Part shown: piece by piece, positions 1 to 64,000 of the stretch
Layout: each line of letters begins with the position of its first letter
Position numbering within the stretch: the stretch's first letter is position 1
Source of the DNA: Spirochaetia bacterium
GTDB lineage: Bacteria > Spirochaetota > Spirochaetia > DSM-2461
Direction of reading: 5' to 3'
NCBI GenBank assembly: GCA_963666985.2
Contig: CAXXIA010000001.1
Location: 1,056,001 to 1,120,000 of the forward strand
Length of the DNA stretch: 64,000 nucleotides
Translations under genes and position numbers: made by a program
The notes under the pieces: model-generated
Seen by the model: the letters and a program-made list of their open reading frames with translations, nothing else
Told to the model about the DNA's origin: nothing
The model's database searches: none

Positions 1-586
1 CGACGCCTTCCGCGCCTTCGCCGGTTTCGTCGGCGGAAGCCTTCGCATGAGAAACAATCGCGACGGTCAGAGTCGGATCAACCCGCAGTTCAACGGTATC
101 CGGGATATCAAGGGCACCGACATGGATGGACTCACCGACGGCAAGTTTGGAAACGTCGACGGTAAAAACACTCGGGAGATCTTTCGGGAGACAAATAATT
201 TCGAGTGTTTCGATCTTCTGCTCCAGAATTCCGCCTTCCCTGACTCCCATGGGAGTTCCCTCAAGGTGAATCGGCACCTGCGTGTGAAGTTTCTGTCCGG
301 CATGAATCGCATAGAAATCGATATGATTAACACGGCCGGAGAGAATGTCTTCCTGCATATCTTTAATAAGAACATGATGTTCGGCGCCGGCCACTTTCAG
401 CGTTACAATCATATTCCCCGAGACATGCTTAAACCGTGTGGCCCAATCCTTGGCGTCGACACTGACGGCTTTGGGATCACCTTCTCCATATAAAACGGCC
501 GGTATTTTGCCGTTTCTCCTGATTTCTCTTGCAGCGCCTTTATTTGATGCTTCGCGTAATTCAGCCGTAAGTTGCATGCTTTCCAT
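1..586 (-). CDS. rplY: 50S ribosomal protein L25/general stress protein Ctc (3' end outside window)
   Basis: Manual translation from ATG 586: MESMQLTAELREASNKGAAREIRRNGKIPAVLYG...HIDFY...VPIHLEGTPMGVREGGILEQ...ICLPKDLP. Missing from the ORF track because it runs off the edge. Confidence 0.95.
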   Translation of the reverse strand, partial: MESMQLTAELREASNKGAAREIRRNGKIPAVLYGEGDPKAVSVDAKDWATRFKHVSGNMIVTLKVAGAEHHVLIKDMQEDILSGRVNHIDFYAIHAGQKLHTQVPIHLEGTPMGVREGGILEQKIETLEIICLPKDLPSVFTVDVSKLAVGESIHVGALDIPDTVELRVDPTLTVAIVSHAKASADETGEGAEGV

Positions 587-628
587 GAGTCCCTCGATCC
601 TCCGTTGTTCGGGAATAATTAAATGTAG

Positions 629-700
629 CTAGGACGGCAGGATTCGAACCTGCGAATGCCGGGATCAAAACCCGGTGGCTTACCACTTGCCGACGTCCTA
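629..700 (-). tRNA. tRNA-Gln (TTG)
   Basis: Cloverleaf TAGGACG...CCGGG-TTTTGAT-CCCGG...GGTTCGAATCC...CGTCCTA-G; CCA not encoded. Confidence 0.95.
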
Positions 701-720
701 TCGTCTCGGTTTTCGCCGCT

Positions 721-1014
721 CTAGAACGCTCTATCGTCTCCGACGGACGTTTCTATGGAATCTCCCATCCTTTCATACTCCTCGAGGATTTTGTCCTGTA
801 AACGCATCCGAAAGGCTGTGTTTATAGGATGGGCAACATCCTTATACTCACCGTTCTTCGTTTTCCGACTCGGCATCGCGATAAAAACGCCGTTTTCACC
901 TTCGATGATTTTGACGTTGTGAACGACAAAAGAATCATCGAATGTAACGGTAACATAGGCTTTAAGCTTACCGTCGGCACTTACCTTCCTGATGCGTATA
1001 TCAGTGATGTCCAT
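721..1014 (-). CDS. spoVG: SpoVG nucleic-acid-binding regulator
   Basis: [11 protein letters not shown]...[35 protein letters not shown]...[17 protein letters not shown]. Confidence 0.97.
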
Positions 1015-1046
1015 GACCGTCCTCCTGGAGCGGTTACCGAACCTCT

Positions 1047-1075
1047 ATTTTAATGAGGGTGCGTTCGGCAATCAA
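1047..1075 (-). promoter_or_regulatory. sigma70-type promoter for spoVG-tRNA-Gln-rplY
   Basis: TTGATT-17 bp-TAAAAT on the minus strand. Confidence 0.6.
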
Positions 1076-1106
1076 GGGGTAGATTCGATACTCTTTTATA
1101 CCGGGA

Positions 1107-1135
1107 TTGACGACCTTTAATAAAGGCCTTAATGT
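1107..1135 (+). promoter_or_regulatory. sigma70-type promoter for the acidic small ORF
   Basis: TTGACG-17 bp-TAATGT. Confidence 0.5.
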
Positions 1136-1163
1136 AGGCATATCCGAAACGCGGGGTTGTCCC

Positions 1164-1394
1164 ATGCTGAGCGAAGAGCAACAAGTATTCGACGAAAGCG
1201 TTGACCCCTACGATAGCAGTATCGATAGGGATTTTGACGACGGGATAGCCGAACGAGCATCATTCGGAGCTTTTTCGGATGAACTCGAAGAAATTGATGA
1301 GGCCAACTGGGATTCGGATTGGGATGATGAAACCGTTCCTCAAGCCGAACAAACCGATGAAACGGCCGATTACGACGATTTATTCGACGATTGA
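1164..1394 (+). CDS. small, highly acidic hypothetical protein (76 aa)
   Basis: ATG 1164 after a GCGGGG RBS-like motif; about 30 Asp/Glu, 2 Arg, no Lys. Confidence 0.7.
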   Translation: MLSEEQQVFDESVDPYDSSIDRDFDDGIAERASFGAFSDELEEIDEANWDSDWDDETVPQAEQTDETADYDDLFDD

Positions 1395-1672
1395 GACCCA
1401 TTAATCAAATCAATTCCCAAAAAAACCCCTCTTCTGGTGAATGAGATTCTCTCCGAGACGGATGGAGCACTCGATGTTCACCAAGAATCGGGACCGCCTG
1501 ATGGGTTCGGACATTGCCGGTCGATTTTTCACATCGTGTGGTTAAGAAGCGCTCGAATGCGGCTCATGGCTCCAAAACCGATCCGGAAACCCGTTTGATA
1601 AAGAAAATCAAAAGAGGAATGCCGCCGGAACGCAAATGGAAACACCGAAAAGGAAAAGGACTTTCAGCATTC

Positions 1673-1701
1673 TTGACGCGATGGGATCAACCCGATACTG
1701 T
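1673..1701 (+). promoter_or_regulatory. promoter for tRNA-Arg
   Basis: TTGACG-17 bp-TACTGT just upstream of the tRNA. Confidence 0.55.
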
Positions 1702-1711
1702 TCCTTACTGC

Positions 1712-1785
1712 GGTCGCTTAGCTCAGCTGGATAGAGCGTTGCCCTCCGGAGGCAAAGGTCGTGGGTTCGAATCCCGCAGCGATCA
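1712..1785 (+). tRNA. tRNA-Arg (CCG)
   Basis: GGTCGCT-TAGCTCAGCTGGATAGAGC-G-TTGCC-CTCCGGA-GGCAA...GGGTTCGAATCCC-GC-AGCGATC-A. Confidence 0.95.
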
Positions 1786-1790
1786 CATTT

Positions 1791-1816
1791 AAAGCGCCTT
1801 TAAAGGGCGCTTTTTT
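1791..1816 (+). terminator. intrinsic terminator after tRNA-Arg
   Basis: AAAGCGCCTTTAAAGGGCGC hairpin followed by TTTTTT. Confidence 0.8.
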
Positions 1817-2023
1817 CATGCGTTCTCATGTCCGGGCCGGCCGGTCCGCCGATACGTCGGATAAGCGCAAGATTCAAGATTTTCACCGCGCTCCTTTGGG
1901 GAAACGGTCCGCGTCTCGCTCATCAGTCGACGCCGGAATCAATGAACGCCGGTGAAGAGCAAGATATACAAACACCTGAATACGATATATCCTTTACGGT
2001 ATAACAAATACCGAGGTACCGCC

Positions 2024-3757
2024 GTGAAAAAGCGCCTGCCCCTGGCCGCTTTGAGCCTCATTGCCGTTCTGCTCGTCTGGGCCGCCAGACCCTTAAGGAG
2101 CAGCAAATGGGACATTGAATTCGACCCCAATCTCCAGGCCGGTAAAGACTCTTACCTTGACGGGATCGGCCGCTTGTCGGCGAAAAGCGACCGCCCCAAC
2201 GTGCTGATTATCCTGGCCGACGATTTGGGGATGACCGACATTTCTCTCTACGGCTCGCCTCATCTGGAAACGCCCAACATTGATTCCATCGGGCGTGAGG
2301 GCATTACCTACAGCCAAGCATATGCCACCGCGCCCATCTGCTCGCCTTCCCGGGCCGGTCTTCTCACCGGGCGCTACCAGAACCGATACGGATTCGACAG
2401 CCAGCCCATGACCCGTTACGCCCGCTCCAGACTCGAATACTGGTGCTATCGTCTTTTCGTGAACACCTACCCCATGTTTCCCATCGACAACGAAAGCATC
2501 CCTTCGGAAAGTCAGATTGAGAGGCAGGGCATGCCGCCGACCGAGATTCTTCTTTCCGAGGCGCTCTCGGCCTCCGGCTACCGCTGCGGCGCGGTGGGTA
2601 AATGGCATCTGGGATACGGCGATCTCCAAGCTCCGACCAACCGGGGGTTCGACTCCTTCTACGGTTTTCTGGAAGCATTCACCGCGTATGCCGACCCCAA
2701 GCGTCCCGACATAGAGAGCGTTCAATTCGGCGAATTCAGCGAGAAGCATATCTGGCGCCAAAAGCGAAAAGGTCCCAGCGCCATCCGGCGCAACGGCGAG
2801 GTGATTGAGGAAGAGGATCATCTGACCGACGCCATCGCACGAGAGGCCGCGGCGAAAATCCGCGATTATGCCTCGGAGGATGAGCCGTTTTTTCTCTACG
2901 TCCCCTTTTCCGCGCCTCATACTCCCTTCCAGGCCCTCACCTCTTACACCGAGAAATTTTCCGATGTGGAAGACCCCGCCAAGCGAATCTACTATGCGCT
3001 GATTTCCCAGCTTGATGACGCCGTGGGCGAAATTCTGGATGAGCTGGAGGCTTCGGGGCAGGCCGAGAATACATTGGTGATCTTCGCCAGCGACAACGGC
3101 GGGGCCACCTACACAGGGGCCACGGGAAACGATCCTTTACGCGGCGGCAAGATGTCCCACTTCGAAGGAGGCCTTTCGGTTCCGCTGGTTCTCCGGTGGC
3201 CCGCTTCGCTTTCCTCCGGTGTTCAGGAAGATGCGCCTGTGCTCCTAACCGACGTTTTTACAACCGTTCTGAACGCCGCCGGTGTGCCGCTGCCTGAAGA
3301 CAGGCCCATCGACGGGATTGATCTTTTCGGCCGAGGCGGCAAAGCCGGCGATGTCGCATGGGGCGGCCAATTTATTTCTTCGGATTCAGCCGATTACACA
3401 GCGGCCGACTCATCTCAAGCCGCCGATACAGCCTCCGCCGCGAACACAGCCGCGGCAGTCGATATCGCCGGTCCGCCGGAAGACCGTCCGCTGTTCTGGC
3501 GTGCCGACTACAACCATGTCACCCTTTGGAATGGGTGGAAACTCATCGAAAACGGCAAGGACGGCCGCATCTGGCTCTACAACATCGAAAACGACCGTGA
3601 GGAAAATAACAATCTCGCGGAGGAGCGGCCGGATATGGTGAACATGCTCCATGAAGCCTTTGAAGCCTGGAACGCCGAAATGATGCGGCCGTCCTGGCCT
3701 CGCGTAATGGACTATTTCTACAATGAGGACGGCGAAGGATACTGGTTCGCGACCTAA
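2024..3757 (+). CDS. exported/membrane-anchored arylsulfatase-family sulfatase (Cys type)
   Basis: PNVLIILADDLG, CSPSRAGLLTG (CxPxR), GKWHLG, APHTP, SDNGG; hydrophobic N-terminus; GTG 2024 follows a GAGG RBS. Confidence 0.92.
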   Translation: MKKRLPLAALSLIAVLLVWAARPLRSSKWDIEFDPNLQAGKDSYLDGIGRLSAKSDRPNVLIILADDLGMTDISLYGSPHLETPNIDSIGREGITYSQAYATAPICSPSRAGLLTGRYQNRYGFDSQPMTRYARSRLEYWCYRLFVNTYPMFPIDNESIPSESQIERQGMPPTEILLSEALSASGYRCGAVGKWHLGYGDLQAPTNRGFDSFYGFLEAFTAYADPKRPDIESVQFGEFSEKHIWRQKRKGPSAIRRNGEVIEEEDHLTDAIAREAAAKIRDYASEDEPFFLYVPFSAPHTPFQALTSYTEKFSDVEDPAKRIYYALISQLDDAVGEILDELEASGQAENTLVIFASDNGGATYTGATGNDPLRGGKMSHFEGGLSVPLVLRWPASLSSGVQEDAPVLLTDVFTTVLNAAGVPLPEDRPIDGIDLFGRGGKAGDVAWGGQFISSDSADYTAADSSQAADTASAANTAAAVDIAGPPEDRPLFWRADYNHVTLWNGWKLIENGKDGRIWLYNIENDREENNNLAEERPDMVNMLHEAFEAWNAEMMRPSWPRVMDYFYNEDGEGYWFAT

Positions 3758-3900
3758 AAACAGCGCGGCTCGTAAATCACGATAGAATCGAGCCGGAAAC
3801 AGTCCGGCCGGTCGCCCGGCGAGAGTCGGCGGATTGCCTCACCCGCCGATTCGAACGCCTCCTGCCCCCGCCACCATTTCCGATCTGCCGCAAAAGCCGA

Positions 3901-5613
3901 CTATCGGTACACCTTGCTTTTCGCCGAGGCGCGGGCTCCCCGATATCCCCAAAGCAAACGCCCCATCAACTCAGCCCTTGGATCAACAGGCCCTTCAAAA
4001 TACAGAGACTTCCATTTCTCCACTCCGGCAAGTTCGGCGGCCGCTTTTCGAGCCTCCTCCAATCCTCCGAATTTATCGGCCAATCCCGACGCAACCGCAC
4101 GGCCGCCGGACCAGGGTATCCCTCCGGCCAAAGAAGCGACTGCCTCTTCGTCCAGTCCCCGCTTCTCGGCCACCAGCCCCTGAAAAAGCATATCGATATC
4201 CTTGATGCCGGACGCATAAAGGCTCGCATACCGGTCATCCAGGGAACGTCCCGGATGATTTCCTCCGGACCAGGGAGTCGTACCCACTCCGTCGATCCGA
4301 ACGCCGAGCCAGTCGCGAAGAGCTTTTTCAAAGGTCATGGTAAGACTGTATACGCCGATGGATCCTGTTACGGTTTCCGGCCGCGTGACAATCAAATCGG
4401 ACTCCAGTGCAATCCAATATCCGCCGGAAGCGGCCATATCTCCCATCGAGGCGACGACAGGCAGTCCCCATTTTTCCCGTGTTTCCGCCAAAGAACGGCG
4501 AACGGCTTCACCGGCTCGGACATCTCCTCCGGGACTGTCGATCCGGACGACAAGCGCCGCGACTCCCGGCAGCTCGCGCGCCGCGGTGACGGCGCCGACA
4601 ATGTCATCGCTTCCGGCCGTTCCGGCGCTACCTTCTCCGTAGACAAGAGCTCCTGTTACGGGAATAACGGCAATCTTCGGAGCACCCGCTCCGCCCCGGA
4701 ATACCCGGGCGGCATAATCGAGAGCGTCGATTCTCCGCCGAGGATTATCACCGAAACGTTCCGAAAGGATTCCTTCCAAAACACCGCCCGTTTCCACCGT
4801 GTCGACAAGACCGCCCTTCAGCGCGGCCGCCGATCCGTCGCCGCCAGCGGCGGCAAGATATTCATCGTATCCGTCGATCCAGGCTTCCAAATCCTCGGGA
4901 TTCATTCCCCGGTTTTTCGCCACGGCCGAGAGCCATTCATTCCAGAGATCGCCGAATAATCGCCGCTCATCCCGCAGAGAAGCTTCGGACATTTTATCCA
5001 GAACGGCGTTTTCCGCCGCGCTCTTCGATTCACCGGAGCGGAACAGATGCGCCTCGCCGCCCAGCTTTTCCAGCCCTTCGGCGTAATAGGCTCTCCAGGA
5101 ACCGTAGCCGGCCACAAAAACCTCTCCGAGCCGATCCAAAACGATTTCGTTCGCCGCGGACGCGATACGGTACCGGGAGGTGTCGTAGGTATCGGCGCCG
5201 GCTAAAACAGGTTTACCCGATTCCCGAAACCGCGCCAGAGCGTCCGCCAGTTCACCGGCCGCCGCCGGACCCGCGGAAGTCAAATCATTCAGATTTACCC
5301 AAACACCGATAATCCGCTCATCCGCGGCGGCCGCGTCCACCGCGCTCACCAAATCATCCAGGAGCGACTCGCTTAAATATCCCCCGACGGGCAAACCGCG
5401 AAAACTTGCCGGAGAAGAATAAGCATCGACAAGAGTTCCAACCGGATGCACCACCAGAAGACTTTTGTCTCTCACCCTCGGCGGACCGGAGAGAATAAAT
5501 CCGATAAAAAGGCCGATGATCAGTCCCCAGAAGAGAATTCCCAGGATGAGACGTCGAACAAGATCAAGTCCGTGTCCCAAATCCTCCATTCTTCGTCGAA
5601 ATCGATTATTCAT
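3901..5613 (-). CDS. sppA: signal peptide peptidase SppA (67K type, protease IV)
   Basis: N-terminal TM; tandem S49 domains with RIDSPGG, SMGDMAASGGYWIA, TGSIGV. Confidence 0.93.
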   Translation of the reverse strand: MNNRFRRRMEDLGHGLDLVRRLILGILFWGLIIGLFIGFILSGPPRVRDKSLLVVHPVGTLVDAYSSPASFRGLPVGGYLSESLLDDLVSAVDAAAADERIIGVWVNLNDLTSAGPAAAGELADALARFRESGKPVLAGADTYDTSRYRIASAANEIVLDRLGEVFVAGYGSWRAYYAEGLEKLGGEAHLFRSGESKSAAENAVLDKMSEASLRDERRLFGDLWNEWLSAVAKNRGMNPEDLEAWIDGYDEYLAAAGGDGSAAALKGGLVDTVETGGVLEGILSERFGDNPRRRIDALDYAARVFRGGAGAPKIAVIPVTGALVYGEGSAGTAGSDDIVGAVTAARELPGVAALVVRIDSPGGDVRAGEAVRRSLAETREKWGLPVVASMGDMAASGGYWIALESDLIVTRPETVTGSIGVYSLTMTFEKALRDWLGVRIDGVGTTPWSGGNHPGRSLDDRYASLYASGIKDIDMLFQGLVAEKRGLDEEAVASLAGGIPWSGGRAVASGLADKFGGLEEARKAAAELAGVEKWKSLYFEGPVDPRAELMGRLLWGYRGARASAKSKVYR

Positions 5614-5728
5614 AGCTCATCTCCGAGGCGTTTCGGCGGTATACGGCAACGAATCGGCGCCGGAAAAAATAGAACTCGGTCCGCAGGTTCGCAAACCGCC
5701 GCAAGATAAGGAATCCCGATGCACCGTA

Positions 5729-6146
5729 TTACTCACCCAACGTTCTCAAACGCTCTTCATTCCGCGACCAGCCGCCCGCCAGGTCATAAACCTCGTGAAA
5801 ACCCATCTTTTCCATCAGAGCCATCGTTCGGGAACTGCGATTCCCGGACCGGCAGTACAAAAAATAAGTTCCGTCCCGATCCAGTTTATCCAGCGAATTC
5901 TGAAAATCTCCCGCATAGTAATCAATATTAACAGCGGGTACCGCATGACCGTCTTCGTATTCCCCTGGTGTGCGAACGTCTATGAGAACGGCTTCTCCAT
6001 CAGCGCTTTTTTCTTCATAGAGGGCAAAAAAACTCATCCGAACCGACCGTTTTGATTTTCGTTTCTTCGGCGCAGGCCGAGAAAATGAACGCGAAGAGGA
6101 AAAAGACAACCGCCGCAGATTTCTCGGGCCGATAGATCCATTTCAT
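5729..6146 (-). CDS. rhodanese-like lipoprotein, frameshifted at a T7 run (6026-6032)
   Basis: LIDVRTPGEYEDGH...LYCRSGNRS...LAGG. An upstream frame from ATG 6146/6155 gives the signal peptide ...VVFFLFAFIFSAC and joins the domain if one T is removed. Confidence 0.8.
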
Positions 6147-6262
6147 ATGTTTCATTACTTCAATATACGGAATTCGCCGTACGTTGCCCAATACGCGGAT
6201 AGAACTTCAGTATTCATCCAATCGCTCCAATCGCCGAACTCTTCCGCCCGACATCCCGCCGA

Positions 6263-9200
6263 TTAGAGCATCCGTTCAATGGCATCCAGATCTTTCAGCG
6301 CCCGAGCCTCGGAAACCTTCCCCGCGGGCCGTACATCTCCGGCGGCGAAAAGCGCCACCCTCAGCTCCTGTATCATCACTTTAGCCTCGTCAACCGCACG
6401 GCGCTTTTCGCTGCTGGCCAACGGAGAAAGCGTCTCCAGGATACCGTCAAGACGCGCCTTCAGCGGCTCCCAGATATCGGAAGCTTTCCGATCTTTCCGC
6501 GGATCAGCCGATCCTTTGCGCGCCCTGGAGACTTGCGCCTTCATCCACCGGGGCAATGCCTTCCAAACATCCGTGTCATACCTTTCGGTAAATCCCGTCG
6601 CGAGTTCTTCCACATCGGTAAGCCGCTCCCGGACAAAATCGGGCCGGTGACTTTTACCGGCGAATTCGGTCAGTTCGGCCCGTACCCCGCCGTAGATTTC
6701 AAGCACCTGGGTTACCGATTCGAAATATGCCTCGGCCGTTCCATGGATTATTTTTCCGCCCTCGGCGAGCTTTTTATCCCAGGCTCCCTCATCACGAACC
6801 ACTTCATCGGAGAAACTCGCGGCGATCGCCCGATTCCAGACAGCCTCTTCCAACGCCGACGCGCCTCCCAAATAAGAGGCGTACACCCGAGCTTGTCCGG
6901 CCAAAGGCATGCTTTTTCGGAAATCCCGGAGCTCCCTGCTCCAATGAATGCGGGCCAACCGTATCTGACCCGCCGAATGAGCCTCTTCCGCCTTACCCCT
7001 ATCGTCGTAAAAACGCAGAGAAACCGATTCACCGTCGTCCCGGAGCGCCGGCCAAAGCCGGGCGCCGCCCTCTATGGTTACCGATTCGGGGGATGCCTCC
7101 GGCGGGCCAGGACTTCAGGCCTGTACGTTCATTTTCTTTCCGATAGCGTGCGGTCCGCCCGCCTTCCGAGCCCTTAACTCCGGGTACAGCCGCCACAAGA
7201 TCCGAAGGATCGCGTCCCGAAGCCACCTCCCGTCCCGAGTCGTCCAAAAGGCTGTAGCGCATTCTTAAATGAAGCGGAACCGCTTCGGCGTCCCATTCGG
7301 CGGGAGGAATATCGATTTCCCTCTCCCGGTAAAGCCAGGCCGCCAGGGCATGAATCAAATCTCCTTCTCCGTGATTCATCCCTTCCAGAGCCGCCGCCGC
7401 GGTTTCGGGGATGGGAATAAGACGCCGCCGGTGCTTCTTGGGCAAACCGCGCATCAGGGCCTCAATCCGCTCCTCCAGCATGCCCGGAACCAGCCAGTCG
7501 CCCTTTCCCGGAGTCAGTTCGGAGAGTCTGCCCGAAGGGATTTTTAAAGTGGCGCCGTCCTCGAGTGAATCCGTATCGAAGATATAGGAAAGCTTCCATT
7601 GTTCCCCGCCGATTTCAGCCGATTCCGGGTAATCCTGCAGAGAAGAAAACTCACCGACGCCCGTCAACAAATCATTCTCGGAGAGAATCAGGTGCGCTTC
7701 TCCCCTTTCCCGGAGATGTCGGTTCAAAGTTCCCAAATCCAACACCCCGCGGGGCAGCCTCTCCGAATAGAACGCGGACACCGCATCTTCTCCGGCCAAG
7801 AGATCGCGCCGGCGAAGACGGTTCTGCATCGATTCCAGATTGCGGATGAGGGCCGCGTTTTTCTTCAAGAAACCGTATCCGCCCGAAGCGGCGATATCAC
7901 CCTCAACCAAAGCCGATTTGATGAAGATCTCCCGAGCCTCGTCGGGCTTCACCGTACCGTACGGAATGACTGCATCATCGGAGATGAGAAAGCCGAAAAG
8001 ACGCATTTGCTCGGTGGCCATCACCGCGCCCGCTTTGCGGCTCCAGTGAGGATGAATCCAGTTCCGCGCGGCAAGATCGGAGCCGAGATCAACCAGCCAA
8101 AGAGGATCGATGGCGGCCACGGAACGGGCGTAGAGCCTCGTGGTCCGAACCATTTCCGCCGCCATAATCCAGGGAGGGGAAGCCTTGCGCAGAGAGGAAC
8201 CGGGATGAATTCGAGCCTGACGATTTCTGGTGGCCTCGTAGGTACCGCCTTCCTCACGCCGCGCGATATGAGAAAGAAATCCGCTGAGAAGGGCACGGTG
8301 TATGGCGGCATAGCGCATCGAGAAATTGCCCTTTCGGTCCGTCGACGGCTCACGTTTTAATCGGTGCGGCCTATAGCCGTTCTCTTCCATCACAAGGGTG
8401 AGCTGCTTATGGATGTCCATCCATTCCTTCATCCGCCTGAAGGAGAGATAGTTCTCCGCGCAGTATTTTTTCAGCTTGGAACTGAACGATCCCTTTCGCC
8501 CGTAGGTTCGATACCCATCCCAGATATTGAGCCATCCGATAAAATCGGAACAATCATCGGAGAATGCCTTGTGCGCCGCATCGGCGCTGCCGGTCTTTTC
8601 CGGAGGTCTCTCCCTCGGGTCCGGCAGGCTCAAGGCCGCCGCGATGGGAAGCACGTCGCCGAGACAGCCTTCCCGGTCGGCCTGGATGAGCACTTTCGCC
8701 AGCCGCGGGTCCAAAGGGAGCCTTGCCATCAGGCGGCCGTCTTTGCTTAAGGTGCGCTCGTCCGCGGTTTTCCTGCGCCGCTTCGATTGAACTGGGCCGG
8801 AAGAAGACGCGATCCGATTACGCGCCTCGGGAGAGCGGGCGGCTGAAAGAGCCGAGATCTCCCTTACATCCTCTCCAGATTCCGAGATTCCCGCCAGCGC
8901 CCCGATTTCCCGAAGCGTCCTGAGGCCGTCCCGAATCCCGGCGGATGCAGGCGGATCCACGAACGGAAAGGACTCGATATCCCGTATCCCCAAATCCAGC
9001 AGCCGCAGAACCACTTCGGCCAGATTGGTCCGGCGTATCTCCGGCAGCGTAAAACGCGGGCGGGCGTTATAGTCTTCTTCGGAATAAAGGCGGATGCACA
9101 CTCCGTCCTGCACGCGGCCGCATCGCCCGGCCCGCTGATCCGCCGAGGCCCTGGAAATCGGATCAACCGGAAGACCGTGCGTACCGGTGCCCGGATTATA

Positions 9201-10310
9201 ACGGCTGATTCTCGCCAATCCGCTGTCCACAACATAGCGGATTCCCGGAATGGTCAGCGAAGTTTCGGCGACATTCGTGGCCGCGACTAAGTTTCGTTTG
9301 CCGCCGGTTTGAAAAACTTTTTTCTGCTCGGAGGCGGGAAGCCGGGCGAAAAGCGGCAGAATATTCAGCCTGTCGGCGTAATCCTTGGATGCCAGATCCA
9401 TGGTCTCGCGGATGTCCTGTTCGGTCGGCAGAAAAACCAGAATATCGCCGCCGCGGGTTTCCGAAACCAGCTCGCGGATAACGCCGGAACACCTCTCGGC
9501 CAGAGACAGTTCCGCCGTCACCTCATCCGGTTCGTCATAGACAATCTCAACCGGATACATCCGTCCGGAAACCTCGATGATGGGAGCGCCGCCGAAGTGC
9601 TTTGAAAACTTCTCGGTATCCAGCGTGGCCGAAGTGATAATCACTTTCAAATCCCGGCGTTTGTCGATCAGACGGCGAACCATGCCCAGAAGAACATCGA
9701 TGTTCAGGGACCTCTCGTGAGCCTCATCGATAATCAGCGTATCGTACGAACGCAGGGAAGGATGAGACTGCGCTTCGGCCAGAAGCATGCCGTCGGTGAG
9801 AATACGGATTCGGTTTTCATCCCGGCTCGAATCATGGAAGCGGATTTTCGATCCCACCAGAGATTCATCGCCCAGCTCTTCGGCGATACGCGAGGCCACC
9901 GTTAAGGCGGCGATGCGGCGGGGCTGGGTGCAGCCGATAAGACCGTCCACGCCCCGTCCGGCTTCCAGACACATCTTGGGGATTTGCGTCGTTTTGCCGC
10001 TGCCGGTTTCGCCGGAAAGCACCACCACCTGATTCTCCCGGATGGTTTTGACAATTTCCTCACGGCGGGCGGTAATCGGGAGTTCTTCCGGATAGTTGTA
10101 GGCGATCGCTTGAGTCCTGCGGCGTTTTCGCTCGTCCGCGGAGGCTCTGATGCCGGCCAGAAGCCTCGCCGCTTCTTCCGGCAGGGCCTTGTCGCCCTTT
10201 TTTCGTAAGGACTGGATTCCTCGCCGAAGCCTTCCTTTGTCGCATCCTCGGGCCCTGCCCGTCAGTTTCTCGGCTTCATCGAGAAGGGAGGGAACTTCGT
10301 GATCACCCAT
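6263..10310 (-). CDS. hrpA: ATP-dependent RNA helicase HrpA, with one frameshift at 7088-7092
   Basis: GETGSGKTTQ, TQPRRIAA, DEAHERS, SAT, QRAGRCGR. The 7029-10598 and 6263-6958 ORFs fuse if one C is removed from a C5 run. Likely start is ATG 10310. Confidence 0.9.
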
Positions 10311-10372
10311 ATTCGGTGTGTACCCCGTGAGGGGCCCAGGGTCAAGGGCATTGAAAGTGATCCTTATATATC

Positions 10373-10401
10373 TTGAAGAGCGAACAATACACATGTATAG
10401 T
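10373..10401 (+). promoter_or_regulatory. dinB promoter overlapped by the palindrome ATAC-ACAT-GTAT (candidate LexA-type operator)
   Basis: TTGAAG-17 bp-TATAGT; inverted repeat at 10387-10398. Confidence 0.5.
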
Positions 10402-10407
10402 ATTTCT

Positions 10408-11568
10408 ATGAGTGAAGGGCAACCGCCGGGAATCCTCGCAGCCGGACACGCTTCCCTCTCGGGTACACCGGTTAAGAAGATTATCCACATCGACATGGAC
10501 GCCTTTTTCGCCGCGGTTGAGCAGAGGAACAATCCTGAACTCCGCGGGAAACCGGTTGTTGTCGGCGGCCCCCCGAACAGCCGAGGCGTTGTGTCCACCT
10601 GCTCCTACGAAGCACGGAAATACGGCATTCATTCGGCCATGCCCAGCGCCGAGGCGTACCGCCGCTGCCCTCACGCAATCTTCGTCGGCCGCGGCGATTT
10701 TGAAGAATACCACCGGGTTTCCGAACAGATTCATGCTATTTTCCGAGAGGTTACCGATATTATCGAACCCCTTTCCCTGGACGAGGCCTATCTGGATGTA
10801 ACGGAAAACAAACTCACCGAAAAGTCCGCTACCCGTCTCGCCGAATACATCCGCTCCCGTATCAAGGAGGATACGAAACTCACCGCTTCGGCCGGGGTCT
10901 CCTACAACAAATCCCTTGCCAAAATCGCCTCGGACTGGAACAAACCCGACGGTCTTACCGTTATCCGTCCCGAAGACGCCGCATCGTTCATTGAAAACCT
11001 TCCGGTGAGAAAATTCTGGGGCGTTGGACCGAAGACGGCCGAACGGATGGAAGAGCTGGGCATCCGCACGGGAGGAGATCTGCGCTCCTGGCCGCTCTGG
11101 AAACTCACCGATACTTTCGGTAAAAGCGGGCCCTGGTATTACGACCTTTGCCGAGGTATCGACGAGCGGGAAGTCGAATCGGTCCGCATCCGCAAATCCC
11201 TGGGGAAAGAACAGACCTTCGGTGAAGATAAAACCGATTTTGCCGATCTTGCCGCTTTTATTGAAGGTCTGTGCGAATCGGTCTGGGCGGAACTCACCGA
11301 ACGGGAACTCCGGGGAAAAACAGTCACGGTTAAAGTCAAATACGCCGATTTCCGGCAGATAACCCGAAGCCGGAGCTTTTTGGCTTCTGTTGATTCGGAA
11401 ACACTCTTTTGCCGCACGGCACGCGAACTTCTGGAAACCACGGAAGCCGGCTCGCGGCCGGTAAGGCTTTTAGGCGTCGCTCTTTCGTCGTTTGCAGGGG
11501 AAAGAAAGGAAGGCGAAGCCCGGCAGTTAACGCTTGAGTTCGGAGAGATTTCCCCAAAAAGGCTTTAA
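10408..11568 (+). CDS. dinB: DNA polymerase IV
   Basis: IIHIDMDAFFAAVEQR, STCSYEARKYGIHSAM, SLDEAYLD, AKIASDWNKPDG; C-terminal clamp-binding-like QLTLEF; start uncertain. Confidence 0.96.
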   Translation: MSEGQPPGILAAGHASLSGTPVKKIIHIDMDAFFAAVEQRNNPELRGKPVVVGGPPNSRGVVSTCSYEARKYGIHSAMPSAEAYRRCPHAIFVGRGDFEEYHRVSEQIHAIFREVTDIIEPLSLDEAYLDVTENKLTEKSATRLAEYIRSRIKEDTKLTASAGVSYNKSLAKIASDWNKPDGLTVIRPEDAASFIENLPVRKFWGVGPKTAERMEELGIRTGGDLRSWPLWKLTDTFGKSGPWYYDLCRGIDEREVESVRIRKSLGKEQTFGEDKTDFADLAAFIEGLCESVWAELTERELRGKTVTVKVKYADFRQITRSRSFLASVDSETLFCRTARELLETTEAGSRPVRLLGVALSSFAGERKEGEARQLTLEFGEISPKRL

Positions 11569-11747
11569 CAGGCTGTTGAAACGCTGCCTGATGAAAACCC
11601 GTAAACAGGGCCGCGGCGAAGTGAAAAGCCTACCCAGCCGCGCGGAGAGTAGGAACTTTTTATTTCTTGCGGGCCCCATCTTGATACCCCTACAATGGCG
11701 AGCTAGAGGTTCCCCTTCCGGGGAAGACACCGAAGGAGCATTCATTC

Positions 11748-12458
11748 GTGAAAGATTACTTATCGGTCGCCAACAGCAATCTTCTCTTTGTCATTGCATC
11801 GATTATCTTTGTTTTCATCATTGCCCAGTCGCTGATCTTTTTCAGGACGGCGTGGAAAGAAGGCAAACGAAGAGGAATCGACAAATCACGCATGCTGAAA
11901 GCGGTCAAATCCAGCGCCGTTCTGTCGATTGTGCCCTCAATTCCGATTGTCATCTCATTAATTGCCATGGCGCCCGTTCTGGGAATACCGTTCCCATGGA
12001 TACGGCTTTCTGTTATCGGATCGGCCTCATACGAACTCATGGCCGCGGGAATGGGCGCGAACATCATGGGCGTGGAAGGGCTCGGCGGAACAGGCTACAC
12101 GGCGGAAGTCTTCTCGAGTTCCGCCTGGATTATGACGCTCGGAACCATAAGCGCGCCGCTGATCATCATCTTCTTTCTCAAACGAATCTCCGGCGGCTAT
12201 AAGAAAATAAAGAATAAAGACTCCGGCTGGATGGAAACGCTCATTATGGCCGCCTATATGGGCCTGATCGCGGTGTTCATCGCTCCGCCCATCACTAAAG
12301 GCGGAATAGGACTCTATACGCTCTTAAGCGGAGCGGTTCTCATGCTTCTCTGTACCTTCATTGAAAAACGTCTGAATGTTCGCTGGCTGAAGGAATTCTC
12401 TCTGTCGCTCAGCATGGTCGGCGCCATGGCTCTCTCCATCCTCTACGCATCGTTCTAA
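11748..12458 (+). CDS. DUF5058-like membrane protein
   Basis: Multi-TM; PFPWIRLSVIGSASYEL motif; AAGGAG RBS. Confidence 0.7.
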   Translation: MKDYLSVANSNLLFVIASIIFVFIIAQSLIFFRTAWKEGKRRGIDKSRMLKAVKSSAVLSIVPSIPIVISLIAMAPVLGIPFPWIRLSVIGSASYELMAAGMGANIMGVEGLGGTGYTAEVFSSSAWIMTLGTISAPLIIIFFLKRISGGYKKIKNKDSGWMETLIMAAYMGLIAVFIAPPITKGGIGLYTLLSGAVLMLLCTFIEKRLNVRWLKEFSLSLSMVGAMALSILYASF

Positions 12459-12473
12459 ATCAAAGGAATAACC

Positions 12474-13133
12474 ATGAAAAACAATTCCGAAATATCATTC
12501 GATTCCCGCATCCATATTCTCGGCCGCTCCACCATGAGCATCGGCTTTCTCCTGCTTCTTTCCATTCCGCTTATCATCAGCCTGGTCTGGAATATCTTTC
12601 CTCCCATCGGTAAAGTCGCTTCCGGAGCTTTGAGTCTGTCTTTGATCATGATCCCGATGGGAATCGCCGAAATCCTTACCTATACTCCGCTGATCGGCAG
12701 CGGCGCGACCTATTTGGGATTCCTGACGGGGAATCTGTCGAACTTGAAAATCCCCGCGGCGGCCATGGCGCTTGAAATCACGGAAACCGATCCCGCCTCG
12801 GACGACGCGGAAATTATTTCCATTATTTCCGTGGCTACCTCGGCAATCGTTTCCGCGGTGATGATCTTCCTCGGCGTTCTGCTGATGGTTCCCCTTTCGC
12901 CCATCTTAAGCAGACCGGAGATACAGCCCGCCTTCGACAATGTTCTTCCGGCTCTCTTCGGCGCGCTCGGCGCCTATTGGATTTTGAAGAGTTGGAAACT
13001 TGCCATAACACCGCTTGTCATCACAATAGCGGTCTTCCTGGTGGCGGATGTTCCAACCTCCGCGATGATTCCGATAAACGCCCTTCTCTCGATAATCGCC
13101 GCAAGGATTCTCTATAAAAAAGGTCTCCTATAG
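12474..13133 (+). CDS. membrane protein, partner of the DUF5058-like gene (putative two-subunit permease)
   Basis: Multi-TM; YLGFLTGNLSNLKIPAA, VLPALFGALG motifs. Confidence 0.7.
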   Translation: MKNNSEISFDSRIHILGRSTMSIGFLLLLSIPLIISLVWNIFPPIGKVASGALSLSLIMIPMGIAEILTYTPLIGSGATYLGFLTGNLSNLKIPAAAMALEITETDPASDDAEIISIISVATSAIVSAVMIFLGVLLMVPLSPILSRPEIQPAFDNVLPALFGALGAYWILKSWKLAITPLVITIAVFLVADVPTSAMIPINALLSIIAARILYKKGLL

Positions 13134-13149
13134 ATTTACAGGAGAATAG

Positions 13150-13292
13150 ATTCCCCCGGGCAAGCCCGGGGTTCTTACTGCAGCAGCGTCAACTGAAGCT
13201 GACCTGGACTCCACCGCACTTCGTGTCGGCGGAATCCAGGATGGCTCAATCATCCACGGCTAAAGCCGTAGTGTTCTTATCTTCGACCGCAT
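13150..13292. mobile_element. non-autonomous IS200/IS605-like palindrome element (PATE/REP-like)
   Basis: Two similar hairpins (CCCCGGG-CAAG-CCCGGGG and ACGGC-TAAA-GCCGT), each followed by GTTCTT, flank a central hairpin; no transposase. Confidence 0.5.
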
Positions 13293-13560
13293 AAAAAAAC
13301 CGCGGATGGTATCGGCCGATTTCCAGTGATTCGCCTTATCCCCGGTTTTCCAAGAACTTCATTTTAGGCCGAATGCCGGGTTGTTCTCTTCTTTAGCGGG
13401 CTGTTAGAGGCAGCTTATTCGACTTTCAGCTTAAGCGGCCTTAGATACTCGGTTTTTTCGGCTTTGCGCGACCGCTTCGACGAATCCAACGGGGCCGGAA
13501 CCGCTACAATACCGGCTGTAAGCAAGCTCAAAACTCGTCATTCGGCCGTTTTAATTTCGT

Positions 13561-14538
13561 TCAGGTTCTCCCCGCTTCAACATCCCGGAACACCCGAATA
13601 AAATTCAATCCCGTAATTTTCCGAATCTCCTCTTCGGAGAAACCGCTTTCCGAGAGAAACTTCTCCAAAAGGCCGCTTTGAGAGACATTCGCGAATCCCT
13701 TCATGTAGCCGGGAACACCGTTGAAATCCGTTCCTATGGCAAGGGCGTCAATTCCGGCCTTATCCCGGATATAGAGAGCCGCTTTTTTAAAGGACTCCGA
13801 ATCCGCCATGCCCAAACCCTTATTAAAAAAAGGCCATAATCCGATGATTCCGCCCGAGTCGGCGATTCGCCTTATCGATTCATCGGATATGTACCTCGGG
13901 AAGTTCTGAAGACCCAAAGGACCCGTATGTGAACAGATAATCGGCGCTTTCGCCACTTTCGCGGATTCGATAAGGGTTTTATCGTCGGCATGGGCCAAAT
14001 CAAGAATCAGGCCGAGCCGATTCGCCTCGACAATGATTTCACGTCCGAAATCGGTTAATCCGCCGCGCTCGGACTCTGGAATCAGCCGGCCTTTCCAGCC
14101 GAATTCAATGGAACCGAAACTGTTCGCCGAATAATGGACCGGGACAAGAAGTCTTACGCCCAGCGCGTAAATCTCTTTTAAGATTTCAATCTTTCGGCCG
14201 ATGAAATCCCCGCCTTCAATTCCGATAAGAAAGGCGCACTCCCCGCTCTTTCGGGCCGTCTCGAGCTCGGCTGATGAAAGAATCGGCCGATGATTCGAAT
14301 TCTCAATTTTTTGACGAATACGCTCTATCTGGCGTTTTGTCAGCAGAAAAAGATCTCCGGGATTCTTTTTAAACGACCCCGCATCTCCTATGGCGCAGAG
14401 AACTCCGCCTATTCCCCGTTTCGCGAGTTTTGCGATTCCGACATCCTTCGGCATCCGAAAGAACGACGCAATTTTCCATCCCGACGGAATGGTTCCTTCG
14501 GGATGACCGTGAACATCGAAATAAAAGTTACCATTCAT
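13561..14538 (-). CDS. membrane dipeptidase (M19, renal dipeptidase-like amidohydrolase)
   Basis: DVHGH, LIGIEGG, GLTDFGREII, LDLAH, ICSHT, IGTDFNG. Confidence 0.88.
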   Translation of the reverse strand: MNGNFYFDVHGHPEGTIPSGWKIASFFRMPKDVGIAKLAKRGIGGVLCAIGDAGSFKKNPGDLFLLTKRQIERIRQKIENSNHRPILSSAELETARKSGECAFLIGIEGGDFIGRKIEILKEIYALGVRLLVPVHYSANSFGSIEFGWKGRLIPESERGGLTDFGREIIVEANRLGLILDLAHADDKTLIESAKVAKAPIICSHTGPLGLQNFPRYISDESIRRIADSGGIIGLWPFFNKGLGMADSESFKKAALYIRDKAGIDALAIGTDFNGVPGYMKGFANVSQSGLLEKFLSESGFSEEEIRKITGLNFIRVFRDVEAGRT

Positions 14539-14541
14539 AAA

Positions 14542-15033
14542 TCACCCGATGTCGGCCGGAGTCTTTTCCCGGCGAATCTCGATAATCATTTCAATTTCAA
14601 CAGGAATATTCAGCGGCAGCCCGGCCACTCCAACCGCCGAGCGCGCATGCCGTCCCTTCTCTTCACCGAAGATTTTCAAAAGAAGATTGGAGGCGGCATC
14701 CAGGACTTTCGGATGATCATAAAAACCATCGGCGGAATTCACAAAACCGATGATTTTCACGATTTGAGCGACTTCATCAAGATTGCCCAAAATCTTCTCG
14801 GCGGTACTCAGCAGCGCCAAGACCGCACCGCGCGCGCAATCCCCGGCCTCTTCCACCGTCACATCTTTTCCAACCTTGCCGTAAACGGGAAGATTTCGGG
14901 GGTCAGCCCCGCCGCTTCCGGAAAGATAGAGATAATCACCCGTTATCAGAGCCGGAGCGTAGAGTCCGATGGATTTGGGAGGAGTGGGAAGACTCAAACC
15001 CAAATCGCTTATTCTCTTTGAAATATCGTTCAT
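14542..15033 (-). CDS. RidA/YjgF/UK114 family protein
   Basis: LYLSG, GKVG, GFVNS, HARSAVG, LPLNIPVEIE. Confidence 0.9.
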   Translation of the reverse strand: MNDISKRISDLGLSLPTPPKSIGLYAPALITGDYLYLSGSGGADPRNLPVYGKVGKDVTVEEAGDCARGAVLALLSTAEKILGNLDEVAQIVKIIGFVNSADGFYDHPKVLDAASNLLLKIFGEEKGRHARSAVGVAGLPLNIPVEIEMIIEIRREKTPADIG

Positions 15034-15158
15034 GATTTGAATAGTACCATTTCAAAGAAGAAATGAGGAACATTCTCCTCTGTCACTTTTTTCGGCACTT
15101 CATTGTAAGGATTCCGCATGGCGTTAATTTTCTTCCATGATTTCTCTTTCCCGTCCGC

Positions 15159-15187
15159 TTGACAGGCTTTTCCGGAGAAGGCATAAT
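15159..15187 (+). promoter_or_regulatory. sigma70 promoter of the regulator/ABC/sulfatase operon
   Basis: TTGACA-17 bp-CATAAT. Confidence 0.65.
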
Positions 15188-15224
15188 AGGGAATGTATTC
15201 ATTCCTTTTCATCCCAGAGGTATC

Positions 15225-16640
15225 GTGACTCAATTCGAAAAAGCGAAAGCGGCACTGGAATCCTATATCGGCGAATCACGCAATGCCGGCATCAATATTC
15301 TGCCGCCGGAAGACGAACTGGCCACGATTGCCGGTGTGGGAAGAAATACACTCCGGCGCGTTATATCCGTTCTTCAAGACGACGGAATCGTCCGGCGCAT
15401 CCAGGGAAAAGGAACCTTCATCGAAGAGGCTCCCGTTACGATATCGTTTTACAATTGGCTTGTTTATCAAAACGCCGATACGAATCCCCGTCTTCTCATG
15501 GATCGCTGGTTCCGTGAATTTCAAAGTGAATCGGGAGTAAACGTCGACAATGTTGCCGTGAATTATTCTCTGTATTCGCACGCGCTGCACGACGCGCTGC
15601 TCGACGCCGTGCAGCCGGATCTTGTACTCATCACGCCGTTTTGGTTCCACAGTTTTCAGCGGATGAAATTGTTCCGGAATCTGGACGATTATCTGGGACG
15701 TCCCGTTTTCGCCGATGTTTATAATCCCGCGCTTGAAATGATGAAAAACCGCGATCGGATTTACGGCGTTCCCTGGGTTCTGGCCCCTTTGGCGCTCTAT
15801 TACAACAAAAATGTTTTGGCTCAGGCCGGTCTAAATCCGGAAAAAGCGCCGCAAACGCTCGACGAACTGGCCTCCATGTGCCGAAAGGTCGAAGAAAACG
15901 GTCAGGCATCGGGGATTTGTTTCTCCTTAACCCAATATGCGTTCAATTTCTTCCAAATCTACCCGATTCTTCTATCCTTCGGAGGCGGTTTTTCCGACCC
16001 CCTGGGAAATCTTACTATCGATTCCGAGGCCAATTTGAAGGCTCTGCATTGGCTTCAGAATCTTTACAAAAACAGCCGCCGGCCGGTTGTTACCGATTTG
16101 GATACGGGACGAAAACTCTTCGCCAACGATAAGCTAGCCTTTTTAATCGACGGACCGTATGCCCGGGGGAATTTTCACTATTTCAACAACCGAGGCCGAA
16201 GCCTTCGGGAATCTTACGGCGTTGCGAAAATACCCGTCGGGGAAACCGGCCGTTCGGAAAGCATTCTGCTCTCCCATAATCTTGCCATTCCGCGGAACGC
16301 GCCCCATCCCGATGAAGCCTTCCGTCTTATCGAATATCTTCTTTCGAACGAAACCCGCCTTCGGGAATATCATGAAATCGACGGCGTTCCGCCCGCCGTT
16401 TCCAATATTCTCTACAGCGAATATTACGCGCGGGATCCCTTTACATCGGTCTTTATCGAACAGCTGGAAACGGCTTCGACCGCGCCGTTCAAGCATCCTC
16501 TTTTCGTACGGTCCCTGCCCTTCCTTACCAATATTTTCCATCGAATCATCATGGACGGGAACGACGCCGCGGCCGGTCTGGCCAAGCTCAGGGAAATTAT
16601 TGAAATCATCGGTTTGGATAGTTCAGAGACATATCTCTGA
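15225..16640 (+). CDS. GntR-type HTH regulator fused to a sugar solute-binding domain
   Basis: LPPEDELATIAGVGRNTLRRVISVLQDDGIVRRIQGKGTF, then an SBP fold (YGVPW, LYYNK, AFLIDGPY); no signal peptide; GTG 15225 after AGAGG. Confidence 0.85.
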   Translation: MTQFEKAKAALESYIGESRNAGINILPPEDELATIAGVGRNTLRRVISVLQDDGIVRRIQGKGTFIEEAPVTISFYNWLVYQNADTNPRLLMDRWFREFQSESGVNVDNVAVNYSLYSHALHDALLDAVQPDLVLITPFWFHSFQRMKLFRNLDDYLGRPVFADVYNPALEMMKNRDRIYGVPWVLAPLALYYNKNVLAQAGLNPEKAPQTLDELASMCRKVEENGQASGICFSLTQYAFNFFQIYPILLSFGGGFSDPLGNLTIDSEANLKALHWLQNLYKNSRRPVVTDLDTGRKLFANDKLAFLIDGPYARGNFHYFNNRGRSLRESYGVAKIPVGETGRSESILLSHNLAIPRNAPHPDEAFRLIEYLLSNETRLREYHEIDGVPPAVSNILYSEYYARDPFTSVFIEQLETASTAPFKHPLFVRSLPFLTNIFHRIIMDGNDAAAGLAKLREIIEIIGLDSSETYL

Positions 16641-16662
16641 TTAATTTTAAAGGAGGTTTCCT

Positions 16663-17946
16663 ATGAAAAGGGCCATCATGACAGCGGGACTCTTAGCCGC
16701 CATGTGTTGGATCGCATTCGCTTCGGGAGGCGCGGATGCGGCGGGTAAGGCCGAGGAAGGCGGTGCCGGTGATTTCGTAGTCTATTGGAATACAAACCAT
16801 AACTACGATACATACCAGAGAATCATTAATGATTTCGTCGCGGAAAAAGGACTAGATCTGGATTTTCAGGTTTATCTCTGGCCGGACATGAGGAAAAAGC
16901 TGCTCATTAATTTCTCCGCGGGAGAACCGGTCGATCTCATTGAGGTTCCGGGGAACTGGATCGCGGAATTCGGCGCCAACGGACAGGTACGGGATATAAC
17001 GGCGAAAATCAACGGCTGGCCGGAAAAAAGTGATTTTCTCGAAGGAACATGGGCCGAAACCAGCGTCGGCGATTCAATTTACGGCGTGAAGATTCACCAC
17101 ACGGCCATGGCTCTCTTTTACAATAAAGAACTCATGGAAGGCGCCGACTTGAATCCCGAGTCTCCACCCGCGACTTTCGGCGAGTTCAAAAACGCTCTGG
17201 TGAAGATAAAAGAAACCTATGGTGATTCGGTCGCCGGATTCATCTTCGATTCCGACGCCGGTTACTTCGCCAATTTCCTTCAGTCGGGAAAAAATCCCTA
17301 TCTGATCAGGGACAATAAAATCGCCATAAACAATCCGGAGGCTGCGGCCACCATGACGTTCCTCAGGGATATTATTTCGGAAGATCTCGTCCAGATCCCC
17401 GAACCGGGTGCGAATTATCAGGCTTCCCGCCGGCTTTTCCTCGAAGGCAAGGTCGCCATGATGATCTCCGGTCCCTGGGATATCGCCAATTTGGCCAACA
17501 ACGCTCCGGATATCGACTATGGTATCGCATTGATTCCCTCCTTGGAAGGCACCGAGCCGCGAGGCGGCGTTGCCGGAACGGGATTGACCATTTCCATCGA
17601 CTCGCACAAAGAAGATCTCAGTTGGGAATTGATTCAAAGGCTCACATCCCTGGAAGCGGAAGTCGCGGCGACTCAGGAAACGGGCATGCTCATGCCGCGC
17701 AAAAGCTGGGCAACCGATCCCCGGATTCAGAATGTCCGCGGAGTTCAGGAATTCAAGCCGGTTCTCGCGGCGGCCGTTCCGTTCGACATCGACGCGGCCG
17801 TTATGGGACTGACGGAACTCAGGGGCGACGGAGATCTCTTCGTTAAGCTCTATCAGCAGCTTCTCTACACCGACATTCCCGCCGGAAAAATCCTGGAAGA
17901 CTTTGAAACCGCCGGAAATGCGGCGATTAAGAAAAAACTCAGATGA
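16663..17946 (+). CDS. sugar ABC transporter substrate-binding protein
   Basis: Signal peptide ...IAFASGG; ALFYNK, FLEGKVAMMISGPW. Confidence 0.9.
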   Translation: MKRAIMTAGLLAAMCWIAFASGGADAAGKAEEGGAGDFVVYWNTNHNYDTYQRIINDFVAEKGLDLDFQVYLWPDMRKKLLINFSAGEPVDLIEVPGNWIAEFGANGQVRDITAKINGWPEKSDFLEGTWAETSVGDSIYGVKIHHTAMALFYNKELMEGADLNPESPPATFGEFKNALVKIKETYGDSVAGFIFDSDAGYFANFLQSGKNPYLIRDNKIAINNPEAAATMTFLRDIISEDLVQIPEPGANYQASRRLFLEGKVAMMISGPWDIANLANNAPDIDYGIALIPSLEGTEPRGGVAGTGLTISIDSHKEDLSWELIQRLTSLEAEVAATQETGMLMPRKSWATDPRIQNVRGVQEFKPVLAAAVPFDIDAAVMGLTELRGDGDLFVKLYQQLLYTDIPAGKILEDFETAGNAAIKKKLR

Positions 17947-17950
17947 TTTT

Positions 17951-17980
17951 AAAAGCCGGGGGAATTCTTCCCTCGGCTTC
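17951..17980 (+). terminator. intercistronic stem-loop after the SBP gene
   Basis: AAGCCGGGGG-AATTCTT-CCCTCGGCTT. Confidence 0.5.
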
Positions 17981-17995
17981 TTAGAGAACGTAAAC

Positions 17996-18877
17996 ATGAG
18001 AAATACAACACGACGTTATATCAACGGATACATCCTGCTTATCCCGACTTTGATACTCATCGTAACATTTTACCTGCTGCCGTTTATCATTGCGCTGATT
18101 AACAGCCTTCACACCGGCATGCCGGGGCATTATGAATTGAACGGATTGTGGAATTACGCCGATGTGTTCACCTCGTCCCGTTTTTGGAACTCCCTGTGGG
18201 TTACGACGCGATTTACCGCCGTGTCTTCAATCATTCTCTTCTTTCTGGGATTCATACTCGCCGAAACTCTCGTCAGAAGGAAAATCTATTTTAAGACTTT
18301 CAGCAGCGCGTCCATACTTCTGCCGTACATCATCACACCGGCCGTCGCCATTCTGATATGGCAGTACATGTTCCATACGGATGCCGGCATTCTGAACCAC
18401 TTGCTTGGTTTGATCGGGATGGAGCCGATAGGATGGCTCCGGCGGCCCGATTCCGCGATGCGCAGTCTCATCGCCGTACAATGCTGGTTCACTCTGGGAT
18501 ACATCATCGTGCTTTTTGCATCGGGACTGCAGGCCATTCCCGCAAGTTATTACGAAGCGGCCGCGATGGACGGCGCCGGATATTGGCGCTGCAGCAGAAG
18601 CATCTCCGTTCCGCTGGTTCTGCCGACCGTGGTTTTCGTTTTGATTATGCTGCTTCTGGCCGGATACGTGAACTCATTCACTCTGGCTTCCCTGTTAACC
18701 GGCGGAGGGCCGATCGGAAGCACGGAAGTCTATATGCTCTACCTCTACAGCATCGCTTTCGGGAATTTCGATATCCCCCTTTCCAACGCCCTGACGATGA
18801 TCCTTTTTGTGCTGATGTTCCTTTTTTCCATCGGCGTGAGATCACTTCAAAAACGACTTTTTTCCAATCTGTATTAG
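17996..18877 (+). CDS. carbohydrate ABC transporter permease (MalF/UgpA-like)
   Basis: EAA loop LQAIPASYYEAAAMDGA; multiple TMs. Confidence 0.92.
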   Translation: MRNTTRRYINGYILLIPTLILIVTFYLLPFIIALINSLHTGMPGHYELNGLWNYADVFTSSRFWNSLWVTTRFTAVSSIILFFLGFILAETLVRRKIYFKTFSSASILLPYIITPAVAILIWQYMFHTDAGILNHLLGLIGMEPIGWLRRPDSAMRSLIAVQCWFTLGYIIVLFASGLQAIPASYYEAAAMDGAGYWRCSRSISVPLVLPTVVFVLIMLLLAGYVNSFTLASLLTGGGPIGSTEVYMLYLYSIAFGNFDIPLSNALTMILFVLMFLFSIGVRSLQKRLFSNLY

Positions 18878-18887
18878 GACGGCATCC

Positions 18888-19709
18888 ATGAAGAATAATC
18901 ATTCCGTCAACATTCTCCTAACCGTACTTTTTGTGTTTTTGGCACTTGCCGCTCTATTTCCCGTGATCTACATTCTCTCCCTGTCGCTTCAGACCGAACA
19001 GGAGGCGATTCGCTTTCCTCCGGCTCTTATTCCCGAATCGCTCTATCTGGGGAATTTCTCGGCCGTTTTGGATTTAATTCCCATAGGCCGGCTGTTTATC
19101 AATTCACTTATTTTTTCCCTCTCTTCGACGCTTCTGGTAATATTCACCTCTCTTACAGGTGCCTATGCCGTCGTCAAGATTCAACCGCCCGGACATCGTT
19201 TTTTCTCCATTCTCTTTCTTTCCATCGTTTTGATTCCGCCGGCGGTTCGAACCATTCCTTTGTACACAATGCTCTCTACAATGAAACTGACCGATACTTG
19301 GGCCGGTTTAACTCTTCCGGTTGCCGCCACGGGATTCGGATTGTTCTTCATTCAGCAGTACTTATTAACGATTCCCGACAGCATGCTGGAAGCCGCGCGA
19401 ATCGAAGGCGCCGGAGAAATCAGAATCCTGGCCTCCATTGTTACGCCTATGGCGGCTCCGGCCGTTTCGACTCTCTTTCTCTTTAATTTTCTCTTCCGGT
19501 GGAACGAATATCTCTGGCCGCTGGTCATTACCAGAAAAAAATGGACGACGCTGCCCGTCGGCGTCTCGATTTTCAAAACATCGGAGAATCTCGTTCCATG
19601 GAATCTCATAGCCGCGGTCTCGATAATCACTCTCGTGCCTGTTCTCCTGATTTATATCCTTTTCAGGCGCCGCATCGTTGAAGGCCTGGCAATTCAAGCA
19701 AGCAAATAA
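18888..19709 (+). CDS. carbohydrate ABC transporter permease (MalG/UgpE-like)
   Basis: IPDSMLEAARIEGA, WNEYLWP, TLPVG. Confidence 0.92.
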   Translation: MKNNHSVNILLTVLFVFLALAALFPVIYILSLSLQTEQEAIRFPPALIPESLYLGNFSAVLDLIPIGRLFINSLIFSLSSTLLVIFTSLTGAYAVVKIQPPGHRFFSILFLSIVLIPPAVRTIPLYTMLSTMKLTDTWAGLTLPVAATGFGLFFIQQYLLTIPDSMLEAARIEGAGEIRILASIVTPMAAPAVSTLFLFNFLFRWNEYLWPLVITRKKWTTLPVGVSIFKTSENLVPWNLIAAVSIITLVPVLLIYILFRRRIVEGLAIQASK

Positions 19710-19722
19710 ACGGGGATTGAAT

Positions 19723-21099
19723 ATGAATCCGAACATCATCGTCTTTTTTACCGACCAGCAGCGCTGGGACACCTGCGGGTGCTACGGTCAATCACTCAAT
19801 ACAACGCCGAATCTGGATAAACTCGCCGCCGAAGGCGTACTCTTCGAACGGGCATTCACCTGCCAGCCGGTGTGCGGACCGGCTCGATCCTGTCTTCAAA
19901 CCGGTCGGTACGCCACGCAAACCGGCTGCTATCGGAACGACATCGCACTCCCGGCCGATCAGAAAACCATCGCGCATCATCTTAAGGAGAACGGATATCG
20001 AACCGGTTACATCGGAAAATGGCATCTTGCTTCCGATACGGAAAACGGTCTTGATAATCAGACGAAACCCATACCCGAAGAGCTCCGCGGCGGCTGGGAA
20101 GACTGGCTTGCCTCCGATATCCTTGAATTCACTTCGCAAGGATACGGCGGCTATATGTTCGATTCGGACGGGAGTCAAAAAAACTGGCCGGATGATTGTT
20201 ATCGCGTTGATGCGCTTACCGATTTCGCTTTGGAACATCTGGATGACTATTTGGCGGGAGAGGCACCCTTTATCCTCTTTATTTCCTACATCGAACCGCA
20301 TCACCAGAACAACATGAACCGATATATCGGTCCGCACGGCTCCAAGGAGCGATTCGCCGATTTTAAGACTCCGGGAGATTTAACCGAAGGCTTCGGCGAC
20401 TGGGAAGAGAATTATCCCGATTACCTCGGAGCCATCAACGCGCTCGATTGTTCTCTGGGACGCATCCGAGAACGAGTAGAAGAACACAATGCCTTTGATG
20501 ATACGCTATTCTTATTTTTCAGCGATCATGGCTCCCACTTCAAAACCAGAAACAACGAATACAAACGATCCTGCCATGAAGGTTCTATTCACATTCCTCT
20601 TGTCATCAGCGGACCGGGATTTCGCGGCGGCATCCGTTATGAGAACTTGGTCGGTCTTATCGATATTCCCCCGACGATAATCCGCGCTTCGGGCAAAGAG
20701 CCTCCTTCCTTCATGAGCGGCCGCCCTCTTCAGGATGAAGTTTCAGGAATCCTGCCCGCCAGGGAAAGCATATTCATTCAAATTTCGGAAGATCATATCG
20801 GACGTGCCGTACGGACTGATAAGTGGAAATATGAGATTTGCGCGGCTACGGATGAACCTTACTCCGGCTGGCGTTTTCCTTCCTGGGACGTTTACAGGGA
20901 ATGCCGCCTTTACGATTTGGAATCCGATCCGTGGGAACGCGTTAATCTCATCGACGATCCGACGCTGAAAGATGTGCGCCTTCATCTTCGCTCGGAATTG
21001 CTGAATCATATGGAAAAAGCCGGAGAAAGAAGACCGAGAGCCGTTTTGGAGGCCGCATCTCCCGATATCGATCCGGAACTGATGAATTCCGTCCTCTGA
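19723..21099 (+). CDS. cytoplasmic sulfatase-like hydrolase (Cys type)
   Basis: PNIIVFFTDQQR, CGPARSCLQTG, GKWHL, SDHG; no signal peptide. Confidence 0.92.
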   Translation: MNPNIIVFFTDQQRWDTCGCYGQSLNTTPNLDKLAAEGVLFERAFTCQPVCGPARSCLQTGRYATQTGCYRNDIALPADQKTIAHHLKENGYRTGYIGKWHLASDTENGLDNQTKPIPEELRGGWEDWLASDILEFTSQGYGGYMFDSDGSQKNWPDDCYRVDALTDFALEHLDDYLAGEAPFILFISYIEPHHQNNMNRYIGPHGSKERFADFKTPGDLTEGFGDWEENYPDYLGAINALDCSLGRIRERVEEHNAFDDTLFLFFSDHGSHFKTRNNEYKRSCHEGSIHIPLVISGPGFRGGIRYENLVGLIDIPPTIIRASGKEPPSFMSGRPLQDEVSGILPARESIFIQISEDHIGRAVRTDKWKYEICAATDEPYSGWRFPSWDVYRECRLYDLESDPWERVNLIDDPTLKDVRLHLRSELLNHMEKAGERRPRAVLEAASPDIDPELMNSVL

Positions 21100-21288
21100 A
21101 TGACTTAATTTATAAAAAATCGAATTAGCGGCCGTCTTTTTATCCGCGAACTTCCGCTTTAATCCGGAGAAACACCGAGAAATGAAATGTTTCCGAAGGT
21201 TTTATGGAAGAGTCGCGCAAAGTCTCTCATAATTAGAGTGAAACCGTTCGCGGTATGTTATGTCACTATCGGGATGGGGAGCATTGCC

Positions 21289-21642
21289 ATGAATGGAAAA
21301 CGAATACTCGTCATCGACGACGAAAAGGCGATTCTGGACGCTTTAAAAATTATCCTGGAAGACCTCGGACATACTCTTGAAGTGTTTCAGGAGCCGGAGC
21401 TGGGTCTGAAAGCGGCACTCAGCCGAGATTACGACTTGATAATTACCGATCTGCGAATGCCCGGTACCAACGGAGCGGAGATTGTTAAACGAGTCAGGCA
21501 AGAAAAACCGGATTCCAGAATACTCATTATAACCGCCTATCCGGGTGATCAGCTCGTCGGTTCCGCTCTGAAAGCCGGAGCCCGGGGAGTCCTGAAGAAA
21601 CCATTTGAAATCGCTAAAATTCTCGACGTCCTGAGGGAATAA
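21289..21642 (+). CDS. single-domain response regulator (receiver)
   Basis: ILVIDDE, IITDLRMPGTNG, IITAY, KKPF. Confidence 0.9.
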   Translation: MNGKRILVIDDEKAILDALKIILEDLGHTLEVFQEPELGLKAALSRDYDLIITDLRMPGTNGAEIVKRVRQEKPDSRILIITAYPGDQLVGSALKAGARGVLKKPFEIAKILDVLRE

Positions 21643-21643
21643 A

Positions 21644-23176
21644 ATGCCAGGCAGTCAACGGGACTATCGGAAACAGGAAATTCTTGAAGATGCTCGCACC
21701 TGGCTTAACGAACTGGAACGAACCGAACGCCTTCATCGCGAGATGGAAGAAGACCGGGGCCAGGAGTACAAAGAGGATATCCGGGCCGATGAGATGAGAA
21801 CCATCAGCCTCGAATATGGTCTCCAGGTCGACGGATATGTCGATGTTCATGTATCCGAAGATCGAATGACATGCCTGATGAATCTCTATCCGCCAAGCTT
21901 GGATGGGAATTTCCCCGATATAACAGCTATCAACGAAGCCATGGCGTCCTGCGGGGTCACGGCTCCCATTCAGGGAGATGTCGTTCTTAAGGCCCTTCAA
22001 GAACTTCGGGAGAAAAGGGAGACCTTATTCGACGTTATCCTTTTGCGGGGACGCGCTCCGGTCAACCGCATCATGGAGCATCTGATCATCGATAAAAAAC
22101 TCCTCGGGAAAAGGATTCCGCCGGAACATGGCGGACAAATCGATCATCGGGAGTTTTCTCCGTTCCATATTATAGAAAAAGGTCAAACCGTCGGACGCGT
22201 CGTTTCGGAAAAACCGGGCAGTGAAGGAATAACCGTTACCGGACAGAAAATACCGTTTGAAACAATAGTGCCGCCGACCATACTGACGGGAGAAAATGTG
22301 GAAATACGCGGCGATGAGCTCATCGCCCTGAAGGACGGCCGACTGTTTCTTGAAAACAACACGGTCTCTATTAAGGAGATTCTGGAAATCAGAGGCGATG
22401 TCGGTTATGAAACCGGGCATATCGATTTCCCCGGCGATATAGTTCTAAACGGCACGGTTAAAGACGGATTCGCCGTTAAGGCCGGGCAGGATGTAATGGC
22501 GTCCGGAACCCTGGATGTAACAAGCTTGGAAGCCGGAGGCGACATTATCGCCCTTAAAGGACTTATCGGGCGCAAAGACGGCGTCGTTCGGGCGAAGGGT
22601 GAGATCAAGGCTAAATTCATTGAACAATGCTACGTGGAGGCCGGAGGAACGGTTCGGTTCGATGTGGGAATCATGAATTCCGTTATCCATGCGGGAAGTG
22701 CCGTTCTGGGCGGAGATAAATCCATTATCGTCGGAGGAAAACTTGTCTGCCGCGACGAGGTGAACGTCCTTCAAATCGGGAACAAATCGGAAACCCGAAC
22801 CACAATCATAGCGGGTGTGGATTACGTAATCATGAACAAACTCGAATGGATTCGGAATCAAAACATAGAAATGACCGAGAAAATCAACTCCATCCGTCAT
22901 CAAGTCGCCGCAACGGGAGATGACGACGGAGAACTTGCCGAGATGGAAGCACGCATCAGATCGAGTCTGCTGAAACTGAACCAATCATCGCAAGATCTCA
23001 TCTCTCGGCTTCATCAGGCCGAGGATGCCAAGATTGTGGTGCGCGGTTCCGTCTATCCGGGAACTTACATCGAAATCTGCCATGTCTCATATGTCGTGGA
23101 ACGCCCTATGTCAAAAGTTTTTTTTAAACTGAACAAAGCCACGGGAACCATCGCCACCGGACAGATAAGCCGCTGA
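21644..23176 (+). CDS. FapA/DUF342 family protein
   Basis: PGSEGITVTG, GDVGYETGHIDFPGDIVLNGTVKDGFAVKA, coiled coil, GSVYPGTYIEI. Confidence 0.85.
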   Translation: MPGSQRDYRKQEILEDARTWLNELERTERLHREMEEDRGQEYKEDIRADEMRTISLEYGLQVDGYVDVHVSEDRMTCLMNLYPPSLDGNFPDITAINEAMASCGVTAPIQGDVVLKALQELREKRETLFDVILLRGRAPVNRIMEHLIIDKKLLGKRIPPEHGGQIDHREFSPFHIIEKGQTVGRVVSEKPGSEGITVTGQKIPFETIVPPTILTGENVEIRGDELIALKDGRLFLENNTVSIKEILEIRGDVGYETGHIDFPGDIVLNGTVKDGFAVKAGQDVMASGTLDVTSLEAGGDIIALKGLIGRKDGVVRAKGEIKAKFIEQCYVEAGGTVRFDVGIMNSVIHAGSAVLGGDKSIIVGGKLVCRDEVNVLQIGNKSETRTTIIAGVDYVIMNKLEWIRNQNIEMTEKINSIRHQVAATGDDDGELAEMEARIRSSLLKLNQSSQDLISRLHQAEDAKIVVRGSVYPGTYIEICHVSYVVERPMSKVFFKLNKATGTIATGQISR

Positions 23177-23188
23177 ATCAAACGCACA

Positions 23189-24676
23189 TTACTGAGCTAT
23201 AGGGAAAAAAAGCTTAACAACGGTGCCCTCTCCGGGCCGGCTTTCCAGGATAAGGGTGCCGTCGTGCTGTTTGACGATTCCGTAAGCCCTCGTCAGTCCC
23301 AGACCTTTCCCCTTCCCGAATTCTTCGGTTGTATAATACGGTTCAAGGATTCTATCCACCGTTTCGGAATCCATGCCGGGACCCGAATCGTGGATTTCAA
23401 TTACGGCGTATCCGGCCTCCGATTTCGCGGCGGAATCGGCAAGAATGAAATCCGTTCCGCGATGATCGGTAGCGACGATAACGACTCCGCCCGGTCCCGC
23501 GGCGGTTAACGCGTTGTTAAGTACTTCCCGGATGGCAACCCCGACGGCTTTTCCGCTTCCGCGAACCAAAAGAGGATGCCCATGGCGCTTTCTGCGGATT
23601 CGTCCGCTTATCTTGGAATCCGTTTTCATTCTTCCCAGAACCTCGTCCAGAACATTCTCAAGATCCCAAACGGCCGCATCTTCATACGTAACCCCAAGGG
23701 TGGACAGCAGACCGTCCACGATATGAACGGCCCGTTGAACAAGCTTTTCCATTTCCGAGATTTGCGCGTCTTTCGTTTCTCCGCCGCGGCGATGAGAGAT
23801 CAGCTGCAGATGCAAAGACATCCCGGCGAGAATATTGTTGAACTCATGAGCGATTCCGCCCGTAAGGGTCTCAATGGCTTCCATTCTCTGCATTCGGTTT
23901 CTAATGGCTTCAACGGCCTGCCTTTCGGATTCTCTGGCTTTCGCATCCGAAATATCTTCAATCACACCATCAAGATACGCCAAACCCGTCTCGACATCGA
24001 CAACTCTCTGCAGCGTTAAGCGAACCCATATCGTATCGCCCGAATATTTTTTAAATCGAACCTCCCGCATTATATGACTTCCCGGCTCCCTCAACGCATT
24101 TAAGATCGCTGTACGTTCTTCGTCGGAGGCATACAGATCGGAAGCTTTGGCAATATGAAGCGAGAGCTGGTCGGGATAGCCCAATATATCAACTGTGGCG
24201 TGATTGGTTTCCAGGATGCCCCCTCCGACAGTTGTTCGTATCAGACCTACGGGAACATTCTCATACAATTCATGGTAGCGCTTACGGGATTCCCTCAGAG
24301 CATTTTCCATCCTGACGCGATGCGTGATATCCAAAACATTAATTATCAGAAGGCGTTCCTCTGGTTCTCCCACCGTTCCCCGAGAGAGGATAATATCCAA
24401 GGTATCGCCGTCGTTTGTCGTCATGTGGGTTTCAATCATGTTCAGCATCGGGGATTCATCGGATTCTTCGAACAATTCGTCCCGTTCTTTTTGCGGGAAC
24501 AGTTCCCTGATATCCCGTCCGATAAGTTTCTCCCGAATGCTGTTGATCATTCCGGAAACAACGGTATTGCAGTCGATAATATGGTAATGATCGGCGTTAT
24601 AGATGAGGAATCCGCTGGAAATTGATTCAATAATATTCCTGTAATAGGACATCAAATATTCAAACTGGTTTCTCAT
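23189..24676 (-). CDS. PAS-domain sensor histidine kinase
   Basis: Two PAS domains; GGIAHEFNNIL H-box; DSGPGM, EPYYTT, GKGLGL. Confidence 0.9.
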   Translation of the reverse strand: MRNQFEYLMSYYRNIIESISSGFLIYNADHYHIIDCNTVVSGMINSIREKLIGRDIRELFPQKERDELFEESDESPMLNMIETHMTTNDGDTLDIILSRGTVGEPEERLLIINVLDITHRVRMENALRESRKRYHELYENVPVGLIRTTVGGGILETNHATVDILGYPDQLSLHIAKASDLYASDEERTAILNALREPGSHIMREVRFKKYSGDTIWVRLTLQRVVDVETGLAYLDGVIEDISDAKARESERQAVEAIRNRMQRMEAIETLTGGIAHEFNNILAGMSLHLQLISHRRGGETKDAQISEMEKLVQRAVHIVDGLLSTLGVTYEDAAVWDLENVLDEVLGRMKTDSKISGRIRRKRHGHPLLVRGSGKAVGVAIREVLNNALTAAGPGGVVIVATDHRGTDFILADSAAKSEAGYAVIEIHDSGPGMDSETVDRILEPYYTTEEFGKGKGLGLTRAYGIVKQHDGTLILESRPGEGTVVKLFFPIAQ

Positions 24677-24788
24677 TCAAGTCCCTCTCAGAGGATTCCC
24701 TTCGCTTCTCAGACCGGGACTGCTGTAAGAGACGAAATGAATCGTGCGAAGAAGCATCTTATCAGGCAGTCTCTTCTCCGTGAAAGAC

Positions 24789-27446
24789 TTATTCATTTTC
24801 TTCATCTTCTCCGTCGAGAACCATACGGACCGCATGAGAAAGCGCCGCCGTATCGAAGGGTTTTTCGAGATACTTCAACGAATCGTTCTTCGAAAGATTC
24901 ATCAGATCTTCTTCGTATATATAACCGAACATAAGAAGCGTCTTCACTTCGGGAAGACGTTCTCTGACTTTCTCGGCCAGAAGTCTCCCATCCATTTCCG
25001 GCATAATAACGTCCGTGATAAGCAAATCCGGCCGAATCGCATTCGAGCCGACCATTTCCAAAGCCGATTCCGGGTTGTCGGCGACCGTAACGCGATACCC
25101 CAGTGATTTGAGAGTATCGCCGACCATGGCTCTCAAAGCCTCTTCATCTTCCACAAGAAGGATACTCTCGTCTTTTCCCCGGAAGATTTCTTTTCGTTTT
25201 TCGGGAACCTGAATATCGTGAACAATAGGCAGAACAATGGTGAATTCGGCGCCTTTATTCGGCTCGCTTTCAACAGCGATGGTTCCGCCGATTTGCTTAA
25301 TGATTCCGTAAACAACCGAAAGACCAAGACCCGTTCCGCTGAATCGTCCTTTGGTCGTAAAAAACGGTTCGAAAATCTGAGCCTTAACCGAAGCATCCAT
25401 TCCCATTCCCGTATCGGAAATTTTCAGTACGATACAATTCTTAGGAAAACTCTTTGATTCGGCGTTATTTTTCGAATTTTGCTCTCCCTTCATCGTTGTG
25501 ATGGTCACGCTTCCGCCTTCCGGCATGGCATCGCGCGCATTAACGACCAGATTCATGATGACTTGTTCCAACTGAAGCGGGTCAGCCTTCAGCATATCGA
25601 GATTTTCTTCAAGTTCGACTTGCAAAGTGATGTGTTCTCCGATGAGGCGCCGCAGCATTTTCTCCAAACGCCGTATAAGATCATTCAAATCGATTATTTC
25701 AGGAGAATACGGCTGCTTGCGGCTGAAGGCCAAAAGCTGACGCGTTAAACCGGAAGACCGTTTCGTCGCTTCCAGGATTTCCCGTGCCGGGCCATAAGCA
25801 GGATCATCCTTGGGAATTTTATCCGTAAGAAACTCTCCGTACATCATGACGACGGCCAGGTAATTGTTGAAATCGTGAGCGACGCCTCCGGCGAGAATAC
25901 CGATTGATTCCAGTCTTTGGGTTTGACGAAGCTGCTCTTCAAGATTCCGCCGATCCGTGATATCCGACATAGTTCCCACCATGCACCCATCTATTTTTGA
26001 GGGACACTGAATCATCCTTGAAACGGCGGAGAACCACCTGTAATCCCCCGAACTGCCGCGGATGCGGTATTCAGACGATATCTGTTTTTTCAGCGGTAAA
26101 GACTCGATTTGCCGGAGAACGTCATCGAGATCGTCCGGATGAACGAATTCACCGATGGAATGTCCCAAAACATCCTGTTCCCGGTAACCGAGCACTCTTT
26201 CAACGGAAGGACTGATGAAAAGAATCCGATTGCTGTACGGATCGACTTGAAAGAGAATGTCCCCGATATTTTCCACGAGAATTCGATAATGCTCTTCCGT
26301 GTCCAGTTTTTCTTTTTCCGCCATGCGAAGACTTGTAACATCACCGATATATCCCTCAACCGCGACTGCCGATCCGGCCGAATCATAGACACCCTGTCCC
26401 TGTTCCAGACACCAGCGAACATGCCCCTGACGGTTAAGAATCCGATAGGCTGCGGAGAAGCTCTTCCGCTCTTGGAGGGCTTTCTGAATCTCCAGCCAAA
26501 GGGCGCTTCGATCTTCCTGCAAAATCAGCTCTCCAAATGATCTCACGGCATTGCCGATCAGTTCTTCAGGTGCATAGCCTGTCAGATCAAAACAACCTCC
26601 GCCGATAAACTCCATCCGACGATCCGGATAATTTCCGCATCGATAAGCAATCCCGGGAAGATGTCTTACCACCGACAGCAGACGCTCTTCCATTTCATGA
26701 GATCGTTCCTCAGCAGCCTTTCGGTCCGATATCTCCTGAGAGAGAATGAAAACTCCTTCAGGAACCGGGTGAATGGTGAATTCGAACTGACCATGCGAAC
26801 CGTCAGGAAATTCCAAATCGGCACCCATTCGATCGGAGATACGCTCCGTCATGCAGCGTTTAATATGAGCGAGGAATTCCGTGTCATCAATATTTGGGAA
26901 CAAATCATTGATTTTTCTGCCGAAAAAATCATTACGATTTCGCCTTGCATGAACGGCTCCGGCTTCGTTGATATAAATGTACTTCCATTCAAAATCAATA
27001 ATATGACAGCCTTCCATCAGCCCATCGAGAGTCTGCCGGTATCGTTCCTCCATTTCCCGCCTGGATTTTTCAAGGTCGATAAGAGTTTCTCTGAAAACGG
27101 AGATATCAATTCCATTACAGATTAAATATCTCTGCGCTCCATCGTCTTTTACTTTAAATCTGGTGAGAATCGATGTTTCGGTTCCATTAATATGCAGGAA
27201 AGGAATCTTGATTGAAGATTCCTTTGTCCCTTCAGCCGATTCAAGGATGTGAACGATATCGTCTTTTTGCTCCGACGGCAGAATATCGGAGATTGAAATC
27301 AGACCGCTTTTTTCAATATGAATTCCCGTTAGAGTCTCCAAACCGTAATTGCAGTCGATCAGCTTCAAATCTTCATCGAGGATGAATAAGATACCGGGCA
27401 AATCCTTCGGAAAGCGATCAAGGTAATCTTTTATATCGTTACCCAT
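24789..27446 (-). CDS. multi-PAS hybrid histidine kinase with C-terminal receiver (CckA-like architecture)
   Basis: About four PAS domains; GGVAHDFNN, NARDAM, FEPFFTTK, GTGLGL; LLVEDE...TDVIMPEMDG. Confidence 0.93.
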   Translation of the reverse strand: MGNDIKDYLDRFPKDLPGILFILDEDLKLIDCNYGLETLTGIHIEKSGLISISDILPSEQKDDIVHILESAEGTKESSIKIPFLHINGTETSILTRFKVKDDGAQRYLICNGIDISVFRETLIDLEKSRREMEERYRQTLDGLMEGCHIIDFEWKYIYINEAGAVHARRNRNDFFGRKINDLFPNIDDTEFLAHIKRCMTERISDRMGADLEFPDGSHGQFEFTIHPVPEGVFILSQEISDRKAAEERSHEMEERLLSVVRHLPGIAYRCGNYPDRRMEFIGGGCFDLTGYAPEELIGNAVRSFGELILQEDRSALWLEIQKALQERKSFSAAYRILNRQGHVRWCLEQGQGVYDSAGSAVAVEGYIGDVTSLRMAEKEKLDTEEHYRILVENIGDILFQVDPYSNRILFISPSVERVLGYREQDVLGHSIGEFVHPDDLDDVLRQIESLPLKKQISSEYRIRGSSGDYRWFSAVSRMIQCPSKIDGCMVGTMSDITDRRNLEEQLRQTQRLESIGILAGGVAHDFNNYLAVVMMYGEFLTDKIPKDDPAYGPAREILEATKRSSGLTRQLLAFSRKQPYSPEIIDLNDLIRRLEKMLRRLIGEHITLQVELEENLDMLKADPLQLEQVIMNLVVNARDAMPEGGSVTITTMKGEQNSKNNAESKSFPKNCIVLKISDTGMGMDASVKAQIFEPFFTTKGRFSGTGLGLSVVYGIIKQIGGTIAVESEPNKGAEFTIVLPIVHDIQVPEKRKEIFRGKDESILLVEDEEALRAMVGDTLKSLGYRVTVADNPESALEMVGSNAIRPDLLITDVIMPEMDGRLLAEKVRERLPEVKTLLMFGYIYEEDLMNLSKNDSLKYLEKPFDTAALSHAVRMVLDGEDEENE

Positions 27447-27544
27447 GCTACGATCTCCCTTATTTTCACAAATATCAGACGCCGTTGCATGACGAATATG
27501 CGGGACTTTAAGTCTAGTGGATTTACAAATATTCTGCGTAATGA

Positions 27545-27704
27545 ATCGTCATGGAGATTCGGTTTGCCTACTGCCGAATTGGTTATGGAAGAAACAATCA
27601 TTCCGGAACTTAACGGCACAATGGAGGCCCAGCTGCTCAGTTACCTGAGCCTTTCGAAGATATCGGTCGGATGTGTGGTTAACTTCCGCGATGAACGAGT
27701 GTAA
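27545..27704 (+). pseudogene. GxxExxY-family C-terminal fragment
   Basis: ELVMEETIIPEL...EAQLLSYLSLSKISVGCVVNF resembles D(L/I)IVE..IIVELK...EAQLLNYL......GLLINF; N-terminus absent. Confidence 0.5.
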
Positions 27705-28384
27705 TGGGATCGGCGTGTACTCAATCCCATTACACGCTGATTTGTTTAAATAGATTCGGTGTAACGGGATAACTCTACTCATAAAACCGAGGAAGCTCTC
27801 TCCGGAGGGTTTTCTTCGGCAATGTGGGTTTCTACGTAAGATCTAATTCAATGTATACGCATTATTTGGACCCACCCCACGCCGAAACGCTTCAACGTCA
27901 TAAAATGACCAATTTTATGAAATTGATGCTCAAAATCTCGCCTCCGGGAGCCCTTCGGGTTCTGATAACGATGAGCGTTATCCGAACTTCCTGGGGTTGG
28001 ATGGAATCGGTAAGGGAAAGGCATCCTCGAACGGAAGAAACCCGGAGGGGAAGGATTCGGCCGGTCGGGGAATTCGGGCTATCGCGCTGCGCGCCATAGC
28101 CATTGGCCGTCACTTCAGGGATGCGCTGGGCCGCCCGTGGAGGGCGGCAGGACATAGGATAATCGAGCAAAGCGAACACTGCAAGGTTCCTATAATCGCG
28201 CGTTCTGTCGCTCGACTGTTTACTTGCGGAACGACTATTGGGCAGATTCGACATTCCGGCTATCACTCTGAATGTAGTGTGATGGTATTTACCTGACACT
28301 CACCGGATAGAAACGGTGGGCCCCCTGCTCCTGAATGGTATGATGAAATCGCAACAAAATCACATGCCACAGGAGGACTCAGAG

Positions 28385-28643
28385 ATGCCCACCACTCAGA
28401 CGGTAGCACAGAAAGCAGCACGTCGAAAGTTAAGTATGCTGGAACTGGCCACTGAACTGAACAATGTCAGCAAGGCCTGCAAGATCATGGGATATTCCCG
28501 CTGGCAGTTCTATGAGATCAGAAGAAACTTTCAAACTTATGGCGCTGAAGGTTTGCTCGATCAGATTCCAGGAGCCAGGAATCCCCATCCGAACAGAGTC
28601 AGTGAAGAAGTTGAAAAGGCCATCCTTGATTACTGCATGGAAC
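28385..28643 (+). pseudogene. IS481 transposase N-terminal fragment
   Basis: KLSMLELATELNNVSKACKIMGYSR.QFYEIRRNFQTYGAEGL, cut at the IS3 left end. Confidence 0.85.
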
Positions 28644-28693
28644 TGAACCACCCCGGCTTTACCGGAGGCACAATTACTTGAGAGGATTGTGTC

Positions 28694-29014
28694 ATGGGAA
28701 AGCAAACAAGGTACCCCAAGGAAGTCCGGGAACAATCTGTCCGGATGGTGTTTGAGAAGCAGAAGGACAGCGAATCTCAGTGGTCGGCGATTTGTTCAAT
28801 ATCCGCTAAGATCGGCTGTACACCCGAAACACTCCGGAAATGGGTTCGGCAGGCAGAAATCGATGAAGGGCAGCGGGATGGTCTAACCAGTGAAGAGCGT
28901 AAGCGTCTTAAAGAGCTGGAAAAGGAGAATCGAGAACTTCGTACTGCCAACGAAATTCTTCGAAAGGCCTCAGCGTATTTTGCCCAGGCGGAGCTCGACC
29001 GCCGAAAGAACTGA
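28694..29014 (+). CDS. IS3-family transposase OrfA
   Basis: RYPKEVREQSVRMV...IGCTPETLRKWVRQAE...ANEILRKASAYFAQAELDR. Confidence 0.92.
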   Translation: MGKQTRYPKEVREQSVRMVFEKQKDSESQWSAICSISAKIGCTPETLRKWVRQAEIDEGQRDGLTSEERKRLKELEKENRELRTANEILRKASAYFAQAELDRRKN

Positions 29015-29560
29015 TGGTCGGTTTTATCAATGAGAACCGGGAAGAATATGGAGTCGAGCCTATCTGCAAATCACTGCCGATTGCTCCGTCGACCTATCAT
29101 CTACAAAAAGCAAGAGAAGCTGATCCTGAACTCGAACCTGATCGAACACGTCGAGACCGGTTTCTTAAAAATGAGATTCAGGAGATATGGGATGAGAACC
29201 GTAGAGTCTACGGCGCCAGGAAAGTCTGGAAGGTTCTTAGAAATGAGAAGCATCTCCATGTAGCCAGGTGTACCGTCGAACGTCTTATGCGTTCTATGGG
29301 TCTCAGAGGCGTCATTCGGGGCAAGGGAACCAAGACCACCTTCCCGTCACCGAAAGATGAAAGACCCGAGGATCTGGTTAACAGAGATTTCACAGCTTCC
29401 AAGCCGAATCGGCTTTGGGTTGCGGATTTCACCTACGTTTCCACCTGGCAGGGCTTCGTCTATGTTGCCTTCATCATTGATGTCTTCTCCCGGATGATCG
29501 TCGGTTGGCGAGCTAGCCGGTCGATGAAAACCGACTTTACTCTTGATGCGCTCAATCAGG
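29014..29560 (+). pseudogene. IS3 OrfB, N-terminal part
   Basis: YGARKVW, VARCTVERLM, LWVADFTYV; cut by IS21. Confidence 0.9.
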
Positions 29561-29683
29561 TGTCAGCACCGGTGATAAATTTCCTGAAAACACCGGAATA
29601 AGATTTCCGGTTTTGAGCCAATAAAAACGGGCGAGTATCCCTAAGATGGAGTAACCATACACCCATCGAAAAGGACACTGCCC

Positions 29684-30937
29684 GTGAAGCTCCAGGAGAA
29701 ACGCATGCACCAGGCTCAAGTGCTGGCCAAGGAAGGGTACAAGCAGTACCGAATCGCCGAAATACTCGGCGTTACCGACCGAACGGTTCGAAATTACCTC
29801 AGCGGACACAGTCCCAAAATGAGCCCCAGGAAGAAACGGAAGAGCAAGCTCGACCACTTCAAATCCCATATTCGCAGTGTACTTGAGGAGGAACCGCTCT
29901 TCAATTGCGAGGTGCTTTATAAGAATCTTTGCGCCATGGGTTACACCGGAGGAATCACCATCCTCCGTGATTTCGCCAAAGAGACCCGAGATGAGATTCA
30001 GAGAGAAGTAGTTCGCCGCTTCGAAACCCAGGCCGGCTACCAGGCACAGATGGACTGGAAGATATTGCCGAAGGAACACTGGCGAGGCGTCTACGCCTTC
30101 GTCATGGTCCTCGGCTACAGCCGGACTCCCTATGTGAGATTCACCACCGATATGACCAGCGGCACACTGCTGGCCTGCCACCAGAAAGCCTTTGAGTATT
30201 TTGGCGGTGTTCCTCAGACTGTATTGTACGACAACATGAAAACAGCATGGGTCCACGACGGAGAAGAGTGGAAGACCAACTCCCGGTTACTGGAGTTCGC
30301 TTCCTCCTACGGTTTCTCTCCAAGACGATGCGCCGTCAGGCGTCCCCAGACCAAAGGAAAAGTAGAGAGGTTCATCGACTACCTTTCGGGTAACTTCCTT
30401 TCTCAGGCACGGCGTAGTGGCCTGAAGACGATCGAAGAACTCAATGACGCCATTCTGCCCTGGCTGACTGAAGTTCAGCAGAAAGAGCTCCGGGACTACC
30501 AGGAAAGTCGTGCCCAGCGATATGAGGTGGAGAAATCCTTCCTGCAACCGGCACCGCCAGAGGGAGCTTTTGACTACCGTGACAGCATTCAGCTCATTGT
30601 CAGTCGAGAAGGCTCAGTCACCTACAAGACTAACAAGTACAGCGTGCCGCCTGTATTGGTTGGTAAGAAGCTGACGCTGAAAATCGATGCGCTTTCCATG
30701 CAGGGGGAAATCCTCAATGGGAAGGTTTCCATACGGCTATTCAATCTCCTTCCAGCTGGCTCCCGGCAGAAGGATATCCGCAATGAAGATCGGGAAGCAC
30801 TCTTTACCCTGTGGGAGAAGCAGCGTAAGAAGTCGGCGAAAAAACCAGTCCGGAAGCAACAAGATGAGCAGACCATCGTCGATATCAGAAATCCTGCCTA
30901 CTATGAGCGCTTTGTCGCTGTGGGAGTCTCGGTATGA
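29684..30937 (+). CDS. istA: IS21 transposase IstA
   Basis: RFETQAGYQAQMDW, LGYSR, YDNMKTA, PQTKGKVER. Confidence 0.95.
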   Translation: MKLQEKRMHQAQVLAKEGYKQYRIAEILGVTDRTVRNYLSGHSPKMSPRKKRKSKLDHFKSHIRSVLEEEPLFNCEVLYKNLCAMGYTGGITILRDFAKETRDEIQREVVRRFETQAGYQAQMDWKILPKEHWRGVYAFVMVLGYSRTPYVRFTTDMTSGTLLACHQKAFEYFGGVPQTVLYDNMKTAWVHDGEEWKTNSRLLEFASSYGFSPRRCAVRRPQTKGKVERFIDYLSGNFLSQARRSGLKTIEELNDAILPWLTEVQQKELRDYQESRAQRYEVEKSFLQPAPPEGAFDYRDSIQLIVSREGSVTYKTNKYSVPPVLVGKKLTLKIDALSMQGEILNGKVSIRLFNLLPAGSRQKDIRNEDREALFTLWEKQRKKSAKKPVRKQQDEQTIVDIRNPAYYERFVAVGVSV

Positions 30938-31698
30938 ATATCAAACTTGAGACCGTCACCGAGAGAATGAATTCGCTGGGTATGAGTTTCATGTCCGCAG
31001 GACTGGAATCCTTCCTGGCAGAACCCCGCCGGCAGGAACAGACGGTACTGGATATCGTTGCCGACTTGATGGAACTTGAATACATCCCCCGTAAAGAACG
31101 GAGCGCCAAGAGCCGCTTGAAGCTTTCAGGAATGCCGGCAGTGAAAAGGCTGGAAGACTTCGACAGGGGGTGGCTCAAAGGTGGTATCACCAACCGCCAG
31201 TTTGACGAGCTCTCCTCTCTGGCCTTCATCGAGCGAAAGGAGAACGTCATTCTCATGGGTCCCAGCGGCCTGGGAAAATCTCATCTGATGCTGGCCCTGG
31301 GGCACAAGGCCTGCATGGAGGGATTCACCACCTACCATACCACCTGCATCGACCTCATTGAGAACCTGGTTCTTGCCCGAGAGAACAACCGGCTCAAGCG
31401 TCGGCTGGTATGGCTCCGAAAACCGCACCTGCTTCTCATCGATGAAGTCGGTTACGAGAAGCTGACACCCGAACAGGCTAATCTTTTCTTCCAGGTTGTG
31501 AATGCCCGGTATGAACAGGGGAGTATGATCATTACGACGAACAAGCCATTTGGCAGATGGGCGGAGATAATGAGTGATGAGGCTGTTGCCAGTGCAACCC
31601 TGGACCGTCTGCTTCACCATGCTCATATCCTGAGTCTTCAAGGAGACTCGTACCGAATGAAGGATCGGTTGAAAGCGGGAGTCGTTGACTTCCTTTGA
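30934..31698 (+). CDS. istB: IS21 helper ATPase IstB
   Basis: GPSGLGKSH, LLLIDEVGY, TTNKPF..W, ATLDRLLHH, GDSYR. Confidence 0.96.
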   Translation: MNIKLETVTERMNSLGMSFMSAGLESFLAEPRRQEQTVLDIVADLMELEYIPRKERSAKSRLKLSGMPAVKRLEDFDRGWLKGGITNRQFDELSSLAFIERKENVILMGPSGLGKSHLMLALGHKACMEGFTTYHTTCIDLIENLVLARENNRLKRRLVWLRKPHLLLIDEVGYEKLTPEQANLFFQVVNARYEQGSMIITTNKPFGRWAEIMSDEAVASATLDRLLHHAHILSLQGDSYRMKDRLKAGVVDFL

Positions 31699-31757
31699 CG
31701 CCCAAAACCGGAAAAACTAAATCGGTGAAATCCGGAAATGTTTCGTCGGTGTTGACA

Positions 31758-32128
31758 ATCAGGCGCTTTGGGCCAGGGAAGTAGTCGACGGTCTGATTCA
31801 TCACAGTGATCGTGGAAGGCAGTATCTTTCGTTTCGATATTCGGATCGATTGACAGAGGCCGGTATCGAGCCTTCGGTTGGGAGCAAAGGAGACTCGTAC
31901 GATAACGCAATGGCTGAGACTATCAACGGTCTCTACAAAGCCGAAGTCATCCACCGGAGGAGCTCATGGCAGAGAATAGAACAGGTTGAATTGGAAACCC
32001 TGGACTGGGTGGACTGGTACAACAACCGCCGAATCATGGAGCCGCTTGGAGATATCCCCCCGGCGAAGTTTGAATCGATGTATTATGAACAGGAAGAATG
32101 TTCGGCAGTAGCTGCCGGACTCAACTAA
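31758..32128 (+). pseudogene. IS3 OrfB, C-terminal part
   Basis: Continues in frame after IS21: ...ALWAREVVDGLIHHSDRGRQY...GDSYDNAMAETINGLYKAE...WYNNRR. Confidence 0.9.
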
Positions 32129-32158
32129 AACAGCCTCCGGGAATCCCGGTGTGGTTCA

Positions 32159-32702
32159 TTCCATAGATACATTTATGGTCGGGTATCTTAAGGGTGTAGG
32201 ACGCGTCTATATGCAGAGTGTCCTGGACTGCTATAGTCGCCACGCTTGGGGACGTCTGTACACATCTAAAATACCGGTGACCGCCGTCCATGTGATGAAT
32301 AACGACGTCCTTCCGTTCTTCGAGCAGCATAAAGTGAAAATCGAAACAGTGCTGTCGGACAATGGAAGGGAATACTGCGGCAGAGCTGACCAGCACCCCT
32401 TTGAACTCTTTCTTCTTCTGCTGGAGGATATAGAACATCGGATGACGGCTGTTCGACGCCCTCAAAGCAACGGATTTGTTGAACGTTTCCACCGAACAAT
32501 TCTTGATGAACACTTCCGTATCAAAGGCAGAACCAAGTTCTACGAGGCCGTTGCTGAGATGCAACAGGATCTTGACGAATACTTGGACCACTACAATAAA
32601 GAGCGGCCGCATCAAGGCCGAAATATGAATGGTAAGACACCCTTAACGGTCTTCGTTGAAGGCCTGAAAAAGATTCCAAAGAACGGCGGTAAAGCCGCCT
32701 AA
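32159..32702 (+). pseudogene. IS481 transposase C-terminal (integrase core) fragment
   Basis: IDTFMVGYLKGVGRVY, LSDNGREYCG, PQSNGFVERF, YNKERPHQG. Confidence 0.88.
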
Positions 32703-32753
32703 AAAGGAGGACAGTTCAGGAGCAGGGTGTCAGGTGAATACTGTCACTGTACA

Positions 32754-32892
32754 TCTGGGCGCCACCAAGAATTTCGACTATGGTTTTCATGGATACGGTT
32801 CCCCTCTCTGATTTGGTTTGTCCTCAAACTCATCATACCAGAGAGATGGCCGTATCCTTTTATTCCTATTCACGGGATTTTTTGAAAGAGCC
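32754..32892 (-). mobile_element. probable left-end remnant of a further IS (family uncertain)
   Basis: Starts GGCTCTTTCAAAAA. A TGGTATGAT -10 lies inside a GGATACGG...CCGTATCC hairpin that overlaps the RBS. ATG 32790 (MKTIVEILGGAQ) is cut by the IS481 end. Confidence 0.45.
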
Positions 32893-32943
32893 TCATTTAT
32901 ATAAAGATTAATTCTGCATATTCTTTTTTTGAAATAAACGGTA

Positions 32944-33972
32944 TTATTTACCCACGTATTTCATCATCAAATCGTAAATTCGATTAAGCTTAATCACATC
33001 CGGATGATCTACCTCATATTTTGTATCACCACCTGCATAATGGGTTAAGCGATAATACTTGTCATAATATTGATCTATAGCTGTAATTTGATAACCATCG
33101 CCCTCCGCATTCGGATATTCCTTTTTAGGGTTAAAGCCATTTTCCAATAGCCACCTTGCAGATTCATAGTTAACTGAATCAATTGCTACTTGTAACAGAG
33201 GTAATTCGGGATCAAAAAAATACCTCTTGCTGACCATGGCATCTGCCAACTTATCAAAAAAGACATCTATTCGACTTACCATCTCATATGAAAGACTTGC
33301 TTTATTGCTCTCAGATTCTAAATTATACCCATATTCTAACAACTTTAATGACGCTTCTGGTTTATTATCCAAAATTGAAGAATAGAAGGTCGTAAATCCT
33401 TTCGAAGAAGTAGCATACAAGTTAGGACTTAGTTGTAAGAACTTTTCCAAGTCTTCTGTACTATATTCGCTAATAATAAAAAAAAGTGCTGTATAACCGG
33501 AAGGTGAAGTAAACTCTATATTGGCTCCTTTTGCTACTAGTTCAATAATAAAATCAATACTAGCCCTATTAAGTGATGCCCAAGTCAACAACGAATTTCC
33601 CGATTCAATAAGAGAAGTATTAGGATCAAGTCCATAATCAAGCATCAATTTAATAACATTAGTTCTTTCTTTATTAACTAGGAAATCAATCACGCTAACA
33701 TTATTCATTTTAAAATTGGGATTAGCCCCGTACGTAAGGAGCAATTTAATTGCTTCTTCATCATCTTTTTCAACAGCCAATCTCAAAGGATAATTACTAA
33801 TTGATGGATCCCCTACATTGCCTTTTTTCTCCAACAATACTAAAAGTCTCTCGTTATTACCTTCTTCAACTACTGAATAGACTTCATCAACCGTCGGAGA
33901 ACAATTTAAAAAGATAGATACACCTACTGCAATCAGAAATATTACATAGCTATTCTTGTCGTTGAATAACAT
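32944..33972 (-). CDS. ankyrin-repeat lipoprotein, probable immunity protein
   Basis: Lipobox-like ...VSIFLNC; repeats PLRLAV...LLLTYGANPN, GNSLLTWA...GANIE, GYTALF; AT-rich; overlaps the toxin stop. Confidence 0.85.
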   Translation of the reverse strand: MLFNDKNSYVIFLIAVGVSIFLNCSPTVDEVYSVVEEGNNERLLVLLEKKGNVGDPSISNYPLRLAVEKDDEEAIKLLLTYGANPNFKMNNVSVIDFLVNKERTNVIKLMLDYGLDPNTSLIESGNSLLTWASLNRASIDFIIELVAKGANIEFTSPSGYTALFFIISEYSTEDLEKFLQLSPNLYATSSKGFTTFYSSILDNKPEASLKLLEYGYNLESESNKASLSYEMVSRIDVFFDKLADAMVSKRYFFDPELPLLQVAIDSVNYESARWLLENGFNPKKEYPNAEGDGYQITAIDQYYDKYYRLTHYAGGDTKYEVDHPDVIKLNRIYDLMMKYVGK

Positions 33973-36900
33973 AAACGCCTCTTACATCTTCTAACGTATA
34001 GTTTTTTGGTGTATTGCGGTCGGATGTATCATGGAATGATAAATTCCCTTTCTCATCAACACCCGTAACATTAACAAAATGTCCTCCAACATCCGCAATT
34101 ATATAGCCATTTTTACTATCACTTCCTGCGAATTCTTTTATGATGACTTGTGACTGAGCAGCATCTCTATTACGTAAAACACTGTATAATATTCCAGTCA
34201 TATCACCAACCAAAGCCGAGATTGTACTTTCATTCATATTTGCATCAGCACCCACACCACCAACTGTAGGAAAATCAAAACGAAAATACTTGTCTTTACC
34301 AGCAAGAGATGCTGCGCTTTGGTCTAAATAAGGGATAATATTTCTTGGGACACCTTTCTTCATGTTTATTTCCCTAGCTTCAGAATTCCCAATATTAACC
34401 GCTGCGATAAAAAGGCATCCAAAGTTACCAAGATTATTTTCTCTAAATGCGCCATTTCTTCCGCCAAAATCTCCTGTTCTACGACTTCCCATAAGTGCAG
34501 ACCTGTTAGTTGAGCTATTCATATATTGGCCAGAGGTAATATCGAGGATCTTCATCCCCGTCGGATCGATATATCTAACAGGATTATTCGAAACATACGA
34601 ATACCAGTTCGTTGCCTCAATAATGGAGTATCCCGATCGCGGCTTCCCATCACTGCCCATAGGATTAATCAACTCAAACCCCGCCGGGTCAGCACTCATC
34701 CATCGAGCCAACTGAGGCTCATAGTATCGAGCCCCGTAATAATACAGCCCGGTCTCCTCATCCCATTCCTTCCCCGTAAACCGGAAGGGAATCAGATCCC
34801 GATAGGAGCTGTCGGCATTCTGGATTTCCACCCAAAGCTCTCCCCAGGGGGTGTATTCAATCCTCTCATACACCTCACCCTCATGGTCGGTTATCAGACT
34901 CGCACTGCCCAAGTGGTCCGGATGATAGGTGTAGGTATGCGAATCTTCATAGCCGGTACTCTCTTGAATACTATTGTAGCCGATGCGGGTTATCAATCTT
35001 TGGCTGCCAAGGAAGATATGTTTGGATTGCCGTATGTCGCCGCTGTCGGTTACTTCACTCCAGTAGCTGTTGTAATAGAGGCTCTCTCCGCTTCCTGTGT
35101 ACTTGCTGGTCCGCTCTCCCTCACCGTCATAGAGAAAGCTGATGGTCTCTTGCGGCTGGAGAACTTTGATGAGATGGTTCTCTTCATCCCAGACGAACTC
35201 TCGTTTGTAGGGTTCACCTTCTTCTTTCTCCGGATTGCTCACCAAGCCGAAGCCTCTGTCGGCGATGCGAACCTCTCCGTCTCTGGTGAGATTCGGCCGA
35301 TCATTACTTGAGATTGTTTCCGGGTCTGTGACGCTTTCTTCAATGATGTTGCCGTTCTCATCATAGCTGTAATAAAGGCTGCCGACTTGAGTAGCCTGAT
35401 GGGGCTTGAAGTCTCCGTAGGTGTATTCCAATGAGTAATTCAGAAGGTTCAGGGAGGAACTGTCGGGAGGGCTGCGATCTTCCGATGAGACTTTGCTTAA
35501 CATGTTACCCAGGTTGTCATATGTGTATTGCTGACTGTAGGTGCTTCTCCAGCTTGGGATACCGTAGGGTCGGTGTTCGTAGGTGCCGCGGGAAGACACA
35601 ATCTGGTAAAGATCGTCGTATTCGTAGGTTTGGTTGGTGGTGCCCGCGTCGGTTGTGTTGGTTCGCTTCCTAACATTGCCGACGCTATCAAAGCTGTAGG
35701 TGATGTCCTGCCATGTTTGGTTGTATTCGTTTTGGGTGGTCAGGCTGGAAAGCCAACGGGTGTATGGGTCGTATTCATAGGTTGTTTCGGTGCCGTTTCC
35801 AAAGAGGATGTGGAGTCTCTGTCCGAACTCGTCATAGCCGATTGATTCAACAAGGATGTTTTCATAGCCCGGAATGTCGAGTCGTGTGCTGACGATGCGG
35901 TTGATTTGGCCTCCCTCGTCGTATTCATAGTCGATACGTTCCTCATCGGGATAGACGATGTGTCGCATGCGGCCCAGGTAGTCGCTTTGGTATTGCATGA
36001 GGGTACTGCGTTCGTTTTCCTGGGGGCTTTGCCGCTTAAGGGTACGGTTTTCCCAGATAACTTCGCCGAGTTCTCCGTAGCGGTATTCAATTTCTCCCGA
36101 GCCGTCTTTACGGGAAACAAGGCGGCCTGCCCTGTTATAGTCGCTACCGGATTCCCCGTAGGAATATTCGATGTTTTGGGTGTTACCGGTATCGGGATAG
36201 CGAACGGTTATGAGGCGGTTTAAGTCATCATATTCATAGGTGATTTCGGTGCCGACCCGGCGAAGATTGGCGTCGACTTTCCGGGTGATGTTTCCAACCT
36301 CGTCGTACTCGAATTCGATAAGGCCTCTTTCCGGACTCTTCCGGGTCAGACAGGCGCCGCGGAGGTCATAGGTAAATACGGTGACGATTTCACCTTTCGG
36401 GCCTTCCTGAGCAACCTGTACCAGTTCACCTGTAGGCCGGTAGTCGTAAAAGGCTTCCATCAGGATTGTCTCAGATCCATCTTGCCGGCTAATTCGGCGG
36501 ATTCTGCCGAAGCGGTCGTTTTCGCTCACCGACCGGTTTCCTTCGGGATCAATCTTCGTGGCGATCAGGCGTCCTTCATCATCTATACCGTATTCGAAGG
36601 TAACGATTCGCTGGGGATTACCCGGGAACGTGATGGTTACGGGTCTATCCAGTCCGTCGTATTCGGTTCGTGTAGGATTCTTAAGCTCAACCAATTCCGG
36701 CAATGCGATTCCGGAAATGAAGATCGACTGACCTTCAGCGATCACTCGTGCCTTGGCATCGAACTCAAGAGCTCCCGAGACATTCCAGCCAAGTTCTTTT
36801 TCCCCATCCAAATAGACCATGCCGGTTTTAGCGGTTTGCAGCGTGCGTCCCAATCCGTCAATATAGGTGACCGTTTCAATCACTTGCGTATCATCGCTCT

Positions 36901-39900
36901 CGAAGCTCACTTTGTTTCTGCTGATCGCAAGCGAAATCGGCGATGAATCGAAGTTTTCAGAATTTTCTTCTTGATCCCGAAGGCGGTATTCGTAGGCAAG
37001 TGCCGGAATATCTTCGTCATAGGGCGTATAGAGCGCAGTCAGGCGCCCGAACTCATCGTATTCACGCCTCTCAACTCCTTCGTTCCGATCAATACGGCTC
37101 TTCAAAAGGCCGCGGCTGTAATTCCAGCTCTGACGGCTATCATATCCGGCCCTACCGCTTTCGGCATTATCGGTCCTGATAACTTCAAGATACTTTTTCC
37201 ATCCCGACCTGTCATATTCAAATTGGAGCCTGTAACCGCGGGGATCGCTCAGAGAAATAAGGTTGCCCCAATCATCCCAATCCATTTCGTATTCATGGGA
37301 AACATTTTGTTCGCTGAAGTGAAGAATGCTCTTCGGGTTGCCTCGGTTGTCATAGGCTCCCTTACGGCGGCGGATCAATGCACCATCGGCGTCCCGAACT
37401 TCCATGCTCGTCGGAAGAGAGACCAAATAGCGATCGGGAAGATTCGGACGATACGAATCATGTCCGCTCAGATGCCGGTCGTATCGAATCTCCAGGATCA
37501 CTCCGGCATCCGGATCACCTTCAATTCGCTCAGCAACCCGAGTCACGTTTCCATACAAACCGTCGTATGTAAAATCTGTCATCATCACCGACTCCCGGTT
37601 ATCGGCGATTTCCTTTCGAATACTTGTTTGAACAACCGGTGCCGGATAACTGAAGTACGTTCCGCTTTCACATCTTGCGACGGTTCCCGGATAAGTTGTA
37701 ATTTCCCGGTTTACAAGATCCGACTCTCCGATAAAGAAAAGGGTTTCAAGAAGCAGCCCGCGTCTCTCATAAGAGTTATTTTCATAGCGCTTAACGATGC
37801 GGTTGAGGATTCTTAGAGTGCCCGAATTCTCATCTTCATCAAGAATACGCGTTGTGACTTTTGAGAATCCCAAAAACTGCCGGTCCTCCCGGTCATAACA
37901 GGCCCCTTCATAAGTAATGGCACTTTGATATTGATGAATACCGCCTTCGGTACGCTTTGAAGCATCGTTGCGGATAAAAGAGCTCATCACCCAGCGGCTC
38001 TGCGGACATTCGATTGAATGACTCGAACGTTCATAATCAAGTTCATATCTTCCGCCGGGAGGCAGTGTAATGGCCTTCAAGAGTCCGGTTTTTCCCAGAA
38101 TATTCTTCTTCACACGAACACCATCGTCGCCGGGAAAGGCCAGAACATGCTCGGGCGTGCCGTCTCCGTCCATATCCCGCATCGTTAAGGAAGCCGAAGC
38201 GGTTCCATAGGTTCCGCCGATGTCCGGCTGTACGGTCAGACTGATCACCTTAAAATTATAGGAGAAAGAAACATAGGCACCCAGATTCAGGCTTACACCG
38301 GTACTGTAATCCAGTACGTCTTCTATACTCGTGGGATTCAGGGCGTTTGAATCGGGATTCTCTGAAAAATTAATTGAAACAGTTCCCGCTGACGGCACCG
38401 AATGACCGGCCACTTCAAGTCCCTCTACATTTGATTGAAGTGCAGTCAAATCAGCCGCGATATCATCGGCAAGCCGGTTCTCCAGATCCAGAGCTTTCCA
38501 CTCCTCACGATAGATCTTTATCGGCTGCTCTGCGAACGTTATCGCCTAAGTTCACAAGGACCAGGAAGAAATCATTATCGGCTTTTTTCACCACCATATC
38601 AGGCAATCCGTCACCGGTCGAAATCCATCATTTTGTGGGTTGTTCGTCTTACAGTGCCGCTCCCGCCCATTGAAGCACCGGCAGCCGCCGCTCACCGGGC
38701 CGGCGTTTACATGAAATTCAACACCGACGGTCCCGCCGACCGAGCCGGTATTGCTTGTCTCCAAGCCTTCCGAAAGTCCATTAGTTTTGGCGAAAGCGGG
38801 AAGCACGCTCATGTTGAACCCGTTACCCCAGGAATACATACTTGTCTCAAAGGTGCCTCCGGTATTCAGATAAACTTCGATTCCGCTTCCACCGGAGCGA
38901 CTCACAAAATCCGGCAATCCGTCGCCATTAATGTCCCGCAAATCACGTGTCTTTACATTCTGGCTGAAAGCGAAGTTCACACCGGAACTTATGCCGCCTC
39001 CCTGTCCGTTATCATCACTTTTTTTTCCTTCCGCTGCTTTCTTGAACCCCGTGATTATTGCCATTGCCATCCGCGTATATATTTGAAGATCCGCCTGAGG
39101 TTCCTGCGGAAAAACCAATAGTATAACCGTCCATTTTATTAAACGAGAGATAAGATTGTGGAGAGGATACTGTAGCAATCGAACCGAATCCGTCGCCCGT
39201 TCCCGGCCAAAGCCGAAAGGAATCCCCTCCTTTTTGAGAGAATCTAAGCAAATCGGGATATCTGTTCCCCGTTGATATCGATTAATCCGGCATATTGGTA
39301 TGATTTTCCCCAGTTATGGCTTCCTTTGATACCCAGTCCGAAATCGACACCTCCGTTGATATCGTTGGTTATCGTCCGTCCGGCGCCGATGGTATCAAGA
39401 ACGGAAGTTGAGGATACACCCGGGATAATCTCATACCGCTCGCCGCCGCGGCGCGAGGGCCGCATCAAATCACCTTCTATCAAGGCTGTGTAGCGGCGCA
39501 TCTTATGAATCGATCGTCCTTGAGAATCCAGGTCGGTGTAGGCATTTTCACTGATATCGCCGATCCAGGAATCCTCCGAAACCGTTAAATCACCGCCCCA
39601 TTGGGAAAGATAGTATTCATCCGGCCCCACGATACTCTTCAGTCGATTAGGTTTCAGCGGAATATAATAGGAAGGAATCGGTGTGCCGAGTGCCTCAACG
39701 GCAGCATCACTTTTATTTTGAATATCATTATAGGAACTGTAGTCGGGTTCACCACTGAAAAATGAAGGATCAAATTCCCCGTGATATCCGTTCCATTGGC
39801 CGTAGAACCAGCCGGCGACTCCGCCGGACAGGTATTCACGAGGCATGGCCTTCAGCCGATTCACCTGATCATCAGTAACCTCGCCGCTAAATTCGCCTTC

Positions 39901-42900
39901 AATTTCAATCGGCGGTGTGGAGATATCCAAAGGACTAAAATCCTTTTCGGTATCAAAACGATGAACATAAGCGCGATACATCTTGGTAACACCGTCCGTA
40001 TCGAAATACGGGTAATCCGTAAATCCTGTCGGACTGGAGGTGCCCGGAGGTGTTCGAACTTCTCCTGCTTTTTGTGTTGACTCCAACTCTTTCATTCCGG
40101 AAGGAAGAAAGCCTTCACGAACTTCCAGCAGAGCATCGGCACGATAAATAAGGGATCTTTCAAGTCGTGAATACACCGAAAGTCCGGCTTCCGTGATGAA
40201 ATCTCGAACTGTTTCCTCATCATATCCGCCGTTTAGCCGGTAGAGATCGTCAATTTCATTAAAAACATAATAAGGAAAGAGTTCCACATCGGCCCGATAC
40301 CGTTTCAAAGCGGAGATCCACTCAGGATCATCGGAATCAGAAGGGACATACCGTGTCTCATCGCCACATTCCCATTCCACAAGGAGATCAAAACCTCCGT
40401 TTATCGCCGCGTTAAAATCATCGGCTTGCGATGAAGTCCATGGAACCGCCCTGAAGGGAAAGTCTCCGCCTGTCAGACACGAGAAAAGACTCCCTTTTCC
40501 GCTATTCGTATCCGCCGTAGGGACTGCATCCCAAAGTTGCAGCAGCAAATGATGTTTTTCAGCCGATAATGCGGGATTCAACAGGTAACGGCCGCCGCTT
40601 AAAAAATATGCATCCGCGGGGAGTGTCCGTGAAAGAGTTTCCGCCGCAGACTGAAGCGCCGCAAATTCATCAGCCGCAAGTTCATCAATGCCGGTGGGAA
40701 CAATCTCTTCGTCGGCCAGAATCACCGGACGAAGAAGAGTCTCATAAACCTCTTTACTCATTGAAAGAAGCAGGGAATCAGGCTCGTCAAGAATAAATCG
40801 GTGAAGAATGCCGTCCCGTTCGGCTTCAATCCTCAGGGATTCCGTATCCTCGCGAATATCGGTAAGAGGCAATTCACGAACCGCTCCGTTCCGACGCTCT
40901 TCAACAGACATTACACCGTTCTCTTCAACAAGAAAGAAAGAGATCAACCCTCTTCCGTCTTCAGGATTAATTTTTTCCAGAAGGATCTCGCCGTTCGGGC
41001 CGCACTCGCCAAGATTCAAATCTTCACGTGAAGAAGGCCTGCGTGCCTCAATGAAAACCTCCGGGCCCGTCTCCACAGACTCAGCGGGATTATCATCGAT
41101 ACGGGCCAACAGAACCGGATTTTCACGATGAGGCAAAGAATATGAAGCCATGGCCGAACGCTCATTGGCATGAACTTCAGAACGAATCCATTCACTCAGA
41201 TAGTCGGTGCCGCCGGAGGCCGTACGGTGGTAGCACCCTGTAGCAGGATCGTAAAACCATGCCAGAGCTTGGTTGATCACAGCCCTATTTTTCTTTTCTT
41301 CCGCATCGGGTTCCTGAAATGTCAGCTTCCTAACGTATGAGGAAAAGGATTTATACTGATTGGCCGTCAGCCTCCGAGGCTCCAGATATCCTTCCGAAAC
41401 GAGAATCCGAATATGATTTTCATTGATTATCTCTTTCCAGTTTTCCATGAGTCCGGAATAATTGATTTCCTGATAATCGGAGAGCTTTTCCGTAAGAGAA
41501 GGATCAGGTTCGTATAAATCATCTAAACCGAGAGACGGAACCATCGTTTCCCTCATTTTCAAAGGAGGCGCAATCTCGGCGGAATCGCCCATATCTTCAA
41601 ACAGTTTTATCGCACCGTAACGGATATCAACATTCCACAGAACCGGATCATTCAAAACATCATCTCCGGCATCCAAATGGAAATACACGGCATCCCGCCG
41701 ATTCACTTCCACTTCAACAGGCTTATTTCGTACATCCGCTGCGGCACCGCAGACTATGAATAAGGATTCGGGACGACTTCCGTCCGGCAGCAGAATCTTT
41801 GCTTCCGCCCCGTCGTTACTCCCGGCCGCAGAGGCCTCATATTCCAGTTTGTCAGAGATATACACCGTACCGCTTCTCCAGGCCCGCCACTCCCGAAGCG
41901 GTTCCTCGCAATAGTAATTTCTCTTCAGATCTTCTATTTCCGCCGGACTGAAATTCTCATTGAGACTGAAGCCTTCACCTGTAGCCGTATCTTGAGGTAA
42001 AACCCAACTGATGTTCCCTTTTCCATCGTTAAGACCGAATTTTGGATTTCCCTTTTCTATGAAATCCAAATATCCGTCGCCATTGATGTCGGTCGGTGTT
42101 CGCTTCCCTTCACTCCATCCCCACTGCCGGGTATAGCCTCCGCTGACGGGTCCAATTCCCGCCGATAATCCGAAAGAGGCTTCGGTTTCCCCGCCGGATG
42201 AATAATGCCCGTTCAGTCCGTACAAATAAGCCGTTCTTCCGGAGAAACCCGTTCCAGAACCGCTGTTGAGTACTCCGATCATGTCGTCTCCGGACCGCCA
42301 TGCCAAATCGGGCAAACCGTCCCCGTTTAAATCGGTCAAATCGGAATAAATCGCGTTTGAGCCGCCGCCGCCGCTCCCCCTCAAACCGATACTGAGAATC
42401 TTCTTCTTCCAGAATAAAATAGGGATATAAATCTCCAAGCCCGTATACAAACCCATGGAAGATCCGGTATTTACCGAATAATTCAGCCCTGAATAGTCAG
42501 GTTCGGTTCCTCCGTAACTCCAGAGGGTGTCCTCTTCAAAGCCCATGTAGCCGTCTTCTTCCGAGGCCGGCTCATGGTATTGAAAGTCATAACCGTAAAA
42601 GAGTTCCCCGGACGGTCCCGCTTCCTCATAGCGGCGCAGTACGGTTCGCCCGAAAGGATCCACCTTGTAGAGGAAACGATAGGAACGCACAAGCGCCGTC
42701 GTATCGGAGACTCCATAAGCAGCTCCGTTTAAAACCGAGCCGTCGTTATTTGTTCTTATCTCCAAAGCATCCAGACGACGGGAGTCGATTATCGGAAACT
42801 TCCCCCGTGATTCGATGCGAACATCCGGCCGCAGACGAATATTTTCACCGGTATCGGCAATCCCAAGCCGCCCGCTTTCTTCCGTTCCGATACAATGTCC

Positions 42901-44160
42901 GATTTGATCATAAAGAAAATCGACCCGAACCGTCCCGTCTCCAAACGCATTCTCACCGTCCCGTCCCGAATACGCCACGGCTTTCAGATAAAGATTCCGA
43001 TCTTCCTCATCGTATTCCCAGTCATAATCGACGCTGTTTCCATTCGCATCGATAATCCTTCGCAGCCGCCAGATGTAAACACCTTGATCTTTACCGGATT
43101 TCACGGAACCTTCAGTACGTCCCGGGCCAAGCCAAGCCCCTTCATCTCCGTAAATGCGAACCGTCCCGTTCCGCTCACTGATCTCCCACCAATCACCTTC
43201 ATCGGCAAACCATCGAATCCTCGCCAGCCGACCTTCCTTGCGCAGAATATAAACTCGTGCCTCACCCGACTCACCCATATAGGTGAGTTCCTCTCCGTCA
43301 AGAACATATGTATCTTCTTTATCGTATTCGGGAAGTCCGAAACGTGTATCGATCCGCACCGAAGATGTGCCGATGTCGAATCCCAGACCCATCAGTCCGT
43401 TCCCGCCGCCGCTATTATAAGAAAGCGCCAAAGGCGGCGTAGCGCCTCCGCGTCCTGGAAGAAGACGAAACGGTATACGAAATGTCGCCGATCCCTGTTC
43501 ACTCGGCTCAAGGCCTTCGAGAGAAGGAATCTCCGTATTCGCAAGGACCGCCTCCAAAGACTTGATGGAATTCAAATCAAAATCGATGGGAGATGGCGCC
43601 TCGGGAAGTGCCAAAGTGTTGTTCACCATGTCGGTAAAATGCGTTGTTCGACTTGTAATGGTATTCTCTTCCTTGTTGATCCCCTGACGCGGCAGACGAA
43701 CCCACCGTCCCAAATCAGTGTCGAGGAAAGACGTGTAGAGATCATCCAAAACCGTTTCATCATCATTCAGGGAAGGATCGTACGGCAGGGTTACCAAAAC
43801 CTCTTTGGAAAACTTCAATCCTTTCGGTTCAAAGCGGTAGCCCTTCGCGCCGATGGTAACGTTTTGTCGTCCGTCCGAAAGAGCGGCCACCCGGAAAAGA
43901 GCCGATATCGTAATCATCACAGTCTTATCAACCGCTCCCGGCGGAACCTGTAGACGAACCGAGCCCGCTTCCAGAACACCGCCTTCTTCGGGAGTAACGG
44001 GAGCCGATACTATTATTCTCGATTCACTCCTTGTTTTCTCCACCAAAGCGGACGAGAGGGGCACCGTATCTTCATTATTCGAAGGAAGGGCGTATGCAAC
44101 CGGTGCAAATAGAAGCGTTTGAACAAGAACAACGGATAAAAGACGCTTCCAATATTTCAT
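33950..44160 (-). CDS. giant SpvB/TcaC-type RHS/YD-repeat polymorphic toxin (~3,400 aa after correcting five +1 frameshifts at 38539-39266)
   Basis: Signal peptide; ZU5-like domain; SpvB (PGRGGATPPLALSYNSGGGNG); DxNGDGLPD repeats; YD repeats; RHS core FTGKEWDEETGLYYYGARYY...NPVRYIDPTG; ~200-aa variable tip. Confidence 0.88.
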
Positions 44161-44822
44161 GGCAGCCGGTACCTTATGGTTACCGGGAAGTCCGGAAAAT
44201 CTTCATGCGGAGACACCACGGCGAGAAATCCTTGAGTTCCTCCGCTGTGGTAAGGCTCTTCATCGTCAACAAACCGATAAACGTCTATGTCATTGATCAG
44301 CAAGGTAAAAACGCCATTGGCCTCCCGTTCGACGGTCAGTTTGTTTTCCCGGCCGTATTCTTGTTCAATCGCATCATTCGGCAGCCAGTTCTCGAAAGGC
44401 CGGTAGTCGGTTCCAAGAACCTCCGCGACTTGAAAATATCCGTCGCAGCGGATCATTACCGTCAGCATGGTTTCTCTCTCTTCCCCGTCTTCGCCGCATT
44501 CACGGCTCCCATGGCAAAGAATCATCCCGTACCCGGCATAGCGTTCACCGCCGTCTTTGGTAGCGATCAGACTCCAGCGTTCAAAAGGTTCCTGAGAATC
44601 TTCGGCCGGATACCAGAAGCTCTTTCCATACGGAAGCGCGTTTGTTGTGTCGTTGGTGGAAAAAATCCATTCATTCACCAAACCGGTAGGTCGGAACAAT
44701 TCCGTCGAAACCTCCACGCCGCCTTCGCCGGTTCCGCCGCTCCATCCTCCGGGCTGCCAATCCAAATTACAGGAGGCTAAGAAAACAGAACAAAAGACTA
44801 TGGATATAACGAGGCCTTTCAT
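44157..44822 (-). CDS. lipoprotein, predicted beta-sandwich (lectin/DUF1080-like)
   Basis: Lipobox VFLASC; beta-rich pattern GYGMIL...NKLTVER...FTLLIND; stop overlaps the toxin ATG. Confidence 0.7.
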   Translation of the reverse strand: MKGLVISIVFCSVFLASCNLDWQPGGWSGGTGEGGVEVSTELFRPTGLVNEWIFSTNDTTNALPYGKSFWYPAEDSQEPFERWSLIATKDGGERYAGYGMILCHGSRECGEDGEERETMLTVMIRCDGYFQVAEVLGTDYRPFENWLPNDAIEQEYGRENKLTVEREANGVFTLLINDIDVYRFVDDEEPYHSGGTQGFLAVVSPHEDFPDFPVTIRYRLP

Positions 44823-44825
44823 AAC

Positions 44826-45614
44826 TCACACTCCTCCCCGGGAGAGAGAAGTAAACGAATGAATCTTCAGCACGTAGACCTTAAGAGCGCCCCCGACCAA
44901 TGAATAATCGGTAAAGAACTGCTGATCGTTCGGAGAAATACGAAAGCGAAGGTCCTTTGCCGCAAGAGTATTGTTGGCAAGAACGATGGTATCTCCGTTG
45001 TCAATGTGGTCGCGTGATTCATTCTCAAGATAAAGATCCATATGTGTCGGACCCGATCCGAGAAAATCCTGCTGGATAAAAATAATATTTGCCTGCATCT
45101 TCGGAGGAACGGTCATTACATACCAATCCGCGTCTTCAACCGTTTCACCCGAATACGCGGCGTAAAAGAAGATGTTGGCGGTGATATCGGTTGAAAGTTC
45201 TGTTGCTTCCTCCCGTCCGTCGTTCGGTTCATATTCGTCCCGCCGAACATCGCTCCCCACGCCCAGGACCGCATCGGAAGGACCGAAATGGCGCGTTCCC
45301 CGGACATTCCCCAGGGTGTATAAATACTGAGCGCCGCCTTCAACGCCCGTATCGGTGTATTCCCGGGCGCTTCCTCGATAGACGATTTCGTAATCGGCCG
45401 TAAGATTATCGGGTTTGCGATACAGGATGAACTCATCGGTTCCCTCATCCTCTTTCCATCTTACAGAAATGGTATTCTCCGTAATAAAGGATGAAACTTC
45501 AGGTTTCCTTACTACCGGTTCGTCGAGGCTCCGTGACATATCGGGAAGCAGTCCGGCGCCGCAGGAACTAAAAATGACGATGGAAAACGTAAAAAAAACG
45601 ATACGGGACTTCAT
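44826..45614 (-). CDS. lipoprotein with an FN3-like domain and a DxYEPND/PPC-like domain
   Basis: Lipobox VIFSSC; ISVRW...FILYR...YTDTG...YLY; DEYEPND...DADWY. Confidence 0.75.
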   Translation of the reverse strand: MKSRIVFFTFSIVIFSSCGAGLLPDMSRSLDEPVVRKPEVSSFITENTISVRWKEDEGTDEFILYRKPDNLTADYEIVYRGSAREYTDTGVEGGAQYLYTLGNVRGTRHFGPSDAVLGVGSDVRRDEYEPNDGREEATELSTDITANIFFYAAYSGETVEDADWYVMTVPPKMQANIIFIQQDFLGSGPTHMDLYLENESRDHIDNGDTIVLANNTLAAKDLRFRISPNDQQFFTDYSLVGGALKVYVLKIHSFTSLSRGGV

Positions 45615-46627
45615 GGAATCTCCTTTTTCCCCGGAATGGAGAACTCGTAAAAAAGAGCGGGACGGATTTGTATCCGAACGGGAGAATAGAAGATCATCCC
45701 GCAGCCGGCGCTCAGGCCGAGTGAAGAAGAATCGTTAATTCGAAAAATGTAGGAGAGTGAAAGCGACAGGCCGCCCGCCGCCGAAACGGCGGTCCGATTC
45801 CCGGTGTAAAGACGATTCTGAACGATCATATCCAGATACAGCAAAGGTGCACCCGTTAATCGAATCTGATGTCTTCGTCTCCACTCCGCACAGATATCTA
45901 TGGGGAATTTCAGCAGCAGGCCCTGAAAGAAAAACTCCTCATGCCCCGGTCGCCGCATGCCTGTTTCATAACCAAGATTCAAGCCGAAACGGAGAAAAAG
46001 GTCCCAGGAGCCGCTGTATAGAATCGGCCGAATCGGCGTCAGAGATCCTCCCAATTCCAGGGAACACAAACCTGTTAGCGCATCATTCCAGCTTCCGGCG
46101 CAGGACCACCATCCAAGATCAATACTAAAATCCCATGCGGCATGTTCTTTCGCTCGAATCGTCACCGGCGCCGCAAGATTCAATTCTTCCGAAAAATAAA
46201 CATAGAGTTTCTTCGCCAGATCTTCGATAAGGCGATCCGTTCTGGCCGATTCATCACGTCCGAAGAGCGCTTTAACAACGGTCCCTTTTTCAGCGTCAAA
46301 AACACGAATCACACCATCGGCGATGTCGGATGAACTCCGAATCGCTCCGTATACCAAAAGATCAAGCCCATAGATTCCGCACCAATCCGCCGCATCAAGG
46401 ATGGAACGCGGTGCATCCGGGGCATCGATTTTTCCAATAATAAAGACACCGAACGAAGAACCCGATCCCAATGCGTTCACGGTATCGGCGACGGTTTGAG
46501 AAAAAACCGAACCATCCTCCGATCCTTCAACCGCCATCGGCGCGATGCCGATCTGAAGCCCCGCAAGTTCCGAAACCGTAAATACGATACCGATTACCCA
46601 AACGACAGAAGAAAGAAGAACTTTCAT
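45611..46627 (-). CDS. exported protein: periplasmic alpha/beta (TolB_N/CsgG-like) domain plus predicted small outer-membrane beta-barrel
   Basis: Signal peptide; GLDLLVYGAI...IRVFDAEKG...LIEDLAKKL; C-terminal half has alternating hydrophobic strands ending ALFYEF. Confidence 0.6.
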   Translation of the reverse strand: MKVLLSSVVWVIGIVFTVSELAGLQIGIAPMAVEGSEDGSVFSQTVADTVNALGSGSSFGVFIIGKIDAPDAPRSILDAADWCGIYGLDLLVYGAIRSSSDIADGVIRVFDAEKGTVVKALFGRDESARTDRLIEDLAKKLYVYFSEELNLAAPVTIRAKEHAAWDFSIDLGWWSCAGSWNDALTGLCSLELGGSLTPIRPILYSGSWDLFLRFGLNLGYETGMRRPGHEEFFFQGLLLKFPIDICAEWRRRHQIRLTGAPLLYLDMIVQNRLYTGNRTAVSAAGGLSLSLSYIFRINDSSSLGLSAGCGMIFYSPVRIQIRPALFYEFSIPGKKEIP

Positions 46628-47898
46628 CGTTTTCTTTCCAATCTTTCGCTTGCTCGAATTTCAATCGTCCTTAAACGCTCTACGTTTTCGAGAGACAGTC
46701 CTTTTCGAGTATATTCAAGAGATTTTTCCGGTTCATTCAGCCGCAGATATTCTTCGGCGATATCCGCGCACCGGGAAACAACGTTGTCAATATCATCCTG
46801 TGTATGAAGTTCGGTAATCGTGATTGATCGATTCCAGGCATCTATGGCCCGTTTCCCTTCACCAAGGCTCTGATAAGCGCGGCCAATTTTTTCATGCAAT
46901 GCCGGAGAACTTCGAATCCCTGCGGATTTTGTCCAATAAACTAACGCCGCTTCATACATCTCATCTTCAAATTCCAGGCACCCCAGTCCGTTCAGAGAAA
47001 CCAAATTCCGCGGATTTCTTTTTAACGATTCGAGATAGGCACGTTCGGCATCATCATATTTTCCGAGTTCATAAAAAGCGTTCCCGAGGAGAGAGGGCGG
47101 TGCATCATCATCCGGCCGTAATTCCGATACCGTTCTTAACAGGGCTGCGGCATTCTCCGGATTACCATATTGAAGGTTTAATCGCCCCAAATCCCACGTT
47201 AATTCGACATCGTCGGGATCGATCTTCAGTAAGGTCGTTCCGAGAACAATCGCCTCTTCGGAATCCCCCGTTTCCAAAGCCATGTCGTAGGCCAATTGAA
47301 GAGCTTCATCACTGAAAGGATTTTTTTCCAGCGCGGCGTACACCCCTCGGCGAATTTCAGTGGAATCCGCAATGGGTAATGGAGAGGCCTTGAGCGCTTT
47401 TGCATAATTCAAAGGATAAAGAGCGGGCTCAGGGTCCCGTTCCCAAGATGCTTTAAAATAGGCGGCGGCATCTTCATAACGGCCGTCTTTGAACGCCTCG
47501 CCTCCCAAACGATCATATTCTGCGGCTAACGCGGAACTCTCCGAGGATTCAAACCGAGGTTCCATCCCCGAAAGAAGTGCCTGTAAAGAAACAACTTCTT
47601 CGATTATTCCTTCCGTTTTTCTTAAGATCTCAACACTTAAGATTGTTTCATCAATTCGTTTCTCAAGCCGGTCGCAATCTTCCCCGAAGGCAAATTCCAT
47701 CTGCGTCAAACGGCCGCTTATAGAATTCGAACACATTTTCAGGGAGCCGATTTCCGCCATGACATCATCATGCAAAGAACTTAAATCGCCGCGCCGCATC
47801 AGAGCGGTTAAGAAAATCACCGCCGCCAACAGAAGGAGAGAGATCGGAATTAGACCGTTCAAAATTCGTTTTACGGATGATTTACCGAATAAGGGCAT
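46624..47898 (-). CDS. membrane-anchored coiled-coil/TPR protein
   Basis: One N-terminal TM, a heptad-rich segment, many TPRs (LGNAFYELGKYDDAERAYLESLKRNP); ATG 47898 after GGGGG. Confidence 0.85.
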   Translation of the reverse strand: MPLFGKSSVKRILNGLIPISLLLLAAVIFLTALMRRGDLSSLHDDVMAEIGSLKMCSNSISGRLTQMEFAFGEDCDRLEKRIDETILSVEILRKTEGIIEEVVSLQALLSGMEPRFESSESSALAAEYDRLGGEAFKDGRYEDAAAYFKASWERDPEPALYPLNYAKALKASPLPIADSTEIRRGVYAALEKNPFSDEALQLAYDMALETGDSEEAIVLGTTLLKIDPDDVELTWDLGRLNLQYGNPENAAALLRTVSELRPDDDAPPSLLGNAFYELGKYDDAERAYLESLKRNPRNLVSLNGLGCLEFEDEMYEAALVYWTKSAGIRSSPALHEKIGRAYQSLGEGKRAIDAWNRSITITELHTQDDIDNVVSRCADIAEEYLRLNEPEKSLEYTRKGLSLENVERLRTIEIRASERLERKR

Positions 47899-48148
47899 AG
47901 TTCCCCCGCTGTTCGAAGAATCTTCCGGCGCAAGGATAAAATCGCCGATGAGCGAAATCATCCGAAACCGCCGTTATTGTTCTATTACTGCGGATTCTTC
48001 AAATCCCTTGAGGCCGCCGTTGCAAAGGTTCGAATCGGCGGGCCGGGAACGTCTTCGGCAAAGGTTCGGAAACCGAAGTTTTCTCTTTACATAGGCACTT
48101 CGTTCGAGACTATAATGACTCCAGGCTCCCGCCCCGGAGAAAACAGCT

Positions 48149-48892
48149 TTGAGATTCATCACTACATTTCTATTTATCGCTGCCGCAATCCTGACGTTTA
48201 ATTCCTGCGCCACTCAAACGGACGAAGTGCCTAAAACGGTTCGGGAATTCTTGGATTCCTATAACTGGCGCATGGAAATCTTTCGAAAAAGCGATGTCAG
48301 CGACCTAACAGATTTTCAATTTCATGAACGGTGGTATCTTCTCGACGGAAATCTTGAGGAAGTCTGGTCTTTATACACGGAGATCAGTCCGGCGGCACAA
48401 TGGAACGGACCCATCGCGCATTTCGGGCTTCTTTACGATCCGAATACTTCCGCGATTCTCACGCCCGCGAACCGGGACTTTCCGCCGATTGAAGTTGGTA
48501 ATATTCTTTTTCTGGATCTCTTGATTGAAGAAATTCTGCATGTTACGACTTCGTTTCAAATTTCCCGCTTGGATAATCAGACGAAAACCATCGAGTTTAC
48601 TTATCTTGAACAAAACACATCCCACGGCTGCCAGGAACTGAAGTTTTATCCTGCGGAAGGAGGAACTCGAACGCTGATCCGCCATCGATCTCATTTTAAA
48701 AGCGAGTCACCTCTTCGCGACGCCCTTTTCTACCGCCCCTACCATAATCAGACCGTGGACGAATTCCATTGGACCGTGGCCAAACAATCCGGAATGAATC
48801 TCGATGTCATGCGCCTCCGTGAAATAAAAAAGAAAGGGCTGCTCCCCTCGGAACAGCCCCTTGAATCTATAATAACTACCGTCTCTTACTGA
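48149..48892 (+). CDS. hypothetical lipoprotein
   Basis: TTG start; lipobox LTFNSC; 247-aa ORF. Confidence 0.7.
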   Translation: MRFITTFLFIAAAILTFNSCATQTDEVPKTVREFLDSYNWRMEIFRKSDVSDLTDFQFHERWYLLDGNLEEVWSLYTEISPAAQWNGPIAHFGLLYDPNTSAILTPANRDFPPIEVGNILFLDLLIEEILHVTTSFQISRLDNQTKTIEFTYLEQNTSHGCQELKFYPAEGGTRTLIRHRSHFKSESPLRDALFYRPYHNQTVDEFHWTVAKQSGMNLDVMRLREIKKKGLLPSEQPLESIITTVSY

Positions 48893-48893
48893 A

Positions 48894-50261
48894 TTATAGA
48901 TGGATTCTTATAACAACATCTCCGCCGATAGGAACATCGCCGAGGCTGTCCGCCTTAACGGCCTGATCTTCAACTTTCAATTCTCCATAGAGTTCCAGGA
49001 ATAAAAGATCCAAACCGACGCCGGCGCTCAGGTAATGGTTAAAATACTGTCCGCGCAGTTTTAAGAAATCAAAGAACGTGAATCCCACTCCTACCCGCAT
49101 ATGCTCCAGCGAACGATACATGGCGGCTTTAAAATCATCCCCTTCATCGGCGATATCGCGTCCGTAACCAATCAGATTGTATAAATCAACGCTGAACTGA
49201 GGCTCGACAAAACGCCAATCCGGATGCCAGGTAATACCCGCGTCGACATCCATTGTGAATTTATAGCCGAAATCGTTCATCAGGTAGGCTCCCTCATCAA
49301 GAAGCCCGAGGAGACCCGCGGCGGTTCGGGGCGTATCGGCTTCAGTCCAGCCGATTACATCGTTGAAAACCACACCTATACCGAGTGAAGGCGCCGGCCT
49401 CCAGATGGCTCCCAAGTCCACGCCCCATGAATAACCGTAATTAATGCTTCCGTCGATCAACGTGTTAAAGTCTTCAAAGGCGATATCGGATGCCTGCATT
49501 AAAAGTCCGTAATTCGCCGAAACACCAAAGGCCAGCTTTCCGTCCAGAACGGTAAAACCTCCGCCCGCGATTACACCCAGTTCGTTGTAGATGGTCTTCA
49601 GGCCGTATGTCGTTGAGGAGGGGTCTATATAAGCGACTCCCATGGCCTGATCGTAGATTCCCATTCCCCATCCCTTGATGAGAAATCCGGTCTTAAACCC
49701 GGCCAGGGCGGTCATATCCACCTCACCGACGGTTGAATCCAAAGCGGAATAAAAATCGGTGTTCGTTCCGTCCATGATTCCTTCAACCTGAGTTTCAATC
49801 GCCGCTATATCGGTGGAATCAAGAGCCTCCGCCGCGGCTTGAACGGCGGACGGATCGCTCCAGTCGATGGTATCGGGATCCAAATCCGTTCCGTCGAAAA
49901 GTGAATTAAGCAGATCGTCATTAATCACATTGCTGTCATAAAGGTCCGAAAGCGTCGTGCCGACATCGGCGAGACTTTCTTCCGTCAGTCCCTCGGTAGA
50001 CGCCATGGCCGTGGCCATGTCTTTCAGACTCATTATGAGCTTAACGTCGTTCGTCGTGGTTCGTGCTCCGAAACTGACACTCAGCTCGGAACCCGTTTGG
50101 CCGGCCGCACCCGCGGGATTTACGAACAGAGAACCGAACCCTCCGAAATCTCCCACAAAGGGATCCGTGGCTTTCTTCTCATCCTCAAAGAAAGTACCGC
50201 CGAAGAGTATCGCGGAGAGAGTCGTAAACAATATTGAAATAATTATGATTTTCTTAGTCAC
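48894..50261 (-). CDS. outer-membrane beta-barrel protein, TraF_2/FadL-like, with an acidic helical insert
   Basis: Signal peptide; SLFVNPAG plug motif; WGVDLGAIW, PSLGIGVVFND, YLSAGVGLDL strands; GTG 50261 after GGGAGG. Confidence 0.65.
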   Translation of the reverse strand: MTKKIIIISILFTTLSAILFGGTFFEDEKKATDPFVGDFGGFGSLFVNPAGAAGQTGSELSVSFGARTTTNDVKLIMSLKDMATAMASTEGLTEESLADVGTTLSDLYDSNVINDDLLNSLFDGTDLDPDTIDWSDPSAVQAAAEALDSTDIAAIETQVEGIMDGTNTDFYSALDSTVGEVDMTALAGFKTGFLIKGWGMGIYDQAMGVAYIDPSSTTYGLKTIYNELGVIAGGGFTVLDGKLAFGVSANYGLLMQASDIAFEDFNTLIDGSINYGYSWGVDLGAIWRPAPSLGIGVVFNDVIGWTEADTPRTAAGLLGLLDEGAYLMNDFGYKFTMDVDAGITWHPDWRFVEPQFSVDLYNLIGYGRDIADEGDDFKAAMYRSLEHMRVGVGFTFFDFLKLRGQYFNHYLSAGVGLDLLFLELYGELKVEDQAVKADSLGDVPIGGDVVIRIHL

Positions 50262-50668
50262 GATTGTACCTCCCGACCGGATAAAACCGATCAACAGCGC
50301 CGTCTAAGCGGCAAAAAAAGCTCAACATTTCATGTCAATGGTACTTTTCGTAATAAGACTTCTTAAATAATCCAAAATATGGTTATTTAAATGTAACACG
50401 TACCACGGATCAGTTCAAAGCTTTTTTTACGTTCAAGGGTCTATTATACCGCTCAATTTTCTTATTCATCGGCGCTTAGTTCAATAATAACGATGATTTA
50501 TTCGATCGAGTCATGGGAAATGTCTATGGTGTTTATCAGTTATTGTTTTTATGAAGATCTTATGAAGATGCTTTTTAGGTGAAAAATCATGCCTTCGGGC
50601 TTAAAAACTCCGCCTGCGAAAATAATCCGGACTGGAATCAACGGGTACTCGAAGACTATGGTTGAAGC

Positions 50669-51607
50669 ATGATACATATCCCTTTGGACATAGCACCGGA
50701 GGTAGCCGACGCCAGAAGCGAGCATAGGCCGGTCCTCGCTCTCGAATCAACCATCATTTCACATGGAATGCCGTATCCGGAGAACGTGGAAACAGCTTAC
50801 CGGGTTGAAGAAATAGCGCGTCAGGAGGGAGCCGTTCCCGCCACCATCGCGATTTTGGACGGACGCTTGAAAGCCGGCTTAACACCGGAAGAAATCGACA
50901 GACTGGGGCAAGTCGGACCGAAAATCGCAAAAGCAAGCCGACGCGACATACCCATTCTTGTGGCTTCCAACGAAAACGGCGCCACAACCGTTGCCGCGAC
51001 CATGATTATCGCGGCCCTGGCCGGCATTCACGTTTTTGCGACCGGCGGCCTCGGCGGTGTTCATCGAAACGCATCCGAAACATTTGATATTTCCGCGGAC
51101 TTGGAAGAGCTCAGCCGAACGGAAGTGGCCGTTATTTGTTCCGGTGTAAAATCAATTCTGGATATCGGACTGACGTGTGAATACTTGGAAACAAACGGGG
51201 TGCCCATTCTCGGATATAAAACTTCATCCCTTCCGGCTTTCTACAATAGAGACAGCGGATTTCCCGTAGATCGGCAGATCGATGAAGTCGCGGAAGTAGC
51301 GCGAATCATGATGGCCCAATGGACATTGGGCCTGGGCGGGGGCTTAATCGTCGCAAACCCTATTCCGGAAGAAATGTCCATGGAAAAAACGGTTATCGAT
51401 ACCGCAATAGAAGAAGCCCTCTCAGAGGCGGAAAAAAAAGGCGTTACGGGTAAAGAAGTCACTCCGTTTCTGCTGTCGAAGGTTGCGGAAATAACGAAAG
51501 GAGACAGTCTGAAGGCCAATATAGCCCTTGTCCATAACAATGTGCGCTTAGGAGCCCGAATCGCGGTTTCCTATTCGGAGATATCAGCGAACAATTCCCG
51601 GGCATAA
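50669..51607 (+). CDS. psuG: pseudouridine-5'-phosphate glycosidase
   Basis: ALESTIISHGMPYP, GATTVAATM, FATGGLGGVHR, DISADL, GKEVTPFLL. Confidence 0.96.
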   Translation: MIHIPLDIAPEVADARSEHRPVLALESTIISHGMPYPENVETAYRVEEIARQEGAVPATIAILDGRLKAGLTPEEIDRLGQVGPKIAKASRRDIPILVASNENGATTVAATMIIAALAGIHVFATGGLGGVHRNASETFDISADLEELSRTEVAVICSGVKSILDIGLTCEYLETNGVPILGYKTSSLPAFYNRDSGFPVDRQIDEVAEVARIMMAQWTLGLGGGLIVANPIPEEMSMEKTVIDTAIEEALSEAEKKGVTGKEVTPFLLSKVAEITKGDSLKANIALVHNNVRLGARIAVSYSEISANNSRA

Positions 51608-51620
51608 ACCTTGCCGCATA

Positions 51621-51659
51621 AAAAAGGGCTCCCTCATCATTCATGAGGCAGCCCCTTTT
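51621..51659. terminator. probable bidirectional terminator between psuG and the TetR gene
   Basis: AAAAAGGGCTCCCTCAT-CATTC-ATGAGGCAGCCCCTTTT. Confidence 0.6.
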
Positions 51660-51676
51660 CAAAGATTCGATTTCTT

Positions 51677-52225
51677 TTACGCTACGCGATTGGCGATATC
51701 CACCATCATGTAGTTCAGGAAATCACCGGCAAGATCGTCGGATTTGTTCTTTTCCGTACGAAGAATCGTGTTGAGACCGTAAATAATTGCGGAAGCGACC
51801 GGTACGGCGATTTCAGGCCGTCGGCCGTTCTTTACCAGGACATCTTTAATCGTTTTCTTCAAGATGTTGTGAATGTCGTCGGCGACTTTCTGGTAACGAG
51901 TACCGGTACTCCCTCCGAACAGGGTCAGCCATTCGGACTTATGGTCTCTCTGAAGTTCATTAAACTTTTCCAGCAAGTAAGAAAGCTGCGCTTCGGGGTC
52001 TTTCGGAAGATTGGCTTTGAGCGATTTGATCTCATCAAACAATCCGCCGATTATGGCACCGTAAAGATCTTCTTTGTTCTTGTAATACCTATAGAGATTC
52101 CCAACAGTCATGTTGGCGCTTGACGCAATGGACCTCATCGAGGCTTTCTCGAACCCGCATTTCTTGAACTCACGACGGGCAGACTTAATAATCCTCTGCC
52201 GGACTTCTTCTTTTAAGACTTGCAT
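51677..52225 (-). CDS. TetR/AcrR family regulator
   Basis: MQVLKEEVRQRII...GFEKASMRSIA...VGNLYRYYKNKEDL. Confidence 0.92.
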   Translation of the reverse strand: MQVLKEEVRQRIIKSARREFKKCGFEKASMRSIASSANMTVGNLYRYYKNKEDLYGAIIGGLFDEIKSLKANLPKDPEAQLSYLLEKFNELQRDHKSEWLTLFGGSTGTRYQKVADDIHNILKKTIKDVLVKNGRRPEIAVPVASAIIYGLNTILRTEKNKSDDLAGDFLNYMMVDIANRVA

Positions 52226-52662
52226 ATCTTTTACCCCCATCTAATTCACTATTTTATATATTTAAACTTAGCATTAGAAAAGAACAATCGTCTAATGGAA
52301 ATGACCAATATTTTTAAAGAAACATCTGTTATCTATATAATCTTCACAAAAAATACACATTCGGCTTCCCCTCCAAAAGCCTTTACGCCGTTTGTTATTC
52401 CCAGCAGCCAACAAACGGCTTTTACTTATTCTTGCCGAAATATGAATGCAAGTTAAGTATTGTTAAATCTAAGTAAGTTTATATTTATATGATCTTTTGA
52501 TCAATAAAAAAACCCTTAATCATATGAAAAGAAAAACTTTTTGTTGTTTTCTTTCAGATCTTCGGATTCCTCCCTAAGAAGAAGAATGAACGCTTTCCAA
52601 CATTCCACGGGGTGGCCGTGCGTTCGGAGGATTTGTATAATTCAACGGCGGTATTTCAAAGC

Positions 52663-53994
52663 ATGACGACTGTATTGGTTTTCGGAACGTTCGACGTTAT
52701 TCATTCCGGACATAAATGGTTTCTCAAAAAAGCCTCCCGTTTGGGAGACCGGCTTATCGCCGTCGTTTCACGGGACGATTTTGTTAAAGAATGGAAAGGC
52801 CGCAGTCCTCTGATGGATGAACGCTCACGAATAAAGGCCCTTCAATCTTCCGGATTGGTGGATGATGCGATACTTTCCGATCGGGAAATCCGGACATACG
52901 GCGTTCTCGAAGAAATCAAGCCTGATATCATCTGCCTTGGTCATGATCAGAAATCCCTTATGGAAGACCTTTTTTCCAAACTGGAAAACGGAGAGATCGA
53001 CTGCGCCCCTCCGAAAATAGAGATTCTCCCGCCCTGGCGGCGCCGTCTGTACAGTTCAACGCGGCTGAACCAGCCCCTTGGAGGCGCCGATCGGAAGGCG
53101 AAAGGAGAATGGGGTCTTATAATCCTGGCCGTTCTTGCCATGACGGCCTTCGGCTTCAGCTGGGTTTCCGGAAAGCGTATCAGCGCACTTACGACACCCC
53201 CGCTCCTCACGTTTTTAAGATTTCTTCTCACCTCAGTCTGTTTCCTACCGTTCTTTTTCTTCAGGAAATCACCCTGTCCGACCGGGAAATCGCTTCTTTT
53301 CGGCATGGCGTGGACCTTCGCGGCATCAATAGCAATAACATCTTACAATCTCCTTTTTTTTCTCGGACTCGGATCGGGGCTTGCGGGAAAAGGCGGTTTG
53401 ATTGTTACAACGCTGAACCCGCTCTTTACGTTCACCATAGCTTCAATCGTATCAAAATCCCGTCCGGGACTATTTTCAATCGCCGCTCTGGTACTCGGGA
53501 TTGCAGGAGGATTTCTCCTTCTGGAACCGTGGGCTTTTACCGTATCCGAGTTCGCCGATTCCTCGAACTTGCTATTCCTCGCGGCGGCGCTCTGCTGGTC
53601 GCTGCTGACTCTAACGGGAAGAAAAGCTCAGTCGTATATGGGATTCGGGCTTTTTAACGCGGGATTATATATTTTTTCTTCTCTGCTGATTCTTCCGTTC
53701 GCCCTCAAAGACATCAGCATGACGCTGATCAGGTCCTTCGACTCTTCGTTCTGGTTTGATTTAGGCTTTATCGCCATAATCGTCGGAGCTTTCGGTACGG
53801 GTGTATATTTCATCGCATCAACTCGCCTCGGAGCCGCGAAAGGAAGCGCGTTCACATATCTTGTACCCGTTTCGGCCCTGATATTCACGGCCGTTCTTCT
53901 GGACGAACGGCCGAAACCGTTTATGCTTCTCGGAGGTCTTCTCGCAATTTCAGCCGTAACGCTCATGAACAAATCGGAAGATAAGCGCCGATAA
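52663..53994 (+). CDS. HxGH cytidylyltransferase-family (RibL/TagD-like) domain fused to an EamA/DMT transporter
   Basis: FGTFDVIHSGH, PDIICLGHDQ, YSST, then about ten TMs with EamA features. Confidence 0.8.
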   Translation: MTTVLVFGTFDVIHSGHKWFLKKASRLGDRLIAVVSRDDFVKEWKGRSPLMDERSRIKALQSSGLVDDAILSDREIRTYGVLEEIKPDIICLGHDQKSLMEDLFSKLENGEIDCAPPKIEILPPWRRRLYSSTRLNQPLGGADRKAKGEWGLIILAVLAMTAFGFSWVSGKRISALTTPPLLTFLRFLLTSVCFLPFFFFRKSPCPTGKSLLFGMAWTFAASIAITSYNLLFFLGLGSGLAGKGGLIVTTLNPLFTFTIASIVSKSRPGLFSIAALVLGIAGGFLLLEPWAFTVSEFADSSNLLFLAAALCWSLLTLTGRKAQSYMGFGLFNAGLYIFSSLLILPFALKDISMTLIRSFDSSFWFDLGFIAIIVGAFGTGVYFIASTRLGAAKGSAFTYLVPVSALIFTAVLLDERPKPFMLLGGLLAISAVTLMNKSEDKRR

Positions 53995-54070
53995 TAAAAC
54001 CGGTAAAATCCCCGAGCTTTAAACGGATTTTCAAACTTTTCGTTCCGCCCGGTGCAGCGTTCTTAAGGCT

Positions 54071-55186
54071 TTATCCTTTTTCGTTCCTTTTATAACCGAC
54101 GATTCTGTTGAACAAGGCCGGTTTCTTTCGAACCGGTTTAACGGGGTTTCCCATGAGCCTTGCCAGAATGGAGAGTTCTTTGGAACGTTCCAAAAGAAGT
54201 CTTATGGTTACCATGAGCGGTACGGAGAGCAGCATTCCGGGGATTCCCCAGATATACCCCCAGAAAAGAAGTCCGAAAATCACGGTGACCGTATTCAAGC
54301 GCAGCCTGCTTCCCATAACCATCGGATCGATGATGCTCCCGATAAGAAACTGTGATACTCCCAACAAAATTCCCAAGGCAATAATAAGTCCGACTTTGTC
54401 GAACTGAATAACCGCCATGAACAGCGGCAGAACGACGGCGACGAGTGAACCGATGGAAGGAATATAATTCAGCAGAAAGGCCATGAAGCCCCAGAACAAC
54501 GCAAACCGAAGCCCGAAGAACATACAGAGAAGTCCCGTGATGATTCCGGTGACCAAACTGATGATTGTTTTGATGCTCATATACGCCGAAATACTCTCCT
54601 GCGTTATATCCCATATCTCGCGGGTGCTTTCGCCGGATGATTCCTCATTATTCCCCGTTACATAATCCACATAGGCACGGTATCGTGTCGCGCCGGAAAG
54701 AAGAATGAGGTAATACAGGAGAAAAAGTACGGAGGAAGATCCGAAACTTCCCAAAGCTCCGAGAAGATTCCCGATAAGAGCCCCAATTCCGGCCGGAGAG
54801 AGAACCTTGTTGAGTTCTTCGTGAACGTATTCCACGTTGAGGCCGGGGATTGTGTTCCCCACCCACAAAATCGCCGCATTCAATTTTTTTACAAATTGCC
54901 GCGCAAGAAAATCTTTCTGCTGAATAAGCTGTTCGACGGTTCCGCTGATCATCCAGAAAACACCCCAGAGGATGGCCAGCGAAAAAACGGCCACCAACAG
55001 TGTAATGATGAATTTCGGGATTTTCCCTTTATTCAGAAAATTGACCATGGGAAGATTCAGAATCGTCAGAAGACCCGCCAGCGTTAAAGGAAGAAGGAGT
55101 CCCGATAATTCTTTCAGGACAGCGAAAATAACGATGATAAGGAGAATAAGAAGAATATTTCTGATTCCTTTTGTATGATCGGTCAT
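54071..55186 (-). CDS. AI-2E family transporter
   Basis: AFLLNYIPSIGS, DPMVMG..L.LN, FWGYIWGIPGMLLSVP. Confidence 0.9.
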   Translation of the reverse strand: MTDHTKGIRNILLILLIIVIFAVLKELSGLLLPLTLAGLLTILNLPMVNFLNKGKIPKFIITLLVAVFSLAILWGVFWMISGTVEQLIQQKDFLARQFVKKLNAAILWVGNTIPGLNVEYVHEELNKVLSPAGIGALIGNLLGALGSFGSSSVLFLLYYLILLSGATRYRAYVDYVTGNNEESSGESTREIWDITQESISAYMSIKTIISLVTGIITGLLCMFFGLRFALFWGFMAFLLNYIPSIGSLVAVVLPLFMAVIQFDKVGLIIALGILLGVSQFLIGSIIDPMVMGSRLRLNTVTVIFGLLFWGYIWGIPGMLLSVPLMVTIRLLLERSKELSILARLMGNPVKPVRKKPALFNRIVGYKRNEKG

Positions 55187-55230
55187 ATCAACTCCCGAAT
55201 ACGGATCTTTTCCTACAGGATGCAGAACTG

Positions 55231-55258
55231 AAAAGCCCGGTTTCATCCGGGCCTTTTT
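55231..55258 (-). terminator. intrinsic terminator after pstB
   Basis: GCCCGG-ATGAAA-CCGGGC-TTTT on the minus strand. Confidence 0.7.
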
Positions 55259-55315
55259 AAGTAAAAAATATTATATCGGGAAAATCGGGCAAATTAAATT
55301 GCCGTTCGCTGAGAA

Positions 55316-56077
55316 TCAGCCGAAACGTCCGTGAATGTAATCGGCGGTTTGCTTCATCTTGGGATCGTTAAAGATCTGATGCGTCTCACCGAACTCAATC
55401 AGCTCTCCGAGAAGAAAGAATGCGGTTTTGTCGCTGACTCGGGCCGCCTGGTGCATGGCATGTGTAACGATGACAATCGTGTAATCCTTCTTCAATTCTT
55501 CCATGAGTTCTTCGATTTTCTGCGTTGCAATGGGATCCAAGGCACTGGTTGGTTCGTCCATAAGGATGACTTCAGGCTCCATCGCGATGGCCCGCGCGAT
55601 GCAGAGACGCTGCTGCTGACCGCCGGATAACCCCAAAGCCGTCTTCTTCAATCGATCCTTCACTTCATCCCAGAGGGCGGCTTTGATAAGGGAACTCTCA
55701 ACGATTTCGTGAAGCTTCGCCTTATCGTGCAGTCCCTGCATCTTAGGACCGTAGGCCACATTGTCGAAAATGCTCATCGGGAAGGGATTGGGTTTCTGAA
55801 AAACCATCCCGACCCGCGTTCTGAGCTCGGTAACGTCCATGTCGCCCATGATGTCGTCGCCGTCTATGGAGATTTCACCCTCCCATCGGCAAATATCGAT
55901 AAGATCGTTCATCCTGTTCAGATTCCGGAGAAACGTCGACTTCCCGCAGCCCGAAGGTCCGATACAGGCGACGACTTCACCCGTATTGACTGTCATATTA
56001 ATTTTTTTTAGAGCCTGAAAGTCTCCATACCAGAGATCCAGATCCTTAATGACGAATTTCGCTTGATTATCGCTCAT
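55316..56077 (-). CDS. pstB: phosphate ABC transporter ATPase
   Basis: [46 protein letters not shown]. Confidence 0.97.
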
Positions 56078-56925
56078 ATGACGCTCCCCATGCGCTGTTC
56101 ATATTTCCGGGTCATTGTCCGGGTTATGGTATTAATAATGATGACGAAGACCACGAGGATGGTGGCCGTCGCAAAGGCCTGCTGAAACGATGATTCGTCG
56201 ATCGCCTCTTTGGTTAAGTAATACAAATGGATGGTTAACGTTCGTCCGGAATCCATAATGGATTTGGGCACGTTTTTGGCAATTCCAACGGTTAATAAAA
56301 CGGGAGCCGATTCTCCGACCACCCGGCCTATGGCCAGAATCACCGCGGTGATTATTCCCGGCATGGCGCTGGGAAGAACAACCTTCCGGATTGTCTGAAT
56401 TTTTGTTGTTCCCAAAGCCAGAGAACCTTCGCGAAAAGACATGGGAACCGTTTTCAGTGCTTCTTCCGTTGATGTTATGACAACCGGCAGAATCATGATG
56501 CTGAGAGTAAAAGCACCCGCGATAATCGACTGTCCGAAGCCGAAGAAACGGCAGAACACCAGCAGTCCGAAAAGACCGAAGATAATGGAAGGAATACCCG
56601 CCAGGGTTTCAATGGCCAAGCGAAGCGCTCGGATGAGTTTCGGATTTTTCGCATACTCATTCAGATACACAGCCGTGATAATCCCAATGGGCAAAGCCAC
56701 GACAAGAGAAACAATAACAACGTAAATGGTTGTTAAAAGCATCGGCCAAACGCCTACGTGCCAATCCGGAGATGTAATGAATTCCCAGGTGAGTCCGGGA
56801 ATACCTTTAATAACGATAAAGGCGATGATGAATCCCAAAATCGCCAGTATGAAAAAGGTCGCCGTCGCCATCAGCGCATAAAGTGCGCCGTCTTTAGCTT
56901 TTCGCGACTTAATATTGCCTCTCAT
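56074..56925 (-). CDS. pstA: phosphate ABC transporter permease PstA
   Basis: [29 protein letters not shown]. Confidence 0.95.
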
Positions 56926-58136
56926 CAGCTTTCCTCCGTCATATGCTTTTTCAAGACCAAAATGACGCTGTTGAGTATGAGAATCATAATAAACAGCACG
57001 ATACCGACGGAAAAAAGGATATGGTTTTGCCGTCCCTGCGCATATCCCATTTCCAAAGCGATCGTGGCCGTAAGCGTTCTGATTCCGTCCGAGAGTTTGG
57101 TAGGGATTTGAGGAGAGTTTCCGGCCACCATGATAACGGCCATCGTTTCACCCACGGCGCGGGAAGTCCCCAGTATGATGCTGGCCATGATGCCCGATTT
57201 CGCCGCGGGAAAGACGACTTTCCAGGACGTCTGCATTTTCGTGGCGCCGAGCGCGAGCGAACCCTCTCGATACGCCCTCGGTACGGCCCTTAATGAAGTT
57301 TCGGTTATCGAAATAACCGTCGGCAGCATCATAACGGCCAGAATAAAAATAGCCGCCAAAAGTCCGTTCCCCGCCGGTGCTCCCGACATATTCTTTACCA
57401 GGGGAACAACCATCATCAGTCCGAAAAATCCGTAAACGACCGAGGGGATTCCCGCGAGAAGGTCCACGCCCGCCCGAACATATTTTCCAAGTCCTTTCGG
57501 CACGAACTCGGCCAGATAAACCGCGGTCAGAAGACCCAGCGGAACTCCGATAATAACGGCTCCAAACGTTGAAAGGAGGGTGGCTATCACCATCGTCAGG
57601 ATTCCGTACTGTTTTTTGTAAACCGGATGCCAATCCTTTGCGAAAAGGAATTCCTTAAAGAATTTTGTGGGTCCCTGAGGAATGGCTATAAAAAAACCGC
57701 TTTTTTGTCCCGCAATGGCTCCTTTATAGCTCACTTCATAGACAAATTCCTCGGGATAATCGACTTCCCCGCCGCCCGTTTCGATAATTTTGACTCGATC
57801 GGCGACGATATCTTCGTCCAAATCGATCTTAAACGTCAGTGTGACGGCCTCGCCTTTGTTTCTGAATTCGATATCGCATCCGTCACATTGCCGTTCAAGC
57901 TCTATGTATTTGGCATTACTCGGTAAATCGGCTATACGAACGGTTTCGCCATTCAGCTTGAATTCATCAATGCCGTAAGGAATCAAGTGTGTTGATTTAG
58001 CGGTCCATGTAAAAAATGGAATTGCTCCTTGAGCAAACACGAAGACGATAATGGCAATTAAAGCGAGAACCGACGCAAACGAAACGGCGAGGAAGAAATT
58101 TTTGAAAATTTTATCGATGACTTGTTTTCGTCCCAT
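56925..58136 (-). CDS. pstC: phosphate ABC transporter permease PstC with a large extracytoplasmic insert
   Basis: LLAGIPSVVYG, SRAVGETMAVIMVAGN, RTLTATIALEMG. Confidence 0.94.
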   Translation of the reverse strand: MGRKQVIDKIFKNFFLAVSFASVLALIAIIVFVFAQGAIPFFTWTAKSTHLIPYGIDEFKLNGETVRIADLPSNAKYIELERQCDGCDIEFRNKGEAVTLTFKIDLDEDIVADRVKIIETGGGEVDYPEEFVYEVSYKGAIAGQKSGFFIAIPQGPTKFFKEFLFAKDWHPVYKKQYGILTMVIATLLSTFGAVIIGVPLGLLTAVYLAEFVPKGLGKYVRAGVDLLAGIPSVVYGFFGLMMVVPLVKNMSGAPAGNGLLAAIFILAVMMLPTVISITETSLRAVPRAYREGSLALGATKMQTSWKVVFPAAKSGIMASIILGTSRAVGETMAVIMVAGNSPQIPTKLSDGIRTLTATIALEMGYAQGRQNHILFSVGIVLFIMILILNSVILVLKKHMTEES

Positions 58137-58149
58137 AGCCTATCCATTA

Positions 58150-58177
58150 AGCCGCCCCCTCAAATAAGGGGGCGGCT
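58150..58177. terminator. stem-loop between pstS and pstC
   Basis: AGCCGCCCCCT-CAAATA-AGGGGGCGGCT. Confidence 0.6.
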
Positions 58178-58222
58178 CAGTTTCTTCAATCAAAATGATG
58201 ATTCCCCGTTTTCGGGAAATCT

Positions 58223-59047
58223 TTACTTAGCGGGAACCCACTTGGTAGCGGCGATTTCCTGACCCTCGGGGCTCATAACCCAATCCAGATAAGCCTGTGT
58301 TTGGGGAGCGATTTGGTCGGCACGGTAGATAATGAGAAGAGGACGGGCAATGGGGAAGCTTCCGTTAATAACGTTGGCGACCGTGGGCTCGGCACCTTCC
58401 ACGGAAAGAGCGGAAACGGAACTGTCCACGTAACCGAGGGAGAGATAGCCGATGGCGTCGACATTGCCGGCGACCGCGGCTTTCACACCGCCGTTGCCAT
58501 CAAACTCGGAAGCGCCGGCGACCAGCTGATCTTCATATCCGACAAACTCTTCAAAAGCACCGCGGGTACCGGAACCGGGTTCACGGCTGATAACGGCGAT
58601 GGCGCCGGACTTCTCACCGGATAATTGGCTCCAATCGGTAATTTTTCCGGTAAAGATATCCTTCAGCTGTGCAAGAGTCAGTGCTTTTACGGGATTGGAC
58701 GGATGAACGACCGGAGCGATACCGTCATAAGCGATGGGAAGCTCGTCAAGGCCGAAACCTTTTTCAGCGGTCTTGAGATTGCGGCTGGCCATACCGAGCT
58801 CGCTGGTTCCGGTGTTGGCGGCCTTGATGCCGTCCGAAGATCCGGTGCCGTTGGCATTGATGGTAATCTCGGGGTGAATAGTCTTGTACTTTTCAGCAAG
58901 TTTCTCCATCAGGGGATAAACGGTAGTGGAACCGGACACTTCGATGGTGTACGGCTCGGCCCCGGCGCTTTCTTCGCTGCCGCCGTTGGCAACTGCGGGA
59001 AGAACGGCGAGAGCGGCCAGAAGAACGAAAATAACTGCTTTCTTCAT
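58223..59047 (-). CDS. pstS: phosphate ABC transporter substrate-binding protein
   Basis: GSTTVYP, GTGSSDG, SREPGSGTRGAF, IARPL. Confidence 0.95.
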   Translation of the reverse strand: MKKAVIFVLLAALAVLPAVANGGSEESAGAEPYTIEVSGSTTVYPLMEKLAEKYKTIHPEITINANGTGSSDGIKAANTGTSELGMASRNLKTAEKGFGLDELPIAYDGIAPVVHPSNPVKALTLAQLKDIFTGKITDWSQLSGEKSGAIAVISREPGSGTRGAFEEFVGYEDQLVAGASEFDGNGGVKAAVAGNVDAIGYLSLGYVDSSVSALSVEGAEPTVANVINGSFPIARPLLIIYRADQIAPQTQAYLDWVMSPEGQEIAATKWVPAK

Positions 59048-59117
59048 TTCAGGATTTTCTCCTTTGAATTAGTAAGCCCGCCTGCTGCGGACAATTTCGT
59101 TAATTAAGCTCTCAATC

Positions 59118-59156
59118 TGTTATGGAATTGTATGAGTAGTGTTATTTTTCCGTTAA
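59118..59156 (-). promoter_or_regulatory. Pho box-like array (four hexamers, 11-bp period)
   Basis: Minus strand TTAACG-N5-ATAACA-N5-CATACA-N5-ATAACA upstream of pstS. Confidence 0.7.
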
Positions 59157-59170
59157 GCTTAGCGTTTTAC

Positions 59171-60469
59171 TCATTGAAAATCGAAAATCCAGCGCAGAGA
59201 GACATCCAAACACTCCGTATTTTGCGGACCGTTCTTCCAATCGTTGGTCAGATCATTGAATTCCAGCGAAACTAAAAATACATGAGAATCTTTTTTGATT
59301 TTCCAATCCAGGCCGACATCCGTTCTGAGAAAGCCCTCTCCGCATTCAATCTCGGCATCCGCGCTGATTTTCCATACGGAAGAAGGCGAGTAGGTTACTC
59401 CGAGAGCCGCGGACCAAAGCCCCGTCGGCTTGAATCCCACACCCAGTTCAAAAAAGATCAGGGAAGCATTGTATTCACCCTTCAATTCAACCTGCTTCAA
59501 ATTGAAGAGACCGTCATCTTCCGCTCCCCGTACGGCGAGTGCATTCCAATCGACAGAGGTCTTAATCCTCCACTTCGGGAACCTCCACCCTAAAGAGCAT
59601 CCTCCTTTATCCTCAAAGACGGAAGGAGCCGAGAATCCCGAATCCAGACGGTATTCATAATCGATGCCGAACAAAAGGCCGCTCAACGAAGCATACTTCA
59701 TATCCATTGCGGCTCCCCATGGTCCATGAGTTCGTTCCCCATCGGCATTACGAAAATACGCGGTGGCGAAAAACAATCTCGTTCTCAAACGCCATGGACC
59801 GGATGAATAGCGCATGGAAGCGGCCGCCGCCGAGCCGGGTCTGAAATGGGGAGAGCCCGATGCAAGAACGGTCGCGGAGAAATCCCACTTTTTCGGTCTA
59901 TAGGCGAATCGGCTCGCCGCGAAAAAGAAAAGTCCTCCGCTTCTTCCGGCGCAATCGGGATACCAGGCTTCCTCCATTTCGGAGGATTGAAGCAAAGCGG
60001 CGGAATGAAGAAGTTCCCAGGTCCACTCTCCGCTCGATACGGGAACCGCCCACAGTAAAACAAACTGTTCTTCCGCTCTTTTCTCCCAGACCATTCCAAG
60101 ACGTTCTCCGGGAAGATTCGCGCAGATACCGAACCTCGAATCGGAATAAGAGCGCAAATCGGCTCTGTAGCCGGTTTTCTCTCCGATACGGCCCATGGCG
60201 GAGGCTTCCGGATTTCTCGCTTCGGCGGCAAGTCCCCTATCCCCCAGGTGCCCCGCGATAAGAAACGGCGAATTGAGACCGCCCATGGCCTCAAGAACGC
60301 CGTCGGCTTTTCGCCGGAATGAAACGCCGTAAGAAAAATTTCGTTCCGAATAGATTCCATAACCGCGAATTCCCATGGCACCGTCGAGTCCCGAGGAAGT
60401 TTCCAGAGTTCCCGAAAATGCGGGCAATACGCAAATGATTACTCCGAAAAAAACATATGCGGTTTTCAT
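59171..60469 (-). CDS. hypothetical exported protein, probable outer-membrane beta-barrel
   Basis: Signal peptide; amphipathic strands rich in aromatic residues; ends SLRWIFDFQ. Confidence 0.6.
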   Translation of the reverse strand: MKTAYVFFGVIICVLPAFSGTLETSSGLDGAMGIRGYGIYSERNFSYGVSFRRKADGVLEAMGGLNSPFLIAGHLGDRGLAAEARNPEASAMGRIGEKTGYRADLRSYSDSRFGICANLPGERLGMVWEKRAEEQFVLLWAVPVSSGEWTWELLHSAALLQSSEMEEAWYPDCAGRSGGLFFFAASRFAYRPKKWDFSATVLASGSPHFRPGSAAAASMRYSSGPWRLRTRLFFATAYFRNADGERTHGPWGAAMDMKYASLSGLLFGIDYEYRLDSGFSAPSVFEDKGGCSLGWRFPKWRIKTSVDWNALAVRGAEDDGLFNLKQVELKGEYNASLIFFELGVGFKPTGLWSAALGVTYSPSSVWKISADAEIECGEGFLRTDVGLDWKIKKDSHVFLVSLEFNDLTNDWKNGPQNTECLDVSLRWIFDFQ

Positions 60470-60623
60470 AAACCCTATGACCGTTTTCGAATCGGATTCC
60501 CTTCAATTTGTTCTTCGGGAATCCTTCTATTGCGTCCTGGTCCTCGATTATGAGAAAATATTGTTATTCTTATCGGCGGCGGCTCAATGAACGGCCCCCG
60601 CTCTTTGCTTTCGGAGGCATTTT

Positions 60624-61961
60624 ATGGTCATTCTCACTCTTAATTGCGGCAGTTCCTCCGCGAAATATCAGGTTTACGACTGGGACAATAAGGATGTTCT
60701 GGGCGTCGGTCTTGTTGAACGAATCGGACAGCCCGAATCCAATCTGGAACACAAAACACACGGTAAAGATGATTACGAAGCATCAAAGTCCTGCCCGGAT
60801 CATCAAGCGGCGGTCGCTTGGATCATGGAAACCCTTGTGGATCCCGAACACGGCTGTCTTGAAGATATGGATTCCATTAAAGCCGTCGGACACCGCATGG
60901 TCCACGGGGCGGAAACCTTTACCAAGTCCGTTATCGTCGACGATTCGGTGCTTGCGGATCTGGAAGCCTGCTGCCATTTGGCTCCTCTCCATAATCCGGC
61001 GAATCTGACGGGTATCCGGGCGGCGCAAGCCGTTCTTCCGAACATTCCTCATTGCGCGGTTATGGACACGGCTTGGCATCAGACCATGCCCTCCACCAGC
61101 TTCATGTATGCCCTCCCTTATCAGTGGTATAAAAAGCACGGAGTCAGGCGTTACGGATTCCACGGAACCAGCTATATTTACACGGCGAAAAGAGCCGCTG
61201 TTCTTCTCGGCAAAGATCCGATGAAGACCAACGTTATCATCGCGCATATCGGAAACGGAGCGTCCATGTGCGCCGTGAAAAACGGCCGGGCATACGATAC
61301 CTCCATGGGAATGACTCCCCTGGAAGGACTGATCATGGGCACCCGTTCCGGAGATATGGATCCGGCGATTGTAACCTACATGATGAAAACAGAGGGAATG
61401 AGCCCCGACGGAATGGACACCACACTGAATAAGAAAAGCGGGATTCTGGGTGTAACCGAAAAATACATCGACAGAAGAGATGTTCACAGCGGCGTGAAAA
61501 ACGGTGACGAACGATGCACCCTGGCTTTGGAAATGGAATGCTACCGTATCCGCAAGTATATCGGCGCTTATTACGCCGCCCTCGGCAGAGTGGATGCCGT
61601 TGTTTTCACGGCGGGTGTCGGCGAGATGAATCCGACCTACCGAAAAGAAACATTGAAAGGTTTGGAGAATCTGGGAATCAAACTTGACGAGAAAAAGAAT
61701 GATATTTCCCATTCCAGAAACGCCGAAACCGTCATTTCAGCCGATGATTCTCCGGTTAAAATCTTTGTTATTCCAACGGATGAAGAACTTGTCATGACCG
61801 AGGATGCTTACGCGCTGATGAACGGTACCTACGATGTGCATACATCCTTTGAATATACATTCCAGAAACCCGGCTACAGGAACAAAGCCCGGGATGCGGC
61901 TCTCGCCGGCGATATCGCGAAGAATCCCGATCTTAAATCCATTCTTGCGAATCCGGCCTAA
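60624..61961 (+). CDS. ackA: acetate kinase
   Basis: [45 protein letters not shown]. Confidence 0.97.
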
Positions 61962-61966
61962 CTAAG

Positions 61967-62749
61967 ATGAAGAAGCAACGCCGTTTGATACTCCATCTGC
62001 CGAATACGATCACATTGATGAATTTGGCGCTAGGATGTCTGGCCGCCACCGAAGCTTGGAACGGTTCCGTGAATCGCGCAGCTTTGTATATTCTTATCTG
62101 TGCGGTTCTTGATTTTCTGGACGGTTTCGCGGCCAGAATGCTCGGAGCGTATTCGGAATTGGGGAAACAGCTTGATTCCCTGGCGGATCTTATTTCTTTC
62201 GGCGTTGCTCCGGCCGCTATCGCCTCTTCGCTGCTTTCTTCCGCTCTGACGGCTTTCGGATGGTCCGGTCGGCCGTTTGCTGCCGTCTTGTCGACGATTC
62301 TGCCTTTGTTCATTCCGGTTTTCTCGGCGATTCGGCTCGGCAGATTCAATATTACCGTACGGAAAAGTTCTCACTTCAGCGGGATGCCGGTTCCGGCCGA
62401 TGCCATAGCGTTTTCGGCGCTGGCTTTCATTGCGGCGGACAAGATGACGCGAATCGACAGCGTTATCCTGCATCCTCTCTTCATTTCGGCGCTGATTATC
62501 CTGAATTCCGTACTTATGGTGGCGCCGATAGCGATGTTTTCGTTCAAACTCAACAGCTACAATCCCGCGAAAAATCGATTGCGCTATCTCTTTGCCGCAT
62601 CGTCAATCGTGCTTATCGCCATCTTTCGCGGCTACGGACTTCTTGCCGTGTTCTTCCTGTATGTGCTTGCATCGGTTGTGATGAATTTCGTTATCGGCTT
62701 ATCCGAGGAAGCCGGAGAAAAGTCCCCTTCGCCCGCGAAAGCCGACTAA
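61967..62749 (+). CDS. pssA: CDP-alcohol phosphatidyltransferase (phosphatidylserine synthase-like)
   Basis: PNTITLMN, DFLDGFAAR...GKQLDSLADLISFG, IRLGRFN, FSGMPVP. Confidence 0.85.
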   Translation: MKKQRRLILHLPNTITLMNLALGCLAATEAWNGSVNRAALYILICAVLDFLDGFAARMLGAYSELGKQLDSLADLISFGVAPAAIASSLLSSALTAFGWSGRPFAAVLSTILPLFIPVFSAIRLGRFNITVRKSSHFSGMPVPADAIAFSALAFIAADKMTRIDSVILHPLFISALIILNSVLMVAPIAMFSFKLNSYNPAKNRLRYLFAASSIVLIAIFRGYGLLAVFFLYVLASVVMNFVIGLSEEAGEKSPSPAKAD

Positions 62750-62832
62750 TTTTCATCGTATCGACATCTCTCGGCTTCGAAGAGGCCGGCGGCGGGCGGC
62801 CTGATAAACGAATAAAGCGATTTGCGTTTTTA

Positions 62833-63387
62833 TTACGGTGAAAGCAGCACGGCCTCGGCGATGCTTTTTGCTTTATCCCCGCCGCAGAGCGCTTTAATTA
62901 TCGCCATTGAGAATTCTCCCGCCGTTCCGGCCGCCCGGGCCGTAATTATATTTCCGTCGACAACCACTCGGCTCTTTACGGCTTTCCCCGCGGGAACACG
63001 TTCTTCGAATCCGGGATAACAGGTGAAGGATTTTCCATCCAGAAGTCCCAGCGGCCCGAAAATCACGGCCGGTGCGGCGCATATCGCCGCGAGGATTTTC
63101 TTTGAGGATGCCGCCGCCAGACAGATTTGATTAACGGTTTTCGAAGCGGCGAGATTCGAGGCTCCGGGCATCCCGCCGGGCAGAACGATGCAGTCGGGCT
63201 GGAAATCAACGGATTCCGCGGGAAGATCGGCCTCGAGTGTGATTCCATGAGATCCTTTGATCTTCCTTCCGTTAACACCCGCCGTAATCACTTCGGCGCC
63301 GGAACGGCGCAGATAATCAATCGGAGTAACGGCTTCCACTTCTTCAAAACCGTCCGCCAGAAATACGACGATTTTCGGTACGGACAT
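62833..63387 (-). CDS. DJ-1/ThiJ (YajL-like) family protein
   Basis: DGFEEVEA, LPGGMPG, AAICAAP, TCYPGFE, VVVDGNIIT. Confidence 0.93.
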   Translation of the reverse strand: MSVPKIVVFLADGFEEVEAVTPIDYLRRSGAEVITAGVNGRKIKGSHGITLEADLPAESVDFQPDCIVLPGGMPGASNLAASKTVNQICLAAASSKKILAAICAAPAVIFGPLGLLDGKSFTCYPGFEERVPAGKAVKSRVVVDGNIITARAAGTAGEFSMAIIKALCGGDKAKSIAEAVLLSP

Positions 63388-63475
63388 AAAATGACTCCTC
63401 GGGCGCCTTTGCGCCTCACCTACGAGTATAGGTACAATAAAGGTTCGATTGAATAAGTGAATCGGGGAGGATTGC

Positions 63476-64000
63476 TTGATTATTCCGAAAATGCGCGCCG
63501 TCGAAGAGAACGGGTTAAAGCTATATCAATGGCGAATCTTCGATGCCTTCGAAGCGGATGTGGTTTTCTCACTTACATGCCGATTGGGAGGCGAAAGCGA
63601 TTTCCCTTCTTCAAGTTTAAATCTGGGACATACCGTCGGCGACAATCAGAGTTCGTTAATCGGGAACCGCCGCGCGGTCAATCATCTGCTGGGTGCGCGG
63701 GAAGAGACTCCCTGGGCCTACTGCAACCAGGTCCATGGGAATCGAATCGTTTCGGTTGATGCGGAGTTTTCTCAAAAAGATGTTCCCTACGAAGAAGCCG
63801 ACGGACTTATTCTTTCGGATGCCGACATCGTGGCCGCTGTGTTCCTGGCGGACTGCCTTCCCGTCGCCGTCTATGATCCTTATGAAAAAGTCGGAGCTCT
63901 CTGCCATGCCGGATGGAAAGGAACACTCTCCGGAATCGCGGCATCGGCGGTGGAAGCTCTTGTAAAGCGGGGCTGCAGAAGAGCGAATCTCCTGGCGGCG
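63476..64000 (+). CDS. pgeF: peptidoglycan editing factor PgeF/YfiH (3' end outside window)
   Basis: Manual translation: SLNLG, NQVHG, ADGL, ADCLPV, HAGWKG; GGGAGG RBS before TTG 63476. Confidence 0.9.
   Translation, partial: MIIPKMRAVEENGLKLYQWRIFDAFEADVVFSLTCRLGGESDFPSSSLNLGHTVGDNQSSLIGNRRAVNHLLGAREETPWAYCNQVHGNRIVSVDAEFSQKDVPYEEADGLILSDADIVAAVFLADCLPVAVYDPYEKVGALCHAGWKGTLSGIAASAVEALVKRGCRRANLLAA

Follow-up and report, generated by a model that had tools for sequence, protein, structure and literature searches.

A conserved four-gene envelope module accompanies SpvB/RHS toxins in Spirochaetia and points to probable export through a type II secretin

The TcdB/TcaC class of polymorphic toxins was named by Zhang et al. 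(2012), with spirochaetes in its phyletic range and self-cleavage proposed for its ZU5 domain (PMC3482391). The main-text passages of that paper describe no accessory cassette and name no outer-membrane route (the word 'secretin' has no occurrence in its first 300,000 characters), and its Additional File may list loci such as the one reported here. How these toxins cross the outer membrane without a T6SS, T9SS or TcA has been a standing question since the class was named. For RHS toxins of other bacteria, a link with type II secretion (the T2SS) is described: the Xanthomonas bacteriocin Bcn-A, which requires small accessory ORFs, loses its activity in an xpsD mutant (PMC7259588), and in the T2SS-linked families XRhs VIII and RRhs II of Xanthomonas and Ralstonia, the Rhs gene is linked to gspG (bioRxiv 10.1101/2025.05.08.652813). 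In Spirochaetes, a T2SS has been noted (PMC6668835), a survey of treponeme genomes reported no complete secretion systems (PMC8049484), and the YD genes of T. pedis were termed pseudogenes (PMC3747143).

The window analysed here, a 64,000-nucleotide stretch of a Spirochaetia bacterium genome, holds a toxin of this class behind four genes for predicted envelope proteins (in the following, TPR, barrel, lipoA and lipoB) and in front of an ankyrin gene (Table 1). We give a probability of roughly 0.55 to the reading that this is a Sec- and secretin-exported, surface-tethered polymorphic antibacterial toxin with a dedicated hand-over module. Toxin, cassette and secretin link are described here from genes and predicted folds, and signal peptides were assigned by eye.

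Table 1. The toxin locus and the adjoining insertion sequences, with positions in the window
Feature	Position	Strand	Evidence
TPR protein, N-terminally membrane-anchored	46624..47898	-	TPR_2 E 6e-21
Predicted outer-membrane anchor: signal peptide, TolB_N/FlgT/PelC-like domain 24-148, 8-stranded OmpA/NspA-like barrel 164-329	45611..46627	-	
Lipoprotein A (lipoA): FN3 + PPC-like unit	44826..45614	-	Cys18 invariant, 46 sequences
Lipoprotein B (lipoB): CBM66/ConA-type lectin beta-sandwich	44157..44822	-	Cys18 invariant, 45 sequences
Toxin 5' piece: signal peptide, ZU5-like domain with HFT motif, SpvB, FG-GAP repeats	39244..44160 (1638 aa)	-	
Toxin middle piece: FG-GAP, within the frame-change patch	38588..39178 (196 aa)	-	FG-GAP_3 E 3e-6
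Toxin 3' piece: TcdB_midN, RHS/YD repeats, RHS core ending DPTG, 200-aa variable tail	33950..38449 (1499 aa)	-	
Ankyrin-repeat protein, lipobox-like N-terminus	32944..33972	-	Ank_2 E 1e-12; 23-bp toxin overlap
Insertion-sequence cluster (IS21-like IstA/IstB + other integrase pieces)	29014..32702	+	rve, IstB_IS21, rve_3, HTH_21

A sequence-only reading had described six genes with a single giant toxin; the four upstream genes and the ankyrin gene stand, while the toxin is spread over three ORFs. The tight spacing reported there is reproduced by the ORF coordinates: 4-bp ATGA start/stop overlaps at 46624-27, 45611-14 and 44157-60 on the minus strand, a 3-bp gap (44823-25) between lipoA and lipoB, and 23 bp shared by toxin and ankyrin genes (33950-72). 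The accessory ORFs span 46624-47961, 45611-46627, 44826-45614 and 44157-44822 on the minus strand; that of the TPR gene is open from 47961, with a likely start at 47898, downstream of a GGGGGA ribosome-site-like motif. A search for a sigma-70-type promoter upstream of the cassette gave no match. The insertion-sequence cluster directly downstream of the ankyrin gene lies outside the module.

With its signal peptide, SpvB (E 1.5e-22), FG-GAP propeller (E 7e-6), RHS core (RHS_repeat, PF05593, E 2e-37; TIGR03696 match), variable tail and adjacent candidate immunity gene, the toxin fits the TcdB/TcaC class, and the domain search bore out the SpvB, FG-GAP, TcdB_midN (E 8.5e-15), RHS and ankyrin domains. 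The ZU5 match is weak (E 0.008, below cut-off), and an HF[TS] motif is found in the N-termini of 44 of 45 relatives; it may be a cleavage site, as in ZU5/GPS domains. The single intact frame of the class is seen in relatives (3,194-3,442 aa) and not in this assembly. When these relatives are aligned along the gene, the frame changes about five times from ~39,270 to ~38,540. One might regard the locus in this organism as a dying pseudogene, whatever its role in relatives: the toxin lies in three ORFs, insertion sequences follow immediately after the immunity gene, and the frame changes exceed the background of this assembly (53 matched gene places, 69 kb in all, with two distinct genes frameshifted). 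We consider this unlikely, since the breaks are confined to a ~750-bp patch, while the remaining ~9.4 kb has no frame change and no segment is missing, since neither the four accessory genes nor the core genes of the T2SS are truncated, and since a presumably secA-like gene is frameshifted in this assembly too. The split is probably an assembly error.

The order TPR - barrel - lipoA - lipoB - SpvB/RHS toxin - immunity is conserved across the class Spirochaetia. Among 401 genomes sampled from the class, 36 encode full-length lipoA, our definition of a cassette genome. The locus family occurs in oral treponemes that are in culture (T. putidum, T. socranskii) as well as in rumen and environmental spirochetes. 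SpvB toxins occur in 33 of these 36 genomes vs 10 of the 365 others; like the other genome counts given here, these overstate independence because the genomes are related. Locus counts derive from 62 relative loci, with assessable loci as denominators; left out were L096 (a 100-aa fragment), L106 (on the same contig as L064) and L097, dropped as a false lipoA match because its FN3 protein carries T9SS-type tails and neighbors an Amuc_1098-like secretin. The barrel gene lies upstream of lipoA in 59/60 loci, lipoB is present in 56/59, and the TPR gene keeps its position in 52/59 (47 by HMM and five by Pfam, the latter found on rescanning six of the 12 HMM misses). An RHS gene follows in 45/50 loci, which upholds the proposed tie between four-gene module and SpvB/RHS toxins and speaks against accessory homologs living mostly without RHS genes. 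In one genome (G485), the cassette is divided into a barrel-lipoA half and a TPR-lipoB-toxin half (L106, L143), and in another (G503), lipoB and toxin are the only components and the secretin lies on another contig. LipoB is the accessory gene that stays nearest the toxin, and is kept beside it where barrel and lipoA are absent (L031, L032, L136, L143, L151). By itself, lipoB lacks specificity as a marker: 8/20 loci hold distant lectin-fold relatives that stand alone, without any toxin (L024, L026, L035-L040).

Searches of Pfam and NCBIfam with barrel, lipoA and lipoB gave no match; for the fourth protein, the domain search confirmed the suspected TPR repeats. The barrel protein model (AF2 pLDDT 75.7, 27 sequences) has eight long strands and best matches NspA (Z 14.7, rmsd 3.1 over 149), OmpA (Z 13.7), OprF, PagL and OmpW, and its N-terminal part resembles the TolB N-domain (Z 11.5, rmsd 3.0 over 122). 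The beta-barrel proposed from the sequence is thereby upheld, and the product is modelled as an outer-membrane anchor with a TolB_N-like domain and an OmpA/NspA-fold barrel. Likewise supported are the FN3/PPC-like and the beta-sandwich lipoproteins: lipoA matches the FN3 protein 3mpc (E 5e-5), with FN3/PPC look-alikes at 0.87-0.89 as a lead only, and the lipoB model (AF2 pLDDT 92.3) matches CBM66 4b1m (Z 15.6, rmsd 2.4 over 144). In some relatives, lipoA is an extensible stalk, with 13 tandem units in P0039 (ten in the cut-off L094 ORF) and ten additional FN3 repeats in P0040.

The earlier statement that the window lacks export genes is true of the window; it missed a T2SS operon because this lies on another contig (C2:3,095,965-3,106,300). 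The operon comprises a secretin, GspE ATPase, GspF, the major pseudopilin GspG and prepilin peptidase, and ends in a PEGA/TPR lipoprotein gene, which in treponemes directly precedes the TPR gene. Its ATPase scores 461 bits with the GspE model vs 404 with PilB, both below cut-off, and the secretin, too, stays below it with PilQ (112.7 bits) as with GspD (103.4 bits). In a relative, GspG clears TIGR01710; of the GspC/L/M platform and the minor pseudopilins, relatives give GspK-like and PilN-like matches that are weak or come from our own HMMs. The genome (93% complete) has only one T2SSE match above cut-off and no match for the retraction ATPase that would mark type IV pili. A secretin is found in 35/36 cassette genomes (34 plus G448, L131) vs 76/365 others, and a T2SS gene lies inside 30/46 relative loci. 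In 16/36 cassette genomes, from eight families, the secretin shares a contig with the cassette at a distance of no more than 30 kb, where by our own arithmetic ~2% would be expected for each; in the other 20, this one included, it does not, and many of these are on short contigs. Its layout varies from upstream co-directional, divergent or downstream to interleaved with or inside the cassette. In the cassette genome without a secretin match (G030, one contig), the barrel is a remnant and the toxin is in fragments. This gene context suggests that the toxin passes through the secretin, although the 76 genomes with a secretin and no cassette imply that the T2SS has other cargo, and the linkage could partly be history.

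In the treponeme genus g2 (G166, G215, G284, G255), a shortened, 400-aa secretin lies between lipoA and lipoB, and no GspE, GspG or GspF match was found; two further genomes (G724, G725) have a short secretin in the cassette plus a T2SS cluster elsewhere. It is conceivable, if doubtful, that the TPR/barrel/lipoprotein module is a cargo-specific adaptor for secretin export of the ~350-kDa RHS toxin and that in some treponemes it took the place of the pseudopilus motor, with the shortened secretin of the cassette working as a motor-less, toxin-dedicated secretion system. Lacking a known motor, the g2 cassette may also be decaying.

Alternatively, the T2SS might export lipoA and lipoB to the surface, where a toxin released by vesicles or lysis would dock on them. 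Surface lipoproteins such as PulA are established T2SS cargo, lipoA can reach 3,000 aa as a stalk in need of surface placement, and the gene linkage would be explained without a very large shell passing the pore; the secretin lumen may be narrower than a shell of TcB/TcC type, and the cargo is 3,200-3,400 aa long. Furthermore, one genome (G065; one contig, 99% complete) retains lipoB and two intact toxins, with neither a secretin match nor full-length lipoA found. We nevertheless judge this improbable: in G195, an RHS gene comes immediately after gspG, and no lipoprotein gene separates the two (L141), and in Xanthomonas it is RHS activity, if not passage, that is tied to xpsD (PMC7259588).

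Much less probable still is that the four proteins are themselves an envelope-spanning translocon, as the sequence-only reading had proposed, and that the T2SS link is incidental. Between them, the products span inner and outer membrane, the fold class of the TolB_N/PelC/CsgG-like domain includes proteins able to form rings, and several genomes, this one among them, show no linkage of cassette and T2SS. However, the modelled barrel has eight strands, vs the 12 or 16 of autotransporter and two-partner translocon barrels, and is too narrow for a channel; we read it as an anchor. Moreover, the secretin, the likely channel, is kept with the cassette almost throughout, in some genomes inside it after loss of the motor genes, and the G485 cassette is in two halves. 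For delivery by T6SS, TcA or T9SS, which we do not favor, no machinery was found in this genome (93% complete): the T6SS scan called for earlier gave no match for PF05943 (VipB) or PF05954 (Phage_GPD, VgrG-type), with controls matching, whereas VRP1 (TcA) and GldM (T9SS) matched neither this genome nor any control. The TIGR04183 sorting tail is absent from the two large toxin pieces. One T9SS tail-like match lies elsewhere on contig C2.

The 200-aa toxin tail, for which Pfam and PDB sequence searches gave no match, is of probable papain/C39-like fold, with Atlas neighbors at 0.95-0.96, several of which carry Peptidase_C39/C39_2 on 13-81% of members. In relatives, 29 tails fall into 27 clusters, with at least three of them false pattern hits; orphan tail cassettes occur in L030, L045 and L054, and an orphan core on C2. 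An ORF directly follows 20 of 24 tails examined, and 15 of these 20 have a hydrophobic N-terminus vs 94/207 background ORFs in a crude comparison. The ankyrin protein, with its hydrophobic N-terminus and lipobox-like Cys, is a predicted exported immunity protein; its gene stretch is low in GC (0.39-0.40 vs ~0.50). That the locus mainly encodes an adhesin or glycan-binding surface complex and not a competition weapon, as the lectin fold of lipoB, the FN3 stalk and the carbohydrate attachment proposed for treponemal YD proteins (PMC3747143) might suggest, is highly improbable given the hypervariable tails, the small gene after most of them and the orphan tail cassettes.

In the secretin-export reading that we prefer, Sec would export the giant toxin to the periplasm, and the T2SS secretin would take it across the outer membrane, with the four genes as a dedicated accessory module and not a channel. 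The inner-membrane TPR protein and the PEGA/TPR lipoprotein may chaperone the cargo or pass it to the secretin, barrel and lipoA may form an outer-membrane anchor and stalk, and the lectin-fold lipoB may bind either toxin or target surface. Self-cleavage of the ZU5 domain at the HFT motif would probably release the shell. The variable tail, in this toxin a probable papain-like peptidase, would act on the target envelope, matched by the exported immunity lipoprotein. This locus family offers a testable answer to how the class leaves the cell: a secretin plus four accessory genes. If true, spirochetes would possess a dedicated interbacterial weapon, the cargo range of the T2SS would be wider, and the motor-less forms would raise the question of how a secretin works without a pseudopilus.

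The locus had not been recognized as a named system. The toxin does belong to one: with the TcdB/TcaC class as described in the main text of PMC3482391, it has in common a signal peptide, SpvB, an integrin-like propeller, RHS, a variable tail and a candidate immunity gene, with a ZU5 domain as a further candidate feature; the class and a T2SS-dependent RHS precedent are already known, and it is the accessory module and its secretin link for which we found no description in the literature searched (mostly open-access main texts). The TcB-TcC shell of Tc (ABC) toxins likewise combines SpvB, FG-GAP, TcdB_midN and RHS in one chain, but the toxin here differs in its signal peptide, ZU5-like domain and adjacent candidate immunity genes, and TcA-type VRP1 is unmatched in this genome as in all controls. 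The RHS toxins of Xanthomonas and Ralstonia resemble ours in being tied to xpsD or gspG without a T6SS; Bcn-A, however, has 1,398 aa and accessory ORFs of 100-290 aa that lie downstream (PMC7259588), and these systems are set apart by description, as their main texts report neither a barrel/FN3/lectin cassette nor a dedicated or shortened secretin. Finally, a secretin that has N0 and N domains, GspE, GspF, GspG, A24 peptidase and putative GspK-like and PilN/GspL-like genes are shared with the T2SS of Spirochaetes as noted in PMC6668835, to which the genomes studied here add a PEGA/TPR lipoprotein, the coupling to a toxin cassette and motor-less short-secretin forms.

With a probability of about 0.9, we read the locus as encoding a polymorphic toxin against bacteria, together with an accessory cassette dedicated to it. 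Its genome, G000, is represented by a 4.86-Mb assembly of three contigs that is 93% complete; the window spans C1:1,056,001-1,120,000, and those relatives that bear a name are spirochetes. The ORF map of the window bears out most of the layout described in the sequence-only reading, namely four ORFs upstream of the toxin with ATGA overlaps, a gap of 3 bp, and an overlap of 23 bp between toxin and ankyrin genes; the single toxin gene did not hold, as it is split into three ORFs in this assembly (see table). When four relative proteins are aligned across the toxin gene, about five frame changes fall between ~39,270 and ~38,540, and none elsewhere in the gene. In G000, 53 conserved gene places (69 kb) could be matched, and frameshifts occur in two distinct genes among them, so the assembly has indel errors; the density of frame changes in the toxin patch exceeds this background. 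So tight a cluster may reflect a badly polished patch, a better fit than decay. One of the two frameshifted genes, on contig C2, we take from its sequence to be secA-like, and an HrpA-like helicase gene in the window is possibly another case of truncation or frameshift.

Directly upstream of the cassette are two convergent genes without a significant Pfam match for either, and directly after the immunity gene lie nested insertion sequences, at whose place relatives carry orphan toxin cassettes. In G000 itself, an orphan RHS core/tail cassette on C2 adjoins an insertion sequence; behind it come small genes whose products look exported, and a gene pair, presumably HicAB-like, that is present twice.

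Features of the cassette, its surroundings and other loci of G000 (window positions unless contig C2 is named)
Feature	Position	Strand	Content
TPR gene	46624-47898	-	membrane-anchored TPR protein
Barrel gene	45611-46627	-	alpha/beta domain, predicted eight-strand barrel
Lipoprotein A (lipoA)	44826-45614	-	FN3 domain match
Lipoprotein B (lipoB)	44157-44822	-	predicted lectin fold
Toxin 5' piece	39244-44160	-	ZU5-like, SpvB, FG-GAP
Toxin middle piece	38588-39178	-	FG-GAP
Toxin 3' piece	33950-38449	-	TcdB_midN, RHS, core, tail
Convergent gene 1	48149-48892	+	signal-peptide-like start
Convergent gene 2	48894-50294	-	signal-peptide-like start; C-terminal half alternating, barrel-like by eye
Nested insertion sequences	29014-32702		IS21-like pair, other integrase pieces
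HrpA-like helicase	7029-10598	-	DUF3418 match spans only profile positions 1-321 of 582
secA-like gene	C2:1124-3884		frame change
T9SS type A sorting domain	C2:1,331,601-1,331,843		match over cut-off, in 1,616-aa open frame
Orphan RHS cassette	C2:1,893,886-1,894,638 (L062:8886-9638)		core/tail
T2SS operon	C2:3,095,965-3,106,300 (L061:7965-18300)		last gene PEGA/TPR lipoprotein; no clean ORFs in GspL/M-like region

With lipoA as the marker, 62 relative loci were collected (L022, L033, L034, L064-L095 and L098-L125 without L106, with L096 and L097 dropped), some genomes giving two. The barrel gene lies upstream of lipoA in 59 of 60 assessable loci and lipoB downstream in 56 of 59, while the TPR gene was found in 47 of 59, or 52 after Pfam rescue of five of six rescanned misses. 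At E < 1e-20, 36 of 401 sampled genomes of the class have a lipoA match, and 33 of these have an SpvB match, versus 10 of the 365 others; together with a toxin in 45 of 50 assessable lipoA loci, this supports the view that the accessory genes co-occur in order with SpvB-RHS genes across genomes, with all genome and locus counts inflated by relatedness. Of the three genomes without an SpvB match, two have a contig end close behind lipoB, and in the third lipoA is followed by other genes. Among the named carriers are Treponema putidum (L065), T. socranskii (L083), Brucepastera (L089, with a toxin in pieces) and treponemes of the rumen; the barrel also occurs in T. pedis. At one locus (G559, L120:1-1546), the place of lipoB after lipoA is taken by a protein with a phage tail collar domain and a further lipoprotein, and at another (G466, L109:11347-12678) a group II intron reverse transcriptase is inserted at the toxin gene start. 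Two cassette-less spirochete genomes (G633:C37, G669:C28) carry SpvB genes of the canonical, TcB-like type that score high (E 1e-95 and 1e-84).

The absence of recognizable export genes, proposed earlier, stands for the window, but not for the genome, which has a type II secretion system (T2SS) operon on C2. In many treponeme loci, the cassette (TPR, barrel, lipoA, lipoB, toxin) is the 3' end of such an operon, whose order is A24 peptidase, secretin, GspE, GspF, GspG, pseudopilins, GspK-like, PilN-like and a PEGA/TPR lipoprotein directly preceding the TPR gene. A T2SS gene is present in 30 of 46 assessable lipoA loci, and a secretin match was obtained in 34 of the 36 genomes with the cassette (35 when G448 is counted, where it is on L131), versus 76 of 365 others; it lies within 30 kb in 16 of the 36, from eight families. 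The layouts vary: upstream, divergent (L113, L117), downstream (L106), inside the cassette or interleaved, as in L141, where a second toxin directly follows gspG. G000 has one T2SSE-family ATPase, closer to GspE than to PilB, its secretin cannot be assigned clearly to either the PilQ or the GspD model, and the major pilin of a relative passes the GspG cut-off. Of other systems, T6SS gave no VipB or Phage_GPD match in this 93% complete genome, and in the TcA and T9SS searches even the positive controls were without match; GldM is likewise without match in G000, which has one T9SS sorting-domain match, and in control genomes. At L139 in G465, a locus without the cassette, another large gene of RHS-like type (3,392 aa) is divergent from the T2SS operon, a further RHS-T2SS neighbourhood.

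This gene context is strong evidence for a secretin route, and the outer-membrane step probably depends on the secretin. That the dependence extends to the toxin itself we favour slightly; cargo size is the main physical objection to such passage. That it holds for the lipoproteins only seems unlikely. Two genomes count against secretin dependence: G065 carries lipoB alongside two intact toxins and shows neither a secretin match nor a full-length lipoA match, and G503 has lipoB and toxin alone. In G030, which has no secretin match, the barrel is a remnant and the toxin fragmented. Four genomes of one genus (G166, G215, G284, G255; two single-contig) have no GspE, GspG or GspF match and keep, with lipoA on one side and lipoB on the other, a 400-aa secretin (signal peptide, one N domain, pore domain), in the layout of the T. 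putidum locus L065. In three further loci (L067, L069, L085), a secretin of 506-534 aa precedes the cassette; a separate T2SS cluster is present in two of these genomes, and the third is without a GspE match. That such secretins work without the motor genes is doubtful.

The barrel protein has no Pfam or NCBIfam family match, but the beta-barrel postulated from sequence is borne out by its AF2 model (pLDDT 75.7): in fold searches, eight long strands match NspA (Z 14.7), OmpA (13.7) and OprF (13.6), and the alpha/beta domain resembles TolB_N, FlgT and PelC (Z 10-11.7). OmpA-family barrels are anchors, not protein channels, and the predicted fold speaks against a channel role. In lipoA, the lipobox cysteine is invariant among relatives; structural look-alikes offer a lead to a PPC-like second domain. 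Relatives have up to 13 tandem units or up to 10 added FN3 repeats, as would fit a surface stalk. At L094:9944-16470, directly after the barrel gene, lipoA is enlarged to tandem FN3-PPC units, 13 of them in the matching 3,037-aa protein P0039. The lipoB model (pLDDT 92.3) folds as a lectin of the CBM66/ConA type (Z 15.6), with putative sugar binding. Based on these folds and on the gene groupings that persist in split cassettes (L106, L143, L151, L136), barrel and lipoA could plausibly be anchor and stalk, lipoB the toxin partner and TPR the chaperone.

Tails after the RHS core are hypervariable (29 pattern matches in 27 clusters, at least three matches being non-RHS). For the tail in the window, the resemblance is to papain-fold peptidases of the C39-like kind (Atlas 0.95-0.96), without support from Pfam or PDB sequence searches. 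The ankyrin protein begins with a lipobox-like sequence, and a hydrophobic N-terminus is seen in 15 of 20 genes after tails, versus 94 of 207 background ORFs (four of 24 tails had no ORF called). These features suggest bacterial targets and envelope-acting tails, which would not need a TcA-like injector. The ZU5-like region holds an HF[TS] motif that is conserved in 44 of 45 toxin N-termini and would fit ZU5 self-cleavage, as proposed for the TcdB/TcaC class (PMC3482391).

In the main texts covered, no description of the cassette, its T2SS link or the short secretins was found; entries in the Additional File of PMC3482391 may be relevant here. In the portions covered, Rhs toxins linked to a T2SS are reported from Xanthomonas and Ralstonia (PMC7259588, bioRxiv 2025.05.08.652813), involvement of a T2SS in competition from Serratia (PMC13729183) and T2SS in Spirochaetes in passing (PMC6668835); treponemal YD genes are mentioned there only among annotations, pseudogenes or rows of microarray data (PMC3747143, PMC8049484, PMC7586716), and the portion of PMC7941034 covered holds nothing relevant. 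The toxin is a member of the TcdB/TcaC class defined by Zhang et al. 2012 (PMC3482391), whose covered text lists spirochaetes for the class and names no secretin; what we describe is a real and widely conserved accessory module for this known toxin class, apparently without an earlier description.
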